This document shows, in pieces, positions 1 through 64,000 of a stretch of DNA of 64,000 bases. The stretch comes from Ignavibacteriota bacterium (GTDB lineage: Bacteria > Bacteroidota > Ignavibacteria > Palsa-1295): contig CAWCCK010000022.1 in the NCBI GenBank assembly GCA_963794025.1, positions 120,937 to 184,936 on the forward strand, given 5' to 3'. Under the pieces are notes generated by a model that had not been told where the DNA came from, made no database searches, and was given only the letters and a program-made list of their open reading frames with translations. Position 1 is the first letter of the stretch; the number at the start of each line of letters is the position of its first letter. A program made the position numbers and the translations under genes.

Positions 1-30
1 ATTTGCTCCGCTCGGAATGACATTTTAACT
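1..30 (-). repeat. Partial copy (cut by the window edge) of the GTCATyCyGAGCGGAGC hairpin-element family. Its reverse complement reads ttaaaatgtcattccgagcggagcaaat.
   Basis: Near-identical to the right arm at 29319-29345 (ctccgctcaggatgacatttta) and to the element at 31366-31385. Confidence 0.45.
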
Positions 31-46
31 TAACCGAATCTTCCTC

Positions 47-80
47 TATTCTTAATTCTTACTTCTTAATTCTTAATTAC
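47..80. repeat. Tandem array of the motif TTCTTAATTCTTA (attcttaattcttacttcttaattcttaatt).
   Basis: Related arrays lie at 54794-54824 and, reverse-complemented, at 38560-38583. It sits next to the hairpin element at 1-30, the same composite arrangement seen at 29319-29380 and 31316-31420. Confidence 0.5.
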
Positions 81-93
81 TCCACCCCGTTCC

Positions 94-834
94 TTATTTT
101 TTAAGAAATAGATAAGCTACCCCCGTAAGAAAAGCAATAAATGCCGCGCCGTACCCATAAATTTTCGTCGGATAAATATCGAAGAGCACGCCCGCGCCTT
201 TCAGCAAGCGGAAATAACACCACAATTTTATCGCGATGAGAAGCACGAGCGAGATCGCGGCGGTCGTTTGATCCATATCCATGCGCGGCACGATAAGATC
301 GTAGATCAGAAAAAAACTCAACGGTTGCAGCGACCACACCGCGATATTATAGGTATCCGCAAAATAATATCGCCCGCGAATAAAGATCGCCGCGAAACGC
401 ATCACGCCCGCAAGCAGGACGGTCGCAGAGAACGTGAGCGCCGTGCCGGCAATGATGAGCGTAGTATAACTGAGCGAAATGCCCGTCAGCGGAGCATACA
501 CCGATTGCGGAAGCAGCTTTGCAAAATAGCGTCCGGCATCGGCGTGTCCGTTAAACCCGACGAGCAGCGTAGCCAGAAAAACCCCCAGCGCGCCGGAGCA
601 AATAAACGAAAGCACCGCCGTTTGCGCGTTCGGAATAAGCCGACGGTCGCGAATATCCGAAAAGAAATTGTACGGACGCACGAGCGAGCGCCCCGCATAC
701 TCGCGAAACCGCCGATCGACATTCATCAGCAGAAAAAAAAGCAGGATCAGCCCGAACGTGTACAGCAGCACGCCGAGATAATCGCTCTTCGGATCGCCGG
801 AGGAAACCTCAGCGAGGAGAATAAGGGGATGCAA
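94..834 (-). CDS. Multi-pass integral membrane protein of unknown function.
   Basis: 246-aa ORF with about 7 hydrophobic helices. The overlapping ORFs on other frames or strand (101-337, 268-858, 486-722) are judged spurious. Confidence 0.5.
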   Translation of the reverse strand: MHPLILLAEVSSGDPKSDYLGVLLYTFGLILLFFLLMNVDRRFREYAGRSLVRPYNFFSDIRDRRLIPNAQTAVLSFICSGALGVFLATLLVGFNGHADAGRYFAKLLPQSVYAPLTGISLSYTTLIIAGTALTFSATVLLAGVMRFAAIFIRGRYYFADTYNIAVWSLQPLSFFLIYDLIVPRMDMDQTTAAISLVLLIAIKLWCYFRLLKGAGVLFDIYPTKIYGYGAAFIAFLTGVAYLFLKK

Positions 835-880
835 TGGGGAATTCGTGGTAGGGGATAGAATTGCCTACAAAAATACGGAA

Positions 881-3514
881 CTACAGTGCCGCCTTAATTT
901 TGTCGATTTTTGTTAGCAGGGTACCAATTTCGTTTTGCACCCTAATGTCTGGCAGATGAATCGATTGCATCTCGGCGTATTCTTTGTTGAATGTGGCATT
1001 GTCGCTTTTTGATGAGACAATGTTAAAAAAAAGTGGCTGTAGATGAAAAGCAACGAACCGCATGTTGATTTTACTTTTCCATTCGGGTTTGACCGTCATA
1101 ACATAAGCGTGGTCATTCGTTGCATACGTCTCATTTTTAAAATATTGCATTGACCCAGCATAGCCGTTTCGTGCAATCAATATCGTTTCCCCCGAAAATA
1201 TCTTTAATTTTCTCCCATCTTCGAATGTGGCATTCCTTGAAATGTATCCCATTTCAGTGTCTTCCATTGTAGAACTTGAAAGTATCTTTACTTCGTCATC
1301 TTTGTCAATCGGGCTATTGTGATAAATGAATTCCTCAGTTAAACCGCTATTCCCACCCGTGATCTCGAACATAGTTCCAATGTCTGCGGTTATAGTTGGT
1401 GTGACGGTCAAGGAATATTTATGTATCTCTTGAATGGAATCGGCAATTTTGTGAAAATTTACCGCACCAACCTGATCCAATATCTTTTGGATTTCACTTT
1501 CGAATTTTTGGGTAGTGATTGGTGTCGTTTCAAAGGGTCTCAGATGGAATTCTGATAAAAGATTGAAATAATTTTCCTCATTGATTTCCGATGCGTCCAC
1601 GTATTTGAACTTATAACCATTCAAACCCTCAGCAATCTCTCGCTGGTTCACTTTCCTTTCATATTGGTTCTTGTGGCTTTCATACTTTCGAGCGTCGGAG
1701 ATGAAATTTCGGATATTACTAACAGCGTTTGAAAAGATATTTTCCACCTCTACGATATCATCATGGTATTTAGTTCTGTAACGTTTGTCGCTATTAGCAA
1801 ATCCATCATAGTCTAGAATGTAATGCCATATTGGAAAAGTCTGCATAAAGCCGATTTCTCCTTCTTGCTTTCTTCTCATAAATAAGACGTAAGTTTTTTC
1901 CTTAGTATAAGGTGCAAAAGCAAACTTACTTAAAGAAATAATGGCGTACACATCACAATTGTCTAATAGCTTTTTTCTGAACTCTACGCGCGATGGAGTT
2001 TCAAGAGCGCCGTCATTCAATACAATCGCGATTTCGCCTCCATGTTTTACGGCATTGATAACCTTCTCGACAAACATTAATTCGTATCTTTTTTCGTTTG
2101 TGAAGCTAAAGCTGTCGATGTCAGCGTCGCCATCGTACTTACCCATCGGAGGATTTGTAAGTATATAGTCAAACACTCCCTCATCCCACCCTTGTTTAGC
2201 AACTTGTGTAAGGGAGTCATTCTTATAGATATGAACATGCCCGTCTCCAACTAAAAACATATTCAGCTTAGTTCTGGCGACAGACTCGAAATCGAAATCA
2301 AATCCCCAAAAGATTTCTTCTTTTAATTGTTTTTTTACTTTTTCGTTCAGTTGGGAATTTATAGAGTAGTTGCTTACTAGGGTCTTAAAAGCTTCTGTTA
2401 AAAAGCCACCAGTTCCGCAAGCGGGGTCACACACCCTTAGGTTGCGTACATTGACTTCGTTTCTCAACAAGAGCCGTGCAACTAAGCCCGTAATGTGTCG
2501 GCGCGTATAAAACTCGCCAAATTTCTTTTTCTTGCCCTGCGAAGCAAACTCTTCATAAATAGCACCGAATAGGTCAAAATTTGCTCCATGAAAATTATAT
2601 TGATCTAACTCATTATAGATTTTCACGAAGTGTTCGTGGCGAAGATTGCTTGAGAATTTAATTAGTTCTTTGAAATCTTTATAATTGTTGTTCTTGTAGG
2701 TGTCGTTATTCCAAATATAATTTACCATCGTTTCAAATTCCACCTTCAAGTCGCTGGCAACGGAACCTTTTGCGATATTTCTGAAGTCTCCCCATAATTT
2801 AATAACGGGATCTAATGTTCTCTTCTCTTTTTCATACTCATCAATATATTTAAGTACTACGAAGCTCACCGTAGGATCAATACGTGCATCTCCTTCTTTG
2901 ATGGCGGCCGATCGATAAATATCTGCAAGTGTTTTCAATGAATTCCGGAATTTACTTTCAGCAAAAGGCTGCGTAAGTGTTACCGACTTGTGTCTTACAT
3001 CCGAATTCTCGCTTGTTACCTGCGTCTGTATTTTTTTGAGGACTTCAATGGGAACAAGATGATTCAATAACCTACCATCAAGTGAAATCTCTTCATCATT
3101 ATTTACATTATAGAACCTCGTTTCTGAAACGCAGTTAGTAACGATATAGAAAGCAAGTTTCTGCCCTCTCGCTTTTTTTGCGCCGTGCTCCATTGCATTG
3201 CGCCAATCCATGTCCCCGACATTTGAATTGCGGTGTTTCGCTTCGATCAGGCTGGTGATATTTTTTTCGAAACTCGAATCTTTTTGTTTCGAGGTAGAGA
3301 TCCACACGTCTCCGCGTAAGCTACCCGATTTTTCGGTTGTAACATCCACCTTACAATAATCAACGGTTATACCCACCTCCGCTAATTGGGGCAGAAGGTA
3401 TTGGACTATGTCGTTTGCTTCCTGACGCTTCATGATGTGATTAATACGAACTGCTAAGTTTGGAGAATTTGTTTTTGTAACGGGAAAACGATTCAGGCAA
3501 GAAGAACGTCCCAC
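881..3514 (-). CDS. Type IIG (MmeI/Eco57I-like) restriction-modification enzyme. It fuses an N-terminal PD-(D/E)xK endonuclease, an N6-adenine DNA methyltransferase and a C-terminal target-recognition region. The true start is probably the internal Met near 3433.
   Basis: SAM motif I VCDPACGTGGFL and catalytic motif IV DYILTNPPMG are present. The N-terminus has a PD..ExK-like signature (RGDVWI ... IEAKHRN). The protein is about 850 aa in one polypeptide, and the segment is markedly AT-rich relative to its flanks. Confidence 0.75.
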   Translation of the reverse strand: MGRSSCLNRFPVTKTNSPNLAVRINHIMKRQEANDIVQYLLPQLAEVGITVDYCKVDVTTEKSGSLRGDVWISTSKQKDSSFEKNITSLIEAKHRNSNVGDMDWRNAMEHGAKKARGQKLAFYIVTNCVSETRFYNVNNDEEISLDGRLLNHLVPIEVLKKIQTQVTSENSDVRHKSVTLTQPFAESKFRNSLKTLADIYRSAAIKEGDARIDPTVSFVVLKYIDEYEKEKRTLDPVIKLWGDFRNIAKGSVASDLKVEFETMVNYIWNNDTYKNNNYKDFKELIKFSSNLRHEHFVKIYNELDQYNFHGANFDLFGAIYEEFASQGKKKKFGEFYTRRHITGLVARLLLRNEVNVRNLRVCDPACGTGGFLTEAFKTLVSNYSINSQLNEKVKKQLKEEIFWGFDFDFESVARTKLNMFLVGDGHVHIYKNDSLTQVAKQGWDEGVFDYILTNPPMGKYDGDADIDSFSFTNEKRYELMFVEKVINAVKHGGEIAIVLNDGALETPSRVEFRKKLLDNCDVYAIISLSKFAFAPYTKEKTYVLFMRRKQEGEIGFMQTFPIWHYILDYDGFANSDKRYRTKYHDDIVEVENIFSNAVSNIRNFISDARKYESHKNQYERKVNQREIAEGLNGYKFKYVDASEINEENYFNLLSEFHLRPFETTPITTQKFESEIQKILDQVGAVNFHKIADSIQEIHKYSLTVTPTITADIGTMFEITGGNSGLTEEFIYHNSPIDKDDEVKILSSSTMEDTEMGYISRNATFEDGRKLKIFSGETILIARNGYAGSMQYFKNETYATNDHAYVMTVKPEWKSKINMRFVAFHLQPLFFNIVSSKSDNATFNKEYAEMQSIHLPDIRVQNEIGTLLTKIDKIKAAL

Positions 3515-3675
3515 TCAAATTAGACCCCGAAGGGGAAAAAATAAAGCCAACCTGTTTGTCCGCAATGTGCTCGCGGGGAATATCAAGATTGTTGCGGAAA
3601 TAAAGTTTATTCAAGGGAATAGGTGCCTATCATCTAAACTACAATATACGAAGAAATTGCCGCTCGCCAGGGTGT

Positions 3676-3702
3676 GTCGGGCTGGAAGCGCCGACCTACG
3701 CG
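3676..3702 (+). repeat. Intergenic half-copy of the 27-bp palindromic element GTCGGGCTGGAAGCGCCGACCTACGCG.
   Basis: The same 27-mer occurs (with 1 mismatch) at 32705-32731 and as an inverted dimer at 26460-26510. It contains the internal hairpin GTCGG...CCGAC. Confidence 0.7.
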
Positions 3703-4060
3703 GCAAATTTCAATAAATCTTTCGGAATCACTTGACATTGCCACTTTAAGTTCGTATATTGGGAGTGCGGTGATGGGCACCTATCCGGGGAAATTATGAA
3801 AGATGAAATGGGGGAGGGTGCGAGTTCATTGAAAATTGCGTGGGGCTTGTGGAATGTGGATAAGCTATTAGGAAGTCTGTTGAAATCCACTGTATTGAGC
3901 GAGATTGACTCAAAAAAGCTACAGTTTATGAATTCCTAATGCAAAAAAAAATAATAAGCACCTATTTCAAGTAGCAAGCTATCCATTAATAACCCATCGG
4001 CAAGCTACGGAGCAGAACTCGGCAAAAGCGTGTTTTGTGGCACTCTAAATTTTTTATTAC

Positions 4061-5665
4061 ATGACCAAGACGAAAATACCTGCATTCGAGAACGAGACCT
4101 ACAAAGATTACACTCAGCCCCGCGAGCGCAAGGCGATGGAAGCTGCGCTCCAAAAAACGGGCGATGCGCTGGGCAAAATTTATCCGCATGTCATCGGCGG
4201 CAAGCGCATTGGGACGAGCGAGGCGATCGCTTCGCGCAATCCGGCGCGTCCGAGCGAAGTGATCGGTAACTTTGCGAAGGGCACCACCCAACATGCGGAA
4301 CTTGCGCTGCAAACGGCATCGAAAGCGTTCCTGACGTGGAGCAAAGTTCCGTATGAGAAACGCGCGAACATTGTTTTTAAGGCTGCGAAGATCACAAAGC
4401 GTCGTCGGTACGAAATTAACGCATGGATGGTGCGGGAAGTCGGTAAGAACTGGGCGGAAGCTGATGCCGATACCGCCGAAGCTATCGACTTTCTGGAATT
4501 TTATGCGCGCGAGATGATGCGTTTCGGTGGGCCGCAGCCGTTGCATCAGTTCCCAGGCGAAAAAGATTGGCTGGAATATATTCCGCTGGGCGTCGGTGTT
4601 ATCGTTCCACCGTGGAACTTCCCGTTTGCGATATTGGTGGGGATGTCCGCCGCAGCTATTGTGACGGGCAACACCATAGTTCTCAAGCCCTCCAGCGATT
4701 CGCCGATGATGGGCTGGCTGTTCCATGAGATCATGGAGGAAGCCGGACTTCCGTCCGGCGTGCTGAATTTCCTGACGGCACCGGGCGGCGAAGTGGGAGA
4801 TTATCTGGTGAATAGTACGATCACGCGGTTCATTTCGTTTACGGGTTCTAAGCAAGTGGGATTGCGAGTCGCGCAGAATGCCGCAACACCACGCGAAGGA
4901 CAGAAATGGATCAAGCGCGTCGTTGCAGAAATGGGAGGGAAAGATGCGATCGTCGTTGCGAAGGACGCCGATCTCGATTCGGCAGCGGATGGAATAGTTA
5001 CCAGCGCGTATGGGTTCCAGGGACAGAAATGTTCCGCATGTTCACGCGCGATCATCGAGCAATCGGTGTATCCGAAGATGGTAGAGAAAATTGCAAGTCG
5101 GGTGAAAGCATTAGAGATCGGCGACCCGACGAAGAATGTACGCATCGGGCCAGTCGTGAATGAAAAGGCATTTAATAGCATCATGAGCTATATCGACATT
5201 GGCCGCAAAGAGGGACGCGTTGTTGCCGGCGGCGCGCGATCGGGAACCGAAGGCTACTTCATCCAGCCGACCGTCGTTGCCGATATTGCTCCGAACGCAC
5301 GACTGGCGCAGGAAGAGATTTTCGGTCCGGTGCTAGCGCTTATTCCGGTGAAAAATTTTGACGAAGCTCTCGAAGTGGCGAACAATACCGAATATGGTTT
5401 GACCGGAGCCGTTTATTCAAAGAGCAAGAAGAATATCGAGCGGGCGAAGAAGGAATTTTTCGTTGGTAACCTTTATATCAATCGCAAATGTACCGGCGCG
5501 ATGGTCGGGGCGCATCCATTTGGTGGGTTCAACATGTCCGGTACGGATTCGAAAGCCGGCGGGTATGATTATCTGCTGCATTTTATGCAGGGGAAGAGTA
5601 TTGCGGAGAAGGATATGGCAGTGAAGAAAATCGTGAAACGAAAAATTTCGAAGAAGAAGAAATAA
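4061..5665 (+). CDS. rocA: L-glutamate gamma-semialdehyde (1-pyrroline-5-carboxylate) dehydrogenase, aldehyde dehydrogenase family.
   Basis: Strong collinear similarity to Bacillus RocA from memory: NWAEADADTAEAIDFLEFYAR, VIVPPWNFPFAI, EMGGKDAIVV, FQGQKCSACSRAII, NNTEYGLTGAVYS, GTDSKAGG. There is an unusual poly-Lys C-terminal tail (KRKISKKKK). Confidence 0.9.
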   Translation: MTKTKIPAFENETYKDYTQPRERKAMEAALQKTGDALGKIYPHVIGGKRIGTSEAIASRNPARPSEVIGNFAKGTTQHAELALQTASKAFLTWSKVPYEKRANIVFKAAKITKRRRYEINAWMVREVGKNWAEADADTAEAIDFLEFYAREMMRFGGPQPLHQFPGEKDWLEYIPLGVGVIVPPWNFPFAILVGMSAAAIVTGNTIVLKPSSDSPMMGWLFHEIMEEAGLPSGVLNFLTAPGGEVGDYLVNSTITRFISFTGSKQVGLRVAQNAATPREGQKWIKRVVAEMGGKDAIVVAKDADLDSAADGIVTSAYGFQGQKCSACSRAIIEQSVYPKMVEKIASRVKALEIGDPTKNVRIGPVVNEKAFNSIMSYIDIGRKEGRVVAGGARSGTEGYFIQPTVVADIAPNARLAQEEIFGPVLALIPVKNFDEALEVANNTEYGLTGAVYSKSKKNIERAKKEFFVGNLYINRKCTGAMVGAHPFGGFNMSGTDSKAGGYDYLLHFMQGKSIAEKDMAVKKIVKRKISKKKK

Positions 5666-5667
5666 AA

Positions 5668-6827
5668 TTATCGAATCACAAAATTTTCGGTTACAATAGA
5701 AGTTCCGGAGGAAACGCCATTCGCTTCGAGTTCGCATGTATAATTCCCGGCGGGTATGCCGGCAAGATCGAGCGTTTTGCTCCACGATCCAGCGTTCATT
5801 GAAATTTGATTAAACTCCATTCGAACAATTCTTCCGAGGAGATCGAGAATGCGTATCGTAACGAAGCTATGCTCCGGCAGGGTAAAAAAGAGTTCCACCT
5901 TCGATTGTGCGGGATTGGGAACAATGCTTTCTATTTCGATAAATGGCTCGGACGGGGTTCGCTGTTTGCACGGATATTGATACATTGCTGAATTCCGTGC
6001 CCTCTAACAAAGGCGAATGCTGCCGCCAGGACGCGGGTCGCTCCGCTTGTTAGGTCGTTCTCAAGCGAATCTTGCGGAGCTATCTGATAAGGGTTCGACC
6101 AATCGAACGCATAAAGAATGGTATTGATCGATTGATTGTAAAACGAGATCCCTGCGCCACTATCGGATGGCGTAAGCGGGTGCTTCGCGTAAGAATACGC
6201 TAAATAGTTCACAATAGGCCCAACCTGCGGGGTTTTGATTGCGGGGCTTACTACGTTTGGAGAATCGGATATGATGTAGTCGGCGTAAGTCCAATACGCA
6301 GGCTGCTGCCCTACAATTCCCCCATGATAAATTCCAGTATCGGGCGATTTAGCGACATATTTCACATGCAACCACGATTGCAAAAATTCCGTATCGATCG
6401 AAACGCCATTCGGCATGAGGGAACCATGTTCGTAGGCAATGTTCTGGCCTGCGATGACGAAGGACTTTTTGCAATCCGATGTTCCGGCTTTCAGGAATTT
6501 TTCTACTTCCGCAATTTCCCTGGCGCTGAGTCCGGCTTGTCCGCTTGGCTCTCCAGGAACAACATCCATTGTGGGATCGCCGGACGACCAGATTACGACG
6601 GAATACGGAGTGTAATCTATCGTGTCGCTTCCGGCTTGATTTCGGTCTAACGTATCGAATGTAGGAATTCCGAGGCGGCTAAATGCAAGTTCCACAGAAT
6701 CGCGATTATTTCGCCCGAATTGCGTAAGCCCATTAAAACTTAGCATGATTTTCGGACTTTGAAATTGCGCAAATGCAGCCGGAACTTCGAAAGCACAGAG
6801 GAATGCAGCGATAATCAAGTACTTCAT
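5668..6827 (-). CDS. Secreted protein (signal peptide) with a type IX secretion C-terminal sorting domain. The reading frame is interrupted by an apparent frameshift near 5945-5955.
   Basis: ORF 5931-6827 has an N-terminal signal peptide (MKYLIIAAFLCAFEVPAAFAQ). ORF 5668-5985 encodes a typical T9SS C-terminal domain (IVPNPAQSKVELFFTLPE...GNYTCELEANGVSSG...). The two frames overlap by about 55 nt around the codons for SEP. Confidence 0.6.
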
Positions 6828-6943
6828 GTCGTATCATCCTGACACGGCACGAGGCCCGAAAGTTACATTGACTTTTCAAAATCAAAAATAAAAATATAAC
6901 TCCCAGGCTTCCGCCCGGGAGCTAAAATAATCGGGATCGAATT

Positions 6944-7347
6944 CTACCCCATCATAGCCATCACAGCCCCTGCAATAGCAAGGCCGACCGTCGTATAACC
7001 GGTATCGATGATCCAAAGCAGCGTGGATTTGCCATGCCAATTATAGTTCACCCAAAGGGATCCGCCAGCTATGCCAAGCCCTGCTACCGCGCCGATCTTC
7101 GCAGAGCGCATCATGTCGCCGCCATGCGCATAGTGCAGCAGAAAGCCAGTGCGATAACTGCAAGCAGATTGCCCAAGAAGCTTTTCAGCATCATTTGCAT
7201 CATCGCGGCGCCCTTGGGAGGGTTATCCATTTTGATGCCCGATTCGCGCGCCCATATCTTGCTAAAAAGCACTTGATACCACAACGATCCGAAAAAGAAA
7301 TACACGATCGCAGCCACTAAAACCGACAGCCAGTTGATGTTTGCCAT
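6944..7347 (-). pseudogene. DUF1761-family small membrane protein split by an apparent frameshift near 7110-7150. It is either a pseudogene or a sequencing error.
   Basis: The N-terminal part (MANINWLSVLVAAIVYFFFGSLWYQ...) ends at the stop at 7111-7113. The C-terminal part (...GSLWVNYNWHGKSTLLWIIDTGYTTVGLAIAGAVMAMMG*) continues in another frame to 6944. Together they recreate the DUF1761 pattern. Confidence 0.55.
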
Positions 7348-7700
7348 ACGCGGGAAGTTTAAATTATGAAATGGGAAAAAGCACGTTAATTGAAGCGAAG
7401 ACGGGACGCGCGAGCGATACATGCCAACGATATTTCAGATGATCGTCAACGATGTTAGCTAACATGCCTCCGAATCCGTATGCAAACATACGAAACTTTC
7501 AGGCGAAAGTCAAGTCCTTTCATAAATTAACTGCGTACTACTCTCCGCTCTTCCACGAGGCTTTCCATTCGCCTTTCTTTCTTCTCCATTCATCTTTGGC
7601 TTGCTCGCGTTCTTCCGCAGTCATGTTCTGCCAACGTTCCCATCCACCTTGCCAGGGGCCACAATAGTCCGGACCGGATCCCATGTTCCAGTTCCGTCGC

Positions 7701-7916
7701 TTACCCCATTTCCACGGTGGGCCGCAGCGTTTCCAACTTTCTCCATCCGCGATGCCGGCCTTTAAATCCTACCAGTATTCTGCTGAGCAATAACAGCCCA
7801 ACCGATTGCCAATAGCTCAGCCATGGCCCGTGAAATAGTTCTGGAATGAGCGCATTCCATAACAGCTGGACGATCCAGCCCAATAAAAAAATTGCAATGA
7901 TAAACATAAAATCCAA
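7701..7916 (-). CDS. Small membrane protein immediately downstream of the ECF sigma factor, possibly an anti-sigma factor. A charged, Trp-rich tail continues in another frame to about 7560.
   Basis: 71-aa ORF with two hydrophobic helices, located downstream of the ECF sigma gene on the same strand. The downstream frame encodes WKRCGPPWKWGKRRNW...EEREQAKDEWRRKERR, which suggests another frameshift. Confidence 0.3.
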   Translation of the reverse strand: MDFMFIIAIFLLGWIVQLLWNALIPELFHGPWLSYWQSVGLLLLSRILVGFKGRHRGWRKLETLRPTVEMG

Positions 7917-7988
7917 TAATCCTTTCTTGCCATTGTTTGCAATGGCGTGTACGATCGGTTCCTCGGAACCAATTACCTCAAGTGTGTT

Positions 7989-8525
7989 CTACCTCAAATG
8001 TTTCAACTGCTTTCTGAGCGCGAGCACGGCATACCGTTTTCGCGCCAGCAGCGTGTTCAGATTTTCGCCCGTGATCTCCTGGATCTCACTAAAGGAAAAT
8101 CCTTCGAGTTCGTGCATCACAAAAACATCGCGCTGTTTTTCAGGAAGTTCGGCGAGCGCATGCATCAGCGTTCCCCAAATTTCTTCCCGCATCAGCGTGG
8201 TGTCGCCGCCGGCTCGTTCCGCAACCGCCGTTTGGGCGATCGCGTCCGTCATCGGATCGTGCTTTTTCTTGCGATACCAATCAATGACGCGGTTTCGCGC
8301 GGCATGATACAGCCACGCGCCCATGTCCTCGATCGTCTCGGAAGCATCGACGGCGCGAACGAGCTGAAACAGCACGTCCTGCACGATGTCCTCGGCGGTA
8401 TCGAGATCGCGGACTTTCGAGCGCACGAATTTCAGGATCGATTCCCGGCCATCGGCCAGGATCGCTCCGGCATTCGGCCCGGCAAGATCGTTCACGGTCA
8501 GCGTTGCAGTCATCTTCGGGTACAT
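7989..8525 (-). CDS. ECF-type RNA polymerase sigma factor (sigma-70 regions 2 and 4).
   Basis: Region 2-like segment DIVQDVLFQLVRA...YHAARNRVIDWYRKK and region 4 HTH segment QRDVFVMHELEGFSFSEIQEITGENLNTLLARKRYAVLALRKQL. Confidence 0.8.
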   Translation of the reverse strand: MYPKMTATLTVNDLAGPNAGAILADGRESILKFVRSKVRDLDTAEDIVQDVLFQLVRAVDASETIEDMGAWLYHAARNRVIDWYRKKKHDPMTDAIAQTAVAERAGGDTTLMREEIWGTLMHALAELPEKQRDVFVMHELEGFSFSEIQEITGENLNTLLARKRYAVLALRKQLKHLR

Positions 8526-9029
8526 AGACGAAGGGTGGTGAGGATTATTGTATGATTATTCGTTCAGATTATACGAGTAGAAAAGTCCCTGTTTCAACGG
8601 CTATCAATTTCTTAATAAAACGGGTGCTTTACAAAAACGCATTTGTGCCTCATGAACAGTGGCGTTTCCAAGCTATTTTCGCCGTTGTCTTCCAGCAATT
8701 GGTGCCTTTCTCTCTCTCTTGAATGTTCATTTAATGAACTTATGCAATATTATCTCGACTTTTCATGAATTTATGCAATTTCTTTCATGCCGAAACGCAT
8801 GGTTCCCCATCTTTCATCTTTTATCTTTCATCTTTGCCAAAAGGGGTGCCCATCAAAGCACAAGCAACTTACGAAAATAAAATGCCAATGTCAAGCAATT
8901 CCTAAAAATAATCAAAAATAACCAAACATGTGTATAGAGGCGACGTGTGGCAGTTGAGAAGATATGAAGTACCGGCTATCAAGTGATGTTCAAGGAACGT
9001 GGCCGTAATTAAAAGATGCAACTTTTAGT

Positions 9030-9551
9030 TTGATGGGGCTTATGTTGGAGAATTTACACGACAAGCTCTCACCTAAAGAGAGAGAAATCTTTCATGCTCT
9101 TGAAACGCAGGAGCGCGAAGGACTTGCCGAGATGTATCTTGGCGCTAAAATTTGTTGGCTTGACGAGAATCAACCCGAACGGATGGCTATCACTGCACAC
9201 TGTTTACGGGAATTATGTGAAAAGCTCCGCTGGAACAAAAATCATCAGAGCCTGGGAGATGTGGTTAAACAGATTGTAAGTGATTATTCGAAGATAAAGG
9301 AGCCGCTGATCATGGCACACACACAAAAACAGCATGATGACAATATGGGAACTGCGATTCAAATGTTAGAATCGCTTTCAAGTTATGCTGAAGAAAATTT
9401 AAAATCAAAGGCAAATCAAATTGAAGATTTTGTAAAAAACCATCGAAAAATCGACCTTCCAATTAACAATCGAATCTCGAGTGATTGGAAAAAATCGGAA
9501 GATTATTTTATTAGAGTAGCCCATCATTCCCAAAGAAGTAATCCTAAATGA
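9030..9551 (+). CDS. Hypothetical protein in an AT-rich island.
   Basis: 173-aa ORF with no recognisable motifs. Its GC content is low relative to the flanking DNA. Confidence 0.4.
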   Translation: MMGLMLENLHDKLSPKEREIFHALETQEREGLAEMYLGAKICWLDENQPERMAITAHCLRELCEKLRWNKNHQSLGDVVKQIVSDYSKIKEPLIMAHTQKQHDDNMGTAIQMLESLSSYAEENLKSKANQIEDFVKNHRKIDLPINNRISSDWKKSEDYFIRVAHHSQRSNPK

Positions 9552-9653
9552 AATGGAAGACATTATTAATCATTTGGAAAATCTTCTTTTACCCCTCATA
9601 AAACCGCAAGGGACTGGGAACATTTCTTGAAATGCTTAGAAAAATAAAGGAGG

Positions 9654-10628
9654 TTGAAAATGATCTCAAAAAATGAGCTTGAAGAAATTCTGCCATTGAT
9701 AAATACCCGCGCGGCATATAAAGCTTTTCCTGATGCTTTGGAGAGTCCAGATTGGATTCCAGCCCTGGTCGAAGCTGGTTTATTCTCAAAACCTGCGGAA
9801 CCGGATATTCAAGCTACGGATTTTTTCGGGAAACCTTCCACGTCAATCGGCTTTCCTGAGTGGCCTCCCTCTCGTTACCTTGCAAGAATGGGTTCCACGA
9901 AAGATCCAGTTGTTCTTGATGCCATAAAAGCAATTCCCCAAAACGATAACATTTACATTCACTCCGACTTAATCGATGTGCTGCTTAATTATTCGCTTTC
10001 GGAAACCCGCACGATTGTTGAGAACGAATTAGATTGGATTCAGAGCCAGTCACAACTCTATCTGTACTATCCAGATAAAATCGTAAAATTAATAGAACAC
10101 GTACTTCCGGAGGATCCTTCGTTAGCCATTGAATTAACCGGTGCGGTATTCGCAGTAAATATGAAAGAGGATGAATTTGGTGGACGTCCTACTCGTAGGG
10201 AAGACCTCCTCAAGTTTGACGGATGGGAATACAATGAGCTGCTCAAACGCCTGTCGCTTTCGTTTGTGCAGGCGCAGTCCCTTGATTTTGCGAACTGGGT
10301 AATTAGCCAGCTTGAATTGATCCTGACTTCAATTGCACCAGAAACAAAAATTATTGCAGGTGTCCGAGATGATTTTTCATGGATTTGGCGCCAGACGATT
10401 GAAGAATCGGAAGAACATCATATCGATTGGAATGGACGAAATGCCTTAATTACATCTCTTAGAGAAACAGGTCTCGGATTTACATCATTGACTGGAAACG
10501 CGGCTTTAGGACTTATCAATCTTCTGAAGGAGAGTGAATGGATTATTTTCAAACGTTTTGGACTGTTTTTTGTCTCCACTAATCCAGAACGGTTCCCAGT
10601 TGAAACCCGAGAATATCTCTTAAAGTAG
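9654..10628 (+). CDS. Hypothetical alpha-helical protein. It may be the N-terminal part of a larger disrupted gene running to 12409.
   Basis: 324-aa ORF. The same frame stays open after a single TAG at 10626-10628 for about 109 more codons. A third frame, open from 10772, leads into the 10850 ORF. Confidence 0.4.
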   Translation: MKMISKNELEEILPLINTRAAYKAFPDALESPDWIPALVEAGLFSKPAEPDIQATDFFGKPSTSIGFPEWPPSRYLARMGSTKDPVVLDAIKAIPQNDNIYIHSDLIDVLLNYSLSETRTIVENELDWIQSQSQLYLYYPDKIVKLIEHVLPEDPSLAIELTGAVFAVNMKEDEFGGRPTRREDLLKFDGWEYNELLKRLSLSFVQAQSLDFANWVISQLELILTSIAPETKIIAGVRDDFSWIWRQTIEESEEHHIDWNGRNALITSLRETGLGFTSLTGNAALGLINLLKESEWIIFKRFGLFFVSTNPERFPVETREYLLK

Positions 10629-10849
10629 GAGAACTTTGATGTACCCGCTTTGCGCCATGAAGTACTTGATGCTGATGCGAGAGGGTTATCATCTTCTCGG
10701 CGACGAAGAGCGCATGGTAAATGGGAGTACATTGACGAAACGAAGGATTCAATTAAATATCAATGGTATAACTCGCTCAAGATTTCCGATCACCGCAACG
10801 GCAGGAACAGTTTCTTGCTTTTGCGGAGACCGAATATTCTCAAGAAAAT

Positions 10850-12409
10850 GTGTTTGAATTCCCGTTTGTGTTTAGCACACACATGGGAACTGTTAGCCCT
10901 ATATCCGCTGATGATTTGCTACAAAAATCAGATGATGATCTTATTGCGTACTTAAGAACTTGGCAGAGTGCTGATCAACTGAGAGAGCCAAACGTTGAAG
11001 GCCTTTCCGATGTCTTGGGGACAGCTGCAACAATTGATCCGGGACGAATAGGGAACCTCCTTTTGCAAATTGATGCAATTAACGAGCCGACTTTTCTCAG
11101 TTCTGCACTCCGAGGACTTGTCGAGGCTTTGCGCGGGGCAGCAACATTTGATATTAATTCAATTTTGAGGGCTTGCTTAACAATTGAATTTGGTGATCGT
11201 CAAACTCGATCTCAAACGCCCCAATCGGGGGAAGACCTCGATCGCAACTGGACATGGTCTGCATCTTGCGCTCTCGATTTCGTTCGAACTTCCATAGATG
11301 GCGATAAGCTAAATCATGAAGCATTGCCATTGGCGTTGGATGTGATTGCGAAGCTTATCAATCATCCTAATCCAACTGTGGAGGAAGAGACCAGTCGTTT
11401 GGCTTATGAAGACCCCCTTACAATCGCAATAAATTCGACCAAGGGCAAAGCTACAGATGCACTTCTCGCACTTGCGCGATGGTGTGCCACTAAGAATTTG
11501 CTAGAACAATACCGCGAGACATTTGAAAACATCTTTTCCTTAAATATTTCGGAAGATCAGAAATCTCTCGCTGTCCGCGCGGTTTATGGAATGAATTTAA
11601 TACCGTTGCTTTCTATCTTTCCTGACTGGACAAAAGCTTCTTTGCGTCTGATTTTTCCTGATAATATAGTCGAATTCCTTGCAGCATGGCAAGCGTATAT
11701 TGTTTACTCTAACCCCCAGGTACAATTCCTTGGTGCGTTGAAAATTTATTATGAACGAAACATAGAAATTTACCGAGAAGGACTTAATCCAAATCTTGGG
11801 CGAATGATTGAGGACCCAGGGATGCGTCTGGCAGATCATTTCGCTTCGATATGTATCAATTCGGAATGGGAACTTACGGAACCGCTCCTATCCACTTTTT
11901 TTAATTCCGTTGATTCAAAATATAAGGCTGAATTCTGGCGTTACATCGGTAGAAATTTGTCTACATTCGGTGAAAAGTGGCCAAGGAGTCTATTGGCTCG
12001 CATGGCTAGATTCTGGACATCAAGACGTGAAACGAATGAAATGACTCGTGAGGAGGCATTAACTTTTGGTTGGTGGGTAATTTGCAGATCATTTGATACT
12101 GGATGGGCATTGCAAGAGCTTGAATACGCTTTAACTCGATCTGATGCCTCAGGAATTGAACGTTCGGATCAATGTATCGAGTTTATTGCCAATGCATCCG
12201 CTACGCATCCCGAAAGTTCGCTCTCCGCACTTATAGCGTATCTAAAAACGCTCACAAATGGATATGAGGCTGCTTATCTTTCCGGTCACATAAAAATAAT
12301 TTTGAAGAACTCCTTGCCGAAGTTCGCGGATGAGGTTGACACTGCTGTCGATCTCTTGGTAGGTCTCGGTTTGCTTGAGTTTAAAAGCTATCCAAGTGCT
12401 GCCAACTAA
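10850..12409 (+). CDS. Hypothetical large alpha-helical protein (GTG start), possibly continuous with the 9654 ORF.
   Basis: 519-aa ORF. Its upstream frame reads LAQDFRSPQRQEQFLAFAETEYSQENVFEF..., which also looks like coding sequence. The region is AT-rich. Confidence 0.4.
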   Translation: MFEFPFVFSTHMGTVSPISADDLLQKSDDDLIAYLRTWQSADQLREPNVEGLSDVLGTAATIDPGRIGNLLLQIDAINEPTFLSSALRGLVEALRGAATFDINSILRACLTIEFGDRQTRSQTPQSGEDLDRNWTWSASCALDFVRTSIDGDKLNHEALPLALDVIAKLINHPNPTVEEETSRLAYEDPLTIAINSTKGKATDALLALARWCATKNLLEQYRETFENIFSLNISEDQKSLAVRAVYGMNLIPLLSIFPDWTKASLRLIFPDNIVEFLAAWQAYIVYSNPQVQFLGALKIYYERNIEIYREGLNPNLGRMIEDPGMRLADHFASICINSEWELTEPLLSTFFNSVDSKYKAEFWRYIGRNLSTFGEKWPRSLLARMARFWTSRRETNEMTREEALTFGWWVICRSFDTGWALQELEYALTRSDASGIERSDQCIEFIANASATHPESSLSALIAYLKTLTNGYEAAYLSGHIKIILKNSLPKFADEVDTAVDLLVGLGLLEFKSYPSAAN

Positions 12410-12455
12410 GTCGCAAGCGTGGTGTAACTCCACACGTTTGCATTTCAACGACCCA

Positions 12456-12480
12456 GGACGTGCGCAGCACGTCCCTACGG
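12456..12480 (+). repeat. REP-like hairpin GGACGTGCgcaGCACGTCC followed by CTACGG.
   Basis: Perfect 8-bp stem with a 3-nt loop. A near-identical reverse-complement copy lies at 55061-55085 (cgtagggacgtgctgtgcacgtcc). Confidence 0.55.
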
Positions 12481-12564
12481 TTAAACCCGACGTGCTTCTG
12501 CGCGCCGAAACTTCCCCTCCCCGCTCGCGGTTAAATCCCATGATTCTTCTTTTACACTTTCATC

Positions 12565-13347
12565 ATGAACTTCATTTATACTATTTCTCTTCCGCTGCTT
12601 GCGGCGTTATCGGTTGTCATTGCCGTAGCATTGTCGCTTGGCGGGCTTGCGCTGTTTCACCGCATGGTGAATACCGACGAGCTTCGGGAAAGCCACGATG
12701 TCGCCGGTTTTGTGTATGCTGTCGTCGGCGTGATCTACGCGGTACTGCTGGCGTTCGTGGTGATCGTGGTGTGGGAACAGTTCCGCAATGCGGATGACAT
12801 CGCGGAGAACGAGGCCATGCACATCGGTAATGTCCGTCAGCTTGCGAAAGCGTTCCCGGATTCTGTTTCCAAAGCGATCTCGACCAACGTGGAGGACTAC
12901 GCGCAATCGGTCATCACGCGCGAATGGCCGGCGATGGCCCAGGGCCACTCCGATCGTCAGACGTATGAGTATTCGAAAAAACTGTGGAACACGTTTTACG
13001 AATTTCATCCTTCGCCGACGGAACAGCCGTATTACAACGAAGCCTTGCGGGAACTCACAAGCTTTAACGATGCTCGGCGTTTGCGCATTATCGGTATCGA
13101 TGGAACGATGCCGACGATCATGTGGACGCTGCTCTTAGGCGGTGGAATTATTTGCATCGGGTTCACGTATCTATTTGCTACGCCGCATAAGTTTACGCAA
13201 TACCTCATCACGGGTCTTCTCGCTGCGATGATCGCCGTCACGCTGTTTCTGATCGCGGAGATGAACCATCCCTATCGCGGCGGCATGAGCCTCCAGCCGG
13301 ACGGATTCGAATTCGTGCTGCACGGCCCGGCTGCACTGAAGGAGTGA
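12565..13347 (+). CDS. DUF4239-family (bestrophin-like) membrane protein.
   Basis: Two N-terminal TM helices and two C-terminal TM helices. The motifs GFVYAVVGVIYAVLLAFVVIVVWEQF and EA.HIGNV are typical of DUF4239. Confidence 0.55.
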   Translation: MNFIYTISLPLLAALSVVIAVALSLGGLALFHRMVNTDELRESHDVAGFVYAVVGVIYAVLLAFVVIVVWEQFRNADDIAENEAMHIGNVRQLAKAFPDSVSKAISTNVEDYAQSVITREWPAMAQGHSDRQTYEYSKKLWNTFYEFHPSPTEQPYYNEALRELTSFNDARRLRIIGIDGTMPTIMWTLLLGGGIICIGFTYLFATPHKFTQYLITGLLAAMIAVTLFLIAEMNHPYRGGMSLQPDGFEFVLHGPAALKE

Positions 13348-13359
13348 GGAATCTGTGTT

Positions 13360-13788
13360 TCAGACTGGAACGTTTCTCCAATTACCGATCTCAAGATCGA
13401 AGCCAAGATCGCGTATTCGCTGAAAGTGACGCTCATTTCCGGTGATGAGTGGAAGACGATAGAGGATGGCTGTTGCCGCAATAATTGGATCAATGACGCC
13501 AATCGGAATTCCGCGCCGATCGAGTTCGGCGAGTATCTGTCCGGCAAGCTGGGCTTCTTCTGTTCTTATGGGAAGAATCTCGTGTGCTTCGAATACTTCA
13601 AGTAAGGTTGGAAACGCTTCTGGATGTCGTGTTCGGTGAAGTCCTTTTGAAACTTCGAGCACGGTTGCAGCGGATAACGTCAGAACTCCATGCTCGGACA
13701 AATAAGATTTAGCAACACGTTTTACGGAAAGACATCTGCCTTTAACTACCTCGGAAAAAATATCGGTATCGAGCAGGGACTTATCCAT
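13360..13788 (-). CDS. vapC: PIN-domain ribonuclease toxin VapC.
   Basis: N-terminal LLDTDIFSE with a conserved Asp, PIN-like acidic residues (IDPIIAATA...TGNERHF), about 140 aa, and a small upstream partner gene. Confidence 0.7.
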   Translation of the reverse strand: MDKSLLDTDIFSEVVKGRCLSVKRVAKSYLSEHGVLTLSAATVLEVSKGLHRTRHPEAFPTLLEVFEAHEILPIRTEEAQLAGQILAELDRRGIPIGVIDPIIAATAILYRLPLITGNERHFQRIRDLGFDLEIGNWRNVPV

Positions 13789-13790
13789 TA

Positions 13791-14006
13791 TTATTCATTT
13801 GGTGCGCGAAGCGGGAGGGAACGGGTGTGAATAACGTCAACCATCATCTCGTCAATAATATCTGGCCGGTCGGCAAAGAGACCGATAGGATTTTTAGCCG
13901 ATGGACGTAACGGCTTCTCATGCTCGACAAGATTGCGCACATATTTCTGCGAGCGATAATCGCAATGCTCGCGCTTGGCGTTCTGCGCGATCGAATGTCC
14001 GATCAT
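13791..14006 (-). CDS. Putative VapB-type antitoxin. The start codon is uncertain.
   Basis: Small ORF abutting vapC (3-nt gap). The C-terminal segment NPIGLFADRPDIIDEMM resembles VapB/Phd C-terminal tails. Confidence 0.4.
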   Translation of the reverse strand: MIGHSIAQNAKREHCDYRSQKYVRNLVEHEKPLRPSAKNPIGLFADRPDIIDEMMVDVIHTRSLPLRAPNE

Positions 14007-14159
14007 CTAATTCTACTTGTTTCATTTAATATCTTAAAGGTAAATGTGCAGGATTGGTTTCCACAGCAATTTCTCTGTGCCGTAAAAACGACGGTGCATC
14101 CGAATCAAAATCCCCCTACCACTGTTTCACACCAGCTTTTAACTCAACCCCTAATAAAT

Positions 14160-15557
14160 ATGACTCATAAATGTTTTTGCTGGGCGTGCATACTCGGCGC
14201 GCTTCTCTTAATGGGAATGCTGGTTTCGAGTAATGCCAATGCGCAGACCGCTCCGTTCGTAGAAAAAACGCTGGCGAATGGTTTAGATGTGATCGTCGTC
14301 GAAAACCACATGGTTCCCCTTGTGACGATCGAGCTTGTCGCGAAGAACGGCAGCTTCACCGAGCCGCCGCAATACAACGGCCTCTCGCATTTGTACGAAC
14401 ACATGTTCTTCAAAGCGAATCAGAAATTGCCGTCGCAGGAGCAATTTATGAATGGCTTGGAAGACTTGGGCGGCTCGCTCGGCGTCAGCAACGCAACGAC
14501 GAATCAGGAGCATGTGAACTATTTCATTGTCATTCCGAGCCGGAATATGGATGGGGGAATGGATTTCATGTCCAACGCGATCCGCACGCCGCTCTTCGAT
14601 TCGAATGAATTGAGGAAAGAGACGCACGTCGTGCTCGGCGAGTTCGACCGTAATGAAGCACAGCCGGATTTCAAGCTGCGTTACGCGATGGATTCCGCCG
14701 TGTGGTCGCCGGAATTATTTAGCCGCAAGCAGCAGCTTGGCTTGCGTCCGGCCATTCTTGCCGCCACGCCGGAAATGATGCACACGATCGAGCATCGCTT
14801 TTATATTCCGAACAACATGGCGCTTGTCATTGCAGGCGATGTGAAGCCGGAAGAGGTCTACAAAGAAGCCGAAAAGTATTTCGGACAGGGAATGTGGCCG
14901 AAAGGTCCTGCGCCATTTCCGAAATACGATCCGCCGCCGTTCCCGCCGATCAAAAAGCAGCTGGTTGTCCGCGAAGGAGCGGAGATGCCCTATACGGAGG
15001 TTGACATGACCTGGCAAGGCCCAAGCCTTGGGAAGGATAATGCCGATAGCTATGCCGCAGATGTGTTCCATACTATCATCGGCGAGCGGAATAGTAAGTT
15101 CCAGAAAGACTTAGTCGATAAGCGGTTGGCCTATCAGATAAATTCGGGATGGTTCTCGGAAAAAAATGTCGGCCCGATCATGATTACTGGTTACGTTCCC
15201 ATCAACGCCACAAAGAAAGCGATCAAAGCCATTCAGGATGAGATCACACATTGGACGGATCCCGATTATTTCACCGACGAAGAGCTTGCAACCGCCAAGC
15301 GCATCATGGAAGGCGACCGGATTTACGAAACGGCTTCCGCTACGGAATTTGCAACGAACACGCTCCCATTATGGTGGGCCTCTGCCGGGCTTGATTACTA
15401 TATCCATTATATCGAGAACGCGAAAAAAGTTACCCGCGCCGATATTAATCGTTATCTCAATCGGTGGATCGAAGGAAAACCCTACGTGCTCGGCGTAACC
15501 ACCAACCAAGCTGCACTCGATAAACTTAATCTCAAGCCGGAGGATCTTTTACAATGA
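14160..15557 (+). CDS. M16-family (pitrilysin/insulinase-like) zinc peptidase, the active subunit. It has a signal peptide; the start is chosen at MTHKCF.
   Basis: Inverted zinc-binding motif HLYEHMFFKA (HxxEH) and signal peptide CILGALLLMGMLVSSNANAQ. Confidence 0.8.
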   Translation: MTHKCFCWACILGALLLMGMLVSSNANAQTAPFVEKTLANGLDVIVVENHMVPLVTIELVAKNGSFTEPPQYNGLSHLYEHMFFKANQKLPSQEQFMNGLEDLGGSLGVSNATTNQEHVNYFIVIPSRNMDGGMDFMSNAIRTPLFDSNELRKETHVVLGEFDRNEAQPDFKLRYAMDSAVWSPELFSRKQQLGLRPAILAATPEMMHTIEHRFYIPNNMALVIAGDVKPEEVYKEAEKYFGQGMWPKGPAPFPKYDPPPFPPIKKQLVVREGAEMPYTEVDMTWQGPSLGKDNADSYAADVFHTIIGERNSKFQKDLVDKRLAYQINSGWFSEKNVGPIMITGYVPINATKKAIKAIQDEITHWTDPDYFTDEELATAKRIMEGDRIYETASATEFATNTLPLWWASAGLDYYIHYIENAKKVTRADINRYLNRWIEGKPYVLGVTTNQAALDKLNLKPEDLLQ

Positions 15558-16858
15558 AAACGTTAACACTTCTTATATTTTCCGCGCTCTTTGTTGCCTC
15601 AACCTCTTCGGCGCAATCGCCGAACGACGTGCAGGATTTCACCAGCCACGGCATCCACGTTATTCTTCGCACGACGAACGCCAATCAGGTGATCGGCGCG
15701 GTGCTTGGGTTCCAGGGCGGGCTTGCGTATAAAGAAACGGATAATGCCACCATTGCCAGAGGAACCGCGTCGCTCATCGCTGCAAGCGGGAGCGATAAAT
15801 TCCCGAAATCTGCGTACAACGATTCGCTCGCCGCGCTTTCAACGACGATCGCCGGCACTGGGAGCCTTTATCAGATGTCGTTCACACTGCGGACGATCCG
15901 CCCGAGCTTCAATTCGGCGTGGAATATCTTTGCCGATCTGCTGACGCATCCGCATTACGATTCGCTTGAAACCGATAAGCTGAGAGAACAGGCCATCAAG
16001 GCGATCGAAGGCCGCGACGCCGATCCCGATAGCTATTCGGCATTCTTGGCCGATAGTATCTGGAGGGGAACTTCCCGCTTGAATCGTGTTGCCACTGTGG
16101 ACGAAGTGAATAACTTGAGCATTGCGGATCTCATGCAGTACCGGAATAATCAGTTCCAGCGTTCGCGCATGGTGTTGGTTGTGGTCGGTGATGTTTCGCG
16201 CAAAGAGCTGGAAGAAAAGCTTGCCGCGCTCAATGGATTGCCACAAGGTAATTTCTCGTGGCCGAAGATCGAAAAGCTCAAACCTGTCACCGATGCGTTT
16301 AAATTCGTTCCGAAACCGGCAGATTTCCCGACGACCTATATGAACATGCGTGCCGCTTCGGATAATTTGAGTGAGCAGGGATGGTGGGCCGAGCGCGTGA
16401 TGCTCGAAATCTTCGATGCACGGCTTTTCGATGAAGTTCGCACGAAACGGAATCTTTCCTATTCGCCTGCCGCGTATGCGACGGGGAACTACTCTAATTT
16501 CGCCATCGATGTTTCCTTGCAATCCGTGCTGCCGGATTCAGCGGCGCATGTGATCTTCGACGAGATGCGCAAGTTGCAGAATAACGAGGTCAGCCCAACC
16601 GATCTGCGTCACGCAAAAGAAGGGCGCATCACGACGTTCTATTATGTGGCGCAGGAAAATTTGCGTCAGGCGCAAAGCCTTTATACCGATCAGGTCGAAG
16701 GCGGCGATTGGCGGGTCTTTTTCAAGATCGTTCCCGAGACGGAGAAAGTTACCGCTCCGGAAGTGCAAGCTGCTGCAAAAGAATTCCTGCACGGCCTTAC
16801 GTTCGTGCTGATGGGTCCCGATGGCAAATCGAATCGGGATGTCTATCATTTCGAGTAA
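15554..16858 (+). CDS. M16-family peptidase partner subunit. It lacks the HxxEH motif and has a signal peptide.
   Basis: Overlaps the upstream M16 gene by 4 nt. It has the M16 C-terminal-domain architecture but no HxxEH motif. Confidence 0.65.
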   Translation: MKTLTLLIFSALFVASTSSAQSPNDVQDFTSHGIHVILRTTNANQVIGAVLGFQGGLAYKETDNATIARGTASLIAASGSDKFPKSAYNDSLAALSTTIAGTGSLYQMSFTLRTIRPSFNSAWNIFADLLTHPHYDSLETDKLREQAIKAIEGRDADPDSYSAFLADSIWRGTSRLNRVATVDEVNNLSIADLMQYRNNQFQRSRMVLVVVGDVSRKELEEKLAALNGLPQGNFSWPKIEKLKPVTDAFKFVPKPADFPTTYMNMRAASDNLSEQGWWAERVMLEIFDARLFDEVRTKRNLSYSPAAYATGNYSNFAIDVSLQSVLPDSAAHVIFDEMRKLQNNEVSPTDLRHAKEGRITTFYYVAQENLRQAQSLYTDQVEGGDWRVFFKIVPETEKVTAPEVQAAAKEFLHGLTFVLMGPDGKSNRDVYHFE

Positions 16859-16873
16859 TGTAGCGCAAATAAT

Positions 16874-16897
16874 GTAGCGCAAACTTCAGTTTGCGAT
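16874..16897 (+). repeat. Palindromic repeat GTAGCGCAAACTTCAGTTTGCGAT, preceded by a tandem partial duplication aatgtagcgcaaat.
   Basis: A reverse-complement copy lies at 46775-46800 (atcgcaaactaaagtttgcgctacat). Confidence 0.5.
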
Positions 16898-17134
16898 CCA
16901 CACATTTATCGGCCCGCGAGAAGCGGGCCGATCTGTTTTAAACCCTGTCATTTCTACCGCTCTTGGGTTTCGGATGCGCTTGGAGGCATCGAGAATTTCG
17001 ATACTTACAATGTTTCCATCGGCATCGTAATCGAGGATTACACCCGGCTTGTCCTCATCGCTCTCTGTTTCGCTGAGTTCGATATTAAGAATATCCACTT
17101 CTTGATCGTATGTTACTTTCATTCGGCCCTCCAA
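16886..17134 (-). CDS. DUF2283-family protein, the putative antitoxin partner of DUF4258.
   Basis: 82 aa; the segment VDILNIELSE...ILDYDADGNIVSIEILDAS is typical of DUF2283. Confidence 0.6.
   Translation of the reverse strand: MEGRMKVTYDQEVDILNIELSETESDEDKPGVILDYDADGNIVSIEILDASKRIRNPRAVEMTGFKTDRPASRGPINVWIAN
16911..16940 (+). terminator. Rho-independent terminator after the M16 peptidase pair.
   Basis: GGCCCGCgagaaGCGGGCC stem-loop followed by gatctgtttta. Confidence 0.7.
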
Positions 17135-17157
17135 TATTTTGCAATCTTGCCTGTTCG

Positions 17158-17379
17158 CTAGACCGTCCGCACGGTTGGCGGTACGTCTGCTATATCTACA
17201 ATTACCCGCACCAAATAAGTTCTGCCATTGGAAAAGACCTTTCGCGCCGGATAGCCTTTTCGTCCTCTTCGCTCGGGAACGATCTGCTCGGGATCATCAA
17301 GGGTTTGCTCAACAAACTCTATCGGAATTTGTCGTTTTGCGATCTCCATAAGGGCATGTTCGGTGAATCGGAAGTTCAT
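17158..17379 (-). CDS. DUF4258-family putative toxin. The start is taken at MNFRFTEHAL.
   Basis: The segment FTEHALMEIAKRQI...VPERRGRKGYPARKVFSNGRTYLVRV matches DUF4258, and it sits directly upstream of the DUF2283 gene. Confidence 0.6.
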   Translation of the reverse strand: MNFRFTEHALMEIAKRQIPIEFVEQTLDDPEQIVPERRGRKGYPARKVFSNGRTYLVRVIVDIADVPPTVRTV

Positions 17380-17381
17380 TA

Positions 17382-18581
17382 TTAATCCCGCTCGAACACG
17401 CCCGCAATGCCTTGCCCGACGCCGATGCACATCGTGGCAATGCCGCGCTTTACGTTCTTGCGCTTCATTTCGTAGAGGAGGGTTGCCACAAGCCTGCCAC
17501 CACTTGCGCCAAGCGGGTGACCGATCGCAATGGCTCCGCCATTTGGATTAACAATCGCGGGATCGAGGCCGAGTTCCCGAATCACGGCAAGACTTTGGGA
17601 AGCAAATGCTTCGTTCAATTCGAAGAGGTCGATGTCCTTCACATCAAGCTTTGCTCGCGTAAGCGCCTTGCGGACTGCATAGATCGGCCCCACTCCCATG
17701 CAGCGCGGCGAAAGCCCTTCGACGCCGCTTGCCACGTATCGTCCGAGCGGTTCCACGCCAAGCCGCTTTACAACTGCTTCGCTCACCACGACGACCGCGC
17801 TTGCGCCATCGTTCAAACTGCTGGAGTTCCCAGCTGTCACCGATCCGCCTTTGCGAAATGCCGGTTTCAGCGTTGCAAGCTTTTCTATCGTGGTGTCTGA
17901 GCGCGGTTGTTCATCTTGCGTGACAACCGTTTTTCCTTTTCGATTCTCGATGGTTACTTCGATAAGTTCATCGTTGTAATCGCCCCGTTCCTGCGCGGCA
18001 ATAGCGCGTCGATGCGATTCGAACGCGAACGCATCCTGATCTTCGCGCGCAACCTTCCATTGCTCCGCAACATTTTCCGCCGTCTCGCCCATGGATTCTA
18101 ATGGGAACATTGCTTCGTGGCGTGGATTGGGATAACGCCAGCCGAGCGCGGTGTCATAAGCGGGAATGTTTCCGAACACCGCGCCGCCCGATACATTTTT
18201 CGGCAGTGAATAGGGCGCGCGCGTCATGGATTCCACGCCGCCCGCGATAATAATATCGGCTTCGCCCAACTTGATCGCGCGCGATGCTTGAATGATCGCA
18301 TCCAGCGAAGAACCGCATAGCCGATTGACCGTCACGGCAGGAACCCGTTCCGGGAACCCGGCGAGGAGCACAGCCATGCGCGCTATATTACGATTGTCTT
18401 CACCGGCTTGATTAGCGCAGCCGAAGATGACGTCATCAATTTCTGCAGTGTCAATTCCCGCGCGTTCGGCCGCGGCTTTCATGACAAGCGCGGCCATGTC
18501 GTCGGGACGCAGGTCTTTAAGCGCGCCGCCATATTTCCCAAAGGGTGTGCGGCAGGCGGAGAGGATGTAGGCTTGTGGCAT
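17382..18581 (-). CDS. Acetyl-CoA C-acyltransferase (thiolase).
   Basis: Motifs [12 protein letters not shown] (active Cys), [17 protein letters not shown] and CIGVGQGIA; 399 aa. Confidence 0.85.
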
Positions 18582-18588
18582 TAATTAA

Positions 18589-18614
18589 GAATTACGAATT
18601 TCAAATTACGAATT
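18589..18614. repeat. AATTACGAATT tandem motif (2 units).
   Basis: Member of the dispersed AATTCGTAATT family (19308-19340, 31316-31342, 31933-31995, 37633-37657, 51224-51234). Confidence 0.55.
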
Positions 18615-18621
18615 GTAAAAA

Positions 18622-19308
18622 CTAAACGCTGGAAGGCGCGATAAATTTCATTCCAGCTTCTGCGTGTCTCCGCAAAAGCGTAGCTACGCGGTAACGCTCG
18701 GAACCATATTCTCCGGCGAGTGCGTCAAGGATAGCGACGATCGCTTCTGCGCCGATCTCATCGCACCACGCAAGCGGCCCTTTCGGATAATTCGTTCCGA
18801 GCTTCATCGCGGTGTCGATGTCTGCGGCCGTCGCAACAGATTCTTGTACCGCGAAGGCTGCTTCGTTAATTATCATTGCAAGCGTTCGTGGGAACACGCC
18901 AGCGATGGCATCTTTTATCTCTTCACCCGTCTTACCAAGCAATGTGAGAAACTTCCCGACAGTTTCGTTGTAGTGGCTGGGTTCCCCAGCCCGCACTCCG
19001 AAGGGAAACGAATATTCCACGCTTTTCTGTCGAGCAAAATAATGCGGCAGGATGGGCATCCCAATTATGTGCACACCTTTTTTCACAGCATGTTGCGCGG
19101 TGGTGGCGCTCAAGGTTAGCGTATTGGAAATGATGGGAACGTTGGTCTCGAATTTCGAGAGATATTCCGCTTTTTTCACAGGATCGAGAAACGTGAGGCC
19201 GAGCACAAGGTCGGGTTCGCTTGTTACGAGTTTGACATTCTCCATCCCCGAAAAATAGGATGTGAATGACGGAAGATACAGTTCATCCGCGAACAGTTGG
19301 ATTTTCAA
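18622..19308 (-). CDS. 3-hydroxyacyl-CoA dehydrogenase family protein with a divergent N-terminus lacking an obvious GxGxxG motif.
   Basis: The C-terminal segment AMKLGTNYPKGPLAWCDEIG matches the 3HCDH C-terminal domain, and the gene is adjacent to a thiolase. Confidence 0.5.
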   Translation of the reverse strand: MKIQLFADELYLPSFTSYFSGMENVKLVTSEPDLVLGLTFLDPVKKAEYLSKFETNVPIISNTLTLSATTAQHAVKKGVHIIGMPILPHYFARQKSVEYSFPFGVRAGEPSHYNETVGKFLTLLGKTGEEIKDAIAGVFPRTLAMIINEAAFAVQESVATAADIDTAMKLGTNYPKGPLAWCDEIGAEAIVAILDALAGEYGSERYRVATLLRRHAEAGMKFIAPSSV

Positions 19309-19340
19309 AATTCGTAATTCGTAATTTGAAATTCGTAATT
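19308..19340. repeat. AATTCGTAATT tandem motif (3 units).
   Basis: aaattcgtaattcgtaatttgaaattcgtaatt, in the orientation opposite to the 18589 copy. Confidence 0.55.
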
Positions 19341-19346
19341 AAAAAG

Positions 19347-19835
19347 TTAGGCTTCCAATTTTACGGCAAGCACGGCTTTTGTTTGCGTTTCGCGATAGAC
19401 TTGCAGCTTATCGCGCAGCTTGATATCGCTCAGCGCCAAAATTCCAACGGCGAGCAGTGCTGCATTTTTCGCTCCGGCTTTACCGATAGCAAGCGTACCG
19501 ACGGGAATTCCGCCCGGCATTTGCACCGTCGAAAGCAGCGAATCCATCCCCTTGAGAGCAGGCGATTCGATGGGAACTCCGAGCACGGGAAGGATGGTCT
19601 GCGCGGCAAGTACACCGGCGAGATGCGCCGCGCCGCCAGCCGCGCCGATAATGATCTTCAGTCCGCGCTTTTGTGCTTTCGTTGCGTATTCGGTAACCGC
19701 CGCAGGCGCGCGGTGCGCCGAAAGCACCTTGTACTCATGCGCTACGCCGAATTCTTCTAAAATTTTGTGGGACTCGCGCATCGTATCCCAATCCGACGCG
19801 CTTCCCATGATTATACCGACAATAGGTTTTGCCAT
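19347..19835 (-). CDS. purE: N5-carboxyaminoimidazole ribonucleotide mutase.
   Basis: Motifs VGIIMGSASDW, SAHRAP, IIIGAAGGAAHLAGV and VLGVP; 162 aa. Confidence 0.9.
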   Translation of the reverse strand: MAKPIVGIIMGSASDWDTMRESHKILEEFGVAHEYKVLSAHRAPAAVTEYATKAQKRGLKIIIGAAGGAAHLAGVLAAQTILPVLGVPIESPALKGMDSLLSTVQMPGGIPVGTLAIGKAGAKNAALLAVGILALSDIKLRDKLQVYRETQTKAVLAVKLEA

Positions 19836-19932
19836 TGATTAATTTTTAGAGTGAAGTGCGCTAAACAGCGCGAGAGATGGCGTGGTTTCTATGGAAAATT
19901 CAAAATGAGAGCAATGCATTCTCACAAAATTA

Positions 19933-20229
19933 TTACTCGATTTGTCTCTCAATCCAATATCTGGGTTTCCTGGATTGATGCTCGACGGCAACGACATGGA
20001 CTTCGTCGTTTCTTATGCGATACACAACAGAAAATGGAAATCGTTTAAGCAGCCTAACACGCGCATCATCAATGACGACTGGATACCGCTCAGGATAAAA
20101 GCTAATGGCATCGAAAGCTTCTTCTACTTCACGGATAAATCGCTCGGCGTTTCGAGGGCTATCCTCAGCATAGAAATCCACGGAATGTAAAAACTCCGCT
20201 TCAGCTTCGGGATGAACGCGAATCCTCAC
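19933..20229 (-). CDS. RelE/ParE-family type II toxin.
   Basis: 98 aa; the segment RFPFSVVYRIRNDEVHVVAVEHQSR is the typical RelE/ParE C-terminus. It overlaps the upstream antitoxin ORF by 4 nt. Confidence 0.65.
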   Translation of the reverse strand: MRIRVHPEAEAEFLHSVDFYAEDSPRNAERFIREVEEAFDAISFYPERYPVVIDDARVRLLKRFPFSVVYRIRNDEVHVVAVEHQSRKPRYWIERQIE

Positions 20230-20453
20230 GCGCGAAGGCGTGCTCTTGCGTCTCGAATGACGTCGCTTGCGTCGCGCATTTGAACGTTACCGGTTTCGAT
20301 CTCTTCGATTCGTCGCCGAATTTCTTCGCGCCATGCGGCCTCATGCTCGGGCATTTTATTATTGTTTCCAACAATCTTTTCTGCGATGAGCATCTGACTC
20401 GATGGATCGAGAGAAAGCACCTCGTCAATTACCTCTTCAAATTGTCTGTCCAT
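20226..20453 (-). CDS. Putative addiction-module antitoxin partner of the ParE-like toxin.
   Basis: 75-aa charged helical protein immediately upstream of the toxin with a 4-nt overlap. Confidence 0.5.
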   Translation of the reverse strand: MDRQFEEVIDEVLSLDPSSQMLIAEKIVGNNNKMPEHEAAWREEIRRRIEEIETGNVQMRDASDVIRDARARLRA

Positions 20454-20513
20454 GAAATTCTAACCGGAATTAGATGGGTATAAGTGCCCGATAGCTGTTG
20501 TGAATATAACTGC

Positions 20514-21116
20514 TCACTTCTGTATGATTACGTTATAGAATCGTTCACCATTAGGAAAATCTTCCAGTTCTTCCCAAAGTAATTCAAATCCTATATTCCG
20601 TAACATAGACCGATATTCTTCAGGGCCGAAGTGCGACCAATACATTGTGACACCTTTCCACTCATGAATGATACTTTCTTCGGATTTTGCACCGAGAGTA
20701 AGGAAAGCTACTCCGGAAGCTTTGAGCCATTTCCATATATTCCTGAACAGCTTTTCTTGTTCTGATTGTGGAATATGAATGATTGCGAATGTACTCACAA
20801 TAAGATCGAAACTTGCTTCGTCGAACTGGCATTCCGCCATGTCGCCTCTAATGAAATCACCTTGAGGAAGTTGTCTGCGCGCTATCTCGATCATTTGTTC
20901 GGAAACATCGACGCCAGTAACTTGAAAGCCCTTTCGTGCGAAGTATCCAGTTACAGGTTCCCCACCTCCACAACCTAAATCGAGCATTTTTCCAGACTGC
21001 GGGAAAAATTGTGAAAGAGAATCGAAATATTCGCTCACTACCTCTTTTCGAGTGAGTCTATTGGAATTATATTCAGCAGCAATTTTATCGTAGCCTTTCT
21101 CGACAATTTCTTTCAT
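20514..21116 (-). CDS. Class I SAM-dependent methyltransferase.
   Basis: Motif I MLDLGCGGGEPV; 200 aa. Confidence 0.7.
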   Translation of the reverse strand: MKEIVEKGYDKIAAEYNSNRLTRKEVVSEYFDSLSQFFPQSGKMLDLGCGGGEPVTGYFARKGFQVTGVDVSEQMIEIARRQLPQGDFIRGDMAECQFDEASFDLIVSTFAIIHIPQSEQEKLFRNIWKWLKASGVAFLTLGAKSEESIIHEWKGVTMYWSHFGPEEYRSMLRNIGFELLWEELEDFPNGERFYNVIIQK

Positions 21117-21117
21117 G

Positions 21118-22095
21118 CTACCACCCTGCCGCCTTCAACTCCGCTCTCACACGAAGTGAATTTACAAGATCGGTAACCCGCTCGATCTTCTGCGTAAGCA
21201 TAAATTCAGCGAGACCTTCGGCTACGCGAACGCCGGCATCGGGATAGACGAAATTTGCGGTTCCCACTTGCACCATATCAGCCCCGGCAATGAAAAATTC
21301 CACCGCATCTTCGGCTGTAACGATTCCACCCATGCCAATGACGGGAATGTTGCACGCCTTTCGCGCCTGATACACCTGCGCCAGCGCGATCGGCTTTATC
21401 GCAGGGCCGGATAAGCCTCCTGTTACAGTATTCAATCGCGGTTCCCGCGTGTAAATATCGATCGACATACCGACGAGCGTATTAATAAGGCTGACAGCAT
21501 CAGCGCCCGCGCGCTCGCAGGCTTGCGCGAACGGCGCTACGCTTGTGACGTTCGGCGTGAGCTTTATCATCAGAATGCGATCGGTCGAAGCGCGGAGAAG
21601 CTGCGTCAGTTCTTCCGTTCGTTCTACATTCGTTCCGAAAGAAAGTCCGCCATCTTTTACATTCGGGCAGCTAATGTTAATTTCATATCCTGCGAGATTC
21701 TCGACCGCGTTTGCTTCGATATGTTCGAGCACATCGCGGTATTCTTCCATCGAAGATGCCGCAATGTTCGCGATGATCTTCGTATCGAACTGCGCGAGAT
21801 AGGGTAACTTTTCTTTGACGAACGTATGCACGCCGACATTCGCAAGTCCGATGGAATTCAGCATTCCGCTCGCCGTTTCAATAATACGGTGCGGCGGATT
21901 ACCCATGCGCGGTTTCCAGCTTACGGATTTGGTAACGATTCCGCCTAACTGTTCGATGTCGCACCATTGCTTGGCCTCCGCGCCATAGCCGAAGGTTCCG
22001 CTCGCAACGAGAATGGGATTTTTGAATGTGACGTTGCCAAGTTTCACGCTAAGATCAGGCGTGGCTTTTCCGTTTATTGCAGCAGCGTTTTTCAT
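21118..22095 (-). CDS. pyrD: Dihydroorotate dehydrogenase catalytic subunit (class 1B). The start is taken at MKNAAA, giving an ATGA overlap with pyrK.
   Basis: Motifs NPILVASGTFGYG, GGIVTKSV, NISCPNVKDGG and GGIVTAEDA. The electron-transfer subunit gene is adjacent. Confidence 0.85.
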   Translation of the reverse strand: MKNAAAINGKATPDLSVKLGNVTFKNPILVASGTFGYGAEAKQWCDIEQLGGIVTKSVSWKPRMGNPPHRIIETASGMLNSIGLANVGVHTFVKEKLPYLAQFDTKIIANIAASSMEEYRDVLEHIEANAVENLAGYEINISCPNVKDGGLSFGTNVERTEELTQLLRASTDRILMIKLTPNVTSVAPFAQACERAGADAVSLINTLVGMSIDIYTREPRLNTVTGGLSGPAIKPIALAQVYQARKACNIPVIGMGGIVTAEDAVEFFIAGADMVQVGTANFVYPDAGVRVAEGLAEFMLTQKIERVTDLVNSLRVRAELKAAGW

Positions 22096-22910
22096 AATAC
22101 AATTTCCTTCGCATTGAACGATGGCCCATCGGTGCAGACAAGCTTGAACTTTCGCCCAGTCTGTTGAAAAACAGATTCTTCGTTGAGCACCGGGCATCCC
22201 TGACAGATCCCGATGCCACACGCCATTTCTGTTTCCAAGCTAAGTTCGCAGGGGATTCCGAACTCTGCCGCAAGCGATTGCGCTGCGCGCATCATGGCCG
22301 TTGGGCCGCACGCAAAAATTTTAGGTTTTTCTATACCGCCTGTTTCAAGAAAGGAGCGAAGCAGCATGACATTCGATCCGTGAAAACCTTCGGAACCATC
22401 ATCGGTGGCAATGTGAAGATTGGAAAGACGGTCTCGTGCAATAAGCGAAGCCGCGCGCGCTCCGTAAAATGTTTGGAACGGAATTTCTTCAAGTTCCAGC
22501 GCGCGCGTGAGCATGGGCATCGAAGCTACGCCAACGCCGCCGATCAGAAGAATCGCTGTTTCGTAATCGCCCGACTGATAGTTCCACGGTTTTCCCAGCG
22601 GGCCGAGCACATCGAGATATTCTCCTTCGCGCGTTTCAGCAAGAATTCCGGTTCCGCGCCCATGCGCTTGCACGATAATTTCTGCTTCGCTACCTTTCAC
22701 GGATGAGCGATCATCCGTGGACCAATATACAGAGAACGGTCGCCGGAGCATCGGATCTCCGAAGCCAAGTTTGGGCAGCACATTTACGAATTGTCCGGCG
22801 AGGGTTTCGCGCGCAACTCTTGGATTGTGAAATCGCAGGGTAACAAGTCCCGGCGCGATCACGCGCCGGTGAGTGACGAGGGAGCGTTCGGAAAGAAGTC
22901 GTTCTGGCAT
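22092..22910 (-). CDS. pyrK: Dihydroorotate dehydrogenase electron-transfer subunit (FAD/2Fe-2S).
   Basis: C-terminal cysteine cluster CGIGICQGC with FAD/NAD-binding-fold motifs, located upstream of pyrD. Confidence 0.8.
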   Translation of the reverse strand: MPERLLSERSLVTHRRVIAPGLVTLRFHNPRVARETLAGQFVNVLPKLGFGDPMLRRPFSVYWSTDDRSSVKGSEAEIIVQAHGRGTGILAETREGEYLDVLGPLGKPWNYQSGDYETAILLIGGVGVASMPMLTRALELEEIPFQTFYGARAASLIARDRLSNLHIATDDGSEGFHGSNVMLLRSFLETGGIEKPKIFACGPTAMMRAAQSLAAEFGIPCELSLETEMACGIGICQGCPVLNEESVFQQTGRKFKLVCTDGPSFNAKEIVL

Positions 22911-22914
22911 TACA

Positions 22915-25335
22915 TTAATGGGTTGTATCTGGAATGACCGGTCGCGGCGGTGGTAGTCGGTTTGGCGGTGGCGGAGGTGGCACGAATCCGGGCGGCATCG
23001 GAGGTGCGGGCGGGTTTACCGGCGGCTGCATTCCAGGCGTCCATTTGTTATTACCCTGATTTTGCTGCCCGGGCCGAAGCACCCGAGGCCCCGGCTGCTG
23101 CGTTTGATCTGGAGTTGCAGTGGTATCAGAGGTAGTCGTGGTTGTGGAATTAAGGCGTTGCAACGGCGGTGCATGTGGAAGCCCCGGAGTGTTTGCATCC
23201 GCAAGGCGTGGGCGCAAGGCAAGCGCATACGAAGAATAGGGATACTCTTTCAACACGCGATTGTAATACGCGAGCGCGCTATCGTATCGCGTAGCTTCTT
23301 CATAGCTCACGCCGAGCGCATAGAGCGAGCGCGGAGCAACGTCCTCTTCAGAAAAGTTCACCACGATATTGAGCATTGGCGGCTTTGCGGCATCCAGTCC
23401 ACTGGCTCGAAGCAATTGATACGCGCTGAGATACGCGAGTTCCCCCGGAGAATTTCGAGAGGTAGTAATATAGAGGATTCGCGCTTGCTCCGCATACATG
23501 GTTTGCCCATAATGCGAAAGCAATTCGTGCAACAGCGAATCCGCTACTGCTTGATTTTTCTCCTGCTGTTCGAGTTCCAACCAGGCATAGATCGTTTTTG
23601 CCCGAAGCGCGGTGCGGCCTGTATCCATCGGGCCAATGTTCATCGTGTCGGCCATTTGGTATTCCTGTCGCGCTTCCGGGATTTCACCGAAGGTTTCGTA
23701 GGCGCGTCCGAGCTGATAGTGTGCGGTTCCCGCGCGGAATTGCAAGCTATCGAGGAAGTGCACAGTATCGCCGATCACTAATTTTGCCGGAGCGTTTTTC
23801 TTCAATCGCAATTCGGTTTCTTTTACGCGGTCGGAATCCATCTTCGAGAGCGGCACCGGAAAATTCGGCTTCCAGCGCGTGCCAAGTACTTCCTTCAATG
23901 CCTTCAAATGGATCTCATCGTTGGTTTGGCCCGGAACTTTCACATCGCCGTGGATACGCGAGGGAGCTTTCGACCGGATGTTCGCTTCGAGCGTATCGAT
24001 ATGAACAAGTTCCTTATGCCACTCCGCATAACTTGCAAGCGAATTCGCGCGATCGGACACATACCCATTCATCGCCGACGAGGAAAAATCCTTCGTGCTG
24101 ATGAGCGTAGCCGCAAGGCGCGAAGCAGTATCGTACAGCCCCATTTCACGGAAGATTTCGGCCTGCCGGAACTTTGCGCGTGAGATCATGAGCGCGCTAG
24201 AATTTTTATAGGTGGTATCGATCAGGAAATACTCGTGCTGGATGGGCTGCGCGTAGGTATCGCGGAATGCCGTGGAGCGCAGATCGTTCTGAACGGCTTT
24301 GCGCGCCATCAGTTCATCGGTGTAGGTAAGCTCGTATCGTGCCGCCACAGCGGAGCCGCCGTATTTCACATGCGCGATGACGTAGGCGAGCTTCGTTTTT
24401 GCCGCATCTAAATTCCCTTCTTCGCGAAGCGCGAGCGCATCCGCAACGAGCGCTTCGCCGGCAAGCCAATCGTCGCTTGCAGATTGCGCAGCGAGCTGAA
24501 ATGCCGCTTCTGCCGATACCCAATCGCCATTCAAAAATTCCACAGCGCCTTCTTGATACGCAAGCCGCGCAAGCTCTTCGCCGGTGAGTCCGTTTTCCGC
24601 TTTATGCAGTTCGCTTGCGATCGCCGTGAGAGAATCCGGATTTTTCGCGTAGATCAGTTCCGCCATTGCGCGATGCATACTCGAAAGGGTTGCGAGGTCT
24701 TTGGAATTCGCCGCATCGGCGATCGCGCGTTCTAATGTGATCGACGCCGTATCGATGTCACGATTAACAAGCATCGATCGCGCAAGAAACACCTGCACCT
24801 GCTCGCCATATTTCGTCTGCGGATAATTCGCTAATAATTCCCGAAATTTTCGTTCCGCGCCGATGAAATCGTTCTTGTAAAACAGCGCTTTGCCGACAAG
24901 GAACAGCGCGTCCTCTTTGTATTTCGAAGCTTTTTTATCGGCCAATATCTTCGAGCCGAGAATGACGGCGGAATCGAGATGCACGTTGGTGATGAGCTTC
25001 GTCGCGCTAAGGGATTGCGAGAACGATGGTGTGATCGGCTCCGCGTGTCCCGCACGCAGCCCCACCTGACGCATGAGATATTCCTCGTCGAGCCAGCGAT
25101 GGTTCAGAATGGCAACGGCGCCGTTCGCATTTGGGGGAACGATGGCCCGCTGCTGGGCTTCATACGCATCGATGTGCGTTTGGGTAAGGTACAGTGTATT
25201 GAAATACGTCGAGAAATTGTGCCAAAATACGCAGCCCGAAAACGCGCTTCCGGCAGCAATAAAGGCCAGTGCGAGCGTACACGAGAGGATTATCTTTTGG
25301 CGGCGGAGCATCGTATTTTGGCTAACGCCCTGCAA
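22915..25335 (-). CDS. TPR-repeat protein with an N-terminal membrane anchor and a proline-rich C-terminal tail.
   Basis: 806 aa with repeated TPR-like helical pairs and C-terminal PPAPPMPPGFVPPPPPPNRLPPPRP. Many short overlapping antisense ORFs are judged spurious. Confidence 0.6.
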   Translation of the reverse strand: MQGVSQNTMLRRQKIILSCTLALAFIAAGSAFSGCVFWHNFSTYFNTLYLTQTHIDAYEAQQRAIVPPNANGAVAILNHRWLDEEYLMRQVGLRAGHAEPITPSFSQSLSATKLITNVHLDSAVILGSKILADKKASKYKEDALFLVGKALFYKNDFIGAERKFRELLANYPQTKYGEQVQVFLARSMLVNRDIDTASITLERAIADAANSKDLATLSSMHRAMAELIYAKNPDSLTAIASELHKAENGLTGEELARLAYQEGAVEFLNGDWVSAEAAFQLAAQSASDDWLAGEALVADALALREEGNLDAAKTKLAYVIAHVKYGGSAVAARYELTYTDELMARKAVQNDLRSTAFRDTYAQPIQHEYFLIDTTYKNSSALMISRAKFRQAEIFREMGLYDTASRLAATLISTKDFSSSAMNGYVSDRANSLASYAEWHKELVHIDTLEANIRSKAPSRIHGDVKVPGQTNDEIHLKALKEVLGTRWKPNFPVPLSKMDSDRVKETELRLKKNAPAKLVIGDTVHFLDSLQFRAGTAHYQLGRAYETFGEIPEARQEYQMADTMNIGPMDTGRTALRAKTIYAWLELEQQEKNQAVADSLLHELLSHYGQTMYAEQARILYITTSRNSPGELAYLSAYQLLRASGLDAAKPPMLNIVVNFSEEDVAPRSLYALGVSYEEATRYDSALAYYNRVLKEYPYSSYALALRPRLADANTPGLPHAPPLQRLNSTTTTTSDTTATPDQTQQPGPRVLRPGQQNQGNNKWTPGMQPPVNPPAPPMPPGFVPPPPPPNRLPPPRPVIPDTTH

Positions 25336-25439
25336 AATTACTTGGTTCGTGCAGGGGCGCGTCTGCTTCTCTACGGCGAATCTTCGTAATTGTTGTATTT
25401 TTGTAGCGAATAATTTCTACCCTGTTATTCGATAGAGAT

Positions 25440-28400
25440 TTGAACCCCAAAACACATTCCAACGAACTCCGCCTGTTCGTCTCCTCGACGTTCCGCGACC
25501 TCATGCCCGAACGCGAGCAGTTGGTGAAAAAAATCTTCCCGCGTATCCGCAAAGAGTGCCGCGAACGTGGCATCGAATTCACCGAAATTGACCTGCGCTG
25601 GGGAATAACCGAGGAAGAATCGCGCACCGGCAAAACCATTCGTATCTGCCTGGAAGAGATCGACCGCTGCCGACCGTATTTCATCGGAATTATCGGCTCG
25701 CGCTACGGATGGGTTCCCGGCATCACCGAGATCGAAAAAGACGAAGAAATGCTGAAAGAATTCCCGTGGCTCCGCGACTATGCCGCCAGCGATAAAAGCA
25801 TTATCGAAATGGAATTCGCGCATGGCGCGATCCTACGGAAAAACGACAGCGCGTTCTTTTATGAACAGGGGAACAACGATTCACAGTACTCAAATGACAA
25901 AATGGACTCAAATGACAAGTCCTTTCAGTCCATTTCGTCCCTTGAGTCCCTTAAACATACCCTTCAATCCACCGGAGTTCCCTATCGCCGCTTCACCGAT
26001 CCCGAAGAATTAGGCGAGCAGGTATTTCAGGACATCCTCACCATTCTCGACCGCGATTTTCCGCAAAAGAAAGAGATGACGCCGCTCGATCACGAACGCG
26101 CCGAGCACGAAGCGTATTCGCGGAACCGGCGGCAATCGTATGTTGCAAATCCGGAGTATTACGAGGCATTTGCAAAATATGTGGAGTCCGATGGCCCGCC
26201 GCTTATTATTTGGGGAAGATCGGGTTTGGGCAAGAGCGCGCTCATGGCGTATCTGGCGCATGAATATCAAACGCGGAACCCGAATGCCTTCGTCGTCCAG
26301 CATTTTATCGGCGCAGCCGAAGGCAGCGATCCCGAAGACGTGATGCGTCAGGTGATGATGGAAATAAAAGAACGCTATCAGCTTGCGGACACGATCCCCA
26401 CCGACGAAAACGCGCTCCGGGAAGAATTCCCAGTCTGGCTGGCGAAAGTAGGAGGGGATGGTCAGGCTGAAAGCACTGACCTACGCGTAGGTCGGCGCTT
26501 CCAGCCCGACACCCTCATCCTTTTGATCGATGCGCTCAACCAGCTTACAGGCATTGCGCCGGAAATGCACTGGCTGCCGGATTTCATTCCCGCGAATGTG
26601 CGCCTCATCGTTTCAACAACAACCGAGAGCCTTCCCCTTGCACAATTACGCGAGCGGAAGTGGAATGAATTGGAACTTCAGCCGCTAACCGAACAGCAGC
26701 GCGAAGCTATCGCGCAGGGTTTCCTGAATCGCTTTCACAAATCGCTGCCGCTGAGCGATCTGCACACGCTTTCGGCAAATCCCAAATCGTCGAGTCCGCT
26801 GTTTTTGCGGACGGTGCTGGAAGAGCTTCGCATTTTCGGGCATCACACTACGCTGCACGAAGAGCTTGAGGATTATTTAGCGAGCGCGGATGAAAGAGAA
26901 CTATTCCAGAAAGTGCTCGCCCGCATGGAGCGCGATCATGGCGAAGACGCCGTTCGTAATGTCATGACCGCCATCTGGGCGTCGCGGCACGGGCTGTCGG
27001 AATCCGAACTGATGCAGATCACCGGCAAGCCGCGCATGGAACTATCGGAACTTATGATCGCGATGGAATACCACCTCATGACCCGCGAAGGGTTCCATAC
27101 CTTCTTCCATAATTATTTGCGCGAAGCGGTGGAGATGCGCTACATGCCGGATGAAGTAGCGCGTAAAGCTGCACACGCGAAAATCGGGGAATATTTCTCC
27201 ACAAGAGAATATGGCCATCGACGAAGAGACGAAGAACCCTGGCAATGGACCGAGGCGGGTGAAAAAGAGAGGCTGATCGGATCGCTTGCCGATCTCGCTA
27301 TGCTAAATCTCTTCATACAAAGTCAGAGGACGCACGAGTTAGTTACCCATTGGGTGCATGCCGATATGGATCGTGTTGCAGGGAGTTATGCCGATTCTTA
27401 TGGCAAGTTACCGGATAATGTTGGCAATGCGGAGCGTCAAGAGCAACTGCGGAACATCGGCAAGATATTGCTGGCCGCTTCAAGGCCAATGGACGCGCAG
27501 GGGTACTTAGAGCGATCGCTTGAATTTACGCGAAAGATTCATGGAATTAAAAGCTTTCAAGCAGCGGAGGCGTTAGAAGATCTGGCTGAATTGCAATACG
27601 AACTTGCCGATTTCAATGGCGCAAAAAACTCACTGCAAGAAGCTGTTTCCATTCACGAAGAAGCGAATAGTTCACCGCTGAAAGTAGCGGCGCGCTATAG
27701 TTCCCTCGCTTCCGTTGCGTACCAGCAGCAACAGTATGAAGAGGGATTGATGTTTTGTAATAGTGCGCTTGCGGTTTTGCCCGAAGGCGGATGGGATGAA
27801 GACACATTGCGCGCTGATATTTTCACCAATATGAGCGGTTTGTATTACAGGCAAAAGAAATTGAATGAGGCAATTTCTGCTGCGGAACAGGCTGTTGAAG
27901 CTCAAAGAAATTTGCATGGCGATTCCGACAATCATACGCTGATCGCCATGAACAATCTCGCATCCATTCTCTCAGCAGCCGGTAGATATGTGGAATCGGA
28001 ACAATTGTTTCTATCCCTCATAGTAACCTTGAAAATGAATTTGGGGAAAACCCACCTTAATGTTGCTAGTGCGCTGAAAGGATTTGCTCTTGCTTTAGAA
28101 CGTGCCAATCAAATACCAAGAGCGAAGGCAGCAATTAAAGAAGCGTTAGCAATATTTCTCAAACATCTTCCATCCGATCATCCAGAACTGCTTTCTGGAC
28201 AATTGGCTGTAGGTGCCTATGAATTTCTGGAAGGCAATTTCAGTGAAGCGGAGAAAATATATCGACAATATGAACCACTTCGCGCCACCATTCTCGGCTT
28301 CACTCATCCCACTGTGCTGCGCGGCCGTGAGCGTTATATTGAAATACTTCTCGCTCTCGGCAAAAATAGAAGAAGCCTCCATGCTCAAATTGGAACTGGA

Positions 28401-28535
28401 GGCTGCTTTATAAAGACGATCAGAATTCAGAATAGAATCAAAACTACAAAAATGCTATCATCTTGTACTGCTGTCCGAAATCATTATAACAATCGAGACC
28501 GAAGCCCCGCCATTGGCAGCGTTCATGCTGGCTGA
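25440..28535 (+). CDS. TIR-like (DUF4062/STIR-type) - STAND P-loop NTPase (NACHT/NB-ARC-like) - TPR-repeat protein. This is a bacterial NLR-like candidate antiphage defence protein.
   Basis: The N-terminus RLFVSSTFRDL...ICLEEIDRC matches the TIR beta-strand and the S.WC..E catalytic-Glu motif. Walker A is GRSGLGKSALMAY and Walker B is TLILLIDALNQ. The C-terminal ~400 aa carry TPR_10/12-like repeats. An in-frame insertion of a palindromic repeat lies at 26460-26510. Confidence 0.7.
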   Translation: MNPKTHSNELRLFVSSTFRDLMPEREQLVKKIFPRIRKECRERGIEFTEIDLRWGITEEESRTGKTIRICLEEIDRCRPYFIGIIGSRYGWVPGITEIEKDEEMLKEFPWLRDYAASDKSIIEMEFAHGAILRKNDSAFFYEQGNNDSQYSNDKMDSNDKSFQSISSLESLKHTLQSTGVPYRRFTDPEELGEQVFQDILTILDRDFPQKKEMTPLDHERAEHEAYSRNRRQSYVANPEYYEAFAKYVESDGPPLIIWGRSGLGKSALMAYLAHEYQTRNPNAFVVQHFIGAAEGSDPEDVMRQVMMEIKERYQLADTIPTDENALREEFPVWLAKVGGDGQAESTDLRVGRRFQPDTLILLIDALNQLTGIAPEMHWLPDFIPANVRLIVSTTTESLPLAQLRERKWNELELQPLTEQQREAIAQGFLNRFHKSLPLSDLHTLSANPKSSSPLFLRTVLEELRIFGHHTTLHEELEDYLASADERELFQKVLARMERDHGEDAVRNVMTAIWASRHGLSESELMQITGKPRMELSELMIAMEYHLMTREGFHTFFHNYLREAVEMRYMPDEVARKAAHAKIGEYFSTREYGHRRRDEEPWQWTEAGEKERLIGSLADLAMLNLFIQSQRTHELVTHWVHADMDRVAGSYADSYGKLPDNVGNAERQEQLRNIGKILLAASRPMDAQGYLERSLEFTRKIHGIKSFQAAEALEDLAELQYELADFNGAKNSLQEAVSIHEEANSSPLKVAARYSSLASVAYQQQQYEEGLMFCNSALAVLPEGGWDEDTLRADIFTNMSGLYYRQKKLNEAISAAEQAVEAQRNLHGDSDNHTLIAMNNLASILSAAGRYVESEQLFLSLIVTLKMNLGKTHLNVASALKGFALALERANQIPRAKAAIKEALAIFLKHLPSDHPELLSGQLAVGAYEFLEGNFSEAEKIYRQYEPLRATILGFTHPTVLRGRERYIEILLALGKNRRSLHAQIGTGGCFIKTIRIQNRIKTTKMLSSCTAVRNHYNNRDRSPAIGSVHAG
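26460..26510. repeat. Inverted dimer of the 27-bp element (GGTCAGGCTGAAAGCACTGACCTACGCG / TAGGTCGGCGCTTCCAGCCCGAC), inserted in-frame inside the NLR-like gene.
   Basis: The right arm is the exact reverse complement of 3676-3702. It encodes GQAESTDLRVGRRFQPD, the same frame as the STDLR peptide from copy 32705-32731. Confidence 0.7.
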
Positions 28536-28964
28536 TATTGTGAATTGAGTATTAGTTGAGTTAGCTACAATGGAGGGTGGGATATCCCAACTCGAGAGCG
28601 AGTTATTGTAGATCGAAGTGCCAACAGTTCCAGGCGAGCCGGGCTGCGCAACCAATACCCATGTTTCGGTAACAGACGGCGCCGATTGAGAAAATGATAG
28701 TTCCAGGGTTGTGCCAACAGCAAGACCGCCCCAGCCCATGTCATCCCCACTTAGATTTGCAAGTGGAGTAGGTGCCCATGCCACAACAGGCTGCAAATAA
28801 GAAGTAGCGTCGTTGTTCAACGGCCCCTTGAATGTAATGGCGATATCGAGCGCGCAATTGAATGTTACATTCAGACACTGCGCCGAATTTCTTGCCCAGG
28901 GCGTCGCTGGTGGCTGCGCTGGTGTCATCAGCGCCACGTTGAGTGTAGGATTAGGAACTCCCAT
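28458..28964 (-). CDS. Hypothetical Ser/Thr/Asn/Ala-rich protein on the opposite strand, between the NLR-like gene and the SLOG gene.
   Basis: 168-aa ORF whose end overlaps the last 78 nt of the 25440 ORF. It has no recognisable motifs. Confidence 0.3.
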   Translation of the reverse strand: MGVPNPTLNVALMTPAQPPATPWARNSAQCLNVTFNCALDIAITFKGPLNNDATSYLQPVVAWAPTPLANLSGDDMGWGGLAVGTTLELSFSQSAPSVTETWVLVAQPGSPGTVGTSIYNNSLSSWDIPPSIVANSTNTQFTISASMNAANGGASVSIVIMISDSSTR

Positions 28965-29185
28965 GATAATAAATAAAGTTGATTGAAAAAGCCTTCCGGC
29001 GGATGGTTGAGAAAAACAACACGGTCCGCATCATCCGTCGTCGGGCTAAAAAAACACATTTTTCGCGAATCGCAGTACAAACATACGACATTTTTTCCCA
29101 TTCTGCAAGAAATCGGTTAATGACAATAATTCGGTAATTCATAAATGGCATAGTGGGGCTGAAAAGGGGCAGTCGATGAAATACC

Positions 29186-29343
29186 TGTCATCCTGAGCGG
29201 AGCAAAAGTTAGTCCGCCTCAGCGGACTAACTTTTTGCGGAGTCGAAGGATCTCCGGACATTCACCGCACAGTGCAACTCCATGAGATCCTTCGACTCCG
29301 TTTTTCTCTCCTTGCGTCAAGAAAAACTCCGCTCAGGATGACA
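29186..29343. repeat. Structured palindromic element with 17-bp perfect terminal inverted repeats (TGTCATCCTGAGCGGAG ... CTCCGCTCAGGATGACA) and nested internal hairpins.
   Basis: Internal hairpins are GTTAGTCCGCctcaGCGGACTAAC and GGAGTCGAAGGATCTC...GAGATCCTTCGACTCC. It lies 43 nt upstream of the SLOG gene start. Related copies are at 1-30 and 31366-31420. Confidence 0.65.
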
Positions 29344-29385
29344 TTTTAAATATATTCCGCTCCAATTCTTCGTAACTTCGTAGGA

Positions 29386-30399
29386 ATGGAAACCACCACA
29401 ACATCGCTCGAACAGATTCCCGTACACGCTGACGCCTCTATCGAATCGCCGGTGGAGCAGTTCATCGACGAGGAGCTGATCCACGCGCACCATCATAGCC
29501 ACCACGCGCTTCCGTGGACGGCGCGTCCTGCGAAGGAATCCGGCCCGCTGCCGCTTGTTATCGGCGTTTCCGGCCACCGCGATCTGCGAGATGAGGACAT
29601 CCCCAAGCTAACGGAAGTGGTGCTTGCCGAGTATGCAACGCTCCGAAAAAATTATCCTTCCACGCCGATCACGCTGCTTTCTGCGCTTGCCAATGGCGCG
29701 GATCGTCTGCTTGCGCATCTGGCGCTTAGTTCTGGAATGCGGCTTGCCGTTGTGCTTCCGATGCCCATCGATCTGTATGAAACGGATTTCGATGCGGCGT
29801 CTCTGATAGAATTTCACGAGTTGATTTCAAAGGCAGAATATTTTTCCGATCTGCCGATCATGCCGGGTCTTACGCGGGAGTTAATTAGCGTGCATGGCAT
29901 CGGCCGCGAGATGCAATACGCGCAAGTGGGCGCGTATATCGCGGCGCACAGCGCCATTCTTATCGCGCTGTGGGATGGAGTGGAACTTAATCTGGTCGGC
30001 GGCACGTCGCAGGTGGTGCGGTTCAAGCTCGATGGTATTCCGGAACCGTACGCGCCGCCGCACAGCGAACTCGACGCGCCGGATAGCGGCCCCGTCTATC
30101 ATATTGTGACGCCGCGTGCTATCAATCCCCATCCGGCACATGCGTTCACGGTGCATCGGTTGTATCCCGCCGGGTTCCGTTCCCATGTCGAAGCCGATAA
30201 AGCGTATGACGACGTGTATTCCCGCATGGAAACGTTTAACGAGGATTCTATCAAGTATTCCGAAGATCTGAAAGAACATTTCCGCGCCAGCAAGGAATAT
30301 ATGTTCCCAGCGCACGCGCATCAGTTGGTGGAGCATCATATCATATCATCGCCGGAAAAAGGAGCATGGTGCAAAAGGGAACCATCATCCGGCCAATAA
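29386..30399 (+). CDS. SLOG-superfamily (DprA/LOG-like Rossmannoid) protein, a putative nucleotide-binding sensor.
   Basis: The core LVIGVSGHRDL...LSALANGADRLLAHLALSSGMRLAVVLPMPIDLYETDF...ILIALWDGVELNLVGGTS follows the DprA/LOG pattern (Gly-rich loop after strand 1, the G..G.D..AH motif, then VVLP...YP-like). Gap to the membrane-protein gene is 13 nt. Confidence 0.55.
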   Translation: METTTTSLEQIPVHADASIESPVEQFIDEELIHAHHHSHHALPWTARPAKESGPLPLVIGVSGHRDLRDEDIPKLTEVVLAEYATLRKNYPSTPITLLSALANGADRLLAHLALSSGMRLAVVLPMPIDLYETDFDAASLIEFHELISKAEYFSDLPIMPGLTRELISVHGIGREMQYAQVGAYIAAHSAILIALWDGVELNLVGGTSQVVRFKLDGIPEPYAPPHSELDAPDSGPVYHIVTPRAINPHPAHAFTVHRLYPAGFRSHVEADKAYDDVYSRMETFNEDSIKYSEDLKEHFRASKEYMFPAHAHQLVEHHIISSPEKGAWCKREPSSGQ

Positions 30400-30412
30400 T
30401 GACCCCAATGAA

Positions 30413-31228
30413 TTGCCGCCATTATTAAAAGAAGATCTCGATTTTTACGCCATCGCCGATGTGCTTTCGCAGCGATTTCAAAAGCGCACCAAAACGACGA
30501 TCCAGTTACTGCTGACCTTCGTATTTTTCGCTGCGCTATTCTTCGAACTCTATTCCGGATTGTTCGAAGAGCCGGCGATGCTCGGGCTGTATCTGGGAAT
30601 GTTTCTTTGTTCGTTCCTCGTCTATTATTGGGCCGAGCGGCATGGTTACCAAACCCGGTACTTGGATTACCGCGCCTTAGCCGAAGGACTTCGTGTGCAA
30701 TTTTTCTGGAAATTAGCCGGAGTCGAAGATTCCGTTGCCGATTTTTACATGCGAAAACAGCGCAGCGAACTCGACTGGATCCGCAACGCCATCCGCGCCT
30801 GCATGATCGGGAACTCACAGCACAGCACCAATAAATTGCTCGATGAAGAAGCCCAGCGCGACCGCCTGAACCTTGTGCTTAAACATTGGGTGGAAGACCA
30901 GGCGAAATACTTTGCGAAAGCTGCCCACCGCGAGCACGAGGAGCTGCATGGCCGCGAGCGGATGATCTCACTGCTTTTTGGCGTCACGCTCGCGCTCGCT
31001 GCGGCGCATGTGATTTTGTTCGGTCATAAAAATGAATTTTTGTTGCTTTTAATTGGCGTGCTTCCCGTTGTTGCCGCGCTCTTGCATAGCTATCTGCAAA
31101 AAAATGCCTTTGCCGAACACAAGCGCCAGTACGACCGCATGAGCGTGTTCTATCATCGCGCAACCGTGCATTTGACTAAACTTATCGGTGAAGATCGCCT
31201 TGTGGATGCTCAGAAAATTCGTTGCTGA
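30413..31228 (+). CDS. Four-TM (2TM - helical linker - 2TM) SLATT-like membrane protein, a predicted effector partner of the SLOG protein.
   Basis: Hydrophobic helices at about residues 30-50, 55-75, 175-195 and 200-220, with a charged helical segment between them. It is co-directional with and 13 nt downstream of the SLOG gene. Confidence 0.5.
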   Translation: MPPLLKEDLDFYAIADVLSQRFQKRTKTTIQLLLTFVFFAALFFELYSGLFEEPAMLGLYLGMFLCSFLVYYWAERHGYQTRYLDYRALAEGLRVQFFWKLAGVEDSVADFYMRKQRSELDWIRNAIRACMIGNSQHSTNKLLDEEAQRDRLNLVLKHWVEDQAKYFAKAAHREHEELHGRERMISLLFGVTLALAAAHVILFGHKNEFLLLLIGVLPVVAALLHSYLQKNAFAEHKRQYDRMSVFYHRATVHLTKLIGEDRLVDAQKIRC

Positions 31229-31315
31229 ATTTGGCCGCGAAGCCCTCGTCGAAAACGGCGATTGGATTCTTTTACACCGCGATAGGCCGCTTGAAGTTCC
31301 CAAAGGAGCGTGAAT

Positions 31316-31342
31316 CAATTACGAATTACGAATTACGAATGG
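31316..31342. repeat. AATTACGAATT tandem motif (3 units).
   Basis: caattacgaattacgaattacgaatg, immediately followed by a hairpin element at 31366. Confidence 0.55.
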
Positions 31343-31365
31343 GGAATTCCGATGCAAGTACAAGT

Positions 31366-31420
31366 GTCATTCTGAACGGAGCACTTCTTCGCGGAGCGAA
31401 GAGGTGCGAAGTGAAGAATC
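31366..31420 (+). repeat. Member of the GTCATyCTGAACGGAGC hairpin-element family (tgtcattctgaacggagcacttcttcgcggagcgaagaggtgcgaagtgaagaatc).
   Basis: It shares the GTCATyCyGArCGGAGC terminus with 29186 and 1-30, and has an internal inverted repeat gcacttcttcgc/gcgaagaggtgc. Confidence 0.6.
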
Positions 31421-31447
31421 TTTTCTCGCTATCAATGAACTCCTTTG

Positions 31448-31888
31448 CTAAGTAGTGGTGAAACCTGTGGGTCGTTTACGAAAAATCAATCGAACCAAAA
31501 GAAAGAACCAATATATAAACCACGCTAACCAAAAAAGGCCGATAATTCCATTCGATTTCGTAGCTCCGGCGGCGATCATCGTTCCCAGAAATATCAGCAC
31601 TTTCCACCAATGAAGATGATGGGTGAAATGCGTGGCGGGAGCCTCAGCATTGGCTTCCGAATGTGGCAGCGCGCTTGACGTTTCATCAGAATGCGTTGCA
31701 TTCGGCGGCGAGATACGTCCTCGGTACGAGATGCCGGTTCCGGGAAGTCCGACGTTGCCATACGTGCCGCGTTTCCCAAGCGTAACGCTCGCGCCGCGCA
31801 CACCCACGGACGTGCTAATACCTGACCTGCTGATGTTCAAGTGAACACCAGGGATAATTTTAATGCGGCGTCTGAATCGAAGACCCAT
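31448..31888 (-). CDS. DUF4236-domain protein with a C-terminal membrane anchor.
   Basis: The N-terminus GLRFRRRIKIIPGVHLNISRSGISTSVGVRGASVTLGKRGTYGNVGLPGTGISY is the characteristic DUF4236 repeat. The C-terminus has two hydrophobic helices. Confidence 0.65.
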   Translation of the reverse strand: MGLRFRRRIKIIPGVHLNISRSGISTSVGVRGASVTLGKRGTYGNVGLPGTGISYRGRISPPNATHSDETSSALPHSEANAEAPATHFTHHLHWWKVLIFLGTMIAAGATKSNGIIGLFWLAWFIYWFFLLVRLIFRKRPTGFTTT

Positions 31889-31932
31889 AGTAAAAGCAAA
31901 ACCGAAGTGATCCGCAATAAATTCAGTCCGAA

Positions 31933-31995
31933 AATTACGAATAAGGGAACACTCAGTCCCTATAATTCGTAATTCGTAACTCGTAATTCGTAATT
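31933..31995. repeat. Inverted arrangement of AATTACGAAT / AATTCGTAATT units (1 + 4 units) around a short hairpin.
   Basis: aaattacgaataagggaacactcagtccctataattcgtaattcgtaactcgtaattcgtaatt. Together with 31316-31342 it brackets the DUF4236 gene. Confidence 0.55.
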
Positions 31996-32001
31996 GCCGT
32001 C

Positions 32002-34833
32002 ATGTTTCCAAAGTTCGCTTTTGGTTTCGGATATCTGATCGTGCTGCTCGCAGCAGGGTTGCTCGCGCTTGGGATTTATTTCAAGTCGGGGACCGTGCCG
32101 GAGTATTCCGGCTCGGCCAGCGTTGCTGGTATTTCGGGAACGATCGATATTGACCGCGATGGATTTGCCATCCCGCATATTCACGCTGCCACGGAGCGCG
32201 ATGCGTATTTCGGCTTGGGTTACGCGGAAGCGCAGGATCGGCTCTTCCAAATGGAATTTGCACGACGTGCGGGTGAGGGAAGGTTATCGGAAGTATTTGG
32301 GAACCGGACGCTGCAAATCGATAGATGGTCGCGCACGATAGGGTTTGCGCGTATCGCCGACCAGATGTGGCTGAAGGCCGGTACGCATACGCGCGAAGTG
32401 CTCACGGCTTTTTCCGGCGGAATCAATGCGTATCTTAAAGATCACCGTAAGCATTTAGGATTTGAATTCGATGCGGTTCAACTTGTTCCGGAAAATTGGC
32501 GTCCGCAGGATTGCCTGATGATCGGGCGGCTGATGTCGTGGGAACTGAACTTCTCTGCGTTGACGGATGCCGCCTTCACCGATTTTTCTCAAGTGCTGGA
32601 TTCAGCGCATTTGCATTCGATCTATCCCGTCTATCCCGACGATGGCGCGACGGTGCTCGGTGGCGCAAATCCGAGCACGTTCGTTTCGAATTATCTGGCG
32701 GGGAGTCGGGCTGGAAGCACCGACCTACGCGAAACAGGCGCACGACCAAAGCCACTTGATACTACGAAGAAGCTACAGGTCATTCCCAAAACTTCGCAGC
32801 GAATGGAAGACCCCGATTCTTCGCGGAACGATTTTGCGTCGCTGTTCCAGCAAGCCAGCGATTTCGATAGCGCGGTTGGCGCGTGTATCGGAGTTGGCTC
32901 CAATGCGTTCGCCATTTCGGGTTCCCACACAGCGGATGGCGCGCCCATTCTCGAAAACGACGCACACTTGCAGCTTCAATCGCCTTCGCGGTGGTATCTT
33001 GCGCATCTTGTAAGCGACGATGGATTCGATGTTGCGGGTTTTCTTATTCCTGGTTTGCCCGTCATTATTTCGGGACGTTCGCACGATCTTTCGTGGGGCA
33101 TCACCAACGGCATGACGGACGAGTGCGATTATTTTATCGAACATCTCGATTCGACTGGAACGAAATATATGCTTCCGAATGGAGCGTCGCAAGCGTTTAC
33201 CGTTATTCACGATACGATTCGCGTGCGTGATTCCGCGAGCAAAGATCAATCGCATGCAGTTCCCATCACGGTACGCATGACGATCCACGGGCCTATTGTG
33301 ACAGGAATGCATCCGCAAGCGATCGAAAGTAAATTTTATAATGATGCTCGCGCAGGCGGCATCCCAAATAATTCCATCTTTTTCCGCGATGGAAAACCCG
33401 TTGCGATGATGTGGAACGGAACCTACGCGCTGACGGACGAGCTATCCGGGTTCCTGGAACTTCCGCGCGCGAAGACCGTCACAGAAGCCAAACGCGGTAT
33501 GTCGGGATTTGCTACGCCGTGCCTGAATCTCTGCTTTGCCGATACGCATGGGAACATTGCATATCAATTTATTGGAAGGATACCGCGCCGGAATGGAACG
33601 GAAGCCCGGCAAACGCTTCCGCGCGATGGAACTAATCCTTCCGACGCATGGATGGGATTTGTGAATATGTCCGAGCTTCCAACGGTAACGAATCCTGCGC
33701 GAGGATATATCGTATCTGCCAATAATCCGCCGTTAAAAGACCGTCCGGTTCCCTACGGAATAAATTGGGAACCCTCATCGCGCGCTGACCGCATTGGGGA
33801 ACTGCTTGCCGAGCGCCCGCACCCAGATGCGGGATATGCGCAGAGCATTCAAACGGATATTATCAGTCCCTACGATCTTCAGCGCGTGCTGCCGTATCTG
33901 CTTGCGCTGTATCCCGATCCCAATCCGCCACGACTCACTGCGGATAGTTCTTCCACGTTTAGGATTGACTCTATGCGGCTCGCATGGAAAGAAGATTCCC
34001 TTTATCGTCATACCTCGATTGGCGATAGCGCGATGAAATATGTCCGGAGGAATGATTCCATTTGGATCGCGGAGCACAAGCTGGCGGACGACCGCTTGCG
34101 AATTAAAACCGAGAACGTCGATCCGTTCACTGCGCAAGTTCTCAATTATCTTCGCAACTGGGATGGCGGAATGCGCGCGGAGGAGATCGCTCCCGCGATC
34201 TATTCCGTGTTTCTAAATCGACTGATCTATAATACTTTTTATGAAGGACTGAGCGGGAACGAAACATCTTCTCAACGGTACGACGAATTTATTTTGCTGC
34301 AGAACATTCCGCTCCAAACGCTGGCGCATTTGTTGCCGGATAGTGGGAATGTATGGTGGCATACCAGCTTCGGCAACAATTATGGGCGCGATTCCATCAT
34401 TCAGCTTTCATTCCATCAATCGCTTCGCATCTTAGCGCAAATTTTTGGTTCCGATATGCGCCAGTGGCAATGGGGGAAATTACACTCGCTCACGATTCGT
34501 CATGCGTTCGATAAAGAAAGCCCGCTCCTTGCCAAATTGGTCGATGTCGAAGGCGGGCCAATGCCCGGCGGGCCGACAACGGTGCTACAAGGTTCCTATT
34601 ATATGTGGAACCCGTATCAAATGCAGGTTGGCCCTTCGATGCGTATGGTCGCGGATATGAAGACCGATGAGCTGCTCGCCGTGCTCCCGACTGGGAACTC
34701 CGAAGCGATCTTCGGCGATCATTACCGCGACATGCTGCCTCTGTATCGAGATGGAACCTTAATTAGAGTTCCGTTAAATGAGCCGACAGAACGTGGCTCC
34801 AATTGGAAACGATTTGAACTGAGACCGGAATAA
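32002..34833 (+). CDS. Penicillin/cephalosporin/AHL acylase family Ntn-hydrolase (943 aa) carrying an in-frame palindromic-repeat insertion.
   Basis: Motifs AYFGLGYAEAQDRLFQMEFARR, the GSNAFAISGSHTADGAPILENDAHL Ser-nucleophile region, and an N-terminal TM/signal. A low-complexity insert lies around 32690-32830. Confidence 0.75.
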   Translation: MFPKFAFGFGYLIVLLAAGLLALGIYFKSGTVPEYSGSASVAGISGTIDIDRDGFAIPHIHAATERDAYFGLGYAEAQDRLFQMEFARRAGEGRLSEVFGNRTLQIDRWSRTIGFARIADQMWLKAGTHTREVLTAFSGGINAYLKDHRKHLGFEFDAVQLVPENWRPQDCLMIGRLMSWELNFSALTDAAFTDFSQVLDSAHLHSIYPVYPDDGATVLGGANPSTFVSNYLAGSRAGSTDLRETGARPKPLDTTKKLQVIPKTSQRMEDPDSSRNDFASLFQQASDFDSAVGACIGVGSNAFAISGSHTADGAPILENDAHLQLQSPSRWYLAHLVSDDGFDVAGFLIPGLPVIISGRSHDLSWGITNGMTDECDYFIEHLDSTGTKYMLPNGASQAFTVIHDTIRVRDSASKDQSHAVPITVRMTIHGPIVTGMHPQAIESKFYNDARAGGIPNNSIFFRDGKPVAMMWNGTYALTDELSGFLELPRAKTVTEAKRGMSGFATPCLNLCFADTHGNIAYQFIGRIPRRNGTEARQTLPRDGTNPSDAWMGFVNMSELPTVTNPARGYIVSANNPPLKDRPVPYGINWEPSSRADRIGELLAERPHPDAGYAQSIQTDIISPYDLQRVLPYLLALYPDPNPPRLTADSSSTFRIDSMRLAWKEDSLYRHTSIGDSAMKYVRRNDSIWIAEHKLADDRLRIKTENVDPFTAQVLNYLRNWDGGMRAEEIAPAIYSVFLNRLIYNTFYEGLSGNETSSQRYDEFILLQNIPLQTLAHLLPDSGNVWWHTSFGNNYGRDSIIQLSFHQSLRILAQIFGSDMRQWQWGKLHSLTIRHAFDKESPLLAKLVDVEGGPMPGGPTTVLQGSYYMWNPYQMQVGPSMRMVADMKTDELLAVLPTGNSEAIFGDHYRDMLPLYRDGTLIRVPLNEPTERGSNWKRFELRPE
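32705..32731 (+). repeat. Copy of the 27-bp element (GTCGGGCTGGAAGCACCGACCTACGCG) inside the acylase CDS, in-frame.
   Basis: Differs from 3676-3702 by one base and encodes SRAGSTDLRE. Confidence 0.7.
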
Positions 34834-34843
34834 CAATTGATTA

Positions 34844-36760
34844 TTACAACTTCACATCGATCTGCACTGTTGCCGTGAACGTGGAAGTTCCCGTATAGGC
34901 TGTAGCACCGCTTCCGATCGTGCGGGGAACGTCATATGCGGTGCCGGCAAGGTAGGCCGAAATCGCGAATGCGCGTGTTGCGTGAACCGTCCCGTGAACG
35001 GCAACACGCCAGCCCAGTCCATCGAGCGAATTGATGGTCGCGGTTCCCGGCGATCCTACTTCATACGAGGAGACCGCGGAATTGCTCGTTGCGGTTTGAA
35101 ATCGAGTGAGCGTAGTAGCAAGTTCCGATCCACCATTCGGAATCTTTATCTTAACTTCTTCCGATGCCTGCCAGCCATCTTCCTCAGTCGTCGAGGAGTA
35201 ATGGACATGATCGAATCGCGTTCGGAACGTGGTGCCGCTTCCCGGATTGTAGGCTGCTTCAAGTTGAAGGTTCAGCGTTTGGCCTTGTAACGTTACTGTG
35301 CCGTTATCGGAAACAGTGCTGGCATTTTCTTGATCGCGCGCGGTTGCTTTTAGGTCGAGCGCATTCGTAGCATGGTAGGACGCGGCGACGAGATAATCGT
35401 ATTTCTGTTTTCCGAAAAGATCGCCTAAGGGAATCAGTTCGCTTTCAAATTGCGAATATGCATTGATGCGAAGCCGGTTTGGGATCGGAACAAGTTCCAT
35501 TCCAACATAATATTCATCCAGATTCGAAAGCGAGGATGCTAACGTTCCCGAAATCTCTCCGAACGGAGATTGAAAACCATACGGAATATGCCGATAGTTA
35601 AGAGAAAATGCGACATTCTTCTCCGGATTAAAAATAGTTGAAAAGAGCAGTGCCGTTTCTTGGGAAGTATCGTTGACGGAGTGCGCTGCTTCGGCAATAG
35701 CCGTCCACTCGCCGCTCATGGCGAGAAGATCCGCTCCCGCCAAACTAAGCTCAGAACCGATAAAGGGCGAGCTTGAGGTTCCCACATACGGATGATCGAA
35801 GCGCAATTCACAGGCTGTTGCGCCGCCTTTCACATAAAGATTTGCCGTATCGGCAGTCGCAATTTCTACGCGCGCGCCTACAACGGTTGCCGACGCAGCA
35901 TTCTCTGCCGCAAGCTCACTTTGCGTTCGATGATAGGTGGATGAATAGATCGAATCGATGGTGTCATTCACAACGTTTGCATCGAAAGGGCGGTCGGACG
36001 CGAAGACAATAACGTGGGACGGTCCCGCCTGAAGTTCCAGCGCAGCACCCTGAAGATCTTTCGTCGTTGCATTCACGGTTCCGCGCAATCCGAAGGAACG
36101 TTCCTCGATCCCACTTGCGGCATGAAGCGCTTTTGCGCTGGCAAGTCCGCCGCCAAAGAGAAGTCCGTTCCCAAACGCAAGCGCATAATCGCCAACGACA
36201 GCTTTTTCGAGCGAAAGTGCAGCAACAATGGGAACCGGATTTCGGAGTTCCGCAAAACCGGTGAGATGGTCGGTGAAACGTGGTTCGCCCGATTGCTTTT
36301 GTTCGAGCGCGCTCACTTCCAATACAGATGAACGAGCAAGAATCCTATTATAGAAAGCTGTTGGGCTGCCTAAATACTGGCCATCGGTATAGGCCGGCTG
36401 CTCATTCGGATCGAGGGGGGATGAGACGCGGCTGCGCAGCGAAAAACTTCCGTTCAAATCGCTGCTTGTAAATGGAGCATACTGTTTCGCCTGTAGTTCC
36501 CGACGCGCGTCGCTCCACGACATATCGGCATTTGCGTGGAGCCGCTCCAAATTATTGCCGGTTTGCGTGGCAAGTTCATCGAGATATTCCAACGTTTCAT
36601 CCGGATCGAGACTGGAAGTTCCGGGAACGTCAAAAATGCGCTGTGCCTCAGCATCAATCGTATCGAGGGCCTGAGCGCGAACATTACTTCCGCACATCAT
36701 TAACATAATAATGACGCCAGCACACAGGCACAGCTTCATTACACCATAGATGCATTTCAC
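34844..36760 (-). CDS. Secreted or outer-membrane-associated protein of unknown function (signal peptide, Ser/Thr/Ala/Gly-rich, beta-rich).
   Basis: 638 aa with an N-terminal hydrophobic signal. It overlaps the upstream beta-barrel gene by 4 nt. Confidence 0.4.
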   Translation of the reverse strand: MKCIYGVMKLCLCAGVIIMLMMCGSNVRAQALDTIDAEAQRIFDVPGTSSLDPDETLEYLDELATQTGNNLERLHANADMSWSDARRELQAKQYAPFTSSDLNGSFSLRSRVSSPLDPNEQPAYTDGQYLGSPTAFYNRILARSSVLEVSALEQKQSGEPRFTDHLTGFAELRNPVPIVAALSLEKAVVGDYALAFGNGLLFGGGLASAKALHAASGIEERSFGLRGTVNATTKDLQGAALELQAGPSHVIVFASDRPFDANVVNDTIDSIYSSTYHRTQSELAAENAASATVVGARVEIATADTANLYVKGGATACELRFDHPYVGTSSSPFIGSELSLAGADLLAMSGEWTAIAEAAHSVNDTSQETALLFSTIFNPEKNVAFSLNYRHIPYGFQSPFGEISGTLASSLSNLDEYYVGMELVPIPNRLRINAYSQFESELIPLGDLFGKQKYDYLVAASYHATNALDLKATARDQENASTVSDNGTVTLQGQTLNLQLEAAYNPGSGTTFRTRFDHVHYSSTTEEDGWQASEEVKIKIPNGGSELATTLTRFQTATSNSAVSSYEVGSPGTATINSLDGLGWRVAVHGTVHATRAFAISAYLAGTAYDVPRTIGSGATAYTGTSTFTATVQIDVKL

Positions 36761-37647
36761 AGCGCGAATCCAATTCCAAAGCTGACGGACGTGCCGAGAT
36801 CGGGATGACGAACTGCCGCGAAGTCGGCAGTGAAGTTCCCAGTAGCGACACCAATGCCTCCGGAAATTTCTCCGGTTCCCGTATCCCCGCCCGCGCGAAC
36901 GAAGAGGTGGGAATCAATATCATATTCCGCGCCGACGTGAAAAGCAGCGTTATATTCCGCGCTCGATTCGAACGCGGCGTCCAGCGTAAGATCGTTTGTC
37001 GCACGATATGAAAGTCCAAACCATCCCACGCGATCTTCGACGGAGTCGCCATAATTATTATAGAGGCTGACGAGGTGCGTAACGGCGGCGGCAAGTGTAA
37101 GATTTGGGAACAGATCGAAACTTACGCCCAGATCCACGCCGATGTCATCAAGCGGAAGGTACTCGGAACCAAAAGTTTCCTGCGAATAGCGAATACGGAT
37201 GCCGGCCACGGCATGGCGCCTGGTAGAACTATCGCCGTCGTTAACATTCGTTCCGCCAACGGCAAATGTTCTCGATGCCTGGATGCCAAATGTTTGCCAG
37301 GAATAGGCGTCGGTCCATTGATACCGGCTGAGCGACACACCGGCAAGCCAAAGCGGATCGAGCGGAATATCCCCGGCAAATCCGGCGCTCCAGCTTTCGG
37401 GAAGTCCCAACGGCAGTGGCGAAAGCGTTGCGTGCAGATGAGATGACGTATCGACTGGGAGTGCGGGACTCGGAACCCATTCATCGCGCGCATCGGCTAG
37501 ATCGCTGCCACCGATCGCGAGTGAGCGTGGGGAATCGCTCGTAGCGCCGAAAATCTGCGCGTGCGCGATGGGAACTTCGGTCAGCGCAATAAAAAGAAAA
37601 ACGCAGAACAGGACGCGCATGGGACAAGTACAAATTACGAATGACAA
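36757..37647 (-). CDS. Outer-membrane beta-barrel protein (PorP/SprF-like or OMP_b-brl-like).
   Basis: Signal peptide MRVLFCVFLFIALTEVPIAHAQ, alternating hydrophobic beta-strand pattern, about 296 aa, ending GIGFAL. Confidence 0.45.
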   Translation of the reverse strand: MSFVICTCPMRVLFCVFLFIALTEVPIAHAQIFGATSDSPRSLAIGGSDLADARDEWVPSPALPVDTSSHLHATLSPLPLGLPESWSAGFAGDIPLDPLWLAGVSLSRYQWTDAYSWQTFGIQASRTFAVGGTNVNDGDSSTRRHAVAGIRIRYSQETFGSEYLPLDDIGVDLGVSFDLFPNLTLAAAVTHLVSLYNNYGDSVEDRVGWFGLSYRATNDLTLDAAFESSAEYNAAFHVGAEYDIDSHLFVRAGGDTGTGEISGGIGVATGNFTADFAAVRHPDLGTSVSFGIGFAL

Positions 37648-37657
37648 ATTACGAATG
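37633..37657. repeat. AAATTACGAATGA tandem motif (2 units).
   Basis: aaattacgaatgacaaattacgaatga. Confidence 0.5.
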
Positions 37658-37743
37658 ATATTCGCAATTCAAAGTTCTCAAAACTTTTCGGGGACGAAAA
37701 TACGAAGAAAATCATGATGAGATGCAAGAAGCACTATTTTAAC

Positions 37744-38559
37744 TCAGGGAGTCCGAGATGCCTGTAATTCCTTCGTGATCTTTTCCCAATCGACGATCGG
37801 GGTCATCACCTCGGTGTGCATGTGCGTAGCAACGCCGGGAACCGGCGAAAGGCAGAGTGCGCGGCCTGCATAGCGCGTATGACCGATCATGCTTCGCGCA
37901 AAAAGGTTCTTGCTGAGATAGCCATCGTCCGCGCCAGTAGCAGAATGTTCGAGAATGTTTCGGAACTGTTTTAACGTCGAGACCTCGGCTAAGAATGTGA
38001 AGGTAGTGTTCGCGATCTGCCGCCAATGGCAATACTGAGAAACAAAAAGAAACGATGGATCACGTTCGCGCGGTTTGTATCGGTCGGGATAATCGGGCGG
38101 ATGAATGATGAGCGGCATAGTTTTCAGTCCACGCCGATAGTCCATCGGCATGAGGCGTTTCAGGCTTCTGCGGCTTTTTGTCTCAAGAATCGTTTCTCGA
38201 TGCTTGATGAATTCATCGATCCAAAGGAATGCTTCCGGCGTGTGAAGATAATCATCCTCGCAAAAATACACCCAATCGGTTTCAGCGTAGCCGAACGCCA
38301 AGCGTAAGCTCATGCGGATGGATTCATCGTTCCCGAAGGTTCCCTCCGTCATCGTTACATTGTAGGCTTGAAAGAACTGGCGAAGTTCCTCCGAAATGTT
38401 GTCGGCGATGATGTGAATAGTGTGCTCGAAACCTTCCAAGGATTGCACCAGGCTCCGAAAGCAGATCTCAATCGTCTCCCGTTTATTTAATGCGAACGGA
38501 CGCTTAGCGCCATGCACAGAATGCACGGCATCGCACGTTCGGAAAATAATCCTGTACAT
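37744..38559 (-). CDS. Putative glycosyltransferase (GT-A-like).
   Basis: 271 aa with a DxD-like segment YFCEDDYLH. The assignment is tentative. Confidence 0.35.
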   Translation of the reverse strand: MYRIIFRTCDAVHSVHGAKRPFALNKRETIEICFRSLVQSLEGFEHTIHIIADNISEELRQFFQAYNVTMTEGTFGNDESIRMSLRLAFGYAETDWVYFCEDDYLHTPEAFLWIDEFIKHRETILETKSRRSLKRLMPMDYRRGLKTMPLIIHPPDYPDRYKPRERDPSFLFVSQYCHWRQIANTTFTFLAEVSTLKQFRNILEHSATGADDGYLSKNLFARSMIGHTRYAGRALCLSPVPGVATHMHTEVMTPIVDWEKITKELQASRTP

Positions 38560-38583
38560 TTTTAGCTAAGAATGAAGAAGTAA
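38560..38583. repeat. Reverse-complement copy of the TTCTTAATTCTTACTTCTT motif.
   Basis: gaatgaagaagtaagaattaagag. Confidence 0.5.
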
Positions 38584-38609
38584 GAATTAAGAGTAGGGAA
38601 GGTTAATTT

Positions 38610-40091
38610 TTAATATGCTTTCGCCCACACAGCCTCATGGATTGCAGGCATTCCGCATACGATGCAACGTTCGGGTTTCGTTTCGCTTTGGAATTCCGCG
38701 AACGGAATCACGCGGATCGTTGCCTTCGTTTCTTCTTTGATTTTCGTTTCGCATGTTGCCATGCCGCAGAATCCGGCATAAATAAATCCCGCATCGCGCT
38801 CGAGGAGGGCTTTCATTTCATCGTAACTTGTTACGCCGCGCGTGCTGTTTGCTTCGCGGCGAGCGGTGGCATTTTGCAGAAGTTGATTTTGTAATGCATC
38901 TAACAAATTTGGGATGCGCGTGGCAAGTTCTTCTCGCTTGAGAAATAGTTTCTGCTTGCGATTTGGTTTTGGGGGTTCTTCGCTGTCTAAAAGGACGCGA
39001 GGGACTACAACGACCGAATTGTTTTGCACATCTTTGGGACCTATTTCCATGCGTAATGGCACACCTTTTAGCTCCCAATCGTAAAATTTTGCGCCAGGGC
39101 TGAGGGAATCGCGGTCGTCAAGTTTCACGCGAACGTTTGCGTTCTTCATTTCGCGGAGCACTTCTTCGGCGGCGTTCATCACAACGGCTTTTTCATCGTC
39201 CGTCTTAAAGATGGGAACGATGACAAGCTGTAAGGGCGCCACGCGAGGCGGCGTAACGAGTCCATCGTCATCGGAATGCGTCATGATAAGGCCGCCGACC
39301 ATGCGTGTCGAAACGCCCCAGGACGTATTCCACGCGTATTCCAAGTTCCCTTCGCGGGATTGGAACTGTAATTCGAACGCTTTCGCGAAATTCTGACCGA
39401 GGTTATGGCTGGTGCCGTTTTGCAGGGCTTTGTTATCTTGCATGAGCGCTTCGGTGGAATAGGTGCGGAGTGCGCCGGCGAAGCGCTCGCTATCCGTTTT
39501 CAGCCCGATGATAACAGGCATGGCGAGATATTCCTCCATGAACGTGCGATAGACGCCGAGCATTTTCAGTGCTTCTTCTTCGGCTTGCTGCTCGGTTTCG
39601 TGCGCGGTGTGGCCCTCCTGCCACAAAAATTCCATCGTGCGAAGGAACAGCCGCGTCCGCATTTCCCAGCGGACGACATTCGCCCACTGGTTCATCAAGA
39701 TCGGCAGATCGCGATAGGACTGCACCCATTTCGCGAACATCGAATAAATAATAGTTTCCGATGTCGGGCGCAGGACGAGCGGTTCATCGAGCACTTTGCC
39801 GCCCCCAATCGTTACCACGGCAAGTTCCGGCGCAAAGCCTTCGACATGCTCGGCTTCTTTCGTCATGAACGATTGCGGAATAAGCATGGGAAAGTACGCA
39901 TTCTGATGTCCCGTTTCTTTGAACATGCGGTCGAGCGCCTGCTGCATCAGTTCCCAGATGCCATAGCCGTTGGGGCGAATGACCATGCAGCCGCGCACCG
40001 GCGAATGCTCCGCAAGCTCCGCTCGCTGCACGATCTCGTTATACCACGCGCTAAAATCTTCGCTTCGTTTGGGTAGTTTGTCTTCGGCCAT
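38610..40091 (-). CDS. proS: Prolyl-tRNA synthetase (archaeal/eukaryotic-type class II).
   Basis: 493 aa with class II motifs and a C-terminal zinc-binding-type tail (CIVCGMPAIHEAVWAKAY). It lacks the bacterial-type insertion domain. Confidence 0.85.
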   Translation of the reverse strand: MAEDKLPKRSEDFSAWYNEIVQRAELAEHSPVRGCMVIRPNGYGIWELMQQALDRMFKETGHQNAYFPMLIPQSFMTKEAEHVEGFAPELAVVTIGGGKVLDEPLVLRPTSETIIYSMFAKWVQSYRDLPILMNQWANVVRWEMRTRLFLRTMEFLWQEGHTAHETEQQAEEEALKMLGVYRTFMEEYLAMPVIIGLKTDSERFAGALRTYSTEALMQDNKALQNGTSHNLGQNFAKAFELQFQSREGNLEYAWNTSWGVSTRMVGGLIMTHSDDDGLVTPPRVAPLQLVIVPIFKTDDEKAVVMNAAEEVLREMKNANVRVKLDDRDSLSPGAKFYDWELKGVPLRMEIGPKDVQNNSVVVVPRVLLDSEEPPKPNRKQKLFLKREELATRIPNLLDALQNQLLQNATARREANSTRGVTSYDEMKALLERDAGFIYAGFCGMATCETKIKEETKATIRVIPFAEFQSETKPERCIVCGMPAIHEAVWAKAY

Positions 40092-40094
40092 ATA

Positions 40095-40307
40095 TTATGC
40101 TGCCTCTGCAAGCTGGTGTACGTTCTCATCGAGCCGAGCGATGGCAGTTTGAATGCGCTCGACTTCCGATTCTTCAAAATAGACTTCACCGCACTGTGTG
40201 CATACCCATGCGGGAACTGCTTCCAGCGTAAGGTGGTAGCCATTGCGATCGATGTGAAACGGAGCTACGCCCCGTTCCATTTTACCCTGACAATACATGC
40301 ACTTCAT
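40095..40307 (-). CDS. YgiT/MqsA-type zinc-finger protein, a putative antitoxin.
   Basis: CxxC ... CxxC (MKCMYCQGKM...CTQCGEVYF), 70 aa. It abuts the DUF4258 gene with a 3-nt gap. Confidence 0.55.
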   Translation of the reverse strand: MKCMYCQGKMERGVAPFHIDRNGYHLTLEAVPAWVCTQCGEVYFEESEVERIQTAIARLDENVHQLAEAA

Positions 40308-40309
40308 AA

Positions 40310-40633
40310 TTATCTCCTTATTCTAAAATCTCCGCTCCACTGTTCTCGATTTGGAATATAAGATGTAATAATAGCTAAATAGTCCAACTTGGGAGAACAA
40401 ACCACATGAACGGCACGTCCAGTAGTTCCACGTCCTAGCACCAGGCAGCTATGCCCACGAGCATCCTCAGGATAGTCCTCGATAATGGAACCTTCTTCGA
40501 TGACCCGATGAATTTCTTGGGGCGTTATCATTCTGCTCGGCCTTGACATTTGCAAGATCGCATGAGGCGTGAACAGGATTTTTTTAGTAGCTGCTACCCG
40601 GACAACCTGAAGAAATTCTTCCATTCCAGTCAC
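40310..40633 (-). CDS. DUF4258-family putative toxin (second paralogue in this window).
   Basis: The segment FTPHAILQMSRPSRMITPQEIHRVIEEGSIIEDYPEDARGHSCLVLG matches DUF4258. Confidence 0.55.
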   Translation of the reverse strand: MTGMEEFLQVVRVAATKKILFTPHAILQMSRPSRMITPQEIHRVIEEGSIIEDYPEDARGHSCLVLGRGTTGRAVHVVCSPKLDYLAIITSYIPNREQWSGDFRIRR

Positions 40634-40878
40634 GATGAAAAATCTTTAGTTATCGAATTGAGATACGATGCTTCTTCCAATGCTTTCGTAGAAAGTTCCA
40701 AAGTAACGGAGGGATAGTCCATCGTAAATGCTTCCACCGTTGAACTGCGTTCGAGATATTCCATTAAATACCCGAATGGTACACGCGAGCCAGCGAATAC
40801 CGGCGCGCCGCTAAGTACCTCCCGATCGGAGATGAGATACCTCGAATGATTTTCCATCTTACTATAAACTACGAGCAA
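40630..40878 (-). CDS. DUF433-domain protein (antitoxin-like).
   Basis: 82 aa; the C-terminal segment PFGYLMEYLERSSTVEAFTMDYPSVT matches DUF433. It overlaps the DUF4258 gene by 4 nt. Confidence 0.5.
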   Translation of the reverse strand: MLVVYSKMENHSRYLISDREVLSGAPVFAGSRVPFGYLMEYLERSSTVEAFTMDYPSVTLELSTKALEEASYLNSITKDFSS

Positions 40879-40964
40879 GCGCGTGCGGTTCGGAAGAAAC
40901 GATTTTGATCGTTTGTGTGATTATACGGCCTGAGTTTTCAACTAAAAAATAGGAGTCCACACTT

Positions 40965-41741
40965 ATGCGTACATTATCGATCGGTTTGAACAAGATCAGA
41001 GCAGTCGCGGGAAGCGAGTTTTCTCTGGTTGGCCTTTTTCTTTTTGCGGGAATTTATAGCGTGGCATTTCACGCCACAAATTCGGGGGCGTCAGGAGTAG
41101 CGGAGGCTTCTGTCCTCGGCCCACCCATTTTGCATGTACCGGCCGTCATGTTCATCCTCGGATTAGCGTGGCTCTCGCGGATCACAGAGATTCTTCATCC
41201 TCATCAGATGGAGACGGTCTATATCGGCAGCGACCCTGAGACGGTTTTCGCCGACAGCACCGTTCACGAGAAGCATCATCACGGAAAGCCTGCCGTGGTG
41301 ATCCCGAAGCCACTTCATCCCGAGTGGTTAGCGGCGGATAACATCTATACAGATCTGGCGGATTATCACTGGATCGCTGACGAGCAGAGCATCAGCCAAC
41401 AGGAAGCGATCCATGGCGGGAAATACATCTTTGAACGAAAGTTCCTGTTACCGCATGAACTCGAAAATCTCGTTTCTGCCGAACTATTAGTGTTGGTGGC
41501 TCGGTGGTGCAGACCAACGGTCAACGGGCATGTGCTGGAACGAAAGGGCGGAGTGGTTGATCTCATGACCTGGGACTTGAGCAACTCGTTGCAATCCGGA
41601 GAGAATCATATCTCGTTCGAAGTCGAGCATGAAGCCGTCGAGTGGGTTAACGACGATCCCACGCTTGCCGAAGACCCCCGTTGGAAGGACTGGAATCCCT
41701 ACGGGCTGAAATATCTGATCCGCGTTACGCATCCGGTGTAA
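40965..41741 (+). CDS. Hypothetical membrane-anchored protein.
   Basis: 258 aa with two N-terminal hydrophobic helices. Confidence 0.4.
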   Translation: MRTLSIGLNKIRAVAGSEFSLVGLFLFAGIYSVAFHATNSGASGVAEASVLGPPILHVPAVMFILGLAWLSRITEILHPHQMETVYIGSDPETVFADSTVHEKHHHGKPAVVIPKPLHPEWLAADNIYTDLADYHWIADEQSISQQEAIHGGKYIFERKFLLPHELENLVSAELLVLVARWCRPTVNGHVLERKGGVVDLMTWDLSNSLQSGENHISFEVEHEAVEWVNDDPTLAEDPRWKDWNPYGLKYLIRVTHPV

Positions 41742-41814
41742 AGTTCTCCGGTGTAATGTTCCCGAAACGTCTTCTCGCGCTCACGCTCTTCGCCGCGCTT
41801 GCGGTGAGAGCGTG

Positions 41815-42090
41815 CTATTCACATTGAAGAATTTTATTAAGCTCTTTTGGAGTCTTCCGATAAGCTCCCTCAATCAAGAATAAATAGGGCTTTACATGAA
41901 GCACTTTTGCGATATTGACGAGTTTATATACCGTTATATTGCGTTCCGCTCTTTCAATATAGCCGATATAATTAGGATGGAGCCTTGACTCTTCAGCCAA
42001 ACGAGATTGTGACCATCCACGCTTCGTTCTGAACCCACGGACATTATCGCCAATAATAGAGCTAATCGTCACATGGCGTTTTACTACCAT
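41815..42090 (-). CDS. XRE-family helix-turn-helix transcriptional regulator.
   Basis: HTH_3 pattern GDNVRGFRTKRGWSQSRLAEESRLHPNYIGYIERAERNITVYKLVNIAKVL. Confidence 0.7.
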   Translation of the reverse strand: MVVKRHVTISSIIGDNVRGFRTKRGWSQSRLAEESRLHPNYIGYIERAERNITVYKLVNIAKVLHVKPYLFLIEGAYRKTPKELNKILQCE

Positions 42091-42198
42091 GTTCCGGATG
42101 AATTACATACTATAGTATATTAATTGTCGTATATTTGTATTCCGATCTTGGAGAAAAGCTCGGAGATTGGACTTTTACATTAATTTGGAGACCGAATT

Positions 42199-44910
42199 AT
42201 GATTAACTCGATGTTTTCGAAAAAGCAAGCTCTGATTGCTTGCTTCACATTGATTCTTTCCACTGGCACGCTTCACGCCCAGCCTTATGCCAACAATTGG
42301 ACTGAAATCACCGATGGCGGCGATACCATCTACCATACGTGGCCGCCGTCCGATAGCGTGTGGCTTCATGACCAGATCGTAATTAAGTTCCGAAGGGGAA
42401 TGCTCGATTATGCACAACTCTGTTACAATTGCGACACAATCGTGAGTGGCGGATTAGCTTCCGATTCACCACGGTATTTCCCAACCTGCAAGCAGACCCT
42501 CATGACACAGGAGTTCGATACAAGTGTTGTTATCGACTTAGCGACGAAAATCATTTTACAAACGCATGGCTTGTCCTATCTTCGCCGAATGACTGCTGCG
42601 AATCCATGTGCAGATACTCTTAGCATTACTCGGCTGGGCGATACTATTCCAATGGATCATTACGATTGGATGGTCGCGCAATTCAATAACGATACGAGTG
42701 TGCTCACTACCTTAGCGGCATTGTATGCACCTGGTATGAAAGGAATAGAAATCGCTGAACCGGTCTATCTCATGCAATTAGCGCATTTACCACGCACTCC
42801 AAACGATCCGTGGTGTATCGACACGCCCCACAATCCTTGGCCCTACTTTCAAATTAGTCTCAATGGGATTGATTGGGGCGATGGTCGCTGGGGTATCGGT
42901 ATGCAATCGGCTTGGGGTTACGATGTTGGGAGTACGCCGGGGCATGCTCCACTTGTCGTTTCAGTGATTGATAATGGCATTGATTACTGGCGGTGCGATT
43001 TCGGTGGAGAACCAATTCCAAATAGTAAGGTCAGCGGCGGATGGGATTTTTTAAGAAACAACGACACAACCATCTACTTGGGAACGTGCCCACTTGGCGA
43101 TGATGGTGGCGCAGGTGCTTCTAATCATGGGACACCCATTGCAGGTATCATCGGCGGACTTACGAATAACGAAGGGTGTAATGTATATGCAGGCTTACCC
43201 AATGCGATGGCGGGTATTGCTGGCGGATGGGGCCCACTTTATGGAGCAACCAATCTCGGAACCGGCGTGCAACTTCTTGGATACAATGTCATTGATCCTT
43301 CAACATGCACCCCATTAAGTCAATTTCCTCGCAGCGATTGGGCCGCCAGCGCGATACTGGAATCGGCAGGTAACTCAGTCAACGGTCATTACGGAACCAA
43401 AGCTGACGTCATAAATGCAAGCTGGTACATATCGCCAAATGCATCTTTGCTTGCAATCCGGTCTGCAGTAGCGGAATCATTCCGAAACAAGGTCTCGTTC
43501 GTTGCATGTGCAGGAAATTTAAATAGTGAAGCTCTATTTTGGCCAGCCGGTATTGAACCAGCCAGTGAGGTTACTTCTGTCGGGGCTGCTACTAAAGCAG
43601 CAACGGGATCAGCGGCAGATATTATTTCAAGGGCTGATTATTCAAACTATAACCATTACACCGATCTTGTCGCGCCGGGGGGAGAGCCAGAAAGCGACCG
43701 CGATGGCTTAGATAATAGCGTCTATTCTCTTCAAGATGACACCCTTGATGGCCCAACATACGCATCCAACGATCCTGACAGAGGGAGCTATTTTAGTGGC
43801 ACATCCTTTGCCGCACCTCATGTTGCTGGAGTTGCGGCGTTGATCCGAGACTATCTGCAAACGGGCGGCTATATGAGCGATCCCAATGATCAGTATTATT
43901 TCGAAGACATCGAAGGCATTCTCAAGGCTTCGTCGCTTGATTTTGGGTACAATCCAGCCAGCCCACTTCCACAACCACCCACCGACCCGTGGGCTGCTCC
44001 ATATCACCCTGATCCAGATGGAGTTACAAATTATCAGGTTGGATTCGATGAGGAAGCAGGCTGGGGGTTATTGCAAGCCGATCAGGCATTTTATATGCTC
44101 GATCCCGCTGGCCTCGGGTATCGGCTCTTTCATTACTACGTAAGTTCACTTGATGTGGCCTATGGCGCATGGAGTGCCACACCCCAAAAGATACATATTT
44201 ATAATACAATCGGTGGCCCTACCCCTCTTTATCCTGCAACAGGAACCTATATGGCTGAAGTCAGGGAAGATACCGCAAACATAACGTATGCTGGTATTGA
44301 CACCACACTTCCGGTCTATGCCTGGGGATCTACGACTCCTAAAACTGGTTGGTCAAACACAACAAATGTGGGTGGTCTCGGATGGTCCAATTGGGAAGAA
44401 AACTGGTGTGATGTCAAGATGGACACCCACATACCCTCTCGCGATCATGGCAACGGAATCGTTCCTGGAATTCGTCATGATTATTCCAGAACATTAACAG
44501 CACATACCTATCAGTATAGATTATGGGATTCCACAGGGACAAATTACTTGGGGATTTATCCTGATTCGACCGGGGCTGTCGGCGTGAGTTTGTATGTAAC
44601 TATTTTCGGTGTGCCATGTACAGGGTGCAAAATCGCCGACGGCGGCGATCAGGATACCGTTCCAAAGCAAACTTTTCGTGTCTGGCCACCTGTTGCTAAT
44701 TCGATGGTGACAGTCTTAATCGGTGGCGATCAATTAGCTTCGCAATTTGTTCTCGTGGATGCGCTCGGAAGAATTGTTCGACAGCAGAATATTTCGGAAA
44801 ATACACAGCAATTCGAAATACCTACTTCCGATCTTGCATCGGGGTTATATCTTGCACGGCTTATCTATGGGAATGAAATTGAGCAAGCAAAGTTCGTCGT
44901 TCAGCATTAA
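42199..44910 (+). CDS. Subtilisin-like S8 serine peptidase with a type IX secretion C-terminal domain.
   Basis: Catalytic triad motifs VSVIDNGID, NHGTPIAG and GTSFAAPHVAGVAALI, a signal peptide, and a C-terminal T9SS domain (GLYLARLIYGNEIEQAKFVVQH). Confidence 0.8.
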   Translation: MINSMFSKKQALIACFTLILSTGTLHAQPYANNWTEITDGGDTIYHTWPPSDSVWLHDQIVIKFRRGMLDYAQLCYNCDTIVSGGLASDSPRYFPTCKQTLMTQEFDTSVVIDLATKIILQTHGLSYLRRMTAANPCADTLSITRLGDTIPMDHYDWMVAQFNNDTSVLTTLAALYAPGMKGIEIAEPVYLMQLAHLPRTPNDPWCIDTPHNPWPYFQISLNGIDWGDGRWGIGMQSAWGYDVGSTPGHAPLVVSVIDNGIDYWRCDFGGEPIPNSKVSGGWDFLRNNDTTIYLGTCPLGDDGGAGASNHGTPIAGIIGGLTNNEGCNVYAGLPNAMAGIAGGWGPLYGATNLGTGVQLLGYNVIDPSTCTPLSQFPRSDWAASAILESAGNSVNGHYGTKADVINASWYISPNASLLAIRSAVAESFRNKVSFVACAGNLNSEALFWPAGIEPASEVTSVGAATKAATGSAADIISRADYSNYNHYTDLVAPGGEPESDRDGLDNSVYSLQDDTLDGPTYASNDPDRGSYFSGTSFAAPHVAGVAALIRDYLQTGGYMSDPNDQYYFEDIEGILKASSLDFGYNPASPLPQPPTDPWAAPYHPDPDGVTNYQVGFDEEAGWGLLQADQAFYMLDPAGLGYRLFHYYVSSLDVAYGAWSATPQKIHIYNTIGGPTPLYPATGTYMAEVREDTANITYAGIDTTLPVYAWGSTTPKTGWSNTTNVGGLGWSNWEENWCDVKMDTHIPSRDHGNGIVPGIRHDYSRTLTAHTYQYRLWDSTGTNYLGIYPDSTGAVGVSLYVTIFGVPCTGCKIADGGDQDTVPKQTFRVWPPVANSMVTVLIGGDQLASQFVLVDALGRIVRQQNISENTQQFEIPTSDLASGLYLARLIYGNEIEQAKFVVQH

Positions 44911-44925
44911 GTCAAAGTATTAGTT

Positions 44926-46206
44926 ATGAAACATAAACTCGTTTTCATTGCTTCGCTCTTTTCGTTGGCATTCTTCGCTGCGCTCAACGCAAATGCACAA
45001 TGGATGAAAACGAGTTGCCCCTATGCGAGTTACGTCAATTGTTTTGTCGTGAGCGGTACGAACCTCTTTGCGGGAACTCAAGATAGTGGTGTATATCTTT
45101 CAACCGACAGCGGTATAAGCTGGACAGAAATGAGCAATGGCCTTCCCACCAGTTCTGGCTACTGTCCCGTCGAATGTCTTGTTGTAAGTGGAACTAAAAT
45201 TTTCGCGGGATTGGGGAATGTGGCACCCGGCGGTGTCTTTCGATCAACTGATGGCGGCAAAAGTTGGACGACTGCTAATACTGTTTTAACAAATAATACG
45301 GTCTATGCTCTTGCAGTGAGCGGTAGTAATCTTTTGGCATCGACAGGCCACGTTTTTATATCCACGAATGATGGAACAAGTTGGACGGTGATCGATAGTG
45401 GCTTATCAACGAGCCAGACTGTTTACTCTGTTGCAGTATGTGATTCGAATCTTTTTGCGGGAAGCGGCTCCATAGATAGCGGCAACGTTTTCCGCTCAAC
45501 CAATAACGGCACAACCTGGGTTGCAGTAAGTAATGGCTTGCCAAACGACCTCGGCCCGTTCGAAGCCTTTGCGGTAAGCGGTTCTAATCTCTTTGCAGGA
45601 ATTGCCAATGTGGAGGTAAATACGGGCGACGTGTTCCTCTCGACCAACAGCGGTACAAGCTGGGCGAAAGTAAATAATGGATTGCCAAGTTTCATTGGTG
45701 CGGTCTCTTCCCTTGCGGTGAACGGCTCCAATCTTTTTGCTGGGATACTGGGTGGTGGTGTTTATATGCCAACGAATAATGGTACGAGCTGGATTTCCGT
45801 TAATTCCGGATTGACAGACTCTACTGTCTTTTCACTTGCCGTTTGTGGCCCATATCTCTTTGCGGGGACGGACAGCGGCGTTTGGCGCCGACGGCTTTCA
45901 GATTTCGGCATTAGTTCCGTCGCACAAACGCCAGCGGTAACTCCTTCGAAAATTCAAATCTACCCCAACCCCTTCTCCCAATCCACCGAAATCACCTTCA
46001 CCTCGCCGACGTCAGGATATGCGGAGGTATCCATTGTAAATATGCTTGGCGTGGAGGTAGCGCGGTTGTTTTCGGGGGAGTTGGGTGCGGGGGAGCATTC
46101 CTTCGTGTGGGATGCAGGCAGGGATGCCTGCACCACGGGGGTGTATGAATGCCTCGTCCGCATGAATGGACAGGTGGAGACGCTGCCGGTGGTGTTGATG
46201 CATTAA
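44926..46206 (+). CDS. Beta-propeller repeat protein (repeated SGSNLFAG / ST.nGtSW units) with a T9SS C-terminal sorting domain.
   Basis: Signal peptide, about 7 repeats of SGTNLFAGT...STDsGxSWT, and a C-terminal IQIYPNPFSQSTEITF...GVYECLVRMNGQ. Confidence 0.65.
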   Translation: MKHKLVFIASLFSLAFFAALNANAQWMKTSCPYASYVNCFVVSGTNLFAGTQDSGVYLSTDSGISWTEMSNGLPTSSGYCPVECLVVSGTKIFAGLGNVAPGGVFRSTDGGKSWTTANTVLTNNTVYALAVSGSNLLASTGHVFISTNDGTSWTVIDSGLSTSQTVYSVAVCDSNLFAGSGSIDSGNVFRSTNNGTTWVAVSNGLPNDLGPFEAFAVSGSNLFAGIANVEVNTGDVFLSTNSGTSWAKVNNGLPSFIGAVSSLAVNGSNLFAGILGGGVYMPTNNGTSWISVNSGLTDSTVFSLAVCGPYLFAGTDSGVWRRRLSDFGISSVAQTPAVTPSKIQIYPNPFSQSTEITFTSPTSGYAEVSIVNMLGVEVARLFSGELGAGEHSFVWDAGRDACTTGVYECLVRMNGQVETLPVVLMH

Positions 46207-46774
46207 TCCGAACCGGGATTACGCGGATTGGATGGATTACTCGGATTAGAATGTAGGGGCTAATGGCATTAGACCATTCGTCTCCTGCAAAACGGGTCAA
46301 TGCCATTGACCCCTACAAAAAAATAATATATTTTCGGATTTCCCTTGCTTTTGCTCTCAGAATGTTGTAAGTTCGGTAGTACATTAATGGGCACCAATTT
46401 CTATAAGAATAATATAATTATTAGCTTTCTTTATGAACGAGTTCTCTATGAAAAGTAAACTGCGGATACTTGTTGCAACAAATGGCGAAATTAGTTTGGA
46501 AACGAAGGTGCATCGGGAACTCACAAGAAAGAAAAACGGCACCTATTTCTGGGGGAACATGGATTTGGAATGAAGGAGGTTAAAAGAACTATCTTCAGCT
46601 TCAGCGGGTTTACGGCGCGCTATTTGGCATAGGGCGGATGAAGCAGGGGGTCTGTTTATTCGTCCTGCGGGGAGCAAACATTCGGTTGTTACGGGCCAGA
46701 ATTTCCTCGCAACAATGGTTTGGCAGGAGAGCTTCTAACTACTGCAGAACAACAATATTGTCAAAGGCGCAAAA

Positions 46775-46800
46775 ATCGCAAACTAAAGTTTGCGCTACAT
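46775..46800 (-). repeat. Reverse-complement copy of the GTAGCGCAAACTTyAGTTTGCGAT palindromic repeat, just upstream of rplJ.
   Basis: atcgcaaactaaagtttgcgctacat versus 16874-16897. Confidence 0.5.
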
Positions 46801-46805
46801 TATAA

Positions 46806-47429
46806 ATGACACGCGAAGAAAAAGTGAGTTCAGTCGCTGAACTCCGTGAAGTGATCGACCGATCGACCGGTATGTACTTCACCGACTTCGAAGGAATGAC
46901 CGTCGAGCAGACGACTCGTCTGCGAAACGAACTGCGTAAAGCAGGGCTGACCTTCAAAGTAGGGAAGAACACGCTGATCCGTCGTGCGCTCGATGATTCA
47001 GGACGCTTGACCGATTCCCTTCGGGCGGCGCTTGTTCGTCAGACGGGCGTAGCGTTCGGGTTCGACGATCCAGTCGCACCGGCGCGGATACTTCGTGATT
47101 TTATTGAGAAGAACCAAGATAAGCCAGTGTTGAAACTTGCTTATGTCGAGGGACAAACATTCCCCGGCACGGATCTCAAGAAAGTCGCGGCGTTACCGAC
47201 GAAAAAGGAAGTGATATCGAGCATCTTAGGCAGCTTGAATGCTCCGATGCAGGGTATCGTTGGCGTACTGGGTGCATTACAGCGAGATATAGTCTATCTC
47301 ATCGATGCGATCGAGAAGAAGAAAGCAGAAGCGTGCCGAGTACCGAGTAATGAGTACGAGTTTTATTACTCGTTACACGTTACTCATCCACTCGTTACTA
47401 ATGAGGCAAAAAGCAACAACATTTTTTAA
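46806..47429 (+). CDS. rplJ: 50S ribosomal protein L10 with a C-terminal extension.
   Basis: Motifs EKVSSVAELREVIDRSTGMYFTDFEGMTVEQTTRLRNELRKAG and TFKVGKNTLIRRAL, followed by rplL. Confidence 0.85.
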   Translation: MTREEKVSSVAELREVIDRSTGMYFTDFEGMTVEQTTRLRNELRKAGLTFKVGKNTLIRRALDDSGRLTDSLRAALVRQTGVAFGFDDPVAPARILRDFIEKNQDKPVLKLAYVEGQTFPGTDLKKVAALPTKKEVISSILGSLNAPMQGIVGVLGALQRDIVYLIDAIEKKKAEACRVPSNEYEFYYSLHVTHPLVTNEAKSNNIF

Positions 47430-47452
47430 CCATTTAAAACCGTAATACAACC

Positions 47453-47836
47453 ATGGCAGATATTAATGCAATCGTAGATCAGATCAGCGCGCTTACGCTT
47501 GGCGAAGCCGCCGATCTCAAAAAAGCACTCGAAGATAAATTCGGCGTAACCGCTTCAGCGCCCATGATGATGGGAATGATGCCGGCAGCCGGCGGCGGCG
47601 CTCCTGCGGCAGCTGTTGAAGAGAAGACGGAATTCGATGTCATTCTCGCCGATGGCGGCGCATCGAAGATCAACGTCATCAAGGCAGTCCGCGAAGCGAC
47701 GGGTCTGGGCCTGAAAGAGGCGAAGGACTTGGTTGATGGCGCGCCGAAGCCTGTCAAAGAGGGCATTTCGAAAGCCGACGCCGAAGCTTTGAAGAAGAAG
47801 CTCGAGGATGCCGGCGCGAAAGTCGAACTGAAATAA
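47453..47836 (+). CDS. rplL: 50S ribosomal protein L7/L12.
   Basis: N-terminus [32 protein letters not shown], an Ala/Gly-rich hinge, and C-terminus [30 protein letters not shown]. Confidence 0.95.
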
Positions 47837-47872
47837 GTAATTTCACTTCGAAATTAATTTCGTATTCCGTTC

Positions 47873-47905
47873 GTGGGAATCTCGGTTCTTGATCGAGGTT
47901 CCCAC
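47873..47905 (+). terminator. Putative stem-loop terminator downstream of rplL.
   Basis: GTGGGAATCTCGgttcttgatCGAGGTTCCCAC. The U-tract is weak (acatcgg...aattttt). Confidence 0.4.
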
Positions 47906-48051
47906 ACATCGGAACCAATAAAATTTTTAACGGATGAGCGATCATCCACGGAGACTCTGCGTAGGCCCTTTTTGGTAATGGCTCGGCAGACATCCTCTAA
48001 ACGTTGGCGAGCGGGAGCTCGCCACTACACAATAAAATACTGTAAGAACCA

Positions 48052-48615
48052 ATGGTAAAACTGAGATTAGCACGTCAGGGACGCAAGAAAGTTCCGATCT
48101 ATAAAATTGTAGCCACCGATAGCCGTTCGCGCCGTGATGGGCGTTATTTGGAATCGCTTGGGCAGTATCGCCCATCGAACGAGCCGGGGCAGAAAGTTCA
48201 GATCAAAGAGGATCGCGCGATGTACTGGCTTGGCGTCGGCGCCCAGCCGTCGGATACGGTTCGCTCGCTGCTTTCCGGCGAGGGAATTCTTCTAAAATGG
48301 CATTTAGAGAAGAAGAAGATCGAGCCAGCCCGCGCCTCGGAAATTTTTACGACCTGGAAAGCGAAGCGCGATGAGAAACTTGCGGCCCATGCCGATACCA
48401 AGCAAGCCGCAGCGAATGCTCGTGCAGAAGAGAAACGTAAAGCCGCGCAAAAGAAAATTGCGGACGCTATCGCAGCCGAGGCCGCACAAGCCGAAGCTAC
48501 TGCCGCAGCAGAATTAGCCGCCGCTAACGAAGCTGCACGAGCCGAAGCGCCACAAGCTGTTGAAGAGCCTGCCGCCGCAGAAGCAGTGCAACCTGCCGAG
48601 AACGTCGAGGGTTAA
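48052..48615 (+). CDS. rpsP: 30S ribosomal protein S16 with a long Ala/Glu-rich C-terminal extension.
   Basis: N-terminus MVKLRLARQGRKKVPIYKIVATDSRSRRDGRYLESLGQYRP. The C-terminal ~100 aa are an AAEAAQAEATAAAELAAANEAARAE low-complexity tail. Confidence 0.85.
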   Translation: MVKLRLARQGRKKVPIYKIVATDSRSRRDGRYLESLGQYRPSNEPGQKVQIKEDRAMYWLGVGAQPSDTVRSLLSGEGILLKWHLEKKKIEPARASEIFTTWKAKRDEKLAAHADTKQAAANARAEEKRKAAQKKIADAIAAEAAQAEATAAAELAAANEAARAEAPQAVEEPAAAEAVQPAENVEG

Positions 48616-48636
48616 CTTTTTTCCTATTGTAATGCC

Positions 48637-50019
48637 ATGGATGAAATTGTTGAGTTTCTCCAGAGCGTACCGAGCCTGAACGCGGTTCCGCGTGAGCAGT
48701 TGGAATGGCTCGTTCGTGAATCGGAAATTATCGAGCGAGAGCCGGGAACCTGGAGTCGCCCGGGAGATTCATTCGATCATTTGCTTATACCACTGGAAGG
48801 GCGCATCGAGGCGTATGTCATCCAGAACGGGCAGAAGAAAACGCAAATGTCGAACACGCCGGGCATGATGTCGGGCCTGATTCCCTATTCCAGGATGAAG
48901 ACCTCGCCGGTCTTCACCGAAGTGTTCGGGAATTTTAGATGTCTCGCGCTGCATCGGTCGAAATTTCACGAGTTGATCGCACATTATTATGAATTGACCG
49001 AAGTGATGGTTCACGCGCTGGTCGATCGTGCCCGGCTGTTCACAACGAATCATTTTCAGAATGAGAAGTTGATGGCGCTTGGGAAGCTTTCTGCCGGACT
49101 TGCACACGAATTGAATAACCCTGCGGCGGCCGTATTGCGTAGCGCAGAAGACCTGAAACAGATCGTGGGAACGCTCGGGTCGAGCGTACGTGCTGTTACA
49201 TCGCTTCATTTTACTTCGCAGGAGATTGAAAGCCTGGGGATCATCATTGAGAAAGCTTCCCATAACGGGTCGGTACGGCTTCCACTGCTGGAACGAAAAC
49301 GTCGAGAAGGTGAAATTGCAGATTGGTTTGCCGATCACGGTATGGCGAACGATTGTGAGGTAACATTCACCGACGCCGGTATTACAGCCGATGATCTCGA
49401 TCATTTAAAACAGCATGTTTCAGAACAGGCATTTATTCCGTTCATCAATTGGTTCGGAGCACGGCTTCAGACCGAGAAAACGGTCGATGAGATCGCCGTT
49501 TCTGCGCGAAGAATTTCGGAACTTGTACAATCCGTCAAAAGCTACACGCGCATGGATCAGGCGCAGGCAATGGATTCGGTGTGTATTAACGATGGTATCG
49601 GCAACACGATCACGATGCTCGAATATAAGGCCCGCCGACAGGGCATCGTGATACATTCCGAACTCGAAAACGACCTGCCGCACATCATTGGGTTCCCAGG
49701 CGAGTTAAACCAAGTCTGGACGAATATCATTGACAATGCGATCGACGCGATGAAAGATGGCGGGGAACTGACCGTGAAAACGCACTCGTCGTCAGAGCAA
49801 GTTATTTTTGATGTCATAGATAACGGTCCCGGAATACCTCCCGAAAATCTCGAACGCATTTTCGATCCGTTCTTTACGACGAAAGATGTTGGCGAAGGAA
49901 CCGGCGTTGGTCTTGATCTTGTGCAAAAAGTGGTGCAACAGCATCATGGAAAGATCGAAGTAAATTCCCATCCGGGAAGGACGGAGTTCAGAATTGCTTT
50001 TCCAAAAGCTGCAGTATGA
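48637..50019 (+). CDS. Sensor histidine kinase with an N-terminal cNMP-binding-like domain.
   Basis: H-box [16 protein letters not shown], and HATPase N/G boxes ([28 protein letters not shown]). The N-terminal ~130 aa look like a cyclic-nucleotide-binding beta-barrel. Confidence 0.75.
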
Positions 50020-51675
50020 AACTTCCCATTATCTTCCTCATTGATGATGACCCGCAAGTGCTCCGGGCGCTTGCGAGGGATGTTCGGCAAAAATTTAAAA
50101 AGGAATATCAAATTCTGAGCACCGAAGATCCGCAGGAAGCGCTCGAAAGTTTGAAGGAACTAAAACGGACTGGTGAAGAAGTTGCGCTTTTTATTTCCGA
50201 TCAACGTATGCCGCGCATCACGGGCGTTGAACTGCTCGAACAATCGAAAACATTCTATCCCGAAGCGAAGCGGATGCTGCTCACGGCGTATTCCGATATG
50301 GATACCGCCATCCGCGCGATCAACGAAACCGATCTCGATTACTATCTGCTCAAGCCGTGGGATCCGCCGGAAGAAAAACTGTTCCCGATCATTGACGATA
50401 TGATCGATGAATGGTCGTCGAGCTATAAACCGGAACTTGCTGGGATTCGACTTCTCGGATATCAATTTTCTCCGAAGTCTCACGCGATCAAGGAATTTTT
50501 AGCGGGACATCAAATTCCCTACCAATGGATCGATGTCGAAAGCAATCCGAAAGCTGCTGAGATCATGGCGCTCCATGCGATCGCACTTGTCTCGCTTCCG
50601 GCGCTCATCTTCGAAGACGGCACGCTTAGTATCGATATCGAGATCCACGCTGTTGCAGAAAAACTTGGACTTCGGCCCACCGCAAGTTCCAACATGTACG
50701 ATGTCATCATTATCGGCGCTGGCCCGGCGGGGCTTGCGGCGGCTGTGTATGCAGGCTCGGAGGGACTAAAGACCCTCCTCGTTGAAAAACATTCCCCAGG
50801 CGGTCAGGCCGGTACGAGTTCCCGCATCGAAAACTACCTCGGGTTCCCGAAAGGTGTGAGCGGTTCCGAGCTTACGCGGCGGGCCATCACACAGGCTACT
50901 CGGTTCGGGATCGAATTCCTTACGCCGCAAGAAGTGCTGGCGATCACTTCTGCCGATTCCTACAAGACCGTTCAGCTTGCCGATGGCACCGCGATCCATT
51001 CGCGCAGCATCATCATTACGACGGGCGTAGCCTACCGTCAGTTGGAAACAAAAGGTATTGTGGAACTCACCGGAGCTGGCGTCTATTATGGCGCGGCAAC
51101 CATCGAGGCATTGCAAACGCGCGGTAAGCAAGTATATGTTATCGGCGGTGGGAACTCGGCAGGGCAGGCTGCGCTGCATCTTGCAACGTTCGCTGAACGA
51201 GTACATATCGTAATTCGTAAAGAAAGATCTGTCGGCAACGATGTCCTCCTACCTTATCGATCAGATCGGAAAAACACCGAACGTGACCGTGCTGCCGGAG
51301 ACCGAAGTCATCGAAGCGATCGGCCAGGAGCATCTCGAACAATTAGTGCTGCGAATGTCATCTGGGAAGGAATGCACAGTTGCGGCGGATGGCCTATTTA
51401 TTTTGATCGGTGCGCGGCCTTATACCGATTGGGTCAAATCCGATATTTTGAAGGACGACCGTGGATTTATCATTACCGGTCGTGACCTTCTTGCTCGCGA
51501 TTCGTTCAAAGCCGCATGGCCGCTCAAGCGCGATCCCTATTTGCTCGAAACGTGCAGCCCGGGAATTTTTGCTGCGGGCGATGTTCGTTCCGGAGCGATG
51601 AATCGCGTAGCCAGCGCCGTCGGCGAAGGCGCGATGGCCGTTAGTTTCGTTCACCAATATCTGGCCGAAGTTTGA
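50016..51675 (+). CDS. Response-regulator receiver - Cys-less glutaredoxin-like domain - thioredoxin-reductase-like flavoprotein fusion, with an apparent frameshift at about 51225-51240.
   Basis: REC domain with phospho-accepting D in FISDQRMP. Middle domain SPKSHAIKEFLAGHQIPYQWIDV...LPALIFEDG has a Grx fold but no CxxC. TrxR motifs are YDVIIIGAGPAGLAAAVYA and VIGGGNSAGQAALHL. The C-terminal TrxR part (GDVRSGAMNRVASAVGEGAMAV) continues in ORF 51241-51675 after a frame break inside gtaattcgtaaagaaag. Confidence 0.65.
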
Positions 51676-52193
51676 ATAACGATCTCGTCCTCATCGCTCG
51701 CATCGGAAAGCCGCATGGCATTCGTGGTGAAGTTTCCATCCAAAGTTTCTCCCATGACGACCGGCGCTTCAAAAAGCTGGGTCAGGTCATGCTCCGTCTG
51801 CCTTCCGGCGAGACCCTCGAGCGAACGGTTAGCTCCGTTCGCCTGCTTCCAACGGGAATTCTTCTGACGTTCGTTGGCGTCGATGATCGCGATGCGGCAG
51901 AAACCCTCCGCAATGCCGAGATATTAATTCCCGAACGCGAGCGGCCTAAACTTCCCAAAGGCCGCGCCTATTACGATGAAATTATCGGCATGACCGTCCT
52001 CGATGACGAGACGAATGCTGTGATCGGTAAAGTTATCAATGTGCTCGATATGCCTGCGGGCGATGTCTTCGTGCTCGATCTGAATGGAACCGAGCATCTC
52101 GTCACCAACGCCGGTGAAGAAGTCCGCAAGCTCGATGTTGCGAAGAAAGAGCTTCGCGTTAAGCTACTCGAAACGTATGGCGTTTCTTCTTAA
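51672..52193 (+). CDS. rimM: 16S rRNA processing protein RimM.
   Basis: N-terminus LVLIARIGKPHGIRGEV with a PRC-barrel-like C-terminus; 173 aa. It lies downstream of rpsP as in the conserved rpsP-rimM-trmD-rplS context. Confidence 0.75.
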   Translation: MNNDLVLIARIGKPHGIRGEVSIQSFSHDDRRFKKLGQVMLRLPSGETLERTVSSVRLLPTGILLTFVGVDDRDAAETLRNAEILIPERERPKLPKGRAYYDEIIGMTVLDDETNAVIGKVINVLDMPAGDVFVLDLNGTEHLVTNAGEEVRKLDVAKKELRVKLLETYGVSS

Positions 52194-52570
52194 GCTACCC
52201 CGTTCGTTGTTGGCTCTGCAATTTCGGTTCCCGCAGCGCGTTTCTTTCTCGCACCGGCCATAATGCCCATTGGCACGATCACGCAATAACCGAGCAGCAG
52301 CAAAATTGGACTGACGGTCAGCGCCATATCGCTCATCGTCGGGCTGACATACATTACCACGTAACCCAGCACGATCATGGCAATACCAAGCGCGATAATG
52401 CGCATGTTTTTCGCATCGAACGGCATTTGAAATGCGCGTACCGGCTTGTTATCGCTTTGTTTGGCGCGGGCGCGGCCTGGTACTGGGCGCGTAGGCGTCT
52501 GGCGCGGCGTTGGACGTGCCGCGGATGAGCGATCATTCGGGCGAACGGGAGTTGCAGTCTGTTGAGCCAT
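52190..52570 (-). CDS. Small membrane protein (DUF3098-like) with a Pro/Arg/Thr-rich N-terminus.
   Basis: Two hydrophobic helices (IIALGIAMIVLGYVVMYV and ILLLLGYCVIVPMGIMAG). Confidence 0.4.
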   Translation of the reverse strand: MAQQTATPVRPNDRSSAARPTPRQTPTRPVPGRARAKQSDNKPVRAFQMPFDAKNMRIIALGIAMIVLGYVVMYVSPTMSDMALTVSPILLLLGYCVIVPMGIMAGARKKRAAGTEIAEPTTNGVA

Positions 52571-52638
52571 AATTATATCCTCGAAAGAGTGAGGTTTTCT
52601 TTAACTTTGCGAGGATTCATCTCGTTCCATACTATCGC

Positions 52639-53193
52639 TTATTCGATCGTCGCATTTACGCCGCCGTTTGTGATCGTCATCGTCGAGGGGCCATTTCCTT
52701 TCAGCAATGTGAGCGTACCGTTAAACGTGGCTTGAAGGTTCGTCGCAGAAAGTGAGGTTATGGTAATGTTACCAACGCTAGTGGTTCCGGCAATCGGGGA
52801 TGAATAAGTCCCTGTATCTCCGGAGTTGTTGTTGAAGCCATAGTCCATGGTGGCATAGGTTTCAGCGGTGCCACTAAAAGTGACAGGTCCTACCGCGTAA
52901 GATGTACCCACTGTTGATTCATTTATCAGAGCGAAACCAAGACCTCCTGCCGTTGTTCCATCATTGCCTCCCGCAACTGTAATAGACATTATGCCGGGTA
53001 CAGATGTTTGAACCGCGTAAGCATTGGTATCGGTGTACGTGGTTCCGTTGACTGTGAAGACGATCGTATGGGGTGTGGATGGTACGTTGCCTCCTCCACC
53101 ATTATTATTGCCCGACGTAGTCGAAGTGCTGTTCGATTTACACGAGCCAAAAGCAAACGCTGCTACAAAGAGAATCGCTATATGTAATTTCAT
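52639..53193 (-). CDS. Lipoprotein (lipobox FGSCK), the downstream member of a tandem paralogue pair.
   Basis: Signal peptide plus Cys. The C-terminus ATFNGTLTLLKGNGPSTMTITNGGVNATIE is paralogous to that of the 53321-53842 protein. Confidence 0.6.
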   Translation of the reverse strand: MKLHIAILFVAAFAFGSCKSNSTSTTSGNNNGGGGNVPSTPHTIVFTVNGTTYTDTNAYAVQTSVPGIMSITVAGGNDGTTAGGLGFALINESTVGTSYAVGPVTFSGTAETYATMDYGFNNNSGDTGTYSSPIAGTTSVGNITITSLSATNLQATFNGTLTLLKGNGPSTMTITNGGVNATIE

Positions 53194-53320
53194 GATCGTG
53201 ATAGATTAAATGAATGAAAAAAAATTGAAATCCAATTTCTTCAACAAAGTTACGAAATTATTATGCCCGGTGTGTAAAAAGCAAAGAGCTGTCTTTCTTA
53301 TAGAATGGTCAATGCCAACG

Positions 53321-53842
53321 TTAATCAACAAAATTCGCGTTCACGCCGCCGTTTGCGATGGAGATCGTCGCGGCACCATTCTGTAGCGTCAGTGTCCCGT
53401 TGAACGTAGCCTGAACGGATGTTTTAGAAATCGCAGTTACCGTCAACGTGCCAACAGATTTTGTAGTAAGCGATGGCTGCGTTGGGGAAGTGTACGTTAT
53501 CGCAGTTCCGGATGAATCCCGCGTGCAGCTCATGATGACATAGCCCGGAGGAATCACGCTCACGGAGCCGACCGCGTAGTTCCCGGTACTCGCGAACGTG
53601 GCTATCGCAATGTCGTAATTGATACCGGTGGTTGCATTTGCTCCTACGATAGCAATGCCACTTGCACCGTCATACGTGGTATCCGTTGCGTACGCGGTTA
53701 GCGTATCCGTGACGCCATTAATACTAAGGTACATCGTATTTGCCGCCGTTGGCACATCGCTCGCGGGAGTCGGGCTGGTGCTCATTTTGCACGAAGCAAA
53801 AACAAGCGTCATTAAAAAGAGTATTGCGATTCTAATGTTCAT
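53321..53842 (-). CDS. Lipoprotein (lipobox FASCK), the upstream member of a tandem paralogue pair.
   Basis: C-terminus ATFNGTLTLQNGAATISIANGGVNANFVD. The upstream regions aaagttacgaaatcattatgc and aaagttacgaaattattatgc are duplicated too. Confidence 0.6.
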   Translation of the reverse strand: MNIRIAILFLMTLVFASCKMSTSPTPASDVPTAANTMYLSINGVTDTLTAYATDTTYDGASGIAIVGANATTGINYDIAIATFASTGNYAVGSVSVIPPGYVIMSCTRDSSGTAITYTSPTQPSLTTKSVGTLTVTAISKTSVQATFNGTLTLQNGAATISIANGGVNANFVD

Positions 53843-53928
53843 GTCAGTTTGTAAGCTAAGAAAAAGACTAAATTTTAATTGTTCCGAAAAGTTACGAAAT
53901 CATTATGCTCATGCAAATCCAAATGTGC

Positions 53929-54600
53929 TCACTTTAATTCTCCGTTTTCCATGTGCATCGTCCGGTCCGCTTGAGCGGCTAAGTCGAGATTATGCGTGGC
54001 GATCAGGAATGTCTGCCGATGTTCCCGCGATAGATCCATAATAAGATTGAATAGAATATCGCTGTTGCGCGCATCGAGGTTCCCAGTCGGCTCATCCGCA
54101 AGGATGATCGCCGGTTTCATCATGAACGCTCTGGCAACGGCAACCCGCTGCGATTCCCCGCCTGAAAGCATCGATGGCCGGTGATCTAATCGCTCTTTCA
54201 AACCGGCATTGCCGAGCAACTCCGCCGCCCGGTCACGCGATTCCTCGAATGTTTTCCCCGCGATCATCGCCGGCATCGCTACATTTTCCAGCGCAGTGAA
54301 TTCGGGCAGCAAATGATGAAATTGAAAGATAAAACCGATGCGCTCGTTCCGAAACGCGCTCAGAGCTTTATCTTCCATCTTGGCAACGTTCTGCCCTTCG
54401 ATCGTTACCTCGCCGCCGCTCGGTTTATCTAAAGTGCCGAGCAAATGCAACAGTGTGCTCTTACCCGCTCCCGATGGCCCGATCAGCGCCACGATCTCCC
54501 CCGCGTTCAGCGTAAACGTCAGATCCCGAAATACTTCGACATCCACCCTGCCCCGTACCGCAAACCGCTTCGATAATTTATTCGCTTCTAAGACTGCCAT
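53929..54600 (-). CDS. ABC transporter ATP-binding protein (LolD/MacB/FtsE-like).
   Basis: Walker A GPSGAGKST, signature LSGGESQRVAVARA, Walker B ILADEPTGNLD. Confidence 0.85.
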   Translation of the reverse strand: MAVLEANKLSKRFAVRGRVDVEVFRDLTFTLNAGEIVALIGPSGAGKSTLLHLLGTLDKPSGGEVTIEGQNVAKMEDKALSAFRNERIGFIFQFHHLLPEFTALENVAMPAMIAGKTFEESRDRAAELLGNAGLKERLDHRPSMLSGGESQRVAVARAFMMKPAIILADEPTGNLDARNSDILFNLIMDLSREHRQTFLIATHNLDLAAQADRTMHMENGELK

Positions 54601-54793
54601 GCTGTCACCTTTATTGTTCTATAAGAAATAGGTGCTTTTTTTCTTTCTTGTGAGTTCCCGATTTCCAATCGTAACCCTTCGATTCCGAACCAATTTCCAC
54701 ATTCGTTGCAACAAGTATTCATAATTTCCTTTCATAAAGAACTCGTTCCTAAAGAAACCTAATGCCGAATTGTCAATAGATTCATAAAATCCC

Positions 54794-54824
54794 ATTCTTA
54801 ATTCTTACTTTTTAATTCTTAATT
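54794..54824. repeat. TTCTTAATTCTTA tandem array.
   Basis: attcttaattcttactttttaattcttaatt, similar to 47-80. Confidence 0.5.
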
Positions 54825-54877
54825 GATATAGGTGCCCATCATTGCACTACTAATATAATACATTCCAAACCCGAATG

Positions 54878-54908
54878 CAAGGAAATCCCAAATTATTTTA
54901 AATATCGA
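54878..54908 (+). repeat. Left copy of a ~31-bp direct repeat, GCAAGGAAATCC(C/G)AAATTATTTT(A/G)AATAT.
   Basis: A right copy lies at 55889-55919. Together they flank the palindromes and the mazEF module. Confidence 0.6.
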
Positions 54909-54912
54909 GTGC

Positions 54913-55016
54913 GTGTAGAACAGGCTTTCCAGCCTGTTGGCGGACTTCCAAGTCCGTCCATGTTGTATCCCACACGAGCTAAAAGCTCGCCGACAGGCTG
55001 AAAGCCTGTTCTACAC
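54913..55016. repeat. Approximately 104-nt complex palindrome or structured element: four consecutive hairpins closed by GTGTAG/CTACAC.
   Basis: Hairpins are aacaggctTTCCagcctgtt, ggacttCCaagtcc, cgagctAAAagctcg and acaggctGAAagcctgt. The first and last are mutually complementary. Confidence 0.55.
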
Positions 55017-55060
55017 GGGCGCATCTATATCCCAAAGGAAGCGTTGCGAAAACCTGTGTT

Positions 55061-55085
55061 CGTAGGGACGTGCTGTGCACGTCCG
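55061..55085 (-). repeat. REP-like hairpin (cgtagggacgtgctgtgcacgtcc), the reverse-complement copy of 12456-12480.
   Basis: Near-identical 8-bp stem hairpin with the flanking CGTAGG. Confidence 0.55.
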
Positions 55086-55225
55086 TTTTTCACGACCCCA
55101 CATTCCAGATTACGTATAACTCTTAAATTCGTTGATAATTACCGGCACTGTTTAGAAATCGAAAATTTTAATGATGTAAGCAAACACCGAAGCGTGTATT
55201 TTCAAGCGAACCACCACGCAAAAAA

Positions 55226-55471
55226 ATGGGTTACAAAAACATGATAGAAATGAGGCAAAGTATGAGGATTCCACAAGACCATATTCTACACCTGAACGTT
55301 CCAAACGTCCCGAAAGGCGAAGAGGTGGAAGTGCTCGTCCTTTCGAAAAATGGTAGCGCTCATCCTGAAAAGATAGCGAGAATGGCCGAGGCCGCCAGAG
55401 ACCCACTCTACCGGCAAGACATGAACGACATTGCGAGTGATTTTGCGTTTGTCGATTCGGAACACATTTAA
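55226..55471 (+). CDS. Putative MazE-like antitoxin. The start is uncertain.
   Basis: Small ORF ending 3 nt before the MazF toxin gene. Confidence 0.45.
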   Translation: MGYKNMIEMRQSMRIPQDHILHLNVPNVPKGEEVEVLVLSKNGSAHPEKIARMAEAARDPLYRQDMNDIASDFAFVDSEHI

Positions 55472-55474
55472 GCC

Positions 55475-55822
55475 GTGGAATTCCGGTGGAATGTATTCCT
55501 CGCTAACCTCGATCCCGTCATTGGTTCTGAGCAGGGAAAGACGCGGCCTGTTCTTGTTGTGAGTGATGAGGATGTGAATCAGCTTCTTTCGATCGTGAAT
55601 GTACTGCCGATCACATCCAGAAAAGAGAATCGCAAGATTTATCCGAACGAAGTGCTCCTGAAAGTGGGCGACACAGGTCTTCCACTCGAATCAATTATCT
55701 TATGCCAGCAAATCCGAACGCTCGACAAAAAACGGCTGATAAAACATCTCGGAACGATTGAAGACGAAATGCTCCATGAAGAAATTCTCGAAGCTCTGAG
55801 TTTTCAGTTAGGTATGCAATAA
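55475..55822 (+). CDS. mazF: MazF/PemK-family endoribonuclease toxin.
   Basis: The segment FLANLDPVIGSEQGKTRPVLVVSDEDVN...VNVLPITS is the typical MazF/PemK core. Confidence 0.75.
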   Translation: MEFRWNVFLANLDPVIGSEQGKTRPVLVVSDEDVNQLLSIVNVLPITSRKENRKIYPNEVLLKVGDTGLPLESIILCQQIRTLDKKRLIKHLGTIEDEMLHEEILEALSFQLGMQ

Positions 55823-55888
55823 GTTTTCCCGAAAATAACGCGAATCTTACTGGCTACGTTAAAGTATGAACTTACATCCCAAGCTTAT

Positions 55889-55919
55889 AAGCAAGGAAAT
55901 CCGAAATTATTTTGAATAT
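55889..55919 (+). repeat. Right copy of the ~31-bp direct repeat.
   Basis: agcaaggaaatccgaaattattttgaatat versus 54878-54908. Confidence 0.6.
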
Positions 55920-55941
55920 TTCCGGCTTTTAGCGAAAACCC

Positions 55942-56691
55942 ATGCTAACCACACCAGTTGCCGATCGAATCATCCGCTTCCTCAATAAGCTCCCGATCAC
56001 GGGCGATCGTGAACAGTGGATGAAAGCTATGTTCGAGGCGCTGCATGAATTGTGTCCTGATGCCGATCGCGTCAGTGTCAACATCGAACTTTTTTGTGAT
56101 CCGCTGGGCCGTGGAAAACCCGATGAAGGGTTACCATCAACGGTACAATTTACAAAGGAAGGAGAGAATAAAACGCTTACAATAACGCCCGTTGCATCCG
56201 GCGAACGTACAGCGGAGTTCGAACGCGAATTCTCAAACCTCATCAATCCTTCCAACTATCACCCTCCCAAGTTTTTCCACTATTTTCTCGACAATGGAGA
56301 TTTCATTGCTACTATCACATTGCTCCGCGAGAAACAGAAACCGCCCTTCTCTGAGGAATCGCTTAGGCTTGTAAGTGATCTCGAACCCTTTATGAAATTC
56401 GCCTTTGCCTCGTTTCTTTCCATGCAGAAGGTCGAGGAACCATTCACTGCTGTGTTTCGGGATGCTGTCTATCGAATGCAGAAAGAAGCAAAATTCTCCG
56501 ATCAGGAGCTTAATGTTTTGATACTCAGGCTTACAGGCTACTCCTACAAAATGATCGCAGCCAAGATGAACATCTCGCTCAATACGGCTCGCACACATAT
56601 CAAAGCGATTCACCGAAAGACAGGCACGCGGAGCCACACCGAACTCTTTGCCAAATATTTTACTCCCGTGGCGCGCGAGTTTCTCCCGTAG
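55942..56691 (+). CDS. LuxR-family transcriptional regulator (C-terminal HTH) with an uncharacterised N-terminal domain.
   Basis: The C-terminus ELNVLILRLTGYSYKMIAAKMNISLNTARTHIKAIHRKTG is a LuxR-type HTH. Confidence 0.7.
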   Translation: MLTTPVADRIIRFLNKLPITGDREQWMKAMFEALHELCPDADRVSVNIELFCDPLGRGKPDEGLPSTVQFTKEGENKTLTITPVASGERTAEFEREFSNLINPSNYHPPKFFHYFLDNGDFIATITLLREKQKPPFSEESLRLVSDLEPFMKFAFASFLSMQKVEEPFTAVFRDAVYRMQKEAKFSDQELNVLILRLTGYSYKMIAAKMNISLNTARTHIKAIHRKTGTRSHTELFAKYFTPVAREFLP

Positions 56692-56750
56692 CACAAAGAT
56701 GTGATACCCGCACTTGTAACCTTTGTGTGCTTTGGTGGTCTTATACTTAG

Positions 56751-58850
56751 ATGAATCATTTTTATTCCCCCAAACGAATATGGTTAGCGCTGCTACTCCT
56801 CTCGATTGCAGCGGGTGGTGCGCGTGCGCAATGGAGGATTGTGGCGCCGAATTTAGCAAATTTTGACACCCTAGCTGGCGTAAATTATCAATTTGGCGCC
56901 ATGTGCTTTCGGGACGGCAATCTCTGGATTGCAAATGTCCCGTATCTTTTTCGCTCGACCGATTCCGGCATCACTTGGACGCGGCAAAACCTAGACCAGC
57001 CATACAACACTGAAGATGCATGCGAGCTTGATTTTTTCGATACGGCTAACGGTCTCCTCATTATGCGAACGGGAGTTTTTGTGACGAACAATTCCGGGGC
57101 AAGCTGGACGCAAATTAAATCGGCACGTGGATTCGGAGGATGCTTTATGGATAGCCCAAATCACATTGCATTTACCGGCGATATAGTTCCTGGCGCTATT
57201 ACAACGGAAGGTGGTATTACCACCGATCGAGGAGTAACATGGAACGACGGCCCTCTTATCGAAGATGGGACTTCCGCAAAATACAAGGCCGGAACTGCTT
57301 ATATATTTGGCGGGGATACCACTGGGGGGCGGATTTATACATCCAAAGATAATGGCGCGTCGTGGCAAAAAAGTGCTTCGAGTATCCATTTTGATTGCTG
57401 GTCGTTCGCGATTGATTCCTGCGATCCAAACCGCATGTATGTTGTCAATGAAGAGAACGCTGCTGTAGAGGACCAAGCTTCAACCGACAACCATGCCCAT
57501 TTTTTTGTGACGACAGATTTGGGGACAACCTGGCAATCAACCTTTTCCACATCAATCCCGCCGTGGTTTTTCACGGGATCGATTGCCGAAGGTATACATT
57601 CGCTTTATTGCCAGACTGTTTCCGATGGAGTGTTTCGTTCCATCGATCGCGGGCTGACTTGGATCTCGATTGGCGGTCCATCGATGGACTATAATTATGA
57701 TAGGCGTCTGATTACTGCTATAAATGATAATATCGTATTGGCGGTCGATGGAGAAGGGAACGTTTGGCGAACGGATAATAGCGGCGGTGATTCGATTGCG
57801 CTTCCGCAATCTTCATCCCCTAATAATGCTCTCTTTATACCTTCGCCAAACTCTATCGTCAATCAAAGCCTTTGTACTACGCAAATCGATACCTCCATTC
57901 CAGTAGGTATCTTTGGTTGTGGAACTCTAACCGGAACGCTTGATTCGCTTTGGCTTACCGGCTCGTCCGCATTTCAAATCGCTGATTCTCGCACCGATCC
58001 GAGAACTATTGGGATACTCGATAGCATCCTTGTCAATTACGATGGTACCCAGGGATCAGATACTTCGATATTGCATCTTCAATATAATATCGGCTCCGGT
58101 GTACAGGATACTGCCATTCAACTTATCGGTTCCGCTGCGTTTGCTTCACGCTCAGCGCAACTTCACCGTGAAGCCGCATCCGCATATTTCGGGCAAGTTG
58201 ATTCCCTCACGCTTGGAGTCGATCTTAGCTCGCAGATAAATATCGATTCGCTCTGGCCGTTCATTACGGACATTCAGTTTACGTTCACATGGGATTCCTC
58301 TGTCGTCAGCGAAGATGATTATGTCCCACCTTCGGGTTGGAAGTTAACCTCACTTACGGGTAACGGCAATTCGGAGAGTATCGAGATTCAGAATAAATCT
58401 TCTGTCGCTACGCAGCCATTGAATCTCGGTACCGCGCTGTTTTTACCCGATTCAACGCAGCTTGCGACAGGCTGGGTGGAACTTCCGAGCTTAGTAATTG
58501 ATATTGGCAGTCAGCCGCTTTCGCTCTGCGTGACGGATAACGAAGATAACCATTGGTCGGTGAAAACGCTTGGCGTAATGAGCGGCGTGACAGAAGTTCC
58601 TGTTATTACTCAAGATATTTCGGTTTACCCCAATCCCGCCGAAGATGAACTCTTCGTGCGAAATGCAAACGAGTTCCCGCTTTCGATCGAGATGTACGAT
58701 GCAATCGGCCGGGAAGTTTTATCTGCAACCGGAGCGTCGTCATCGACCACTACACTCGCCACGCAGTCGCTTCAGAATGGCGTCTATTTCTTCCGTGCGA
58801 CGAATGGAACCGGCTTTTCATCTTCGAGCAAGATTGTGATCGTGCGGTAA
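56751..58850 (+). CDS. BNR/Asp-box repeat beta-propeller secreted protein with a T9SS C-terminal sorting domain.
   Basis: Repeated SxDxGxTW motifs (STDSGITWT, TNNSGASWT, TTDRGVTWN, SKDNGASWQ, TTDLGTTWQ, SIDRGLTWI), a signal peptide, and C-terminal VYPNPAEDELFV...NGVYFFRATNG. Confidence 0.75.
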   Translation: MNHFYSPKRIWLALLLLSIAAGGARAQWRIVAPNLANFDTLAGVNYQFGAMCFRDGNLWIANVPYLFRSTDSGITWTRQNLDQPYNTEDACELDFFDTANGLLIMRTGVFVTNNSGASWTQIKSARGFGGCFMDSPNHIAFTGDIVPGAITTEGGITTDRGVTWNDGPLIEDGTSAKYKAGTAYIFGGDTTGGRIYTSKDNGASWQKSASSIHFDCWSFAIDSCDPNRMYVVNEENAAVEDQASTDNHAHFFVTTDLGTTWQSTFSTSIPPWFFTGSIAEGIHSLYCQTVSDGVFRSIDRGLTWISIGGPSMDYNYDRRLITAINDNIVLAVDGEGNVWRTDNSGGDSIALPQSSSPNNALFIPSPNSIVNQSLCTTQIDTSIPVGIFGCGTLTGTLDSLWLTGSSAFQIADSRTDPRTIGILDSILVNYDGTQGSDTSILHLQYNIGSGVQDTAIQLIGSAAFASRSAQLHREAASAYFGQVDSLTLGVDLSSQINIDSLWPFITDIQFTFTWDSSVVSEDDYVPPSGWKLTSLTGNGNSESIEIQNKSSVATQPLNLGTALFLPDSTQLATGWVELPSLVIDIGSQPLSLCVTDNEDNHWSVKTLGVMSGVTEVPVITQDISVYPNPAEDELFVRNANEFPLSIEMYDAIGREVLSATGASSSTTTLATQSLQNGVYFFRATNGTGFSSSSKIVIVR

Positions 58851-58855
58851 AGTTC

Positions 58856-59305
58856 CTACCCTAAACGCGGATCGACGGGCAAATCTTCCACACTCACAAT
58901 TTCAATAGTGCGAGCGTGAGGATGAGAAGGATTAATTACGATATTATCTTCTTCACGAATGATGACGGAGGGAACCCGCATCGCCAGGAACTTAGCTGCG
59001 CGAAGAAAATCATCTCCAATGCGCTGACTGATGGCGGTCTGCGGGCGCTCGTCCCATCCAACGGGTAAATCGGCTAATTCTATTTTTCGGATATGCGCTC
59101 CCTGTGGTAAACGAAGTTTAACGAGCACCAGGTCACTCGGAAGGATCGTCGAATGAGCCAGCACTTCGAGCAGTGCGAGCGAGGGAGAAATAGAAGTATA
59201 GAGCATCGCGCTTCCAGCAGAATTCCATCGGCCTCCATCGAGGCGCGATCCTTTTCCGGTCACGTCATCGGCATACGCCCGTTTGGAAACCCGATAGACG
59301 ATCAT
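58856..59305 (-). CDS. RES-domain toxin (MbcT/Res-like, predicted NAD+-targeting).
   Basis: Conserved R...E...S arrangement (GGRWNSAGSAMLYTS ... LALLEVLAH); 149 aa. The antitoxin gene lies immediately upstream. Confidence 0.65.
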   Translation of the reverse strand: MIVYRVSKRAYADDVTGKGSRLDGGRWNSAGSAMLYTSISPSLALLEVLAHSTILPSDLVLVKLRLPQGAHIRKIELADLPVGWDERPQTAISQRIGDDFLRAAKFLAMRVPSVIIREEDNIVINPSHPHARTIEIVSVEDLPVDPRLG

Positions 59306-59796
59306 TAATACACGCCGTATTCAATGCGTGTCAACTCGGCCTTGACAACCTGCATTCCTGTGGTGGTATCCAGCAGTTCGTTCGGGGAAGTATTTCCTAA
59401 TGAGAAACTCGGAGCGCCGAGCCACATCTTGAATTTTTCTTCGCTTCCAAAAACTTCCCGCCCGCGCTCCACGATCTGAGCTACTAAGAGCGCGCGCTCT
59501 GTCGAGGTAGAATCCATAACCGAATTCTCCTTTCGATACCGTTGGATCGTGCGCGGTGTAATTTGAAGGAACCGCGACCACTCTTCATTCGAAAATTTCG
59601 ACGCCTCCTGAATCTGCTCGAGCTGACGCCCGCGAATACCATGTTTCGATTCCTCGATCATTTCCATCGGACTTAGCGTTGCGGCCCATCGCAGAATATG
59701 CCTGTTGCGCAGCGTCTTTGCATGAGTGGCGATACGTTCTTTTTTCAAAGGAGTGCGTGCTTTGCGTGGAAAGGCGACTGCTTTTTTGGTTAACAT
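59305..59796 (-). CDS. Xre/MbcA-like antitoxin (DUF2384 C-terminal domain) partner of the RES toxin.
   Basis: The C-terminus FKMWLGAPSFSLGNTSPNELLDTTTGMQVVKAELTRIEYGVY matches the DUF2384 pattern. It abuts the RES gene. Confidence 0.6.
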   Translation of the reverse strand: MLTKKAVAFPRKARTPLKKERIATHAKTLRNRHILRWAATLSPMEMIEESKHGIRGRQLEQIQEASKFSNEEWSRFLQITPRTIQRYRKENSVMDSTSTERALLVAQIVERGREVFGSEEKFKMWLGAPSFSLGNTSPNELLDTTTGMQVVKAELTRIEYGVY

Positions 59797-59991
59797 CGTA
59801 TTGTGACATTTGTCGTGAATAATGCGACAAATAATCTAACCGACCCGGTGCGATAACAATTCCTGATAATCCTATTCTTGAGATATACGTTCGTAATTTC
59901 CATAATTAATTTTATGTCAATTAAACCATTCATGCATAGTACATCTCTTACAATAGAACCGATTACCCCTCGGTTGGATTTACCTTCATAG

Positions 59992-60630
59992 ATGTATCGC
60001 CCGGAATACCACGCATTAGAAGATACGGAACTTGTTCGGCTGTTTCAGGCCGGATCGTCTCCGCGTGGAGAAGCGACGCAAGGGGAGCGGGATGCGGCGT
60101 TTACGGAACTTGTTACTCGGTATCAGAAGCGCATCTATTATGGAGCGCGAAAAATGCTGCACGGCAATCACGATGAAGCCGATGAGATTGCGCAGGAGAC
60201 ATTCGTCAAAGCGTACGAGGCGCTTGCAAATTTTCGCGGGGAGTCGCAGCTTTATACGTGGCTCTACCGCATTATGATGAATGCCGTTATTCAGCGTTCG
60301 CGCAAAAGCAAAGTTCGGCAGTTTATCGGATTGGACGATATTCAGGAACTCGCCGAAGAGGGGATGGAGCCAGATAAGGAACTTCTGAAATCGGAAACCA
60401 CGCAACTCATCGAAGCTGCCATCGAAACCCTCCCGCCAAAACAGCAGCGCGTGTTTATGATGCGTTTTTACGATGAACTTCCCTACGAAGACATCGCATC
60501 CATCGTAGGCACGAGCGTTGGCGGCTTGAAAGCTAATTATTTTCACGCGGTGAGGAAAATAGGGGAGTATCTTCAGGCTTCGGGTAAGATCACGTCGCTG
60601 AAAGGTCTCGAATTCGCTGAAATGGAGTAA
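59992..60630 (+). CDS. ECF-type RNA polymerase sigma factor.
   Basis: Region 2 segment FTELVTRYQKRIYYGARKML...ADEIAQETFVKAY and region 4 segment QQRVFMMRFYDELPYEDIASIVGTSVGGLKANYFHAVRKI. Confidence 0.8.
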   Translation: MYRPEYHALEDTELVRLFQAGSSPRGEATQGERDAAFTELVTRYQKRIYYGARKMLHGNHDEADEIAQETFVKAYEALANFRGESQLYTWLYRIMMNAVIQRSRKSKVRQFIGLDDIQELAEEGMEPDKELLKSETTQLIEAAIETLPPKQQRVFMMRFYDELPYEDIASIVGTSVGGLKANYFHAVRKIGEYLQASGKITSLKGLEFAEME

Positions 60631-60686
60631 GTTAAGGATCTATTAAACTTTTCAATACAAAAAGCGTCTATAAAATAGAGACGAAA

Positions 60687-61253
60687 ATGCAAAAGCAGAA
60701 CGAACATATTGCGAAGATCGAAAAGCTCGAGGATGAGATCCGAAAGCTTGCGATTCCGTACGTTTCCGAGGAGCCTGATCCGTTATACTGGGCTAACTTC
60801 CGCGTCCGCGTTATGGAGCGGGTTAGACCAAATGAAGCAAAAGCAGGATTGCTGGATCGAATGCAGCAATTTGTCGCCGGTCATGTTTGGAGCAGCGGCA
60901 TTGCGATTTCGGCTACTGCCCTGCTTGTCGCTGGCGTTATGATATTCCAGCCGTTCGCAGATGCTCCGCAGAAAATTGCTGTTTCTGCGCCAGCGACCGT
61001 GGCACCCTCCGCGCCGGCACCGGTAGCGCAAGCAGCTAAACCTGATCTCGCAGTAGTGCAGGAAAAGCCAACAGCACATGTGACCCATCCGTCGCATGAG
61101 TCGTATGCCGCAAATAACGCGAACACTTCGGCGACCGATCTTGCTTCGGTCGAACCGATGCTGCCATCCGACGATGAGCATCCGGTCAGCCTTGAAGATC
61201 TTTCGAAACCGCAGCTCGAAGCTATCGTGCAAGATTTAGAAAATAACGAATAA
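60687..61253 (+). CDS. Putative single-pass anti-sigma factor.
   Basis: Follows the ECF sigma gene. It has one TM helix (SGIAISATALLVAGVMIFQPF) with a charged N-terminus and an Ala/Pro-rich periplasmic tail. Confidence 0.45.
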   Translation: MQKQNEHIAKIEKLEDEIRKLAIPYVSEEPDPLYWANFRVRVMERVRPNEAKAGLLDRMQQFVAGHVWSSGIAISATALLVAGVMIFQPFADAPQKIAVSAPATVAPSAPAPVAQAAKPDLAVVQEKPTAHVTHPSHESYAANNANTSATDLASVEPMLPSDDEHPVSLEDLSKPQLEAIVQDLENNE

Positions 61254-61256
61254 AAT

Positions 61257-61889
61257 ATGAGGCAGAAAAATAAAAGATTACGCCTCCAAAGTATTATGAA
61301 ATTAACAGTATTATGTATTGGATTGCTCGCCGGCGCGGTAATGACCGCGACGCCTGTGCGCGCCCAATCGGACGCTAATGTCCAGCCGTCTGCGCAGGAT
61401 CAATCCATCCGGCAAACGCTCGTGCAAAAGATCGAGCAGTTGAAGTACGACAAAATTCAAAAGCGGCTGGAACTCGATGACCAGCAGGCGAAGCAATTCT
61501 TCGAAATTTACATTCCTGCCGAAAAAGAAATTCAGGCGCTCGTGAGGGAACGAAATTTAGAGATCAAAGCGCTTGGCGCGGCTACGGAAGCTCATGCCTC
61601 CGATGCGGACATCGCGGCGATGACCCAGAAAATAGCCGATCTCAACAAACAAATTCCCGACCGAGTGCTAAAGCTCGATGGCGATCTCAAACCGCTCCTC
61701 ACGCCGACGCAGCTTGCAAAGCTGCTCGTGTTCGAGCAGGAATTCAACGCCCGCGTCCGCGAGCAGCTCGCAGGTCGGCAAGGCTCGACCGCCAGCGAGC
61801 TTCGCAAACTGCGCCGACAGATACGCCAGGATCGCATCAAAGAACAGCTTCTCAAAAAACGTGCCGCCGAAAAGGCGGCTGGTCATTAA
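61257..61889 (+). CDS. Periplasmic Spy/CpxP-family (LTxxQ motif) protein.
   Basis: Signal peptide and LTxxQ-type motifs (LELDDQQAKQF; LTPTQLAKL). Confidence 0.6.
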   Translation: MRQKNKRLRLQSIMKLTVLCIGLLAGAVMTATPVRAQSDANVQPSAQDQSIRQTLVQKIEQLKYDKIQKRLELDDQQAKQFFEIYIPAEKEIQALVRERNLEIKALGAATEAHASDADIAAMTQKIADLNKQIPDRVLKLDGDLKPLLTPTQLAKLLVFEQEFNARVREQLAGRQGSTASELRKLRRQIRQDRIKEQLLKKRAAEKAAGH

Positions 61890-61928
61890 GCTGTGATGTA
61901 GCGTGAACTTTAGTTCGCGCCACGTTGT

Positions 61929-63103
61929 GTGTGCGTCTGCATGATCTATCTCGATAACGCCGCCACCACCCCGCTTGCGCCAGAAGTGCTGGATGCGATG
62001 CGCCCATTTCTTACAGAGGAATTCGGCAATGCATCCAGCGTCCATCAGCTTGGCGCGCGCGCGCGAGTAGCGATAGAATCTGCACGCGATACCGTTGCCC
62101 GCGCCATCAATGCCGAACCGCGCGAGATCGTATTCACTTCCGGCGGCACCGAAGCCGATAACGCCGCCATCAAAGGCGCGATCTTTAAGCAATATGCCGC
62201 ACTTAAAGATTGGAGTAAAATAAAAATCGTTACCAGCAAAGCAGAACATCTCGCCGTGCTCGAACCCATAGAATGGTTCTGCGGAACTTGGCGCTTCAGT
62301 CACTTACGTCCCTGTAAGTCCTTTTGGTCATGCAAAAGTAGAACGCCAACCAAATAACCGGCGACACTACGCTTGTTTCTCTCATGATGGTGAATAACGA
62401 AACCGGCGCAATAAATCCCATCTCCGAAATTATAAAAATCGTAAAAGCGAATTCCAACGCGCTCGTTCACACGGACGCGGTGCAAGCATTAGGAAAAATT
62501 CCCATTGATGTAAAGGCATTGGGAATTGATCTCCTCTCGCTTTCCGCGCATAAAATTCATGGACCGAAAGGCATCGGCGCGCTCTATATCAAAAGCGGAA
62601 CGCCGTGGGAACCGCTCCTGCATGGCGGATCGCAGGAACGCAACCGCCGCGGCGGAACGGAATCCGTCGCGCTTGCTGTCGGATTCGCGGAAGCAATAAA
62701 GCGATTACCCTCTCCCCACTGGGGGAGAGGGCAGGGTGAGGGGGGTGTTGCTTCACTAAGAACTTATCTTCTAACGAAACTCGCCCAATTTCCTGAAATA
62801 GTTCTTAATTCCGCAACGGACGAAAGTTCCGTCGATTCCATCGTGAACTTCACTTTCACAAACGAAGTGCTTGCGCGCTTGGATGCCGACGCGCTCATCA
62901 TTCGCTTCGATCTTGAAGGAATTGCGGTATCGAACGGCTCGGCCTGCACCTCCGGCAGCCAGCAGCCATCGCATGTCCTGCTCGCAATCGGCAAATCGAA
63001 AGAGGTTGCGAGTAAATCCGTGCGCGTATCGTTTTCCCGCTATAATACGGTGGAGGATATCGACCGGTTGGTTGAGGTGGTCGGGAAAATTATTGGGAAT
63101 TGA
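61929..63103 (+). CDS. Cysteine desulfurase (IscS/NifS family) interrupted by two close +1 frame breaks (about 62283 and about 62345) and carrying an in-frame palindromic-repeat insertion.
   Basis: N-terminal part MIYLDNAATTPL...FTSGGTEADNAAIKG in frame A. The middle LGASVTYVPVSPFGHAKVE is in a second frame. The C-terminal part TGDTTLVSLMMVNNETG...SAHKIHGPKGIGALY...CTSGS is in a third frame. Confidence 0.7.
62708..62746. repeat. Palindromic element CCCTCTCCCCActGGGGGAGAGGGcagggtgagggggg embedded in-frame in the cysteine desulfurase CDS.
   Basis: Encodes PSPHWGRGQGEGG. It resembles widespread CCCTCTCCCC...GGGGAGAGGG-type intergenic repeats. Confidence 0.55.
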
Positions 63104-63112
63104 AGAATTCCA

Positions 63113-64000
63113 TTATTCCTTCACGAATTTCGTACGCGTTATACCATCGCTCACAAAATACACACCTGATGGGAGCGAGGAAATATCGAGAGTGTTTCCG
63201 GTTTGCTTTACTGCATAACTTCTGCCAAGCGGATCAGAAATAGAAATATTTCCTTCGCTCGATGTAATTTGAATTTTGTCCGACGCAGGATTCGGAAACA
63301 AAGCCAAGCTACTATCATTACTTGGAGTGGCTATGCCTGCAGTGACCAACTCAAGGTATGCGAGTGAAGAAGATCCCAAAAAGCCACTATCATCGACAAC
63401 CCCAGCGAGTAAGCGTCCGGAGCCAGTCACAGCAAACGGAACAACACTATGGTAAGGAATTCCGCTGCTTAATGGTACGGTGTCGCACTCCCAATTTACT
63501 CCAGCATCGAAGCTCTGGACGATCCGGCCAACAGAATCATTGCCGGCCATTACCATGTGCCTCCAATCTAACGACATTTGAATAGCGTAAGCTCCGAAGT
63601 AAATACCGTTATTTTGCGGTACCGCCAATTCGTTCCAATTCGTGCCGAAATCCGTGGAGATGGCCATTGCTAATGAAGCATGGTAGTCGGTAAGGTCCTT
63701 CCATCGCCACCCTTCAATGGCAAGCGTATCTCCCGAACCAAAGAAAAAAGCATAAGGATGAAAACTCGTGTCCGCGAGCGGTCCATTGGATGAGATGTAC
63801 GTCGTGTCCCATGTGTTCCAATTATTATGCGTAGTGAAAATCTCGTCGGGAGAGTTAAACAAACGAAACGTGCTATCACCATAAGAACAGCATGTAACAC
63901 CATTATCAAACACCTCCTGTTTCCAATGGTTACCCGAATCGACAGTGGACCAATAGAAGCCAAATGGGGCCTCCACCATGCCTTCGGAGGCATTGGCAAA
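63113..64000 (-). CDS. Secreted protein with a T9SS C-terminal sorting domain. Its 5' end probably lies beyond the window.
   Basis: C-terminus LALFPNPASDKIQITSSEGNISISDPLGRSYAVKQTGNTLDISSLPSGVYFV, with propeller-like W/N-rich repeats upstream. Confidence 0.6.
   Translation of the reverse strand, partial: FANASEGMVEAPFGFYWSTVDSGNHWKQEVFDNGVTCCSYGDSTFRLFNSPDEIFTTHNNWNTWDTTYISSNGPLADTSFHPYAFFFGSGDTLAIEGWRWKDLTDYHASLAMAISTDFGTNWNELAVPQNNGIYFGAYAIQMSLDWRHMVMAGNDSVGRIVQSFDAGVNWECDTVPLSSGIPYHSVVPFAVTGSGRLLAGVVDDSGFLGSSSLAYLELVTAGIATPSNDSSLALFPNPASDKIQITSSEGNISISDPLGRSYAVKQTGNTLDISSLPSGVYFVSDGITRTKFVKE

Follow-up and report, generated by a model that had tools for sequence, protein, structure and literature searches.

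Heptamer arrays of the AATTCGT type at gene junctions are probably heptanucleotide simple sequence repeats, with one inverted pair best read as the arms of a split hairpin

Tandem repeats with a heptamer unit have been known in bacteria since 1990. The cyanobacterial short tandemly repeated repetitive (STRR) heptamers were reportedly described in that year by Mazel et al., and the classical STRR units are CCCCAGT, TTGGTCA and CAACAGT. In mycobacteriophages, stoperators and start-associated sequences are short repeated sites at the stop/start junctions of packed genes; these are single 13-14-bp sites that have a fixed sequence or are recognized by a known repressor, and are restricted to particular phage clusters. 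As relayed by two later papers (PMC4679880, PMC4692102), Mrazek et al. (2007) recognized a heptanucleotide 'long SSR' class as the most abundant long simple repeat. Heptamer direct repeats with the unit TAACTGA occur in marine Beggiatoaceae, Cyanobacteria and Bacteroidetes, and control of translation or processing by a trans-acting factor has been proposed for them (MacGregor 2015, PMC4679880). GGGAATC and GGGGAYT heptamers are found in Xanthomonas and Nostoc (Rehm et al. 2015, PMC4692102). Heptamers of this class have precedents for 7-nt indels between strains, for a preference for about four units and for inverted pairs (PMC4679880, PMC4692102). REP and REPIN elements, by comparison, are mobilized by RAYT transposases (Bertels and Rainey 2011, PMC3116915).

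We analyzed a 64-kb stretch of DNA, here called the window, whose source is most likely a Kapabacteria-like bacterium with type IX secretion, from the Bacteroidota/FCB group. The window holds eight (AATTNNN)3-4AATT arrays of 25-32 bp, built mainly on AATTCGT or AATTCTT, which are variants of one thing, as the original prediction had supposed. They follow a common plan, a core and a 3-nt spacer repeated n times plus a final core, here with five AATT cores at 7-bp spacing over 32 bp in total. Arrays of the AATTCKT type are about eight times as numerous as expected by chance. At the sites where tandem arrays had been proposed, Tandem Repeats Finder (TRF) indeed returned arrays of period 7; eight such sites were found (3.4-4.7 copies, 80-100% matches), with AATTCGT, AATTCTT and AAAGATG as the units. 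Searches with AATTCGTAATT at one mismatch or fewer gave 19 matches, where dinucleotide shuffles gave 2.5 ± 1.5 with a maximum of 7, and AATTCKTAATTCKT at two mismatches or fewer gave 29 against 3.3 ± 1.9 expected. None of the eight AATTCKT arrays overlaps a called gene, in a window that is about 84% coding by crude gene calls; rough arithmetic from that fraction puts the probability of eight non-coding placements at about 4e-7 (0.16^8). These counts bear out the proposal of a non-random repeat family at gene junctions.

Positions, strands and unit sequences of the arrays and of the associated features are collected in Table 1. Five of the eight arrays end 0-9 nt 5' of a start codon, four of them (A3, A6, A7 and A8) in the TAA-containing, that is stop-containing, orientation and A4 reversed; two (A1 and A5) start 3-15 nt 3' of a stop codon, and A9 lies in a long leader. 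Shine-Dalgarno (SD)-like motifs precede 9 of 54 crude gene starts, marking a genome poor in such sites, and none precedes the five genes with start-proximal arrays. Arrays within the window can be nearly or wholly alike: A1 and A9 are 97% identical, variant third unit included, and A3 and A4 have an identical 25-mer in common.

Table 1. Arrays and associated features of the window. TRF, Tandem Repeats Finder, with copy numbers.
Feature	Position	Strand	Sequence or evidence	Context
A1	47..78	+	TATTCTT AATTCTT ACTTCTT AATTCTT AATT; TRF 48-78 ATTCTTA x4.4	15 nt past stop of Yip1-like gene 94-834 (-); 25 nt from GTCATTCCGA hairpin element at window edge
Unrelated-unit array	8808..8835	-	(AAAGATG)4; TRF CATCTTT x4	Position equivalent to that of A9, in another copy of the dispersed promoter-like element
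A3	18583..18614	-	AATTCGT AATTTGA AATTCGT AATTCTT AATT (- strand); TRF x4.6	Fills 40-nt spacer between stop of gene 18622-19308 and ATG of thiolase gene 17382-18581; 3' end 1 nt 5' of thiolase ATG
A4	19309..19340	+	AATTCGT AATTCGT AATTTGA AATTCGT AATT; TRF x4.6	Between purE stop (19347) and conserved TTG start (19308) of 3-hydroxyacyl-CoA-dehydrogenase-like (hbd-like) gene; antisense to transcription direction
Stop codon (TGA) of ~660-aa gene	31311..31313	+	blastn and tblastx against L358-L361, junction sequences	
A5, left arm	31317..31348	-	+ strand AATTACG AATTACG AATTACG AATGGGG AATT; TRF 31317-31340 x3.4 (31348 reached if AATGGGG-AATT unit counted)	Begins 3 nt after stop of ~660-aa gene
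Hairpin element, REP-like	31366..31420	+	GTCATTCTGA...GAAGAATC	Between the two arms
DUF4236 gene	31448..31888	-	Pfam PF14020, E = 3e-25	In lineage-specific insert between arms
Second 'left arm plus loop' copy	31933..31962	+	AATTACGAAT AAGGGAACACTCAGTCCCTAT	
A6, right arm	31964..31995	+	AATTCGT AATTCGT AACTCGT AATTCGT AATT; TRF 31963-31995 x4.7	End 6 nt 5' of ATG of penicillin amidase gene 32002-34833
A7	37630..37658	-	14-nt unit CATTCGTAATTTGT, TRF x2.1	End 9 nt 5' of ATG (37620) of 287-aa gene
A8	38567..38595	-	AATTCTT type, decayed; TRF 38567-38592 x3.7	End 7 nt 5' of ATG (38559) of gene 37744-38559
A9	54793..54824	+	CATTCTT AATTCTT ACTTTTT AATTCTT AATT; TRF 54794-54824 x4.4	Within dispersed promoter-like element, ~190 nt upstream of ABC ATPase gene 53929-54600 (-)

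The arrays were then compared with the equivalent junctions of syntenic relatives (loci denoted by L numbers), where some persist with substitutions and others differ in length by 7 or 14 nt, have given way to arrays of another unit or are absent. The junction between purE and the hbd-like gene carries 4.6 units in the window, 3.6 in L122, about 1.4 in L121 and none in L124-L127, which is the variation in unit number anticipated for simple sequence repeats; A3 is missing from the equivalent junction in L121 and L125. At the start of the 287-aa gene, the two 14-nt units of the window compare with 1.5 units in L356, about four units of ACGAATC in L359 and a single unit in L361. Upstream of the amidase ATG, a 32-bp array and its 6-nt linker are kept in the window, L356 and L358, and this array is more conserved than its flanks; the same holds for AATTTCG arrays that follow a homologous dehydrogenase gene in a more distant lineage. 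That amidase-upstream position is occupied by AATTCGT arrays in the window, L356 and L358 but by TTAGCAC(C) arrays in L359 and L360, and the equivalent position in the dispersed element holds (AAAGATG)4 in one copy and (AATTAAG)4.4 in another. At these two homologous positions arrays have been swapped for ones whose unit is unrelated while period and length are equal. Conversely, variant-bearing 25-32-mers recur identically at non-orthologous sites; the 32-mer of A4 is identical to the amidase-upstream array of L358 and occurs in both arms of a pair in L021.

The inverted pair that had been noted around the DUF4236 gene is real, with arms at 31316-31348 and 31964-31996 that are 88% complementary over 33 nt. 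A second pair surrounds gene 18622-19308 (41 nt, 83%, with 25 nt of these at 100%). The ~660-aa gene to the left of the DUF4236 pair is intact in relatives and broken here into 29386-30399, 30413-31228 and a remainder reaching 31313, and the DNA between it and the amidase gene is different in all six of six relatives. In L359 this interval reads TGA-aaa-AATTACGAAT-GGGGAAC..-ATTTCGTAATT, an intact small hairpin. The window contains the left arm plus loop twice, once on each side of the DUF4236 insert; the copy at 31933..31962 matches the L359 loop (AATTACGAAT GGGGAAC...) and includes a small GGGA/TCCC stem, and about 17 nt (AATTACGAAT-GGGGAAY) are duplicated on the two flanks of the insert. In L359 the A5 orthologue is a single AATTACGAAT unit after the equivalent stop codon, while L358 has an orthologous array of 3.9 units, and at the same locus of L358 an inverted pair encloses a gene for a 448-aa secreted protein. 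Across 31150-32100, a promoter scan found no sigma-70-like promoter, and a terminator scan found one weak terminator-like site that did not exceed shuffles. From these junction sequences, the most plausible reading of the DUF4236 pair is that a small ancestral hairpin was split by an insertion into its two arms; the pair is better seen this way than as a transposon or as a functional pair acting on the DUF4236 gene. The ancestral hairpin would have lain between the stop of the ~660-aa gene and the amidase start; its arms would have grown by heptamer steps, and separate lineages would have gained different genes between them. For annotation, the lesson is that a gene bracketed by inverted arrays need not be a mobile element.

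The arrays are not confined to the window. Genome loci with an exact AATTCGT-type 18-mer number more than 120, and viral contigs with it 115; the genome loci belong to Cyanobacteria, Bacteroidota, Acidobacteriota, Chloroflexota, Planctomycetota and others, with Nostocales as the largest single group. Chitinophaga niastensis, C. solisilvae and Nostoc sp. NIES-4103 (loci L014, L104 and L035) are among the carriers. Of the 1108 TRF rows obtained from 120 loci retrieved with the 18-mer, 434 are of period 7; 271 of these represent other units (overlapping rows may describe one array), and dozens of different heptamer units co-occur within genomes that carry AATTCGT arrays. In 267 kb fetched via a protein and not via arrays, TRF gave 28 rows of period 7, 11 of period 6 and 20 of period 8. 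The lengths of period-7 arrays with other units cluster at 24-25, 31-33 (the mode) and 38-40 bp, whereas those of period-6 and period-8 arrays decay monotonically. Counted by AATT cores, 61, 130, 105 and 23 arrays have three, four, five and six cores, respectively, and array length peaks at 4.5 units. Five-core arrays are most variable in the third spacer (36% non-CGT against 21% in the second), an excess that is marginal (p ~0.05 by our estimate); the idea that a variable third unit gives the 32-mer an internal structure was on this account rejected. In the fetched loci, ORF calls contain only 8 of about 200 arrays. Viral contigs contain 115 AATTCGT stretches compared with 41 and 26 for composition-matched heptamers, making AATTCGT 3-4 times commoner, and phage contigs carry 4-10 arrays at tightly packed gene junctions. 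AATTCGT was not found as a repeat unit in the literature that we searched.

One array-like copy proved to be of another kind. The original prediction placed a 1.5-unit copy at a frameshift within a TrxR-fusion gene. The frameshift, in a response-regulator/TrxR fusion gene, is real and the copy adjoins it, but the copy sits at 51205-51221, not at 51224-51234, and codes in frame for a conserved VIRK motif. Deletion of a single A at 51219-51221 yields a gap-free alignment to solved thioredoxin reductases. Insertion of a heptamer was rejected as the cause: a 7-nt deletion also restores the frame, but at the cost of two residues relative to homologues. We treat this copy as a coincidence. Phase variation by contingency repeats was likewise discarded; the arrays are short and imperfect (four units, with variants) and lie outside ORFs, the lone in-gene copy is the coincidental one and its adjacent frameshift is a single-A indel.

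Taken together, these observations lead us to favor, as the probable explanation, heptanucleotide simple sequence repeats of the STRR/TAACTGA type that slip in place and are copied between sites, and that in the inverted pair form the arms of a split hairpin. The arrays have a tandem 7-nt unit, a non-coding location, copy differences in whole units and several units per genome, and they are of the same class as the cyanobacterial STRRs, the GGGAATC-type repeats of Xanthomonas and Nostoc and the TAACTGA repeats of Beggiatoaceae, Cyanobacteria and Bacteroidetes. The data support slippage as well as copying from site to site. We propose that slipped-strand mispairing would create arrays in place from a seed such as AATTACGAATT, which would account for lengths of n+0.5 units. 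Short-patch copying (gene conversion) between sites would keep arrays alike. Arrays would persist only at sites that tolerate a 7-nt indel, and such sites would be found after stop codons, in intercistronic spacers and in the leaders of a genome that rarely uses SD sites. If the arrays have an effect, we speculate that it is most likely that of a sequence-unspecific, A/U-rich, unstructured mRNA spacer or leader of fixed size. Any explanation is constrained by three features: lengths are quantized at n+0.5 units with a mode of 4.5 (~32 bp), homologous positions retain period and length but not unit sequence, and variant-bearing copies are identical at non-orthologous sites. Pure slippage predicts neither the sharp 4.5-unit mode nor the steep drop beyond five cores, and it leaves unpredicted the preference for exactly 7 nt and the excess of AATTCGT in viral contigs. 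Furthermore, conservation above that of the flanks, in the amidase-upstream and the AATTTCG arrays, could reflect selection for function, and a view of the arrays as neutral sequence is hard to reconcile with phage contigs that carry several at their junctions.

An alternative that we consider unlikely is that the arrays are cis-regulatory sites in mRNA or DNA, where a trans-acting regulator such as ribosomal protein S1 or a Csp-like protein would read the unit near starts and control translation or processing. A recurring protein-binding site had been among the original suggestions. The five start-proximal arrays of the window, four in a shared orientation, point in this direction; yet arrays occur in both orientations and, over the multi-phylum loci, they adjoin gene ends (160) more often than gene starts (100), with only 4 of 98 lying between divergent genes. 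That no SD-like motif precedes the array-preceded genes would also fit, but the genome is SD-poor throughout and the lack is therefore not special to these genes. Equal array length and linker upstream of the amidase in three genomes, an identical 32-mer at differing loci of differing genomes, a characteristic size of about 32 bp and the junction arrays of phage contigs are all consistent with a recognized site, as is the like behavior of the published analogue (PMC4679880). Against this, many unrelated units coexist within one genome, close relatives have no array at equivalent junctions, and the unit is not conserved at the homologous positions where AATTCGT is exchanged for TTAGCAC(C) or AAAGATG for AATTAAG.

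Several more specific functions were screened. AATTCGT arrays present TAA in every frame, but provision of stops in all three frames was rejected, given the mixed orientation, the finding that in the fetched loci stop-abutting arrays most often lie in the stop-free orientation and the existence of related AATTTCG arrays with no stop codon on either strand. An origin of the arrays by stalling beside hairpins was rejected as well: the 40-nt flanks of 175 arrays (350 flanks) did not exceed 684 other non-coding windows in predicted structure (Mann-Whitney p = 0.97). The window contained no tRNA gene and, over its whole length, no Rfam match at gathering score; permissive scans of two array-bearing leaders returned no known RNA. 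Homologues of gene 53929-54600 were detected by tblastx in five fetched array loci, but this recurrence is not meaningful because the product is an ABC transporter ATPase, and the gene was discarded as an array-linked one.

Less likely again is that the arrays are the ends or footprints of mobile DNA, such as MITE- or REPIN-like inverted repeats, or portable homology for the exchange of gene cassettes, with pairs marking inserts. Pairs do bracket variable content, the DUF4236 gene and a hairpin element in the window and the 448-aa gene in L358, but most arrays are unpaired, and the DNA between paired arrays is unrelated from pair to pair. Gene 37744-38559, which is bordered by A8, is an insertion specific to this genome on comparison with relatives, whereas the gene between A3 and A4 occupies its ancestral position, since L121 and L125 have equal gene order with no arrays. 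Three features would suit such ends: the ~17-nt duplication that flanks the DUF4236 insert, the long perfect palindromes of Chitinophaga and other genomes, whose outer arms are arrays and some of which recur within one genome, and the outward bias of pairs at most 150 nt apart (24 outward, 10 inward, 16 direct); at 151-1600 nt, however, the bias is gone (7 outward, 5 inward, 7 direct). Orthologous arrays differ in how many units they have, not in whether an entire element is there, and neither a transposase nor a RAYT-type gene is found among the ~38 window proteins scanned against Pfam. A MITE proper was rejected: what the pairs enclose is unrelated (the hbd-like gene in one, DUF4236 in the other), the hbd-like gene is in its ancestral position, and the sole duplication seen is that of the ~17 nt. 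The suggested association with GTCATYCYGA hairpin elements holds only in part. Within the window, three of four intergenic elements are accompanied by an array, or a stretch resembling one, in the same orientation and at a fixed short distance of 21-27 nt beyond the GTCAT end. In the fetched loci only one of eight further elements (L262) has an array, 11 nt outside the GTCAT end, and a composite repeat would describe a minority of copies and not the rest.

With no greater confidence, we also entertain the possibility that period-7 arrays of about 32 bp have a dedicated, unit-independent process of making or upkeep, or are a selected 'ruler' or spacer of fixed size in leaders and intercistronic gaps, shared across phyla and phages. 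The sharp 4.5-unit mode, the replacement of units and the recurrence of AATTCGT across phyla point to such a process or ruler and go beyond what plain slippage predicts; its scope may take in the Bacteroidota/FCB group, Cyanobacteria, Chloroflexota, Acidobacteriota, Planctomycetota and their phages. Finally, chance matches of A/T-rich k-mers are already refuted: A/T content is indeed higher between genes than within them, and the copy at 51205-51221 is coincidental, but the shuffles, the strict 7-nt phasing across 25-32 bp, the arrays of relatives at equivalent junctions and the 18-mer's recurrence in genomes and viral contigs exclude this reading.

With heptanucleotide simple sequence repeats as the preferred reading, the arrays can be set against the known systems. 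Like REP and REPIN elements, they are short extragenic repeats at gene ends that are depleted from promoter-only regions and often form inverted doublets capable of hairpins; in contrast to those elements, a single array is not palindromic and is predicted to be unstructured, has a 7-nt tandem unit in copies of varying number and contains no GTAG/CGTC tag. The way AATTCGT arrays fill gene junctions in phage contigs resembles the mycobacteriophage sites, which are not tandem heptamers. Likeness to the GGGAATC-type repeats extends to the intergenic location, the prevalence of about four units, the paired inverted copies and the strong variation of length and sequence at equivalent junctions of close species. 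The units of those repeats, however, are G-rich and able to form G-quadruplexes; AATTCGT cannot do so, and quadruplex-based explanations are therefore not transferable. With the STRRs and the 'long SSR' class, the latter as relayed by later papers, the arrays share non-coding tandem heptamers, many units per genome, an over-representation of period 7 and polymerase slippage as the proposed origin, and Nostocales head the AATTCGT loci; the classical STRR units are nevertheless unlike AATTCGT, and the source here is not a cyanobacterium.

The TAACTGA repeats offer a many-sided comparison. Both have a 7-nt unit in 2-6 copies, often broken by a related variant unit, and both are nearly all intergenic. 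The stop-containing orientation directly 5' of starts that have no ribosome-binding site, as in the TAACTGA repeats, is seen in four of the eight arrays here (A3, A6, A7 and A8), in a genome that is SD-poor throughout. The two also share strain differences in 7-nt steps, a patchy spread across phyla that includes Bacteroidetes and Cyanobacteria, and relatives that keep the gene neighborhood and may have no arrays. The arrays here differ in their unit, AATTCGT/AATTCTT, the TAACTGA type occurring once among the fetched loci, and in their mixed orientation, with four forward and one reverse before a start, two after a stop and one in a long leader. Inverted pairs, of which a single one was reported for TAACTGA, are common here, and the taxa are broader, taking in Acidobacteriota, Chloroflexota, Planctomycetota and phage contigs. 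To the known heptamer class, these arrays thus add the AATTCGT unit, whose spread over phyla and phage contigs is unusually broad.

The predicted tandem arrays are real, with Tandem Repeats Finder (TRF) calling period-7 repeats at these sites (table). In register, a well-preserved array has the form (AATTNNN)4AATT, with five AATT cores at 7 bp spacing and 32 bp in total, and the 3-nt spacer between cores is mostly CGT or CTT. Because they share this layout and core register and differ in the spacer, AATTCGT and AATTCTT arrays form one family, as had been proposed. The unit AATTCGTAATT with at most one mismatch occurs 19 times in the window against 2.5 ± 1.5 expected from dinucleotide shuffles, and the 14-mer AATTCKTAATTCKT with at most two mismatches 29 times against 3.3 expected. 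None of the eight arrays overlaps a called gene, with about 84% of the window coding by crude gene calls. Searches of the window found no tRNA genes and no Rfam families at gathering score. Shine-Dalgarno sites are seldom used in the source genome, an SD-like motif being present at 9 of 54 crude gene starts. The TTG start downstream of A4 is kept in seven relatives.

Repeat arrays and dispersed elements of the window, with TRF calls and gene context
Feature	Position	TRF call	Strand (arrays: reading of transcribed strand)	Context
Array A1	47-78	48-78	complement of AATTCKT	15 nt past a stop codon
Array A3	18583-18614	18583-18614	AATTCKT	occupies 40-nt spacer from 3-hydroxyacyl-CoA-dehydrogenase-like stop to thiolase ATG; ends 1 nt before ATG
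Array A4	19309-19340	19309-19340	complement of AATTCKT	occupies spacer from purE stop to TTG start of dehydrogenase-like gene
Array A5	31317-31348	31317-31340	complement of AATTCKT	starts 3 nt past stop codon (31311-31313) of ~660-aa gene
Array A6	31964-31995	31963-31995	AATTCKT	ends 6 nt upstream of penicillin amidase ATG
Array A7	37630-37658	37630-37658, as 14-nt unit	AATTCKT	ends 9 nt upstream of 287-aa gene start codon
Array A8	38567-38595	38567-38592	AATTCKT	ends 7 nt upstream of start codon of gene 37744-38559
Array A9	54793-54824	54794-54824	complement of AATTCKT	within long leader
Unrelated heptamer array		8808-8835
Promoter-like element	3732-3784		+
Promoter-like element	8909-8841		-
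Promoter-like element	46340-46398		+
Promoter-like element	54880-54828		-
GTCATYCTGAGCGGAG...CGAAGGATC element	12-21
GTCATYCTGAGCGGAG...CGAAGGATC element	29187-29252
GTCATYCTGAGCGGAG...CGAAGGATC element	29280-29342
GTCATYCTGAGCGGAG...CGAAGGATC element	31366-31420
GTCGGGCTGGAAGCGCCGACCTACGCG repeat	3671-3702			intergenic
GTCGGGCTGGAAGCGCCGACCTACGCG repeat	26450-26521			palindromic doublet inside NACHT/TPR gene 25440-28535
GTCGGGCTGGAAGCGCCGACCTACGCG repeat	32700-32731			variable linker of amidase gene

The most informative evidence on the arrays comes from orthologous junctions in the loci retrieved for comparison (L-numbers). Between purE and the dehydrogenase-like gene the number of units is 4.6 in the window and 3.6 in L122, bearing out the suggestion that unit number varies as in simple sequence repeats; L121 (82% identical at the protein level) carries just AATACAAATT, and four more distant relatives have no array. 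At the dehydrogenase-like/thiolase junction the array is confined to the window, and L121 and L125 have a common, unrelated spacer of 24-33 nt. Upstream of the amidase, the arrays of the window (AATTCGT AATTCGT AACTCGT AATTCGT AATT), L356 (AATTCGT AATTTGT CATTCGT AATTCGT CATT) and L358 (AATTCGT AATTCGT AATTTGA AATTCGT AATT) are each 32 bp long, with a 6-nt linker separating them from the ATG; L357 and L361 have no array there. At the start of the 287-aa gene a 14-nt unit is present twice in the window, as 1.5 units in L356 and once in L361, and L359 has about four ACGAATC units. In most contigs of a more distant lineage, AATTTCG/AATGTCG arrays of 3.3-5.1 units lie directly behind the stop codon of the dehydrogenase homologue, and their immediate flanks are not conserved. 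The arrays are thus inherited, resized by whole units, sometimes lost and sometimes swapped for an array of a different unit.

Some arrays also share variants across sites. A1 and A9 match at 97% identity and have the variant third unit in common (ACTTCTT / ACTTTTT), and A3 and A4 have a common 25-mer at 100% that includes the variant AATTTGA. The whole A4 32-mer recurs at non-orthologous sites: it is identical to the amidase-upstream array of L358, lies within each arm of an L021 pair and is partly present in L081. Since independent slippage would not recreate the same variant unit at the same place, copies appear to have been transferred or homogenised between sites, presumably by short-patch recombination.

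The period outlasts the unit. A dispersed promoter-like element, without a match in Rfam, has four copies in the window, each with a near-consensus sigma-70-type promoter (TTGACA, 17 nt, TATATT or TAAGTT) and then a conserved GTGCnnTGATGGGCACC, and each aimed at a gene 200-300 nt downstream (aldehyde dehydrogenase, ECF sigma factor, gene 46806-47429 and an ABC ATPase). In three copies a heptamer array follows GTGCnnTGATGGGCACC; the same position holds (AAAGATG)4, (AATTAAG)4.4, about two units and a decayed remnant in the four copies. A second instance is the amidase leader, where L359 (5830-5915) and L360 (~5960-5995) carry a TTAGCAC(C) tandem repeat of period 7-8 in place of the AATTCGT array. 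At homologous positions, then, period and length are kept and unit sequence is not, which counts against a sequence-specific binding site and speaks either for a generating process that does not depend on sequence or for selection that holds a spacer to a given size and character. The promoter-like element is extended by an inverted repeat (46374-46560 / 54615-54860; ~190-250 nt, 81-88% identity, 8 kb apart) that gives two different genes similar upstream regions.

Nor are the arrays restricted to the window. The exact 18-mer AATTCGTAATTCGTAATT was found at at least 120 loci of the species-genome collection; the matches listed include many Nostocales and other cyanobacteria, Chitinophaga, Saprospiraceae, Bacteroidales, Flavobacteriia, Ignavibacteria, Acidobacteriota (Pyrinomonadaceae), Chloroflexota, Planctomycetota and scattered others, among them two candidate-phyla-radiation genomes and one archaeon. 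Viral contigs carry the 18-mer in 115 stretches, compared with 41 and 26 for two composition-matched control heptamers, indicating that the AATTCGT unit is favoured ~3-4-fold, yet heptamer arrays per se are common. Some phage contigs have 4-10 AATTCGT arrays in the gaps of tightly packed co-directional genes. Period 7 accounts for 434 of 1108 TRF rows in the 120 loci fetched by the 18-mer, 271 of them with a unit different from the query; in 267 kb retrieved via a protein, not via arrays, periods 7, 6 and 8 gave 28, 11 and 20 rows. Arrays of non-searched units cluster at 24-25, 31-33 and 38-40 bp, or n+0.5 units, with a clear mode at 31-33 bp, unlike periods 6 and 8, whose lengths decay monotonically; AATT-core arrays with 3, 4, 5 and 6 cores number 61, 130, 105 and 23. 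The half unit would be the expected product of repeated duplication from a core-spacer-core seed, a process that leaves the 4.5-unit mode unaccounted for.

Gene context at these loci, which were chosen for bearing arrays, rests on crude ORF calls: arrays are almost never within ORFs and seldom between divergent genes, the 98 classifiable positions comprising 4 between divergent, 27 between convergent and 67 between co-directional genes. The commonest layout is an array abutting a stop codon, with AATTACG on the gene's strand (median distance 13.5 nt). Array pairs up to 150 nt apart are biased to AATTACG...CGTAATT (24 outward, 10 inward, 16 direct), and in many cases, as in Chitinophaga, the two arrays form the outer arms of a long perfect palindrome; pairs 151-1600 nt apart, a spacing like that of the window's two pairs, have no orientation bias (7, 5 and 7).

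The original prediction had A5 and A6 bracketing the DUF4236 gene (31448-31888, -) as an inverted pair. The DNA from the ~660-aa gene to the amidase gene varies in content between genomes, holding the GTCATTCTGA hairpin element and DUF4236 in the window, 93 nt empty of genes in L359, a 448-aa secreted-protein gene in L358, a 344-aa gene in L360, a channel and a permease gene in L361, and three called genes plus an uncalled DUF4236 homologue in L357. The L356 contig, without a homologue of the ~660-aa gene, has a 227-aa secretion-tail gene and a 76-aa ORF upstream of the amidase instead. The L359 spacer reads TGA-aaa-AATTACGAAT-GGGGAACAGAGTGCCGATCC-ATTTCGTAATTCC, a small hairpin with arms of 1-1.5 heptamer units. 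Its left arm and loop beginning are present twice in the window, at the end of A5 (AATTACGAAT-GGGGAAT..CCGATGC) and at 31933-31950 directly before A6 (AATTACGAAT-AAGGGAAC), which indicates that A5 and A6 are expanded arms of this ancestral hairpin, parted by inserted DNA that has a duplicated stretch of ~17 nt or more on its flanks. L358 has the same architecture with another gene inside, and with two relatives behind it this account is well supported; the bracketing would thus be explained by split hairpin arms, and a transposon with array ends is not needed. Such hairpins or arrays might still be preferred insertion or recombination sites.

The proposed association with GTCATYCYGA hairpin elements held in part, for three of four elements in the window and one of eight elsewhere. 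The GTCATYCTGAGCGGAG...CGAAGGATC elements each have a different extra hairpin nested in the loop, and two of them are paired in inverted orientation (29187/29342). The hairpin-forming repeat GTCGGGCTGGAAGCGCCGACCTACGCG (29-32 nt, 91-100% identity) codes for GSRAGSTDLR in the amidase gene; as a relative, P0005, has this peptide too, this is a case of a REP-like element that a coding sequence tolerates in frame. In AATTAMG orientation, A5, A2, A9, A8, A1 and L359 5830-5850 seem to tend to run straight into purine-rich GGGGAA, AGGGAA or GAGGAA, with an ATG 8-9 nt on and a mini-ORF of 7-8 codons in three cases. Gene 37744-38559 (271 aa, without a Pfam match) was found in the source genome only; in four syntenic relatives the next gene after the 281-aa gene is prolyl-tRNA synthetase, and the left breakpoint of the insert falls within a terminator-like hairpin, GGGACGAAAATACGAAGAAAATCGTCCC, that is intact in L356. 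Gene 44926-46206 (BNR/Sortilin-like) contains seven diverged copies of a ~135-nt coding repeat (45044-45869). Two window proteins have a type IX secretion sorting domain, and the named homologues of the amidase are from Candidatus Kapabacteria, which makes a Kapabacteria-like member of the Bacteroidota/FCB group the most likely source.

The array copy noted at the frameshift site of the TrxR (response-regulator/thioredoxin-reductase) fusion gene, at 51205-51221, does adjoin a genuine frameshift. It codes for the conserved VIRK motif, and once one A is deleted from AAAGAAAG (extra A at 51219-51221) the product again aligns without gaps to solved thioredoxin reductases. Taken with the fragmented ~660-aa gene, the frameshift looks like homopolymer error or decay and not like a heptamer event. 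These are the two frameshift-interrupted genes of the window (50016-51675, and 29386-31313 in three ORFs), the latter undivided in relatives. Similar fragmentation is present in L358. Both interruptions may be homopolymer errors of long-read assemblies, not biology.

We conclude with high confidence that the arrays are heptamer simple sequence repeats, and the comparisons support slippage together with copying between sites as the probable mechanism of their origin and change. As to their role, our best guess is either that of an A/U-rich spacer or leader without sequence specificity, or none. A more interesting reading, which we consider unlikely, is kept alive by the 4.5-unit mode, the recurrence of one unit across phyla and the abundance in phage contigs. 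The window arrays lack the features that define REP/REPIN, MITE or phase-variation repeats. The class itself is already known: in many bacteria no other long simple repeats are as abundant as heptanucleotides, and polymerase slippage has been put forward (Mrazek 2007, summarised in PMC4679880 and PMC4692102). The AATTCGT array sequence was not found in the literature searched, and we therefore regard these arrays as a new addition to the class. Its described members include the GGGAATC arrays of Xanthomonas, mostly of four units and with inverted pairs (PMC4692102), and the TAACTGA repeats of Beggiatoaceae, Cyanobacteria and Bacteroidetes, which are intergenic, have 2-6 copies, immediately precede start codons that have no ribosome-binding site and differ by 7-nt steps between strains (PMC4679880).

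Follow-up and report, generated by a model that had tools for sequence, protein, structure and literature searches.

A two-component system with a cysteine-less thioredoxin reductase-fold response regulator between rpsP and rimM in an Ignavibacteriota bacterium

Introduction

The genes lying between rpsP and rimM in the 64,000-nucleotide stretch of Ignavibacteriota DNA analysed here (the window) raise a double question: what is the output of a response regulator in which the receiver is followed by a glutaredoxin (Grx)-fold domain and a thioredoxin reductase (TrxR)-fold domain, both devoid of the CxxC motif, and does the organism make this regulator as a single protein, given that the deposited reading frame is broken? 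The reading favoured here, with a probability of about 0.72, is that of a two-component system made up of two genes that are transcribed together with rpsP and rimM in a Kapabacteria-like bacterium of the Bacteroidota; the "TrxB-type" regulator would be a signal-gated NAD(P)H flavoenzyme, and the split of its gene most likely an assembly error. Family conservation was assessed from 77 genomic members for the regulator and from 63 aligned sequences for the kinase, and gene neighbourhoods from 83 or 80 loci. All of the features described below are located on the plus strand.

Gene order of the locus

The gene rpsP (48052-48615), coding for a ribosomal protein S16 whose tail is rich in Ala and Glu (Pfam Ribosomal_S16, E 1.5e-24), opens an apparent operon of the form rpsP-kinase-regulator-rimM. 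After a spacing of 21 nt it is followed by the gene of a sensor histidine kinase of 460 aa (48637-50019), recognized from its HATPase_c domain and from the full-length homologues that stand beside the regulator gene elsewhere. The TGA of the kinase gene and the ATG of the response-regulator gene at position 50016 share 4 nt (ATGA), an overlap already reported in a sequence-only reading of the window and found here to be correct. The response-regulator gene itself, which encodes the REC, Grx-fold and TrxR-fold domains, extends from 50016 to 51675 and comprises 552 codons after removal of one A; as deposited, it is read as a 489-aa ORF (50016-51485) and a 144-aa ORF (51241-51675). Its TGA overlaps by 4 nt (TTGA) the TTG start of rimM (51672-52193; Pfam RimM, E 3.9e-21, plus PRC_RimM), and the same 4-nt overlap occurs in the related loci L001, L002 and L004. 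The pair had been described as inserted between rpsP and rimM; its position is as described, but the arrangement, with the regulator between these two genes, is restricted to the closest relatives.

The sensor kinase

The kinase is a soluble, cytoplasmic protein, built from an N-terminal sensor with the cyclic-nucleotide-binding (CNB) fold, an H-box, an insert of about 130 aa and a HATPase_c catalytic domain (aa 356-457, 49702-50007; Pfam PF02518, 100.6 bits, E 8.7e-29). The HisKA match in Pfam is weak; the histidine of the H-box predicted to accept the phosphoryl group, His157 (49105-49107), is found without exception in the 63 aligned kinases. With its HATPase_c domain, its H-box and a weak cNMP_binding match (E 4e-4, 20.7 bits for the single sequence, below the Pfam cutoff of 27.5), the protein encoded at 48637-50019 is indeed the histidine kinase that had been proposed. 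Residues 1-145 (48637-49071) were assigned to the CNB (CAP/PKA-R) fold by means of a profile of 14 such domains, which matches the PKA-R and CAP domains of the PDB with E values of 1e-15 to 1e-26 and about 50-69 bits per domain.

Binding of cAMP or cGMP by these domains needs the canonical phosphate-binding cassette (G-E-x-A ... R-[ST]-A). This cassette is absent in 62 of the 63 kinases; the corresponding segment reads SGLIPYSRM in the window, a non-canonical version, and G-x-L-P-x-S-R takes the place of the canonical cassette in 41 of the 63. It is through this CNB-fold domain with its non-canonical cassette that the kinase would sense a ligand; binding of cyclic nucleotides is not predicted. 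In 74 of 83 loci, taken across phyla, the regulator gene has a full-length homologous kinase as its neighbour.

The domains of the response regulator

The REC receiver domain occupies aa 1-120 (50016-50375) and is matched by Pfam Response_reg (PF00072) over residues 6-118, with 58.9 bits (cutoff, 30.2; E 6.5e-16). Residues D10, D11, D62, T90 and K113 are invariant in all 77 family members, Asp62 (50199-50201) being the predicted phospho-acceptor. A match above the cutoff associated with invariant catalytic residues leaves the receiver assignment of the sequence-only reading in place.

The Grx-fold domain (aa 144-216, 50445-50663) is organized as β-α-β-α-β-β-α, according to the secondary structure of the AF2 model and to profile and fold matches. 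The Pfam Glutaredoxin match (E 0.0037, 17.9 bits) lies below its cutoff of 22.9. The Cys-less glutaredoxin-like nature of the domain, also put forward earlier, is supported by a profile match to mycoredoxin-1 (Mrx1, 2lqo; E 2e-6) and by Foldseek searches with the AF2 domain model (pLDDT 82.5), which retrieve small TrxR-dependent redoxins, namely Mrx1, BC3987, cGrx1 and NrdH, with target-normalised TM values of up to 0.85; the values for Mrx1, BC3987 and cGrx1 span 0.64-0.85, and the matches taken as support for the fold 0.72-0.85. The sequence S-P-K-S-H (50469-50483) stands in the place of the CxxC. None of the 77 members has a Cys at this site, and S152 and S155 occur in 73 and 59 of them, respectively.

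The remainder of the protein, aa 227-552 (50694-51675), consists of a low-Mr TrxR-fold FAD/NAD(P)H flavoprotein domain, identified by Pyr_redox_2, PDB and Foldseek matches. Pyr_redox_2 is matched across the frame break and from end to end (profile positions 1-291 of 291, E 7.6e-36), the best PDB sequence match is TrxR 4zn0 (E 2.2e-45), and Foldseek yields TM values of 0.85-0.87 to TrxR structures, e.g., the L. lactis TrxR, in the flavin-reducing (FR) conformation; the earlier TrxR-like assignment is accordingly well founded. The score obtained with TIGR01292 (TrxR), 227.7 bits, is below the NCBI cutoff of 343.45. The confidence of the AF2 model is low at the GGQ loop (261-273), at the former CxxC site (354-356) and at residues 528-532.

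The cofactor motifs of this domain, i.e., GxGPAG, GGQ, GG(G/A)NSAGQAA, R401 and G521-D522, show no variation or almost none. The site aligned with the CxxC of TrxR structures (51072-51110) reads G-A-G-V-Y-Y-G-A-A-T-I-E-A, in which G353, G355, Y357, Y358, G359, E364 and A365 vary hardly or not at all among the 77 members, none of which has a Cys at this site. At the level of the family, the two former CxxC sites are thus occupied by the motifs S-P-x-S-H and G-x-G-V-Y-Y-G-A-A-x-T-E-A. A CxxC anywhere in the protein is absent in 144 of the best 150 cluster representatives, and no Cys is conserved in the family: the positions at which Cys is frequent (329, 368 and 513) are variable, and the window protein has other residues at 329 and 368. 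A conserved insert of 19 aa in the TrxR-fold domain holds W501, R505 and P507.

The sequence-only reading had considered that the domain might lack the CxxC in all homologues and might belong to a different flavoprotein family; the former holds for the 77 members, the latter does not, the sequence still being closer to TrxR than to any other solved flavoprotein family.

A widespread and catalogued family

Judged from its sequence, the window regulator is an ordinary member of a widespread and catalogued family of "TrxB-type" response regulators, and the architecture, which had been presented as unusual, proves to be common. At least 597 species genomes from many phyla, including Bacteroidota, Cyanobacteria, Acidobacteriota, Chloroflexota, Actinomycetota and others, encode full-length homologues, and the architecture bears at NCBI the name "fused response regulator/thioredoxin-disulfide reductase". 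A "TrxB" class figures as a table row in a census of response regulators (PMC9953108), and a census entry mentions a [quoted passage not shown] (PMC5847659). Apart from such census mentions, no biochemical study of any "TrxB-type" family member was found in the literature.

Named members of the family, e.g., from Adhaeribacter aerolatus and Balneola sp., are collinear with the window regulator over all 552 residues and display the same domain order; the proteins P0081, P0092 and P0116 align with 100% coverage and 62-65% identity. From these the window gene differs only by its 1-nt frame break and its location between rpsP and rimM, and in nothing essential.

The Cys-less module also occurs in other settings, either fused directly to a CNB domain, associated with EF-hands, or alone (P0144, 412 aa). 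The CNB-fused sister proteins (P0134, P0141, P0146 and others) share the Grx-fold plus TrxR-fold module with 44-47% identity, likewise lack CxxC, and carry in cis a cNMP_binding sensor homologous to the kinase sensor of this locus, whose profile matches their N-terminal domains with up to 101 bits. In contrast to these sisters, the sensor is located here on the kinase, and signalling is predicted to proceed by phosphorelay to REC.

Regarding the genomic context, the module is accompanied in several phyla by the gene of a small zf-UBP zinc-finger protein (19 of 80 loci) and by the ergothioneine genes egtB and egtD (6-7 of 80). This clustering is a hint that the module may serve the homeostasis of low-molecular-weight thiones, of metals or of the redox state. 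These neighbours are absent within the 64-kb window, where the context gives no clue to the substrate.

Comparison with known redox systems

The low-Mr thioredoxin reductases (TrxB, TIGR01292; 4zn0, 5mh4, 1tde) share with the regulator the same two-Rossmann fold, with about 30% identity and TM values of 0.85-0.87, together with the FAD motif GxGxxG, the GGQ motif, the NAD(P)H motif GGxNSA and the Arg motif. The regulator differs from them by Y-Y-G-A-A-x-T-E-A in the place of the CxxC, by some 19 residues inserted before the final GD motif, by the additional N-terminal REC and Grx-fold domains, and by a score below the family cutoff. The AhpF/NTRC-type fusions (1hyu, 4o5q, 9vv4) also combine a thioredoxin-fold redoxin with a TrxR-fold reductase; AhpF aligns with the regulator over about 540-575 columns, and TIGR03140 matches regulator residues 181-542. 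These fusions, however, possess a CxxC in both redoxin and reductase and pass electrons by disulfide exchange, whereas the regulator family has neither CxxC.

The small TrxR-dependent Grx-like redoxins, such as Mrx1 (2lqo), BC3987 from B. cereus (3zit), cGrx1 from Clostridium (7c10) and NrdH (1h75), resemble the middle domain of the regulator in fold, length, cis-Pro (L-P) and D-G turns. The regulator differs by S-P-K-S in the place of their CxxC, so that no thiol chemistry would be expected from this domain. Finally, the TrxR-like ferredoxin-NADP+ reductases of the YumC type (3lzw, 2zbw, 3ab1) have a TrxR-fold, lack CxxC as well, and use non-thiol acceptors. Their similarity to the regulator is weaker (E 1e-16 to 1e-19, against 1e-45 for TrxR), is confined to about residues 225-465 and, unlike the regulator, they are devoid of Grx-fold and REC domains.

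A signal-gated flavoenzyme as the probable output

In the mechanism that we propose, the partner kinase would phosphorylate Asp62 of the regulator and thereby switch the flavoenzyme on or off, probably by an altered dimerisation or by a rotation of the NADPH domain. Enzymes of the TrxR-fold need such a rotation of the NADPH domain for turnover. The module may derive from an AhpF/NTRC-like fusion of redoxin and reductase that lost its disulfide chemistry, and would now act as an NAD(P)H-dependent flavoenzyme on an acceptor other than a protein disulfide.

An unlikely alternative is that the flavoprotein part is a sensor or a pseudoenzyme, whose binding of FAD and/or NAD(P)H would report the redox state and modulate the receiver or a partner. 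Such a role would suit the loss of all catalytic cysteines alongside retained cofactor motifs, the repeated joining of the module to signalling domains (REC, CNB, EF-hand) and the lack of an evident substrate in the gene context within the window. It fits less well with the strict conservation across phyla of S-P-x-S-H, of Y-Y-G-A-A-x-T-E-A and of the 19-aa insert with W501, R505 and P507, which suggests that an active or binding site has been preserved and has not decayed. It also runs against the usual logic of two-component systems, in which REC domains normally serve as inputs to the domain that follows them, and against the existence of the module as the stand-alone protein P0144.

A genuine disulfide reductase of the thioredoxin/glutaredoxin type under phospho-control, as imagined by the sequence-only reading, is highly improbable: TrxR provides the best sequence and fold matches and public annotations speak of a thioredoxin reductase, yet true TrxR or Grx chemistry was rejected on cysteine content, and the TIGR01292 score points in the same direction. 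Neither CxxC persists in any member examined and other conserved motifs are found instead; on these sequence grounds the regulator is therefore taken not to be a thioredoxin reductase and, despite its annotation, would be incapable of disulfide exchange.

More tentatively, and with the odds rather against it, the Cys-less module may form a distinct, uncharacterised class of signal-gated, non-disulfide NAD(P)H flavoenzymes, controlled by a non-canonical CNB sensor that acts either in cis or via a CNB-kinase and REC.

The frame break in the regulator gene

The first reading frame of the regulator gene covers 50016-51224, and the gene continues in the +1 frame over 51226-51675, up to its stop. 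Comparison with the DNA of five relatives, together with tblastn, which places the frame switch at 51220-51224, locates one extra A (AA to AAA) in an A-run at 51219-51221; the sequence is CGTAAAGAAAG in the window versus CGTAAGAAAG in the closest orthologue. The homopolymer region 51224-51240, where a check of reads had been advised, is not the site of the change. All five relatives compared are in frame at this point and read R-K-K-D-L. Removal of one A gives a gene of 1659 nt, equal in length to the orthologues of L001, L004 and L005, and downstream of the break all of the 149 codons are open up to the common stop that overlaps the rimM start. Among the matches listed, all complete homologues with at least 75% identity are single ORFs of 551-552 aa, which speaks for a single REC-TrxR frame elsewhere, a point that the earlier reading had left to orthologues.

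That reading had also placed the break exactly at an embedded repeat unit. The AATTCGTAA 9-mer at 51212 is in fact the coding sequence of the conserved V-I-R-K and lies in frame in the intact orthologue L003, which is 93% identical. Tandem Repeats Finder detects no repeat at the break, where AATTCGTAA is present as a single copy, and the one exact match seen in 64 kb on both strands compares with roughly 0.5 expected by chance, by our estimate. A repeat-mediated break was rejected on the grounds that this single-copy coding 9-mer is common to the intact orthologue; its link with the heptamer repeats is a coincidence.

The likeliest origin of the extra A is an indel introduced by the assembly, because the same window contains at least one other broken gene, and the organism therefore probably makes one protein of 552 aa. 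An Aminotran_5 (cysteine-desulfurase-like) gene at 61941-63100 is interrupted: positions 1-106 of the profile fall in one frame and positions 135-371 in another, with two frame shifts inside some 100 nt. At about 5931-6003, a T9SS sorting domain and the body to which it belongs are likewise in different frames. The contig of the closest relative is also full of split genes. Of the other overlapping ORFs, those of the DHODH, the DHODB Fe-S subunit and the TPR protein at 21-25 kb are separate genes rather than frame breaks, and the pairs 29350/30272 and 34844/36757 gave no informative Pfam match.

With low probability, the frameshift is real, the regulator gene being a recent pseudogene or split gene that yields a REC-Grx-half-TrxR protein and a C-terminal fragment. 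The extra A does stand in the deposited sequence, the 489-aa product (P0027) has entered public protein collections, and the C-terminal segment shows 79-82% aa identity to L001 and L004, against 87% between these two. Much of this extra divergence, however, is common, by eye, to P0005, the product of the 93%-identical L003, and would thus predate the break. The 149 codons open to the orthologous stop would arise by chance with a probability of about (61/64)^149, roughly 0.001 by our estimate; several frame-broken genes in the same 64 kb suit assembly indels better than coincident pseudogenes; and the break falls within the NAD(P)H-binding Rossmann fold, which leaves two pieces that would not be expected to work on their own.

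A programmed +1 ribosomal frameshift, or two ORFs deliberately kept as separate genes, can practically be dismissed in spite of a +1 shift within an A-rich stretch, since the shift is absent from 5 of 5 relatives compared at the DNA level, the complete homologues among those listed are all single ORFs, and the site shows no stop, rare codon or stall signal, frame 0 continuing for 87 codons.

Significance

For the window itself, the assembly error being probable, the finding amounts to one more copy of a catalogued type of response regulator and matters little. The annotation should join the two regulator ORFs into one gene and, unless reads support it, should avoid the label of pseudogene. The location of the regulator inside the rpsP-rimM operon would couple its expression to the synthesis of ribosome components, a curiosity rather than a mechanism. 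If the non-disulfide class is real, thousands of proteins would bear a wrong public name, "thioredoxin-disulfide reductase". At the level of the family, the substrate, the signal and the role of a very widespread enzyme-output response regulator, annotated as a thioredoxin reductase, form a modest question, which is testable in culturable carriers such as Chitinophaga pinensis, Dyadobacter, Chryseobacterium, Nostoc/Anabaena and Micromonospora.

Domain Organization and Absence of the Redox Cysteines

The response regulator encoded at 50016-51675, which counts 552 codons once an extra A has been removed at 51219-51221, associates three distinct domains in a single polypeptide chain. The N-terminal receiver domain (REC, residues 1-120; PF00072, 58.9 bits) carries D10, D11, D62, T90 and K113, all invariant in 77 family members from many phyla. 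It is followed by a glutaredoxin (Grx)-fold domain (residues 144-216) organized, in the AlphaFold models (pLDDT 81 for the whole protein, 82.5 for the domain alone), as a β-α-β-α-β-β-α succession. The profile of this domain matches mycoredoxin-1 (2lqo, E 2e-6) and glutaredoxins, and Foldseek relates it to Mrx1, B. cereus BC3987, Clostridium cGrx1 and NrdH, which are small redoxins using thioredoxin reductase (TrxR) as reductant. Residues 227-552 adopt the low-Mr TrxR fold: in the PDB, TrxRs are the best matches by sequence (E to 2.2e-45), the TM-score is 0.85-0.87 to TrxR structures, e.g., that of the Lactococcus lactis enzyme in the flavin-reducing (FR) conformation, and the FAD and NAD(P)H motifs are invariant in the family. 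The sequence-only reading had proposed precisely this succession of a REC, a Cys-less Grx-like and a TrxR-like domain, and was right in doing so.

Both former active sites are occupied by strictly conserved replacement motifs. At the CxxC position of the Grx-fold domain, where none of the 77 members possesses a Cys, the sequence is S-P-K-S-H (S152 in 73/77, S155 in 59/77), and the CxxC of TrxR aligns to Y-Y-G-A-A-T-I, within the invariant motif G-x-G-V-Y-Y-G-A-A-x-T-E-A. No conserved Cys occurs anywhere in the regulator among the 77 members, C513 being a Cys in 16 of them. Ahead of the final GD motif lie about 19 extra residues, including the conserved W501, R505 and P507. The NCBI equivalog model for TrxR gives 227.7 bits against a cutoff of 343.45. 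As judged from these comparisons, the regulator is built on a TrxR scaffold but fails the test that defines a TrxR, and a genuine disulfide-reductase chemistry, if such was implied by its first description, is not borne out.

Distribution and Naming of the Family

When one genome per species was scanned by pattern, at least 597 encoded relatives came to light. The best 80 of these nearly all span residues ~1-552, one being cut by a contig end, and include proteins from Bacteroidota (Chitinophaga pinensis, Dyadobacter, Chryseobacterium, Hymenobacter, Pedobacter), Cyanobacteria (Anabaena, Nostoc), Actinomycetota (Micromonospora), one Caballeronia, and members of the Acidobacteriota, Chloroflexota, Gemmatimonadota and Planctomycetota. 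In public databases they are called, among other names, "fused response regulator/thioredoxin-disulfide reductase" or "FAD-dependent oxidoreductase", and censuses of response regulators recognize them as a class, entered in one table as "Pyridine nucleotide-disulphide oxidoreductase / TrxB" (PMC9953108). The literature yielded no experimental study of any member. The architecture, initially considered unusual, thus belongs to a known, named and widespread, although uncharacterised, family.

Gene Arrangement Between rpsP and rimM

On the + strand, rpsP (48052-48615; Ribosomal_S16, E 1.5e-24) is followed after 21 nt by a histidine kinase of 460 aa (48637-50019; HATPase_c, E 8.7e-29, with an H-box and a weak cNMP_binding match), the regulator, and rimM (51672-52193; RimM, E 3.9e-21). 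An ATGA joins the kinase stop to the regulator start, confirming the 4-nt overlap first noticed, and the regulator stop shares a TTGA with the TTG start of rimM. A consensus scan, which found 10 terminator-like sites for 8.5 expected and thus not above the shuffled-sequence rate, placed none on the + strand from the rpsP stop to the rimM stop, and one inside rpsP. Judging from their spacing, the four genes look like a single operon.

The same order occurs in L001, L003 (the closest orthologue) and L004, three homologous loci whose regulators are 85-93% identical. L004 represents a variant with two tandem paralogous kinases of 470 and 461 aa (2210-5004) upstream of the regulator, 72% and 58% identical to the single kinase of the window. 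In L005, the regulator of which is 76% identical, the kinase-regulator pair is located elsewhere, and neither S16 nor RimM occurs near the pair in the other 80 loci checked. The rpsP-rimM placement is thus a trait specific to one lineage, a subclade with "Candidatus Kapabacteria bacterium" as its nearest named relative.

The Partner Kinase and the Control of the Module

A full-length kinase homologue, N-terminal sensor included, adjoins the regulator gene in 74 of 83 loci, mostly upstream in Bacteroidota and mostly downstream in acidobacterial, cyanobacterial and Chloroflexota loci; from this adjacency, kinase and regulator are recognized as a dedicated pair. The sensor is a true CNB-fold domain, a profile of 14 such sequences matching PKA-R and CAP domains (E 1e-15 to 1e-26). 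The canonical phosphate-binding cassette is missing in 62/63 kinases, G-x-L-P-x-S-R taking its place in 41/63, and the ligand is probably neither cAMP nor cGMP. About 130 residues, unusual for HisKA-type kinases, separate the H-box helix from the second dimerisation-domain helix (49110-49500, aa ~170-290). The full-length tblastn matches of the partner kinases (about aa 5-456) cover this insert, which suggests that it is common to the kinase family.

The Grx-fold plus TrxR-fold module alone was searched against 1.84 billion cluster representatives. Among the top 150 matches, 57 possess a REC domain. In most of the others a cNMP_binding domain stands at the N-terminus (7 of 10 tested), one protein bears EF-hands at its C-terminus, and some consist of the module alone; no CxxC occurs anywhere in 144 of the 150. 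Since the kinase sensor profile matches the N-terminal domains of the directly fused proteins over the full domain (up to 101 bits), the same enzyme module would be subject to one of two modes of control, a CNB sensor in cis or a CNB-kinase acting via REC. Two homologous proteins with the Cys-less module, P0233 (707 aa, with C-terminal EF-hand pairs) and P0126 (714 aa, with a C-terminal CNB-like domain at residues 569-705), suggest calcium-controlled or otherwise doubly controlled forms.

The Frame Break and Its Probable Cause

The reading frame opened at 50016 is sensible up to codon 403 (…VHIVIRK) and nonsense thereafter, to 51485; the continuation (DLSATMSSYLIDQ…) follows in the +1 frame up to 51675. 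Intact orthologues place the switch at 51220-51224 by tblastn. At this site the window has GTAATTCGTAAAGAAAGATCTG against GTAATTCGTAAGAAAGATCTG in L003, which encodes a 93% identical product; the difference is one extra A in the run 51219-51221 of the window. Deleting one A restores a 1659-nt gene with a single terminal stop, exactly as long as the orthologues in L001, L004 and L005, and the repaired product spans the whole Pyr_redox_2 profile (1-291 of 291) over the break. The DNA of five relatives is in frame at the site and, among the matches listed, complete homologues at least 75% identical measure 551-552 aa.

The break is real in the deposited sequence. Past it, 149 codons remain open to the orthologous stop. 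In the contig of the nearest relative, the name of which bears what we take to be a long-read-style polishing suffix, L12, S16, the kinase and the same regulator gene are all split. Further broken genes occur in the same 64 kb. A cysteine-desulfurase-like Aminotran_5 gene (61941-63100) is distributed over three frames by two +1 shifts within ~100 nt, such that two ORFs match Pfam profile positions 1-106 and 135-371, respectively, and the piece that joins them (AELGASVTYVPVSPFGHAKVE) lies in the third frame. On the - strand, a Por_Secre_tail (T9SS sorting) domain (5671-6003) differs in frame from the signal-peptide-bearing ORF upstream (5931-6833), so that the region 5668-6833 is probably another broken gene, for a secreted protein. 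The open codons, these broken genes and the split genes of the relative point to an assembly indel as the probable cause, rather than to a genuine and very recent frameshift, which seems unlikely. Neither a programmed +1 frameshift nor a pair of deliberate genes finds support, the shift being absent from every relative and the site devoid of any stop or stall codon.

Heptamer Repeats

In the intergenic DNA of the window, AATTCGT and other 7-mers form tandem arrays, and the break had been tied to an embedded repeat unit. This link was rejected as due to chance: the 9-mer AATTCGTAA at 51212 is a single copy, not called as a tandem repeat, which encodes the conserved V-I-R-K and recurs in frame in L003, where the gene is intact; other relatives spell V-I-R-K otherwise (GTCATCCGTAAA, ATCATTCGCAAA).

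Inverted AATTCGT arrays, with arms of 25-41 nt and up to 100% complementarity, flank two single-gene segments of ~700 bp (18581-18621/19302-19342 and 31316-31348/31964-31996). Their interiors are mutually unrelated, a 3-hydroxyacyl-CoA-dehydrogenase-like ORF and a membrane-protein ORF, and the arrays may act as paired terminators or operators, or else represent an intergenic repeat specific to the lineage. A further AATTCGT array occurs at 37630-37658, and other 7-mer arrays at 48-78, 8808-8835, 38567-38592 and 54794-54824. In the rplJ-rplL spacer (47336-47400), CCGAGTA heptamers and their complement form a hairpin directly 3' of rplJ (-27.4 kcal/mol, z -4.5), into which the L10 ORF extends by 26 codons (207 aa vs 181 aa). 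In L001, from an 85%-related genome, the equivalent site (~1530-1640) forms a hairpin made of another heptamer, TAACGGA.

Possible Function of the Module

A redoxin-reductase fusion like AhpF or NTRC may be the ancestor of the module; unlike these fusions, which operate a disulfide relay, the module is devoid of thiols and would have given the relay up. It would oxidise NAD(P)H and pass the FAD electrons to an acceptor other than a disulfide, the Cys-less Grx-fold domain being a putative binding or docking element. TrxR-fold enzymes depend on rotation of the NADPH domain, and phosphorylation of Asp62 might gate turnover, plausibly via this rotation or via dimer geometry. The receiver and the flavin and pyridine-nucleotide motifs are intact; the main mechanistic rival is a flavoprotein acting as a sensor or pseudoenzyme.

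In other lineages, a gene for a ~90-aa zf-UBP protein is adjacent in 19/80 loci across six phyla, and egtB-egtD, the genes of ergothioneine synthesis, are clustered with the pair in 6-7/80 loci (Bacteroidota, Acidobacteriota and one MAG labelled Burkholderiales). Same-strand clusters of egtB, egtD and the zf-UBP zinc-finger protein, seen in some Bacteroidota and Acidobacteriota, accompany the pair in the homologous loci L009, L011, L012, L054, L055 and L082 (and L017); the window holds no zf-UBP, egtB or egtD gene. The interest of the regulator resides in a question raised by the whole family rather than in the locus of the window, and the zf-UBP and egtB-egtD neighbours offer a lead on the substrate.

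Follow-up and report, generated by a model that had tools for sequence, protein, structure and literature searches.

Direct repeats around a mazEF pair beside lolD as likely parts of a predicted promoter in a hypervariable toxin–antitoxin island

Introduction

In the 64,000-nt stretch of DNA analyzed here (the window), two similar sequences lie in direct orientation on either side of a toxin–antitoxin (TA) gene pair, next to a lolD-like gene. This arrangement raises the question of whether the repeats mark the ends of an insert. The initial annotation took the segment of about 1 kb between them for a small inserted cassette, or for the scar of a site-specific integration that had delivered the mazEF pair. 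We favor another reading, which we consider likely as a whole: the repeats are promoter-derived and lie in a hypervariable TA island, which differs between strains by two separate indels and contains REP elements. A clean direct repeat around a TA pair can mimic an integration scar, and the four to six related haplotypes compared here show otherwise.

Results

The repeats are parts of a predicted promoter

The repeat pair proved to be present and directly oriented, with slightly shifted coordinates and a length of 29 nt instead of 31 nt (Table 1). Its sequence is GCAAGGAAATCC[C/G]AAATTATTTT[A/G]AATAT, and the number of matches of this length expected by chance was 0 (100 shuffles). The ungapped similarity reaches 47 nt, with 81% identity. 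In this extended form, copy 1 corresponds to the distal half of the module P1 (A/T tract, -35 element, and spacer). With the form TTGCAT-17-TATATT, P1 lies 251 nt before the ATG of lolD. Copy 1 belongs to an intact predicted promoter that reads leftward into lolD and looks sigma-70-like; this class assignment follows from pattern and conservation, and may not be the promoter type of this lineage. Bacteroidota-type sigma-A promoters (TTTG / TAnnTTTG) differ in appearance from the sigma-70-like module. A Bacteroidota-type -7 box (TAnnTTTG) was considered on the plus strand of the repeat and rejected, as TATTTTG is one T short.

Table 1. Positions of the features discussed, numbered from the first letter of the window
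Feature	Position	Strand	Basis
lolD-like ABC ATPase gene	53929-54600	-	ORF; Pfam ABC_tran, E = 4.4e-36
Non-coding 5' leader of lolD, type 1	54601-54829	-	80-88% identical to rplJ upstream leader, 46420-46559
P1, predicted intact promoter module of lolD	54830-54905	-	nhmmer profile match 54899-54830, 67.7 bits
P1, GGCACC box	54831-54836	-	
P1, -10 TATATT	54852-54857	-	
P1, -35 TTGCAT	54875-54880	-	
P1, A/T-rich UP-like tract	54881-54905	-	
Direct repeat, 29 nt	54877-54905 and 55891-55919		
Direct repeat, extended, 47 nt	54859-54905 (copy 1) and 55873-55919 (copy 2)		ungapped similarity
Full module copies in the window	3715-3782 (+), 8906-8844 (-), 46325-46396 (+), 54899-54830 (-)		nhmmer
Truncated module copy in the window	55914-55873	-	nhmmer
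REP2 head-to-head dimer (104-nt palindrome)	54912-55017	.	units 54912-54938 and 54993-55017
REP1, GTAG-tagged hairpin CGTAGGGACGTGCTGTGCACGTCC	55061-55084	+	8-bp stem, 3-nt loop; T run follows
REP1, second copy	12456-12479	-	
P2', decayed third copy of the distal half of the lolD promoter	55119-55172	-	local alignment score 52, reached by 0/300 shuffles
Putative antitoxin gene, 81 aa	55226-55471	+	ORF ending 4 nt before toxin gene
PemK/MazF-family toxin gene	55475-55822	+	PF02452, E = 3.5e-29, 101.6 bits vs cut-off 23.1
X, 46-nt segment	55828-55873	+	homologous to sequence directly upstream of BNR/T9SS start codon, L014 and L017
P3' (copy 2), truncated promoter copy	55873-55919	-	nhmmer, model positions 1-42 of 71 only
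LuxR/GerE-family regulator gene	55942-56691	+	domain search
BNR/sortilin-repeat protein, T9SS sorting tail	56751-58850	+	domain search; comparison with L017 and L014

An nhmmer profile of the module returned five copies in the window, four full and one truncated, and 15 further copies in related loci. In the window, the full copies are located upstream of lolD, rplJ, a proline-catabolism dehydrogenase gene, and an ECF sigma gene; related Kapabacteria/Ignavibacteriota genomes have the module too, with rpsL as one of the genes that it stands before. The genes downstream of it (lolD, rplJ, L-glutamate semialdehyde dehydrogenase, ECF sigma, rpsL, and an HD-domain protein) are mutually unrelated. 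In 15 of the 16 distinct copies, a TTGCWT, TTGCTA, TTGACA, or TTGACT -35 is followed after 17 nt (16 in one) by TATATT, TAAGTT, TATTTT, or TATCTT as -10, and then by the GGCACC box. These 15 keep the hexamers and their spacing, with spacers of differing sequence. Copy 2 is the sole copy among the 16 without a usable -10. Copy C reached 11/12 in the promoter scan. The initial annotation had itself named a widespread promoter element as an observation that would speak against an insertion, and the search for further repeat copies returned such a dispersed family. The exact 21-mer core is low-copy, with two sites in one MAG, one in another, and five in a metagenome collection. The repeat-promoter family is dispersed, yet not abundant in exact form.

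Copy 2 retains the UP-like tract, a TTGCTT -35, and the spacer; GTTCAT occupies the -10 position, and the GGCACC box is missing. It points antisense into mazF and lies just upstream of the LuxR gene, facing away from it. Copy 2 matched the lolD-promoter copy of L017 at 47/55 positions and copy 1 of its own genome at 40/55. The 81% identity of the two repeats and this closer likeness to the lolD copy of another strain argue against attL/attR-like scars. P2', the third copy, sits upstream of mazE; it is the variant seen before lolD in L024, with the exact 19-mer CGGCACTGTTTAGAAATCG at 55143-55161. As judged from sequence, both repeats derive from the upstream half of a predicted promoter, and the proposal that they are integration scars was not supported.

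The lolD leader

The lolD homologues are named 'lipoprotein-releasing system ATP-binding protein' in JGI, and orthologues were found in L001, L006, L014, L017, L023, L024, and L026. P1 is predicted to drive lolD, a conserved gene that bounds the variable island on its left. Between lolD and rplJ, the upstream regions share 57 nt at 81% identity (54676-54732 / 46452-46508) and 48 nt at 88% (54615-54662 / 46512-46559). Putative mobile promoters are defined by at least 50 nt and at least 80% identity upstream of non-homologous genes, and the first of these two stretches lies within that definition.

The lolD leader holds a near-palindrome, TTCGTTGCAACAAG, around 54704-54717. A structured leader RNA was rejected, as the leader folds like shuffled sequences (z = -0.24); the five-sequence alignment showed no covariation (alifold -3 kcal/mol). 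A conserved small ORF was rejected too, since on translation the nucleotides shared by copies A and B fall in different frames. No IS or MITE ends were recognized on the promoter-leader unit, and a MITE reading was dropped, with no terminal inverted repeats and no consistent target duplication seen. The two GGCACCTAT boxes do not represent a simple duplication; in some copies, more shared sequence continues past them.

The mazEF pair and its neighbors

In the mazEF pair, the toxin was recognized as PemK/MazF by Pfam, and the putative antitoxin by its position. The 81-aa ORF had no Pfam or NCBIfam match, and a homologue of it stands upstream of MazF in L018-L020. At 65-80% identity, MazF has homologues in archaea, Desulfonema, Deferribacteres, and others. 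The closest mazEF relatives outside the lineage have 72% nucleotide identity, with homology confined to 55268-55822 and unrelated flanks. A pair that varies between strains and is horizontally promiscuous agrees with a cassette, as do repeats that are real, direct, and non-random.

The related loci place the boundaries elsewhere. In L014, from a related species, the order is copy 1, REPs, X, and the BNR gene; mazEF, copy 2, and the LuxR gene are missing. Because L014 lacks mazEF and retains copy 1 along with the two inner flanks (REP2 with its right flank, and X), the ends of the mazEF indel are placed at ~55061 and ~55827. The predicted indel is ~770 bp long and lies well inside the repeats. 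L017 has copy 1, REPs, mazEF, X, and the BNR gene; it carries mazEF without copy 2 or the LuxR gene. The comparison with these two loci places the indel ends inside the repeats, against a repeat-bounded insert of ~1 kb, and the orthologous locus without mazEF offers no clean empty site. What stands of the proposed small cassette is that mazEF is strain-variable cargo inserted or exchanged here, absent from the L014 locus.

The LuxR gene and copy 2 go together, L017 and L014 lacking both, and appear to form an indel separate from that of mazEF; for each indel, gain or loss is read from few genomes. L001 is arranged as in the window, with a different REP content. L024 carries vapBC, L023 a Type ISP restriction-modification (R-M) system, and L026 no island. 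The block REP1-mazEF-X is 97% identical to L017, compared with 84.5-93% elsewhere, which suggests a recent exchange via recombination through the flanks. Both this block and, in comparison with L014, the mazEF indel begin at REP1 on the left. The BNR gene is a mosaic, with a 5' signal region and a 3' third that L017 and L014 conserve around a divergent middle.

No recombinase or integrase was found among the ORFs in 54600-56700 (antitoxin, MazF, and LuxR only), and the lack of an integrase or transposase in the segment speaks against a cassette. The window contains no tRNA or tmRNA, and thus no tRNA-linked integration site. A plasmid search with 54600-55950 gave no match. Overall, the region of ~54905-59900, from the lolD promoter to the ECF sigma-factor gene, has the gene content of a hypervariable TA/defence island. 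Its cargo across strains comprises mazEF, vapBC, RES-Xre, Type ISP R-M, the LuxR-BNR pair, and GTAG REP clusters.

The palindrome and the hairpin are REP elements

The palindrome was confirmed apart from small coordinate errors. Its 18-nt arms (54912-54929 and 55000-55017) are perfect, the stem extends to ~34 bp, and folding gave -70.2 kcal/mol (z = -10.1). The REP-like hairpin was also recovered, with a second copy elsewhere in the window. REP2 is GTAGAACAGGCTTTC(C)AGCCTGTT, GTAG-tagged, with stems of 7-8 bp and loops of 3-4 nt; the ~54-nt spacer of the dimer contains two small hairpins (54942-54955 and 54975-54989). REP1 consists of CGTAG and GGACGTGC-TGT-GCACGTCC. GTAG is unpaired at the ends of the units: cgtGTAG-AACAGGCT..., its inverted partner, and tcGTAG-GGACGTGC.... 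On the 5' side of the perfect hairpins in the window, GTAG outnumbers every other tetramer (9/84 vs ~1.6 expected), and at least six different hairpin sequences carry the tag within 64 kb.

The dimer occurs in L024 as well (82% identity); L001, L014, and L017 have single or degenerate units only. REP2 was found at this locus only in the data examined (window, L001, L014, L017, and L024). REP1, with two copies in the window, is present in L001, L014, L017, and L024, and REP3 has four window copies and occurs in L008 and L014. REP1, REP3, and REP4 were found at unlinked sites and in relatives. From these patterns, the palindrome is identified as a REPIN-like head-to-head dimer of GTAG-tagged REPs, and the hairpin as a second GTAG REP. 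The elements are probably selfish or insulating DNA with a fast turnover beside the promoter. Rfam at gathering threshold gave no match in the whole window. A known RNA family was rejected for the palindrome, as E-value mode on 54500-56000 gave chance-level hits only (mir-281, E = 0.72; sroE, E = 0.18).

Origin of the relics

With these data, we attempted to explain how promoter parts came to flank mazEF. Each repeat copy would be the distal half (UP-like tract, -35, and most of the spacer) of a dispersed promoter(-leader) family, and copy 2 and P2' would be promoter relics in the same orientation as copy 1. The relics may have been left by the joining of alternative locus haplotypes that each carried a lolD promoter of their own at the start. 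Of the two crossovers in such a joining, one would be homologous; the other, inside the resident promoter, would be illegitimate. Among the contigs with LolD homologues, no haplotype was found in which the lolD promoter is followed directly by LuxR.

It is also conceivable, if unlikely, that copy 2 came from another genomic place, where the LuxR-BNR pair stood next to a promoter module, and that its likeness to copy 1 is coincidental. L016 has a truncated module (87% identical, model positions 1-55) and GTAG REPs before LuxR-like and BNR genes, LuxR and the T9SS-tailed protein form a conserved pair in L010-L013, L021, and L022, and the L010 homology begins at ~55905, within copy 2. However, copy 2 with the 8 nt beyond it fits the L017 lolD-locus copy (39/41) better than any other module copy, and the LuxR-like protein of L016 is just 30% identical. 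No module-like sequence was found upstream of the LuxR homologues in L010, L011, L021, and L022, which also removed copy 2 as a general LuxR-associated element. A search of species-representative genome contigs gave no relatives of the LuxR protein.

A selected protein-binding site is a very unlikely explanation. The 29-mer would be the operator of an activator or regulator at the lolD promoter and at LuxR, and copy 2 a working cis-element; LuxR expression or an antisense transcript into mazF would be example roles. Across ~12 copies and across species, the promoter hexamers are less conserved than the tract AAATAATTTCGGATTTCCTTGC, and in two genomes a truncated copy stands upstream of a LuxR-type gene. 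The truncated module before the distant LuxR-like gene in L016 could point to a separate role for copy 2. Against such a site, copy 2 has no -10 at the right spacing, most LuxR homologues have no such element, the close strain L017 does without copy 2, and the tract, as read from its sequence, has no clear dyad symmetry.

We give only a slender chance to the idea that the ~45-nt promoter-distal sequence is a preferred recombination site that stacks cargo units beside lolD. The window has three same-orientation copies, each before a different unit (the REP cluster, mazEF-X, and LuxR-BNR). If this were true, the mechanism would be a recombinase-independent or still unrecognized cassette array, reminiscent of integron cassettes. 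In a milder version, whole promoter-leader modules could be exchangeable between unrelated housekeeping genes in the lineage.

A ~1-kb cassette with attL/attR-like scars, or a long target duplication, that delivered mazEF is scarcely credible, given that L017 carries mazEF without copy 2, that L014 without mazEF holds copy 1 and the inner flanks, and that the repeats belong to a predicted promoter seen upstream of unrelated genes.

Discussion

The direct repeat at this locus is best read as promoter DNA duplicated during rearrangement of the island. The findings are ordinary and should not surprise a specialist.

In the survey by Di Nocera et al. (2013, PMC3733652), REP elements with a GTAG tag came from Proteobacteria, Cyanobacteria, Chloroflexi, and the PVC group; for Bacteroidetes and Chlorobi, it lists CGTC-type repeats only. 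The units described here are likewise short GC-rich hairpins after GTAG, extragenic and clustered, and their number and arrangement vary between close strains. The palindrome fits the definition of a head-to-head dimer, namely two inverted REPs with GTAG outside and a spacer of 20-100 bp, in some cases structured (PMC3733652); the spacer found here falls in this range and has stem-loops of its own. REP dimers are known as REPINs or BIME-like clusters (PMC3733652; Bertels and Rainey 2011, PMC3116915). Unlike the described elements, several units abut the upstream edge of a promoter and not gene 3' ends, six or more hairpin sequences share one tag within 64 kb, and the host is Kapabacteria/Ignavibacteriota-like, outside the groups for which that survey lists GTAG REPs. 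The locus thus adds GTAG REPs, including a REPIN-like dimer, in such a genome to a survey that had not reported GTAG for Bacteroidetes/Chlorobi (PMC3733652).

The TA pair resembles type II mazEF in its predicted PemK/MazF-fold toxin gene with a small gene 4 nt upstream. The two genes move as a unit, as indicated by L018 and L019, where homology has the limits given above. The antitoxin differs from described mazEF in fitting no described family (Pfam, NCBIfam). The island resembles defence/TA hotspots in its conserved core flanks (lolD and the ECF sigma gene) and in cargo that alternates between strains. In contrast to typical islands, it is small (0 to ~5 kb), has no integrase or tRNA gene, and shows promoter relics and REP clusters at internal junctions. 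It represents a compact hotspot beside lolD, in which mazEF, vapBC, RES-Xre, and R-M genes alternate.

The promoter family is closest to the putative mobile promoters (Matus-Garcia, Nijveen, and van Passel 2012, 'Promoter propagation in prokaryotes', PMC3488235), which are 50-100-nt stretches with at least 80% identity before non-homologous genes, within and across genomes. Here, the predicted promoter core stands before lolD, ECF sigma, rpsL, and HD-domain genes in different genomes, and partial copies are present too. Unlike those promoters, the unit can take in a ~200-nt leader of two types, and lolD orthologues differ in which they have: type 1 in the window and L014, and type 2 in L001, L006, and L017. 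This strongly conserved promoter(-leader) module is common to genes for ribosomal proteins and for other housekeeping functions, and is a candidate for a strong native promoter in this uncultured lineage.

The Direct Repeats and the Promoter Module

The direct repeats around mazEF are promoter-derived and do not delimit a mazEF insertion. Both copies were found in the same orientation, but their common core, GCAAGGAAATCC[C/G]AAATTATTTT[A/G]AATAT, is 29 nt long and not 31 nt, as initially annotated, and its coordinates shifted by 1-3 nt. The similarity is non-random. The chance expectation for the core in the window was 0, and a window search at up to three mismatches returned no matches beyond the two copies. 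Ungapped similarity reaches 47 nt (54859-54905 / 55873-55919, 81% identity).

Copy 1, the left repeat, forms the distal end of an intergenic module of 230-310 nt. Further copies of this module lie next to mutually unrelated genes, both in the window and in relatives' metagenome and MAG loci. A profile built on the conserved 71 nt at the end of the module had five matches in the 64 kb, four of them full and one truncated, and 15 further ones among the fetched loci of relatives. Along the strand pointing at the neighbouring gene, the module consists of an A/T-rich tract AAAATAATTT, then CGGATTTCC, a -35 hexamer (TTGCWT; TTGACA or TTGACT in diverged copies), a 17-nt spacer, a -10 hexamer (TATATT or TAAGTT) and, after about 8 nt, (A)TGATRGGCACC. 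The hexamers and their spacing were kept in 15 of 16 copies despite differing spacer sequences, and copy C reached 11/12 in the promoter consensus scan. Based on this pattern and its conservation, we interpret the repeat as part of a predicted strong housekeeping-type promoter, namely its UP-like tract, -35 and spacer.

The right repeat, copy 2, is the truncated profile match (model positions 1-42 only). With TTGCTT as -35, GTTCAT at the -10 place and the GGCACC box absent, it is a truncated promoter relic, facing the mazF 3' end. A third, decayed repeat copy, P2', was located upstream of mazE. It is the variant preceding lolD in L024, a related lolD locus, and includes an exact 19-mer; its alignment score was matched by 0 of 300 shuffles.

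Two types of leader were observed, spread over module copies A-D and the fetched loci L005, L007-L009 and L014-L017. The lolD leader is type 1 in the window and L014 and type 2 in L001, L006 and L017; that of the ECF sigma gene is type 2 in the window and type 1 in L009. Since orthologous genes carry different leader types, the swaps imply exchange or gene conversion between module copies. In L008b, the promoter and the GGCACCTAT box are present, and the leader is entirely absent.

Coordinates of the features (window positions unless a locus is named) and genes served by module copies
Feature	Position	Strand	Gene served or remark
Module copy A	54601-54905	+	lolD-like ABC ATPase
Module copy B	46559-46325	-	ribosomal protein L10
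Module copy C	3976-3717	-	L-glutamate gamma-semialdehyde dehydrogenase
Module copy D	about 8600-8906	+	ECF sigma factor
Module copy	in L009		ECF sigma factor
Module copy	in L015		ribosomal protein S12
Module copy	L008b		HD-domain protein
Copy 1 promoter, -10	54852-54857		reads into lolD
Copy 1 promoter, -35	54875-54880		reads into lolD
Repeat core, copy 1	54877-54905
Repeat core, copy 2	55891-55919
Palindrome arms	54912-54929 / 55000-55017		18 nt each, perfect
REP1 hairpin	55061-55084
REP1, second copy	12456-12479
Split REP1	L001 794-841; L014 6629-6676; L017 about 5527-5572
Other GTAG-tagged hairpins	3671-3702; 16869-16897; about 18975; 26450-26521; 32700-32731; 46240-46320; 46775-46803; about 48024		at least five other sequence types
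P2'	55119-55172		decayed copy
ORF upstream of mazF	55226-55471		mazE position
PemK/MazF toxin ORF	55475-55822
X	55828-55873
X2	56718-56750		just before BNR start codon
RES toxin and Xre/ParS-type antitoxin	58856-59305; 59305-59796	-
Lipoprotein-like genes	52639-53193; 53321-53842	-	tandem paralogues
7-nt unit runs	48-78; 18580-18614; 19310-19340; 31314-31348; 31965-31995; 37623-37657; 38561-38597; 54794-54824

REP Elements

The complex palindrome and the REP-like hairpin of the initial annotation were both recovered, and both belong to the GTAG-tagged REP elements. When folded, the palindrome gives a stem of about 34 bp with two inner hairpins (-70.2 kcal/mol, z = -10.1). It is made of two inverted units, GTAG + AACAGGCT-TTC(C)-AGCCTGTT, with the GTAG ends outermost and a spacer of about 54 nt containing two stem-loops. 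The hairpin, REP1 (GTAG + GGACGTGC-TGT-GCACGTCC), has further copies in relatives. In the window, GTAG tags at least six distinct hairpin sequences and stands more often than any other tetramer immediately 5' of perfect hairpins of at least 7 bp (9 of 84 versus about 1.6 expected). Each strain examined differed in REP content at the lolD locus, with a dimer, a singleton, a degenerate unit or a 28-nt-split unit. At least 7 of 16 module copies have a REP directly against the A/T tract, on its outer side.

Among the other GTAG-tagged hairpins, the 26450-26521 dimer has its GTAG ends meeting at the palindrome centre, overlapping in CTACGCGTAG, and a REPIN-like dimer lies immediately beyond promoter copy B at 46240-46320. 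The split REP1 units share one 28-nt insert, CCTTCGACAAGCTCAGGGCAGGCTCCGC, between the stem arms, which is kept across strains and a related species in either orientation. Runs of 7-nt units (AATTCGT / AATTCTT and complements) are scattered over both strands of many intergenic regions, frequently forming inverted pairs at a distance of about 620-700 nt. The tandem lipoprotein-like genes matched nothing in Pfam. Repeats of 46-48 nt (73-80% identity) show duplication of their C-terminal coding parts and also of the regions upstream.

Orthologous Loci and the mazEF Indel

The lolD loci of relatives (lineage Kapabacteria/Ignavibacteriota-like) were compared in window orientation. In the window and in L001, from the same species, the lolD promoter with copy 1 is followed by REPs, mazEF, X, copy 2, LuxR and BNR, a BNR/sortilin-repeat protein gene. 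L017 (88-97% nucleotide identity) has the promoter with copy 1, a single REP2 (the palindrome unit), a split REP1, REP1, mazEF, X and the ATG of BNR. In L014 (MAG MFD05512.bin.2.5, 77-86%), the promoter with copy 1 precedes REP1, an inverted split REP1, an inverted REP2 with its right flank, X' and the ATG of BNR. L024, from a sample shared with L001, has the same REP2 dimer, separated from the lolD promoter by vapBC (PIN_3, 5120-5739). In L023 (LolD 97%), Type ISP R-M genes and a Bpu10I-like nuclease (1572-5607) adjoin the lolD promoter. The lolD orthologue in L006 (86% nucleotide identity) has copy 1 followed by an unrelated, unassigned 86-aa ORF in convergent orientation at 63-323. The more distant L026 (LolD 84%) is without the island; 66 nt separate the end of an OmpA-like gene from lolD. 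These comparisons show that the DNA between lolD and the ECF sigma gene is a variable island, whose TA and R-M cargo alternates. Alternative haplotypes coexist, as L001 and L024 come from one metagenome.

Both ORFs of the annotated MazE/MazF pair are there, the second being a PemK/MazF toxin, but the antitoxin is without a family assignment. L014 lacks mazEF and retains both outer flanks; the indel therefore begins at REP1 (about 55061) and ends 5 nt beyond the mazF stop codon (about 55827), its flanks falling inside the repeat-bounded segment. As proposed, mazEF is inserted cargo, but the repeat-bounded unit of about 1 kb is not the insertion. Between the window and L017, identity reaches 97% over the REP1-mazEF-X block and is 84.5-93% around it, which suggests that the block was recently exchanged by recombination via its flanks. 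Outside the lineage, MazF homologues from archaea and distant bacteria are 65-80% identical. At the nearest such locus, nucleotide homology extends over 55268-55822 only, so the mobile unit is just the two genes.

Copy 2 accompanies the LuxR gene, not mazEF, and mazEF and copy-2/LuxR are shown to be independent indels. X is native BNR-upstream sequence. X2 is weakly similar to it (about 65%), and the copy 2-LuxR segment is on this basis bracketed by two diverged copies of BNR-upstream sequence. A second TA pair, a RES-domain toxin with an Xre/ParS-type antitoxin (NCBIfam E = 2.3e-33), sits between the BNR and ECF sigma genes. It is absent from L014 and from L017, which has about 140 nt with REP-like hairpins instead.

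Origin of the Promoter Relics

The best match to copy 2 is the promoter copy before lolD in L017 (47/55; 39/41 for the core plus 8 nt beyond), as compared with only 40/55 for copy 1 of the same genome. The same-orientation relics P2' and copy 2 may have arisen when alternative haplotypes, each starting with its own lolD promoter, were joined. One crossover would have been homologous, and the other illegitimate and inside the resident promoter. Such joining would explain why the relics are distal promoter halves only, all face one way, and each precede an older cargo unit. Arrival of copy 2 together with LuxR-BNR from elsewhere is an unlikely alternative origin, although such an arrangement occurs in L016, another fetched locus. 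We give still less credence to copy 2 being a functional binding site. The scar of site-specific integration proposed initially is barely credible, being contradicted by L017, with mazEF and no copy 2, and by L014, with copy 1 and the inner flanks and no mazEF.

Comparison with Known Systems

Nothing categorically new was found here; the elements add to known kinds, in a lineage that has been little studied. The PemK/MazF ORF is the toxin expected of a type II mazEF, and the upstream ORF is only a putative antitoxin. Defence/TA hotspots are among the closest known systems for the island. The palindrome and hairpin have the structural features of GTAG REP/REPIN elements, and the palindrome shares its layout with the 'HH dimer' of Di Nocera et al. 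(PMC3733652) and the REPIN of Bertels and Rainey. The module resembles putative mobile promoters (PMC3488235) in that stretches of 50 nt or longer, at least 80% identical, stand upstream of non-homologous genes.
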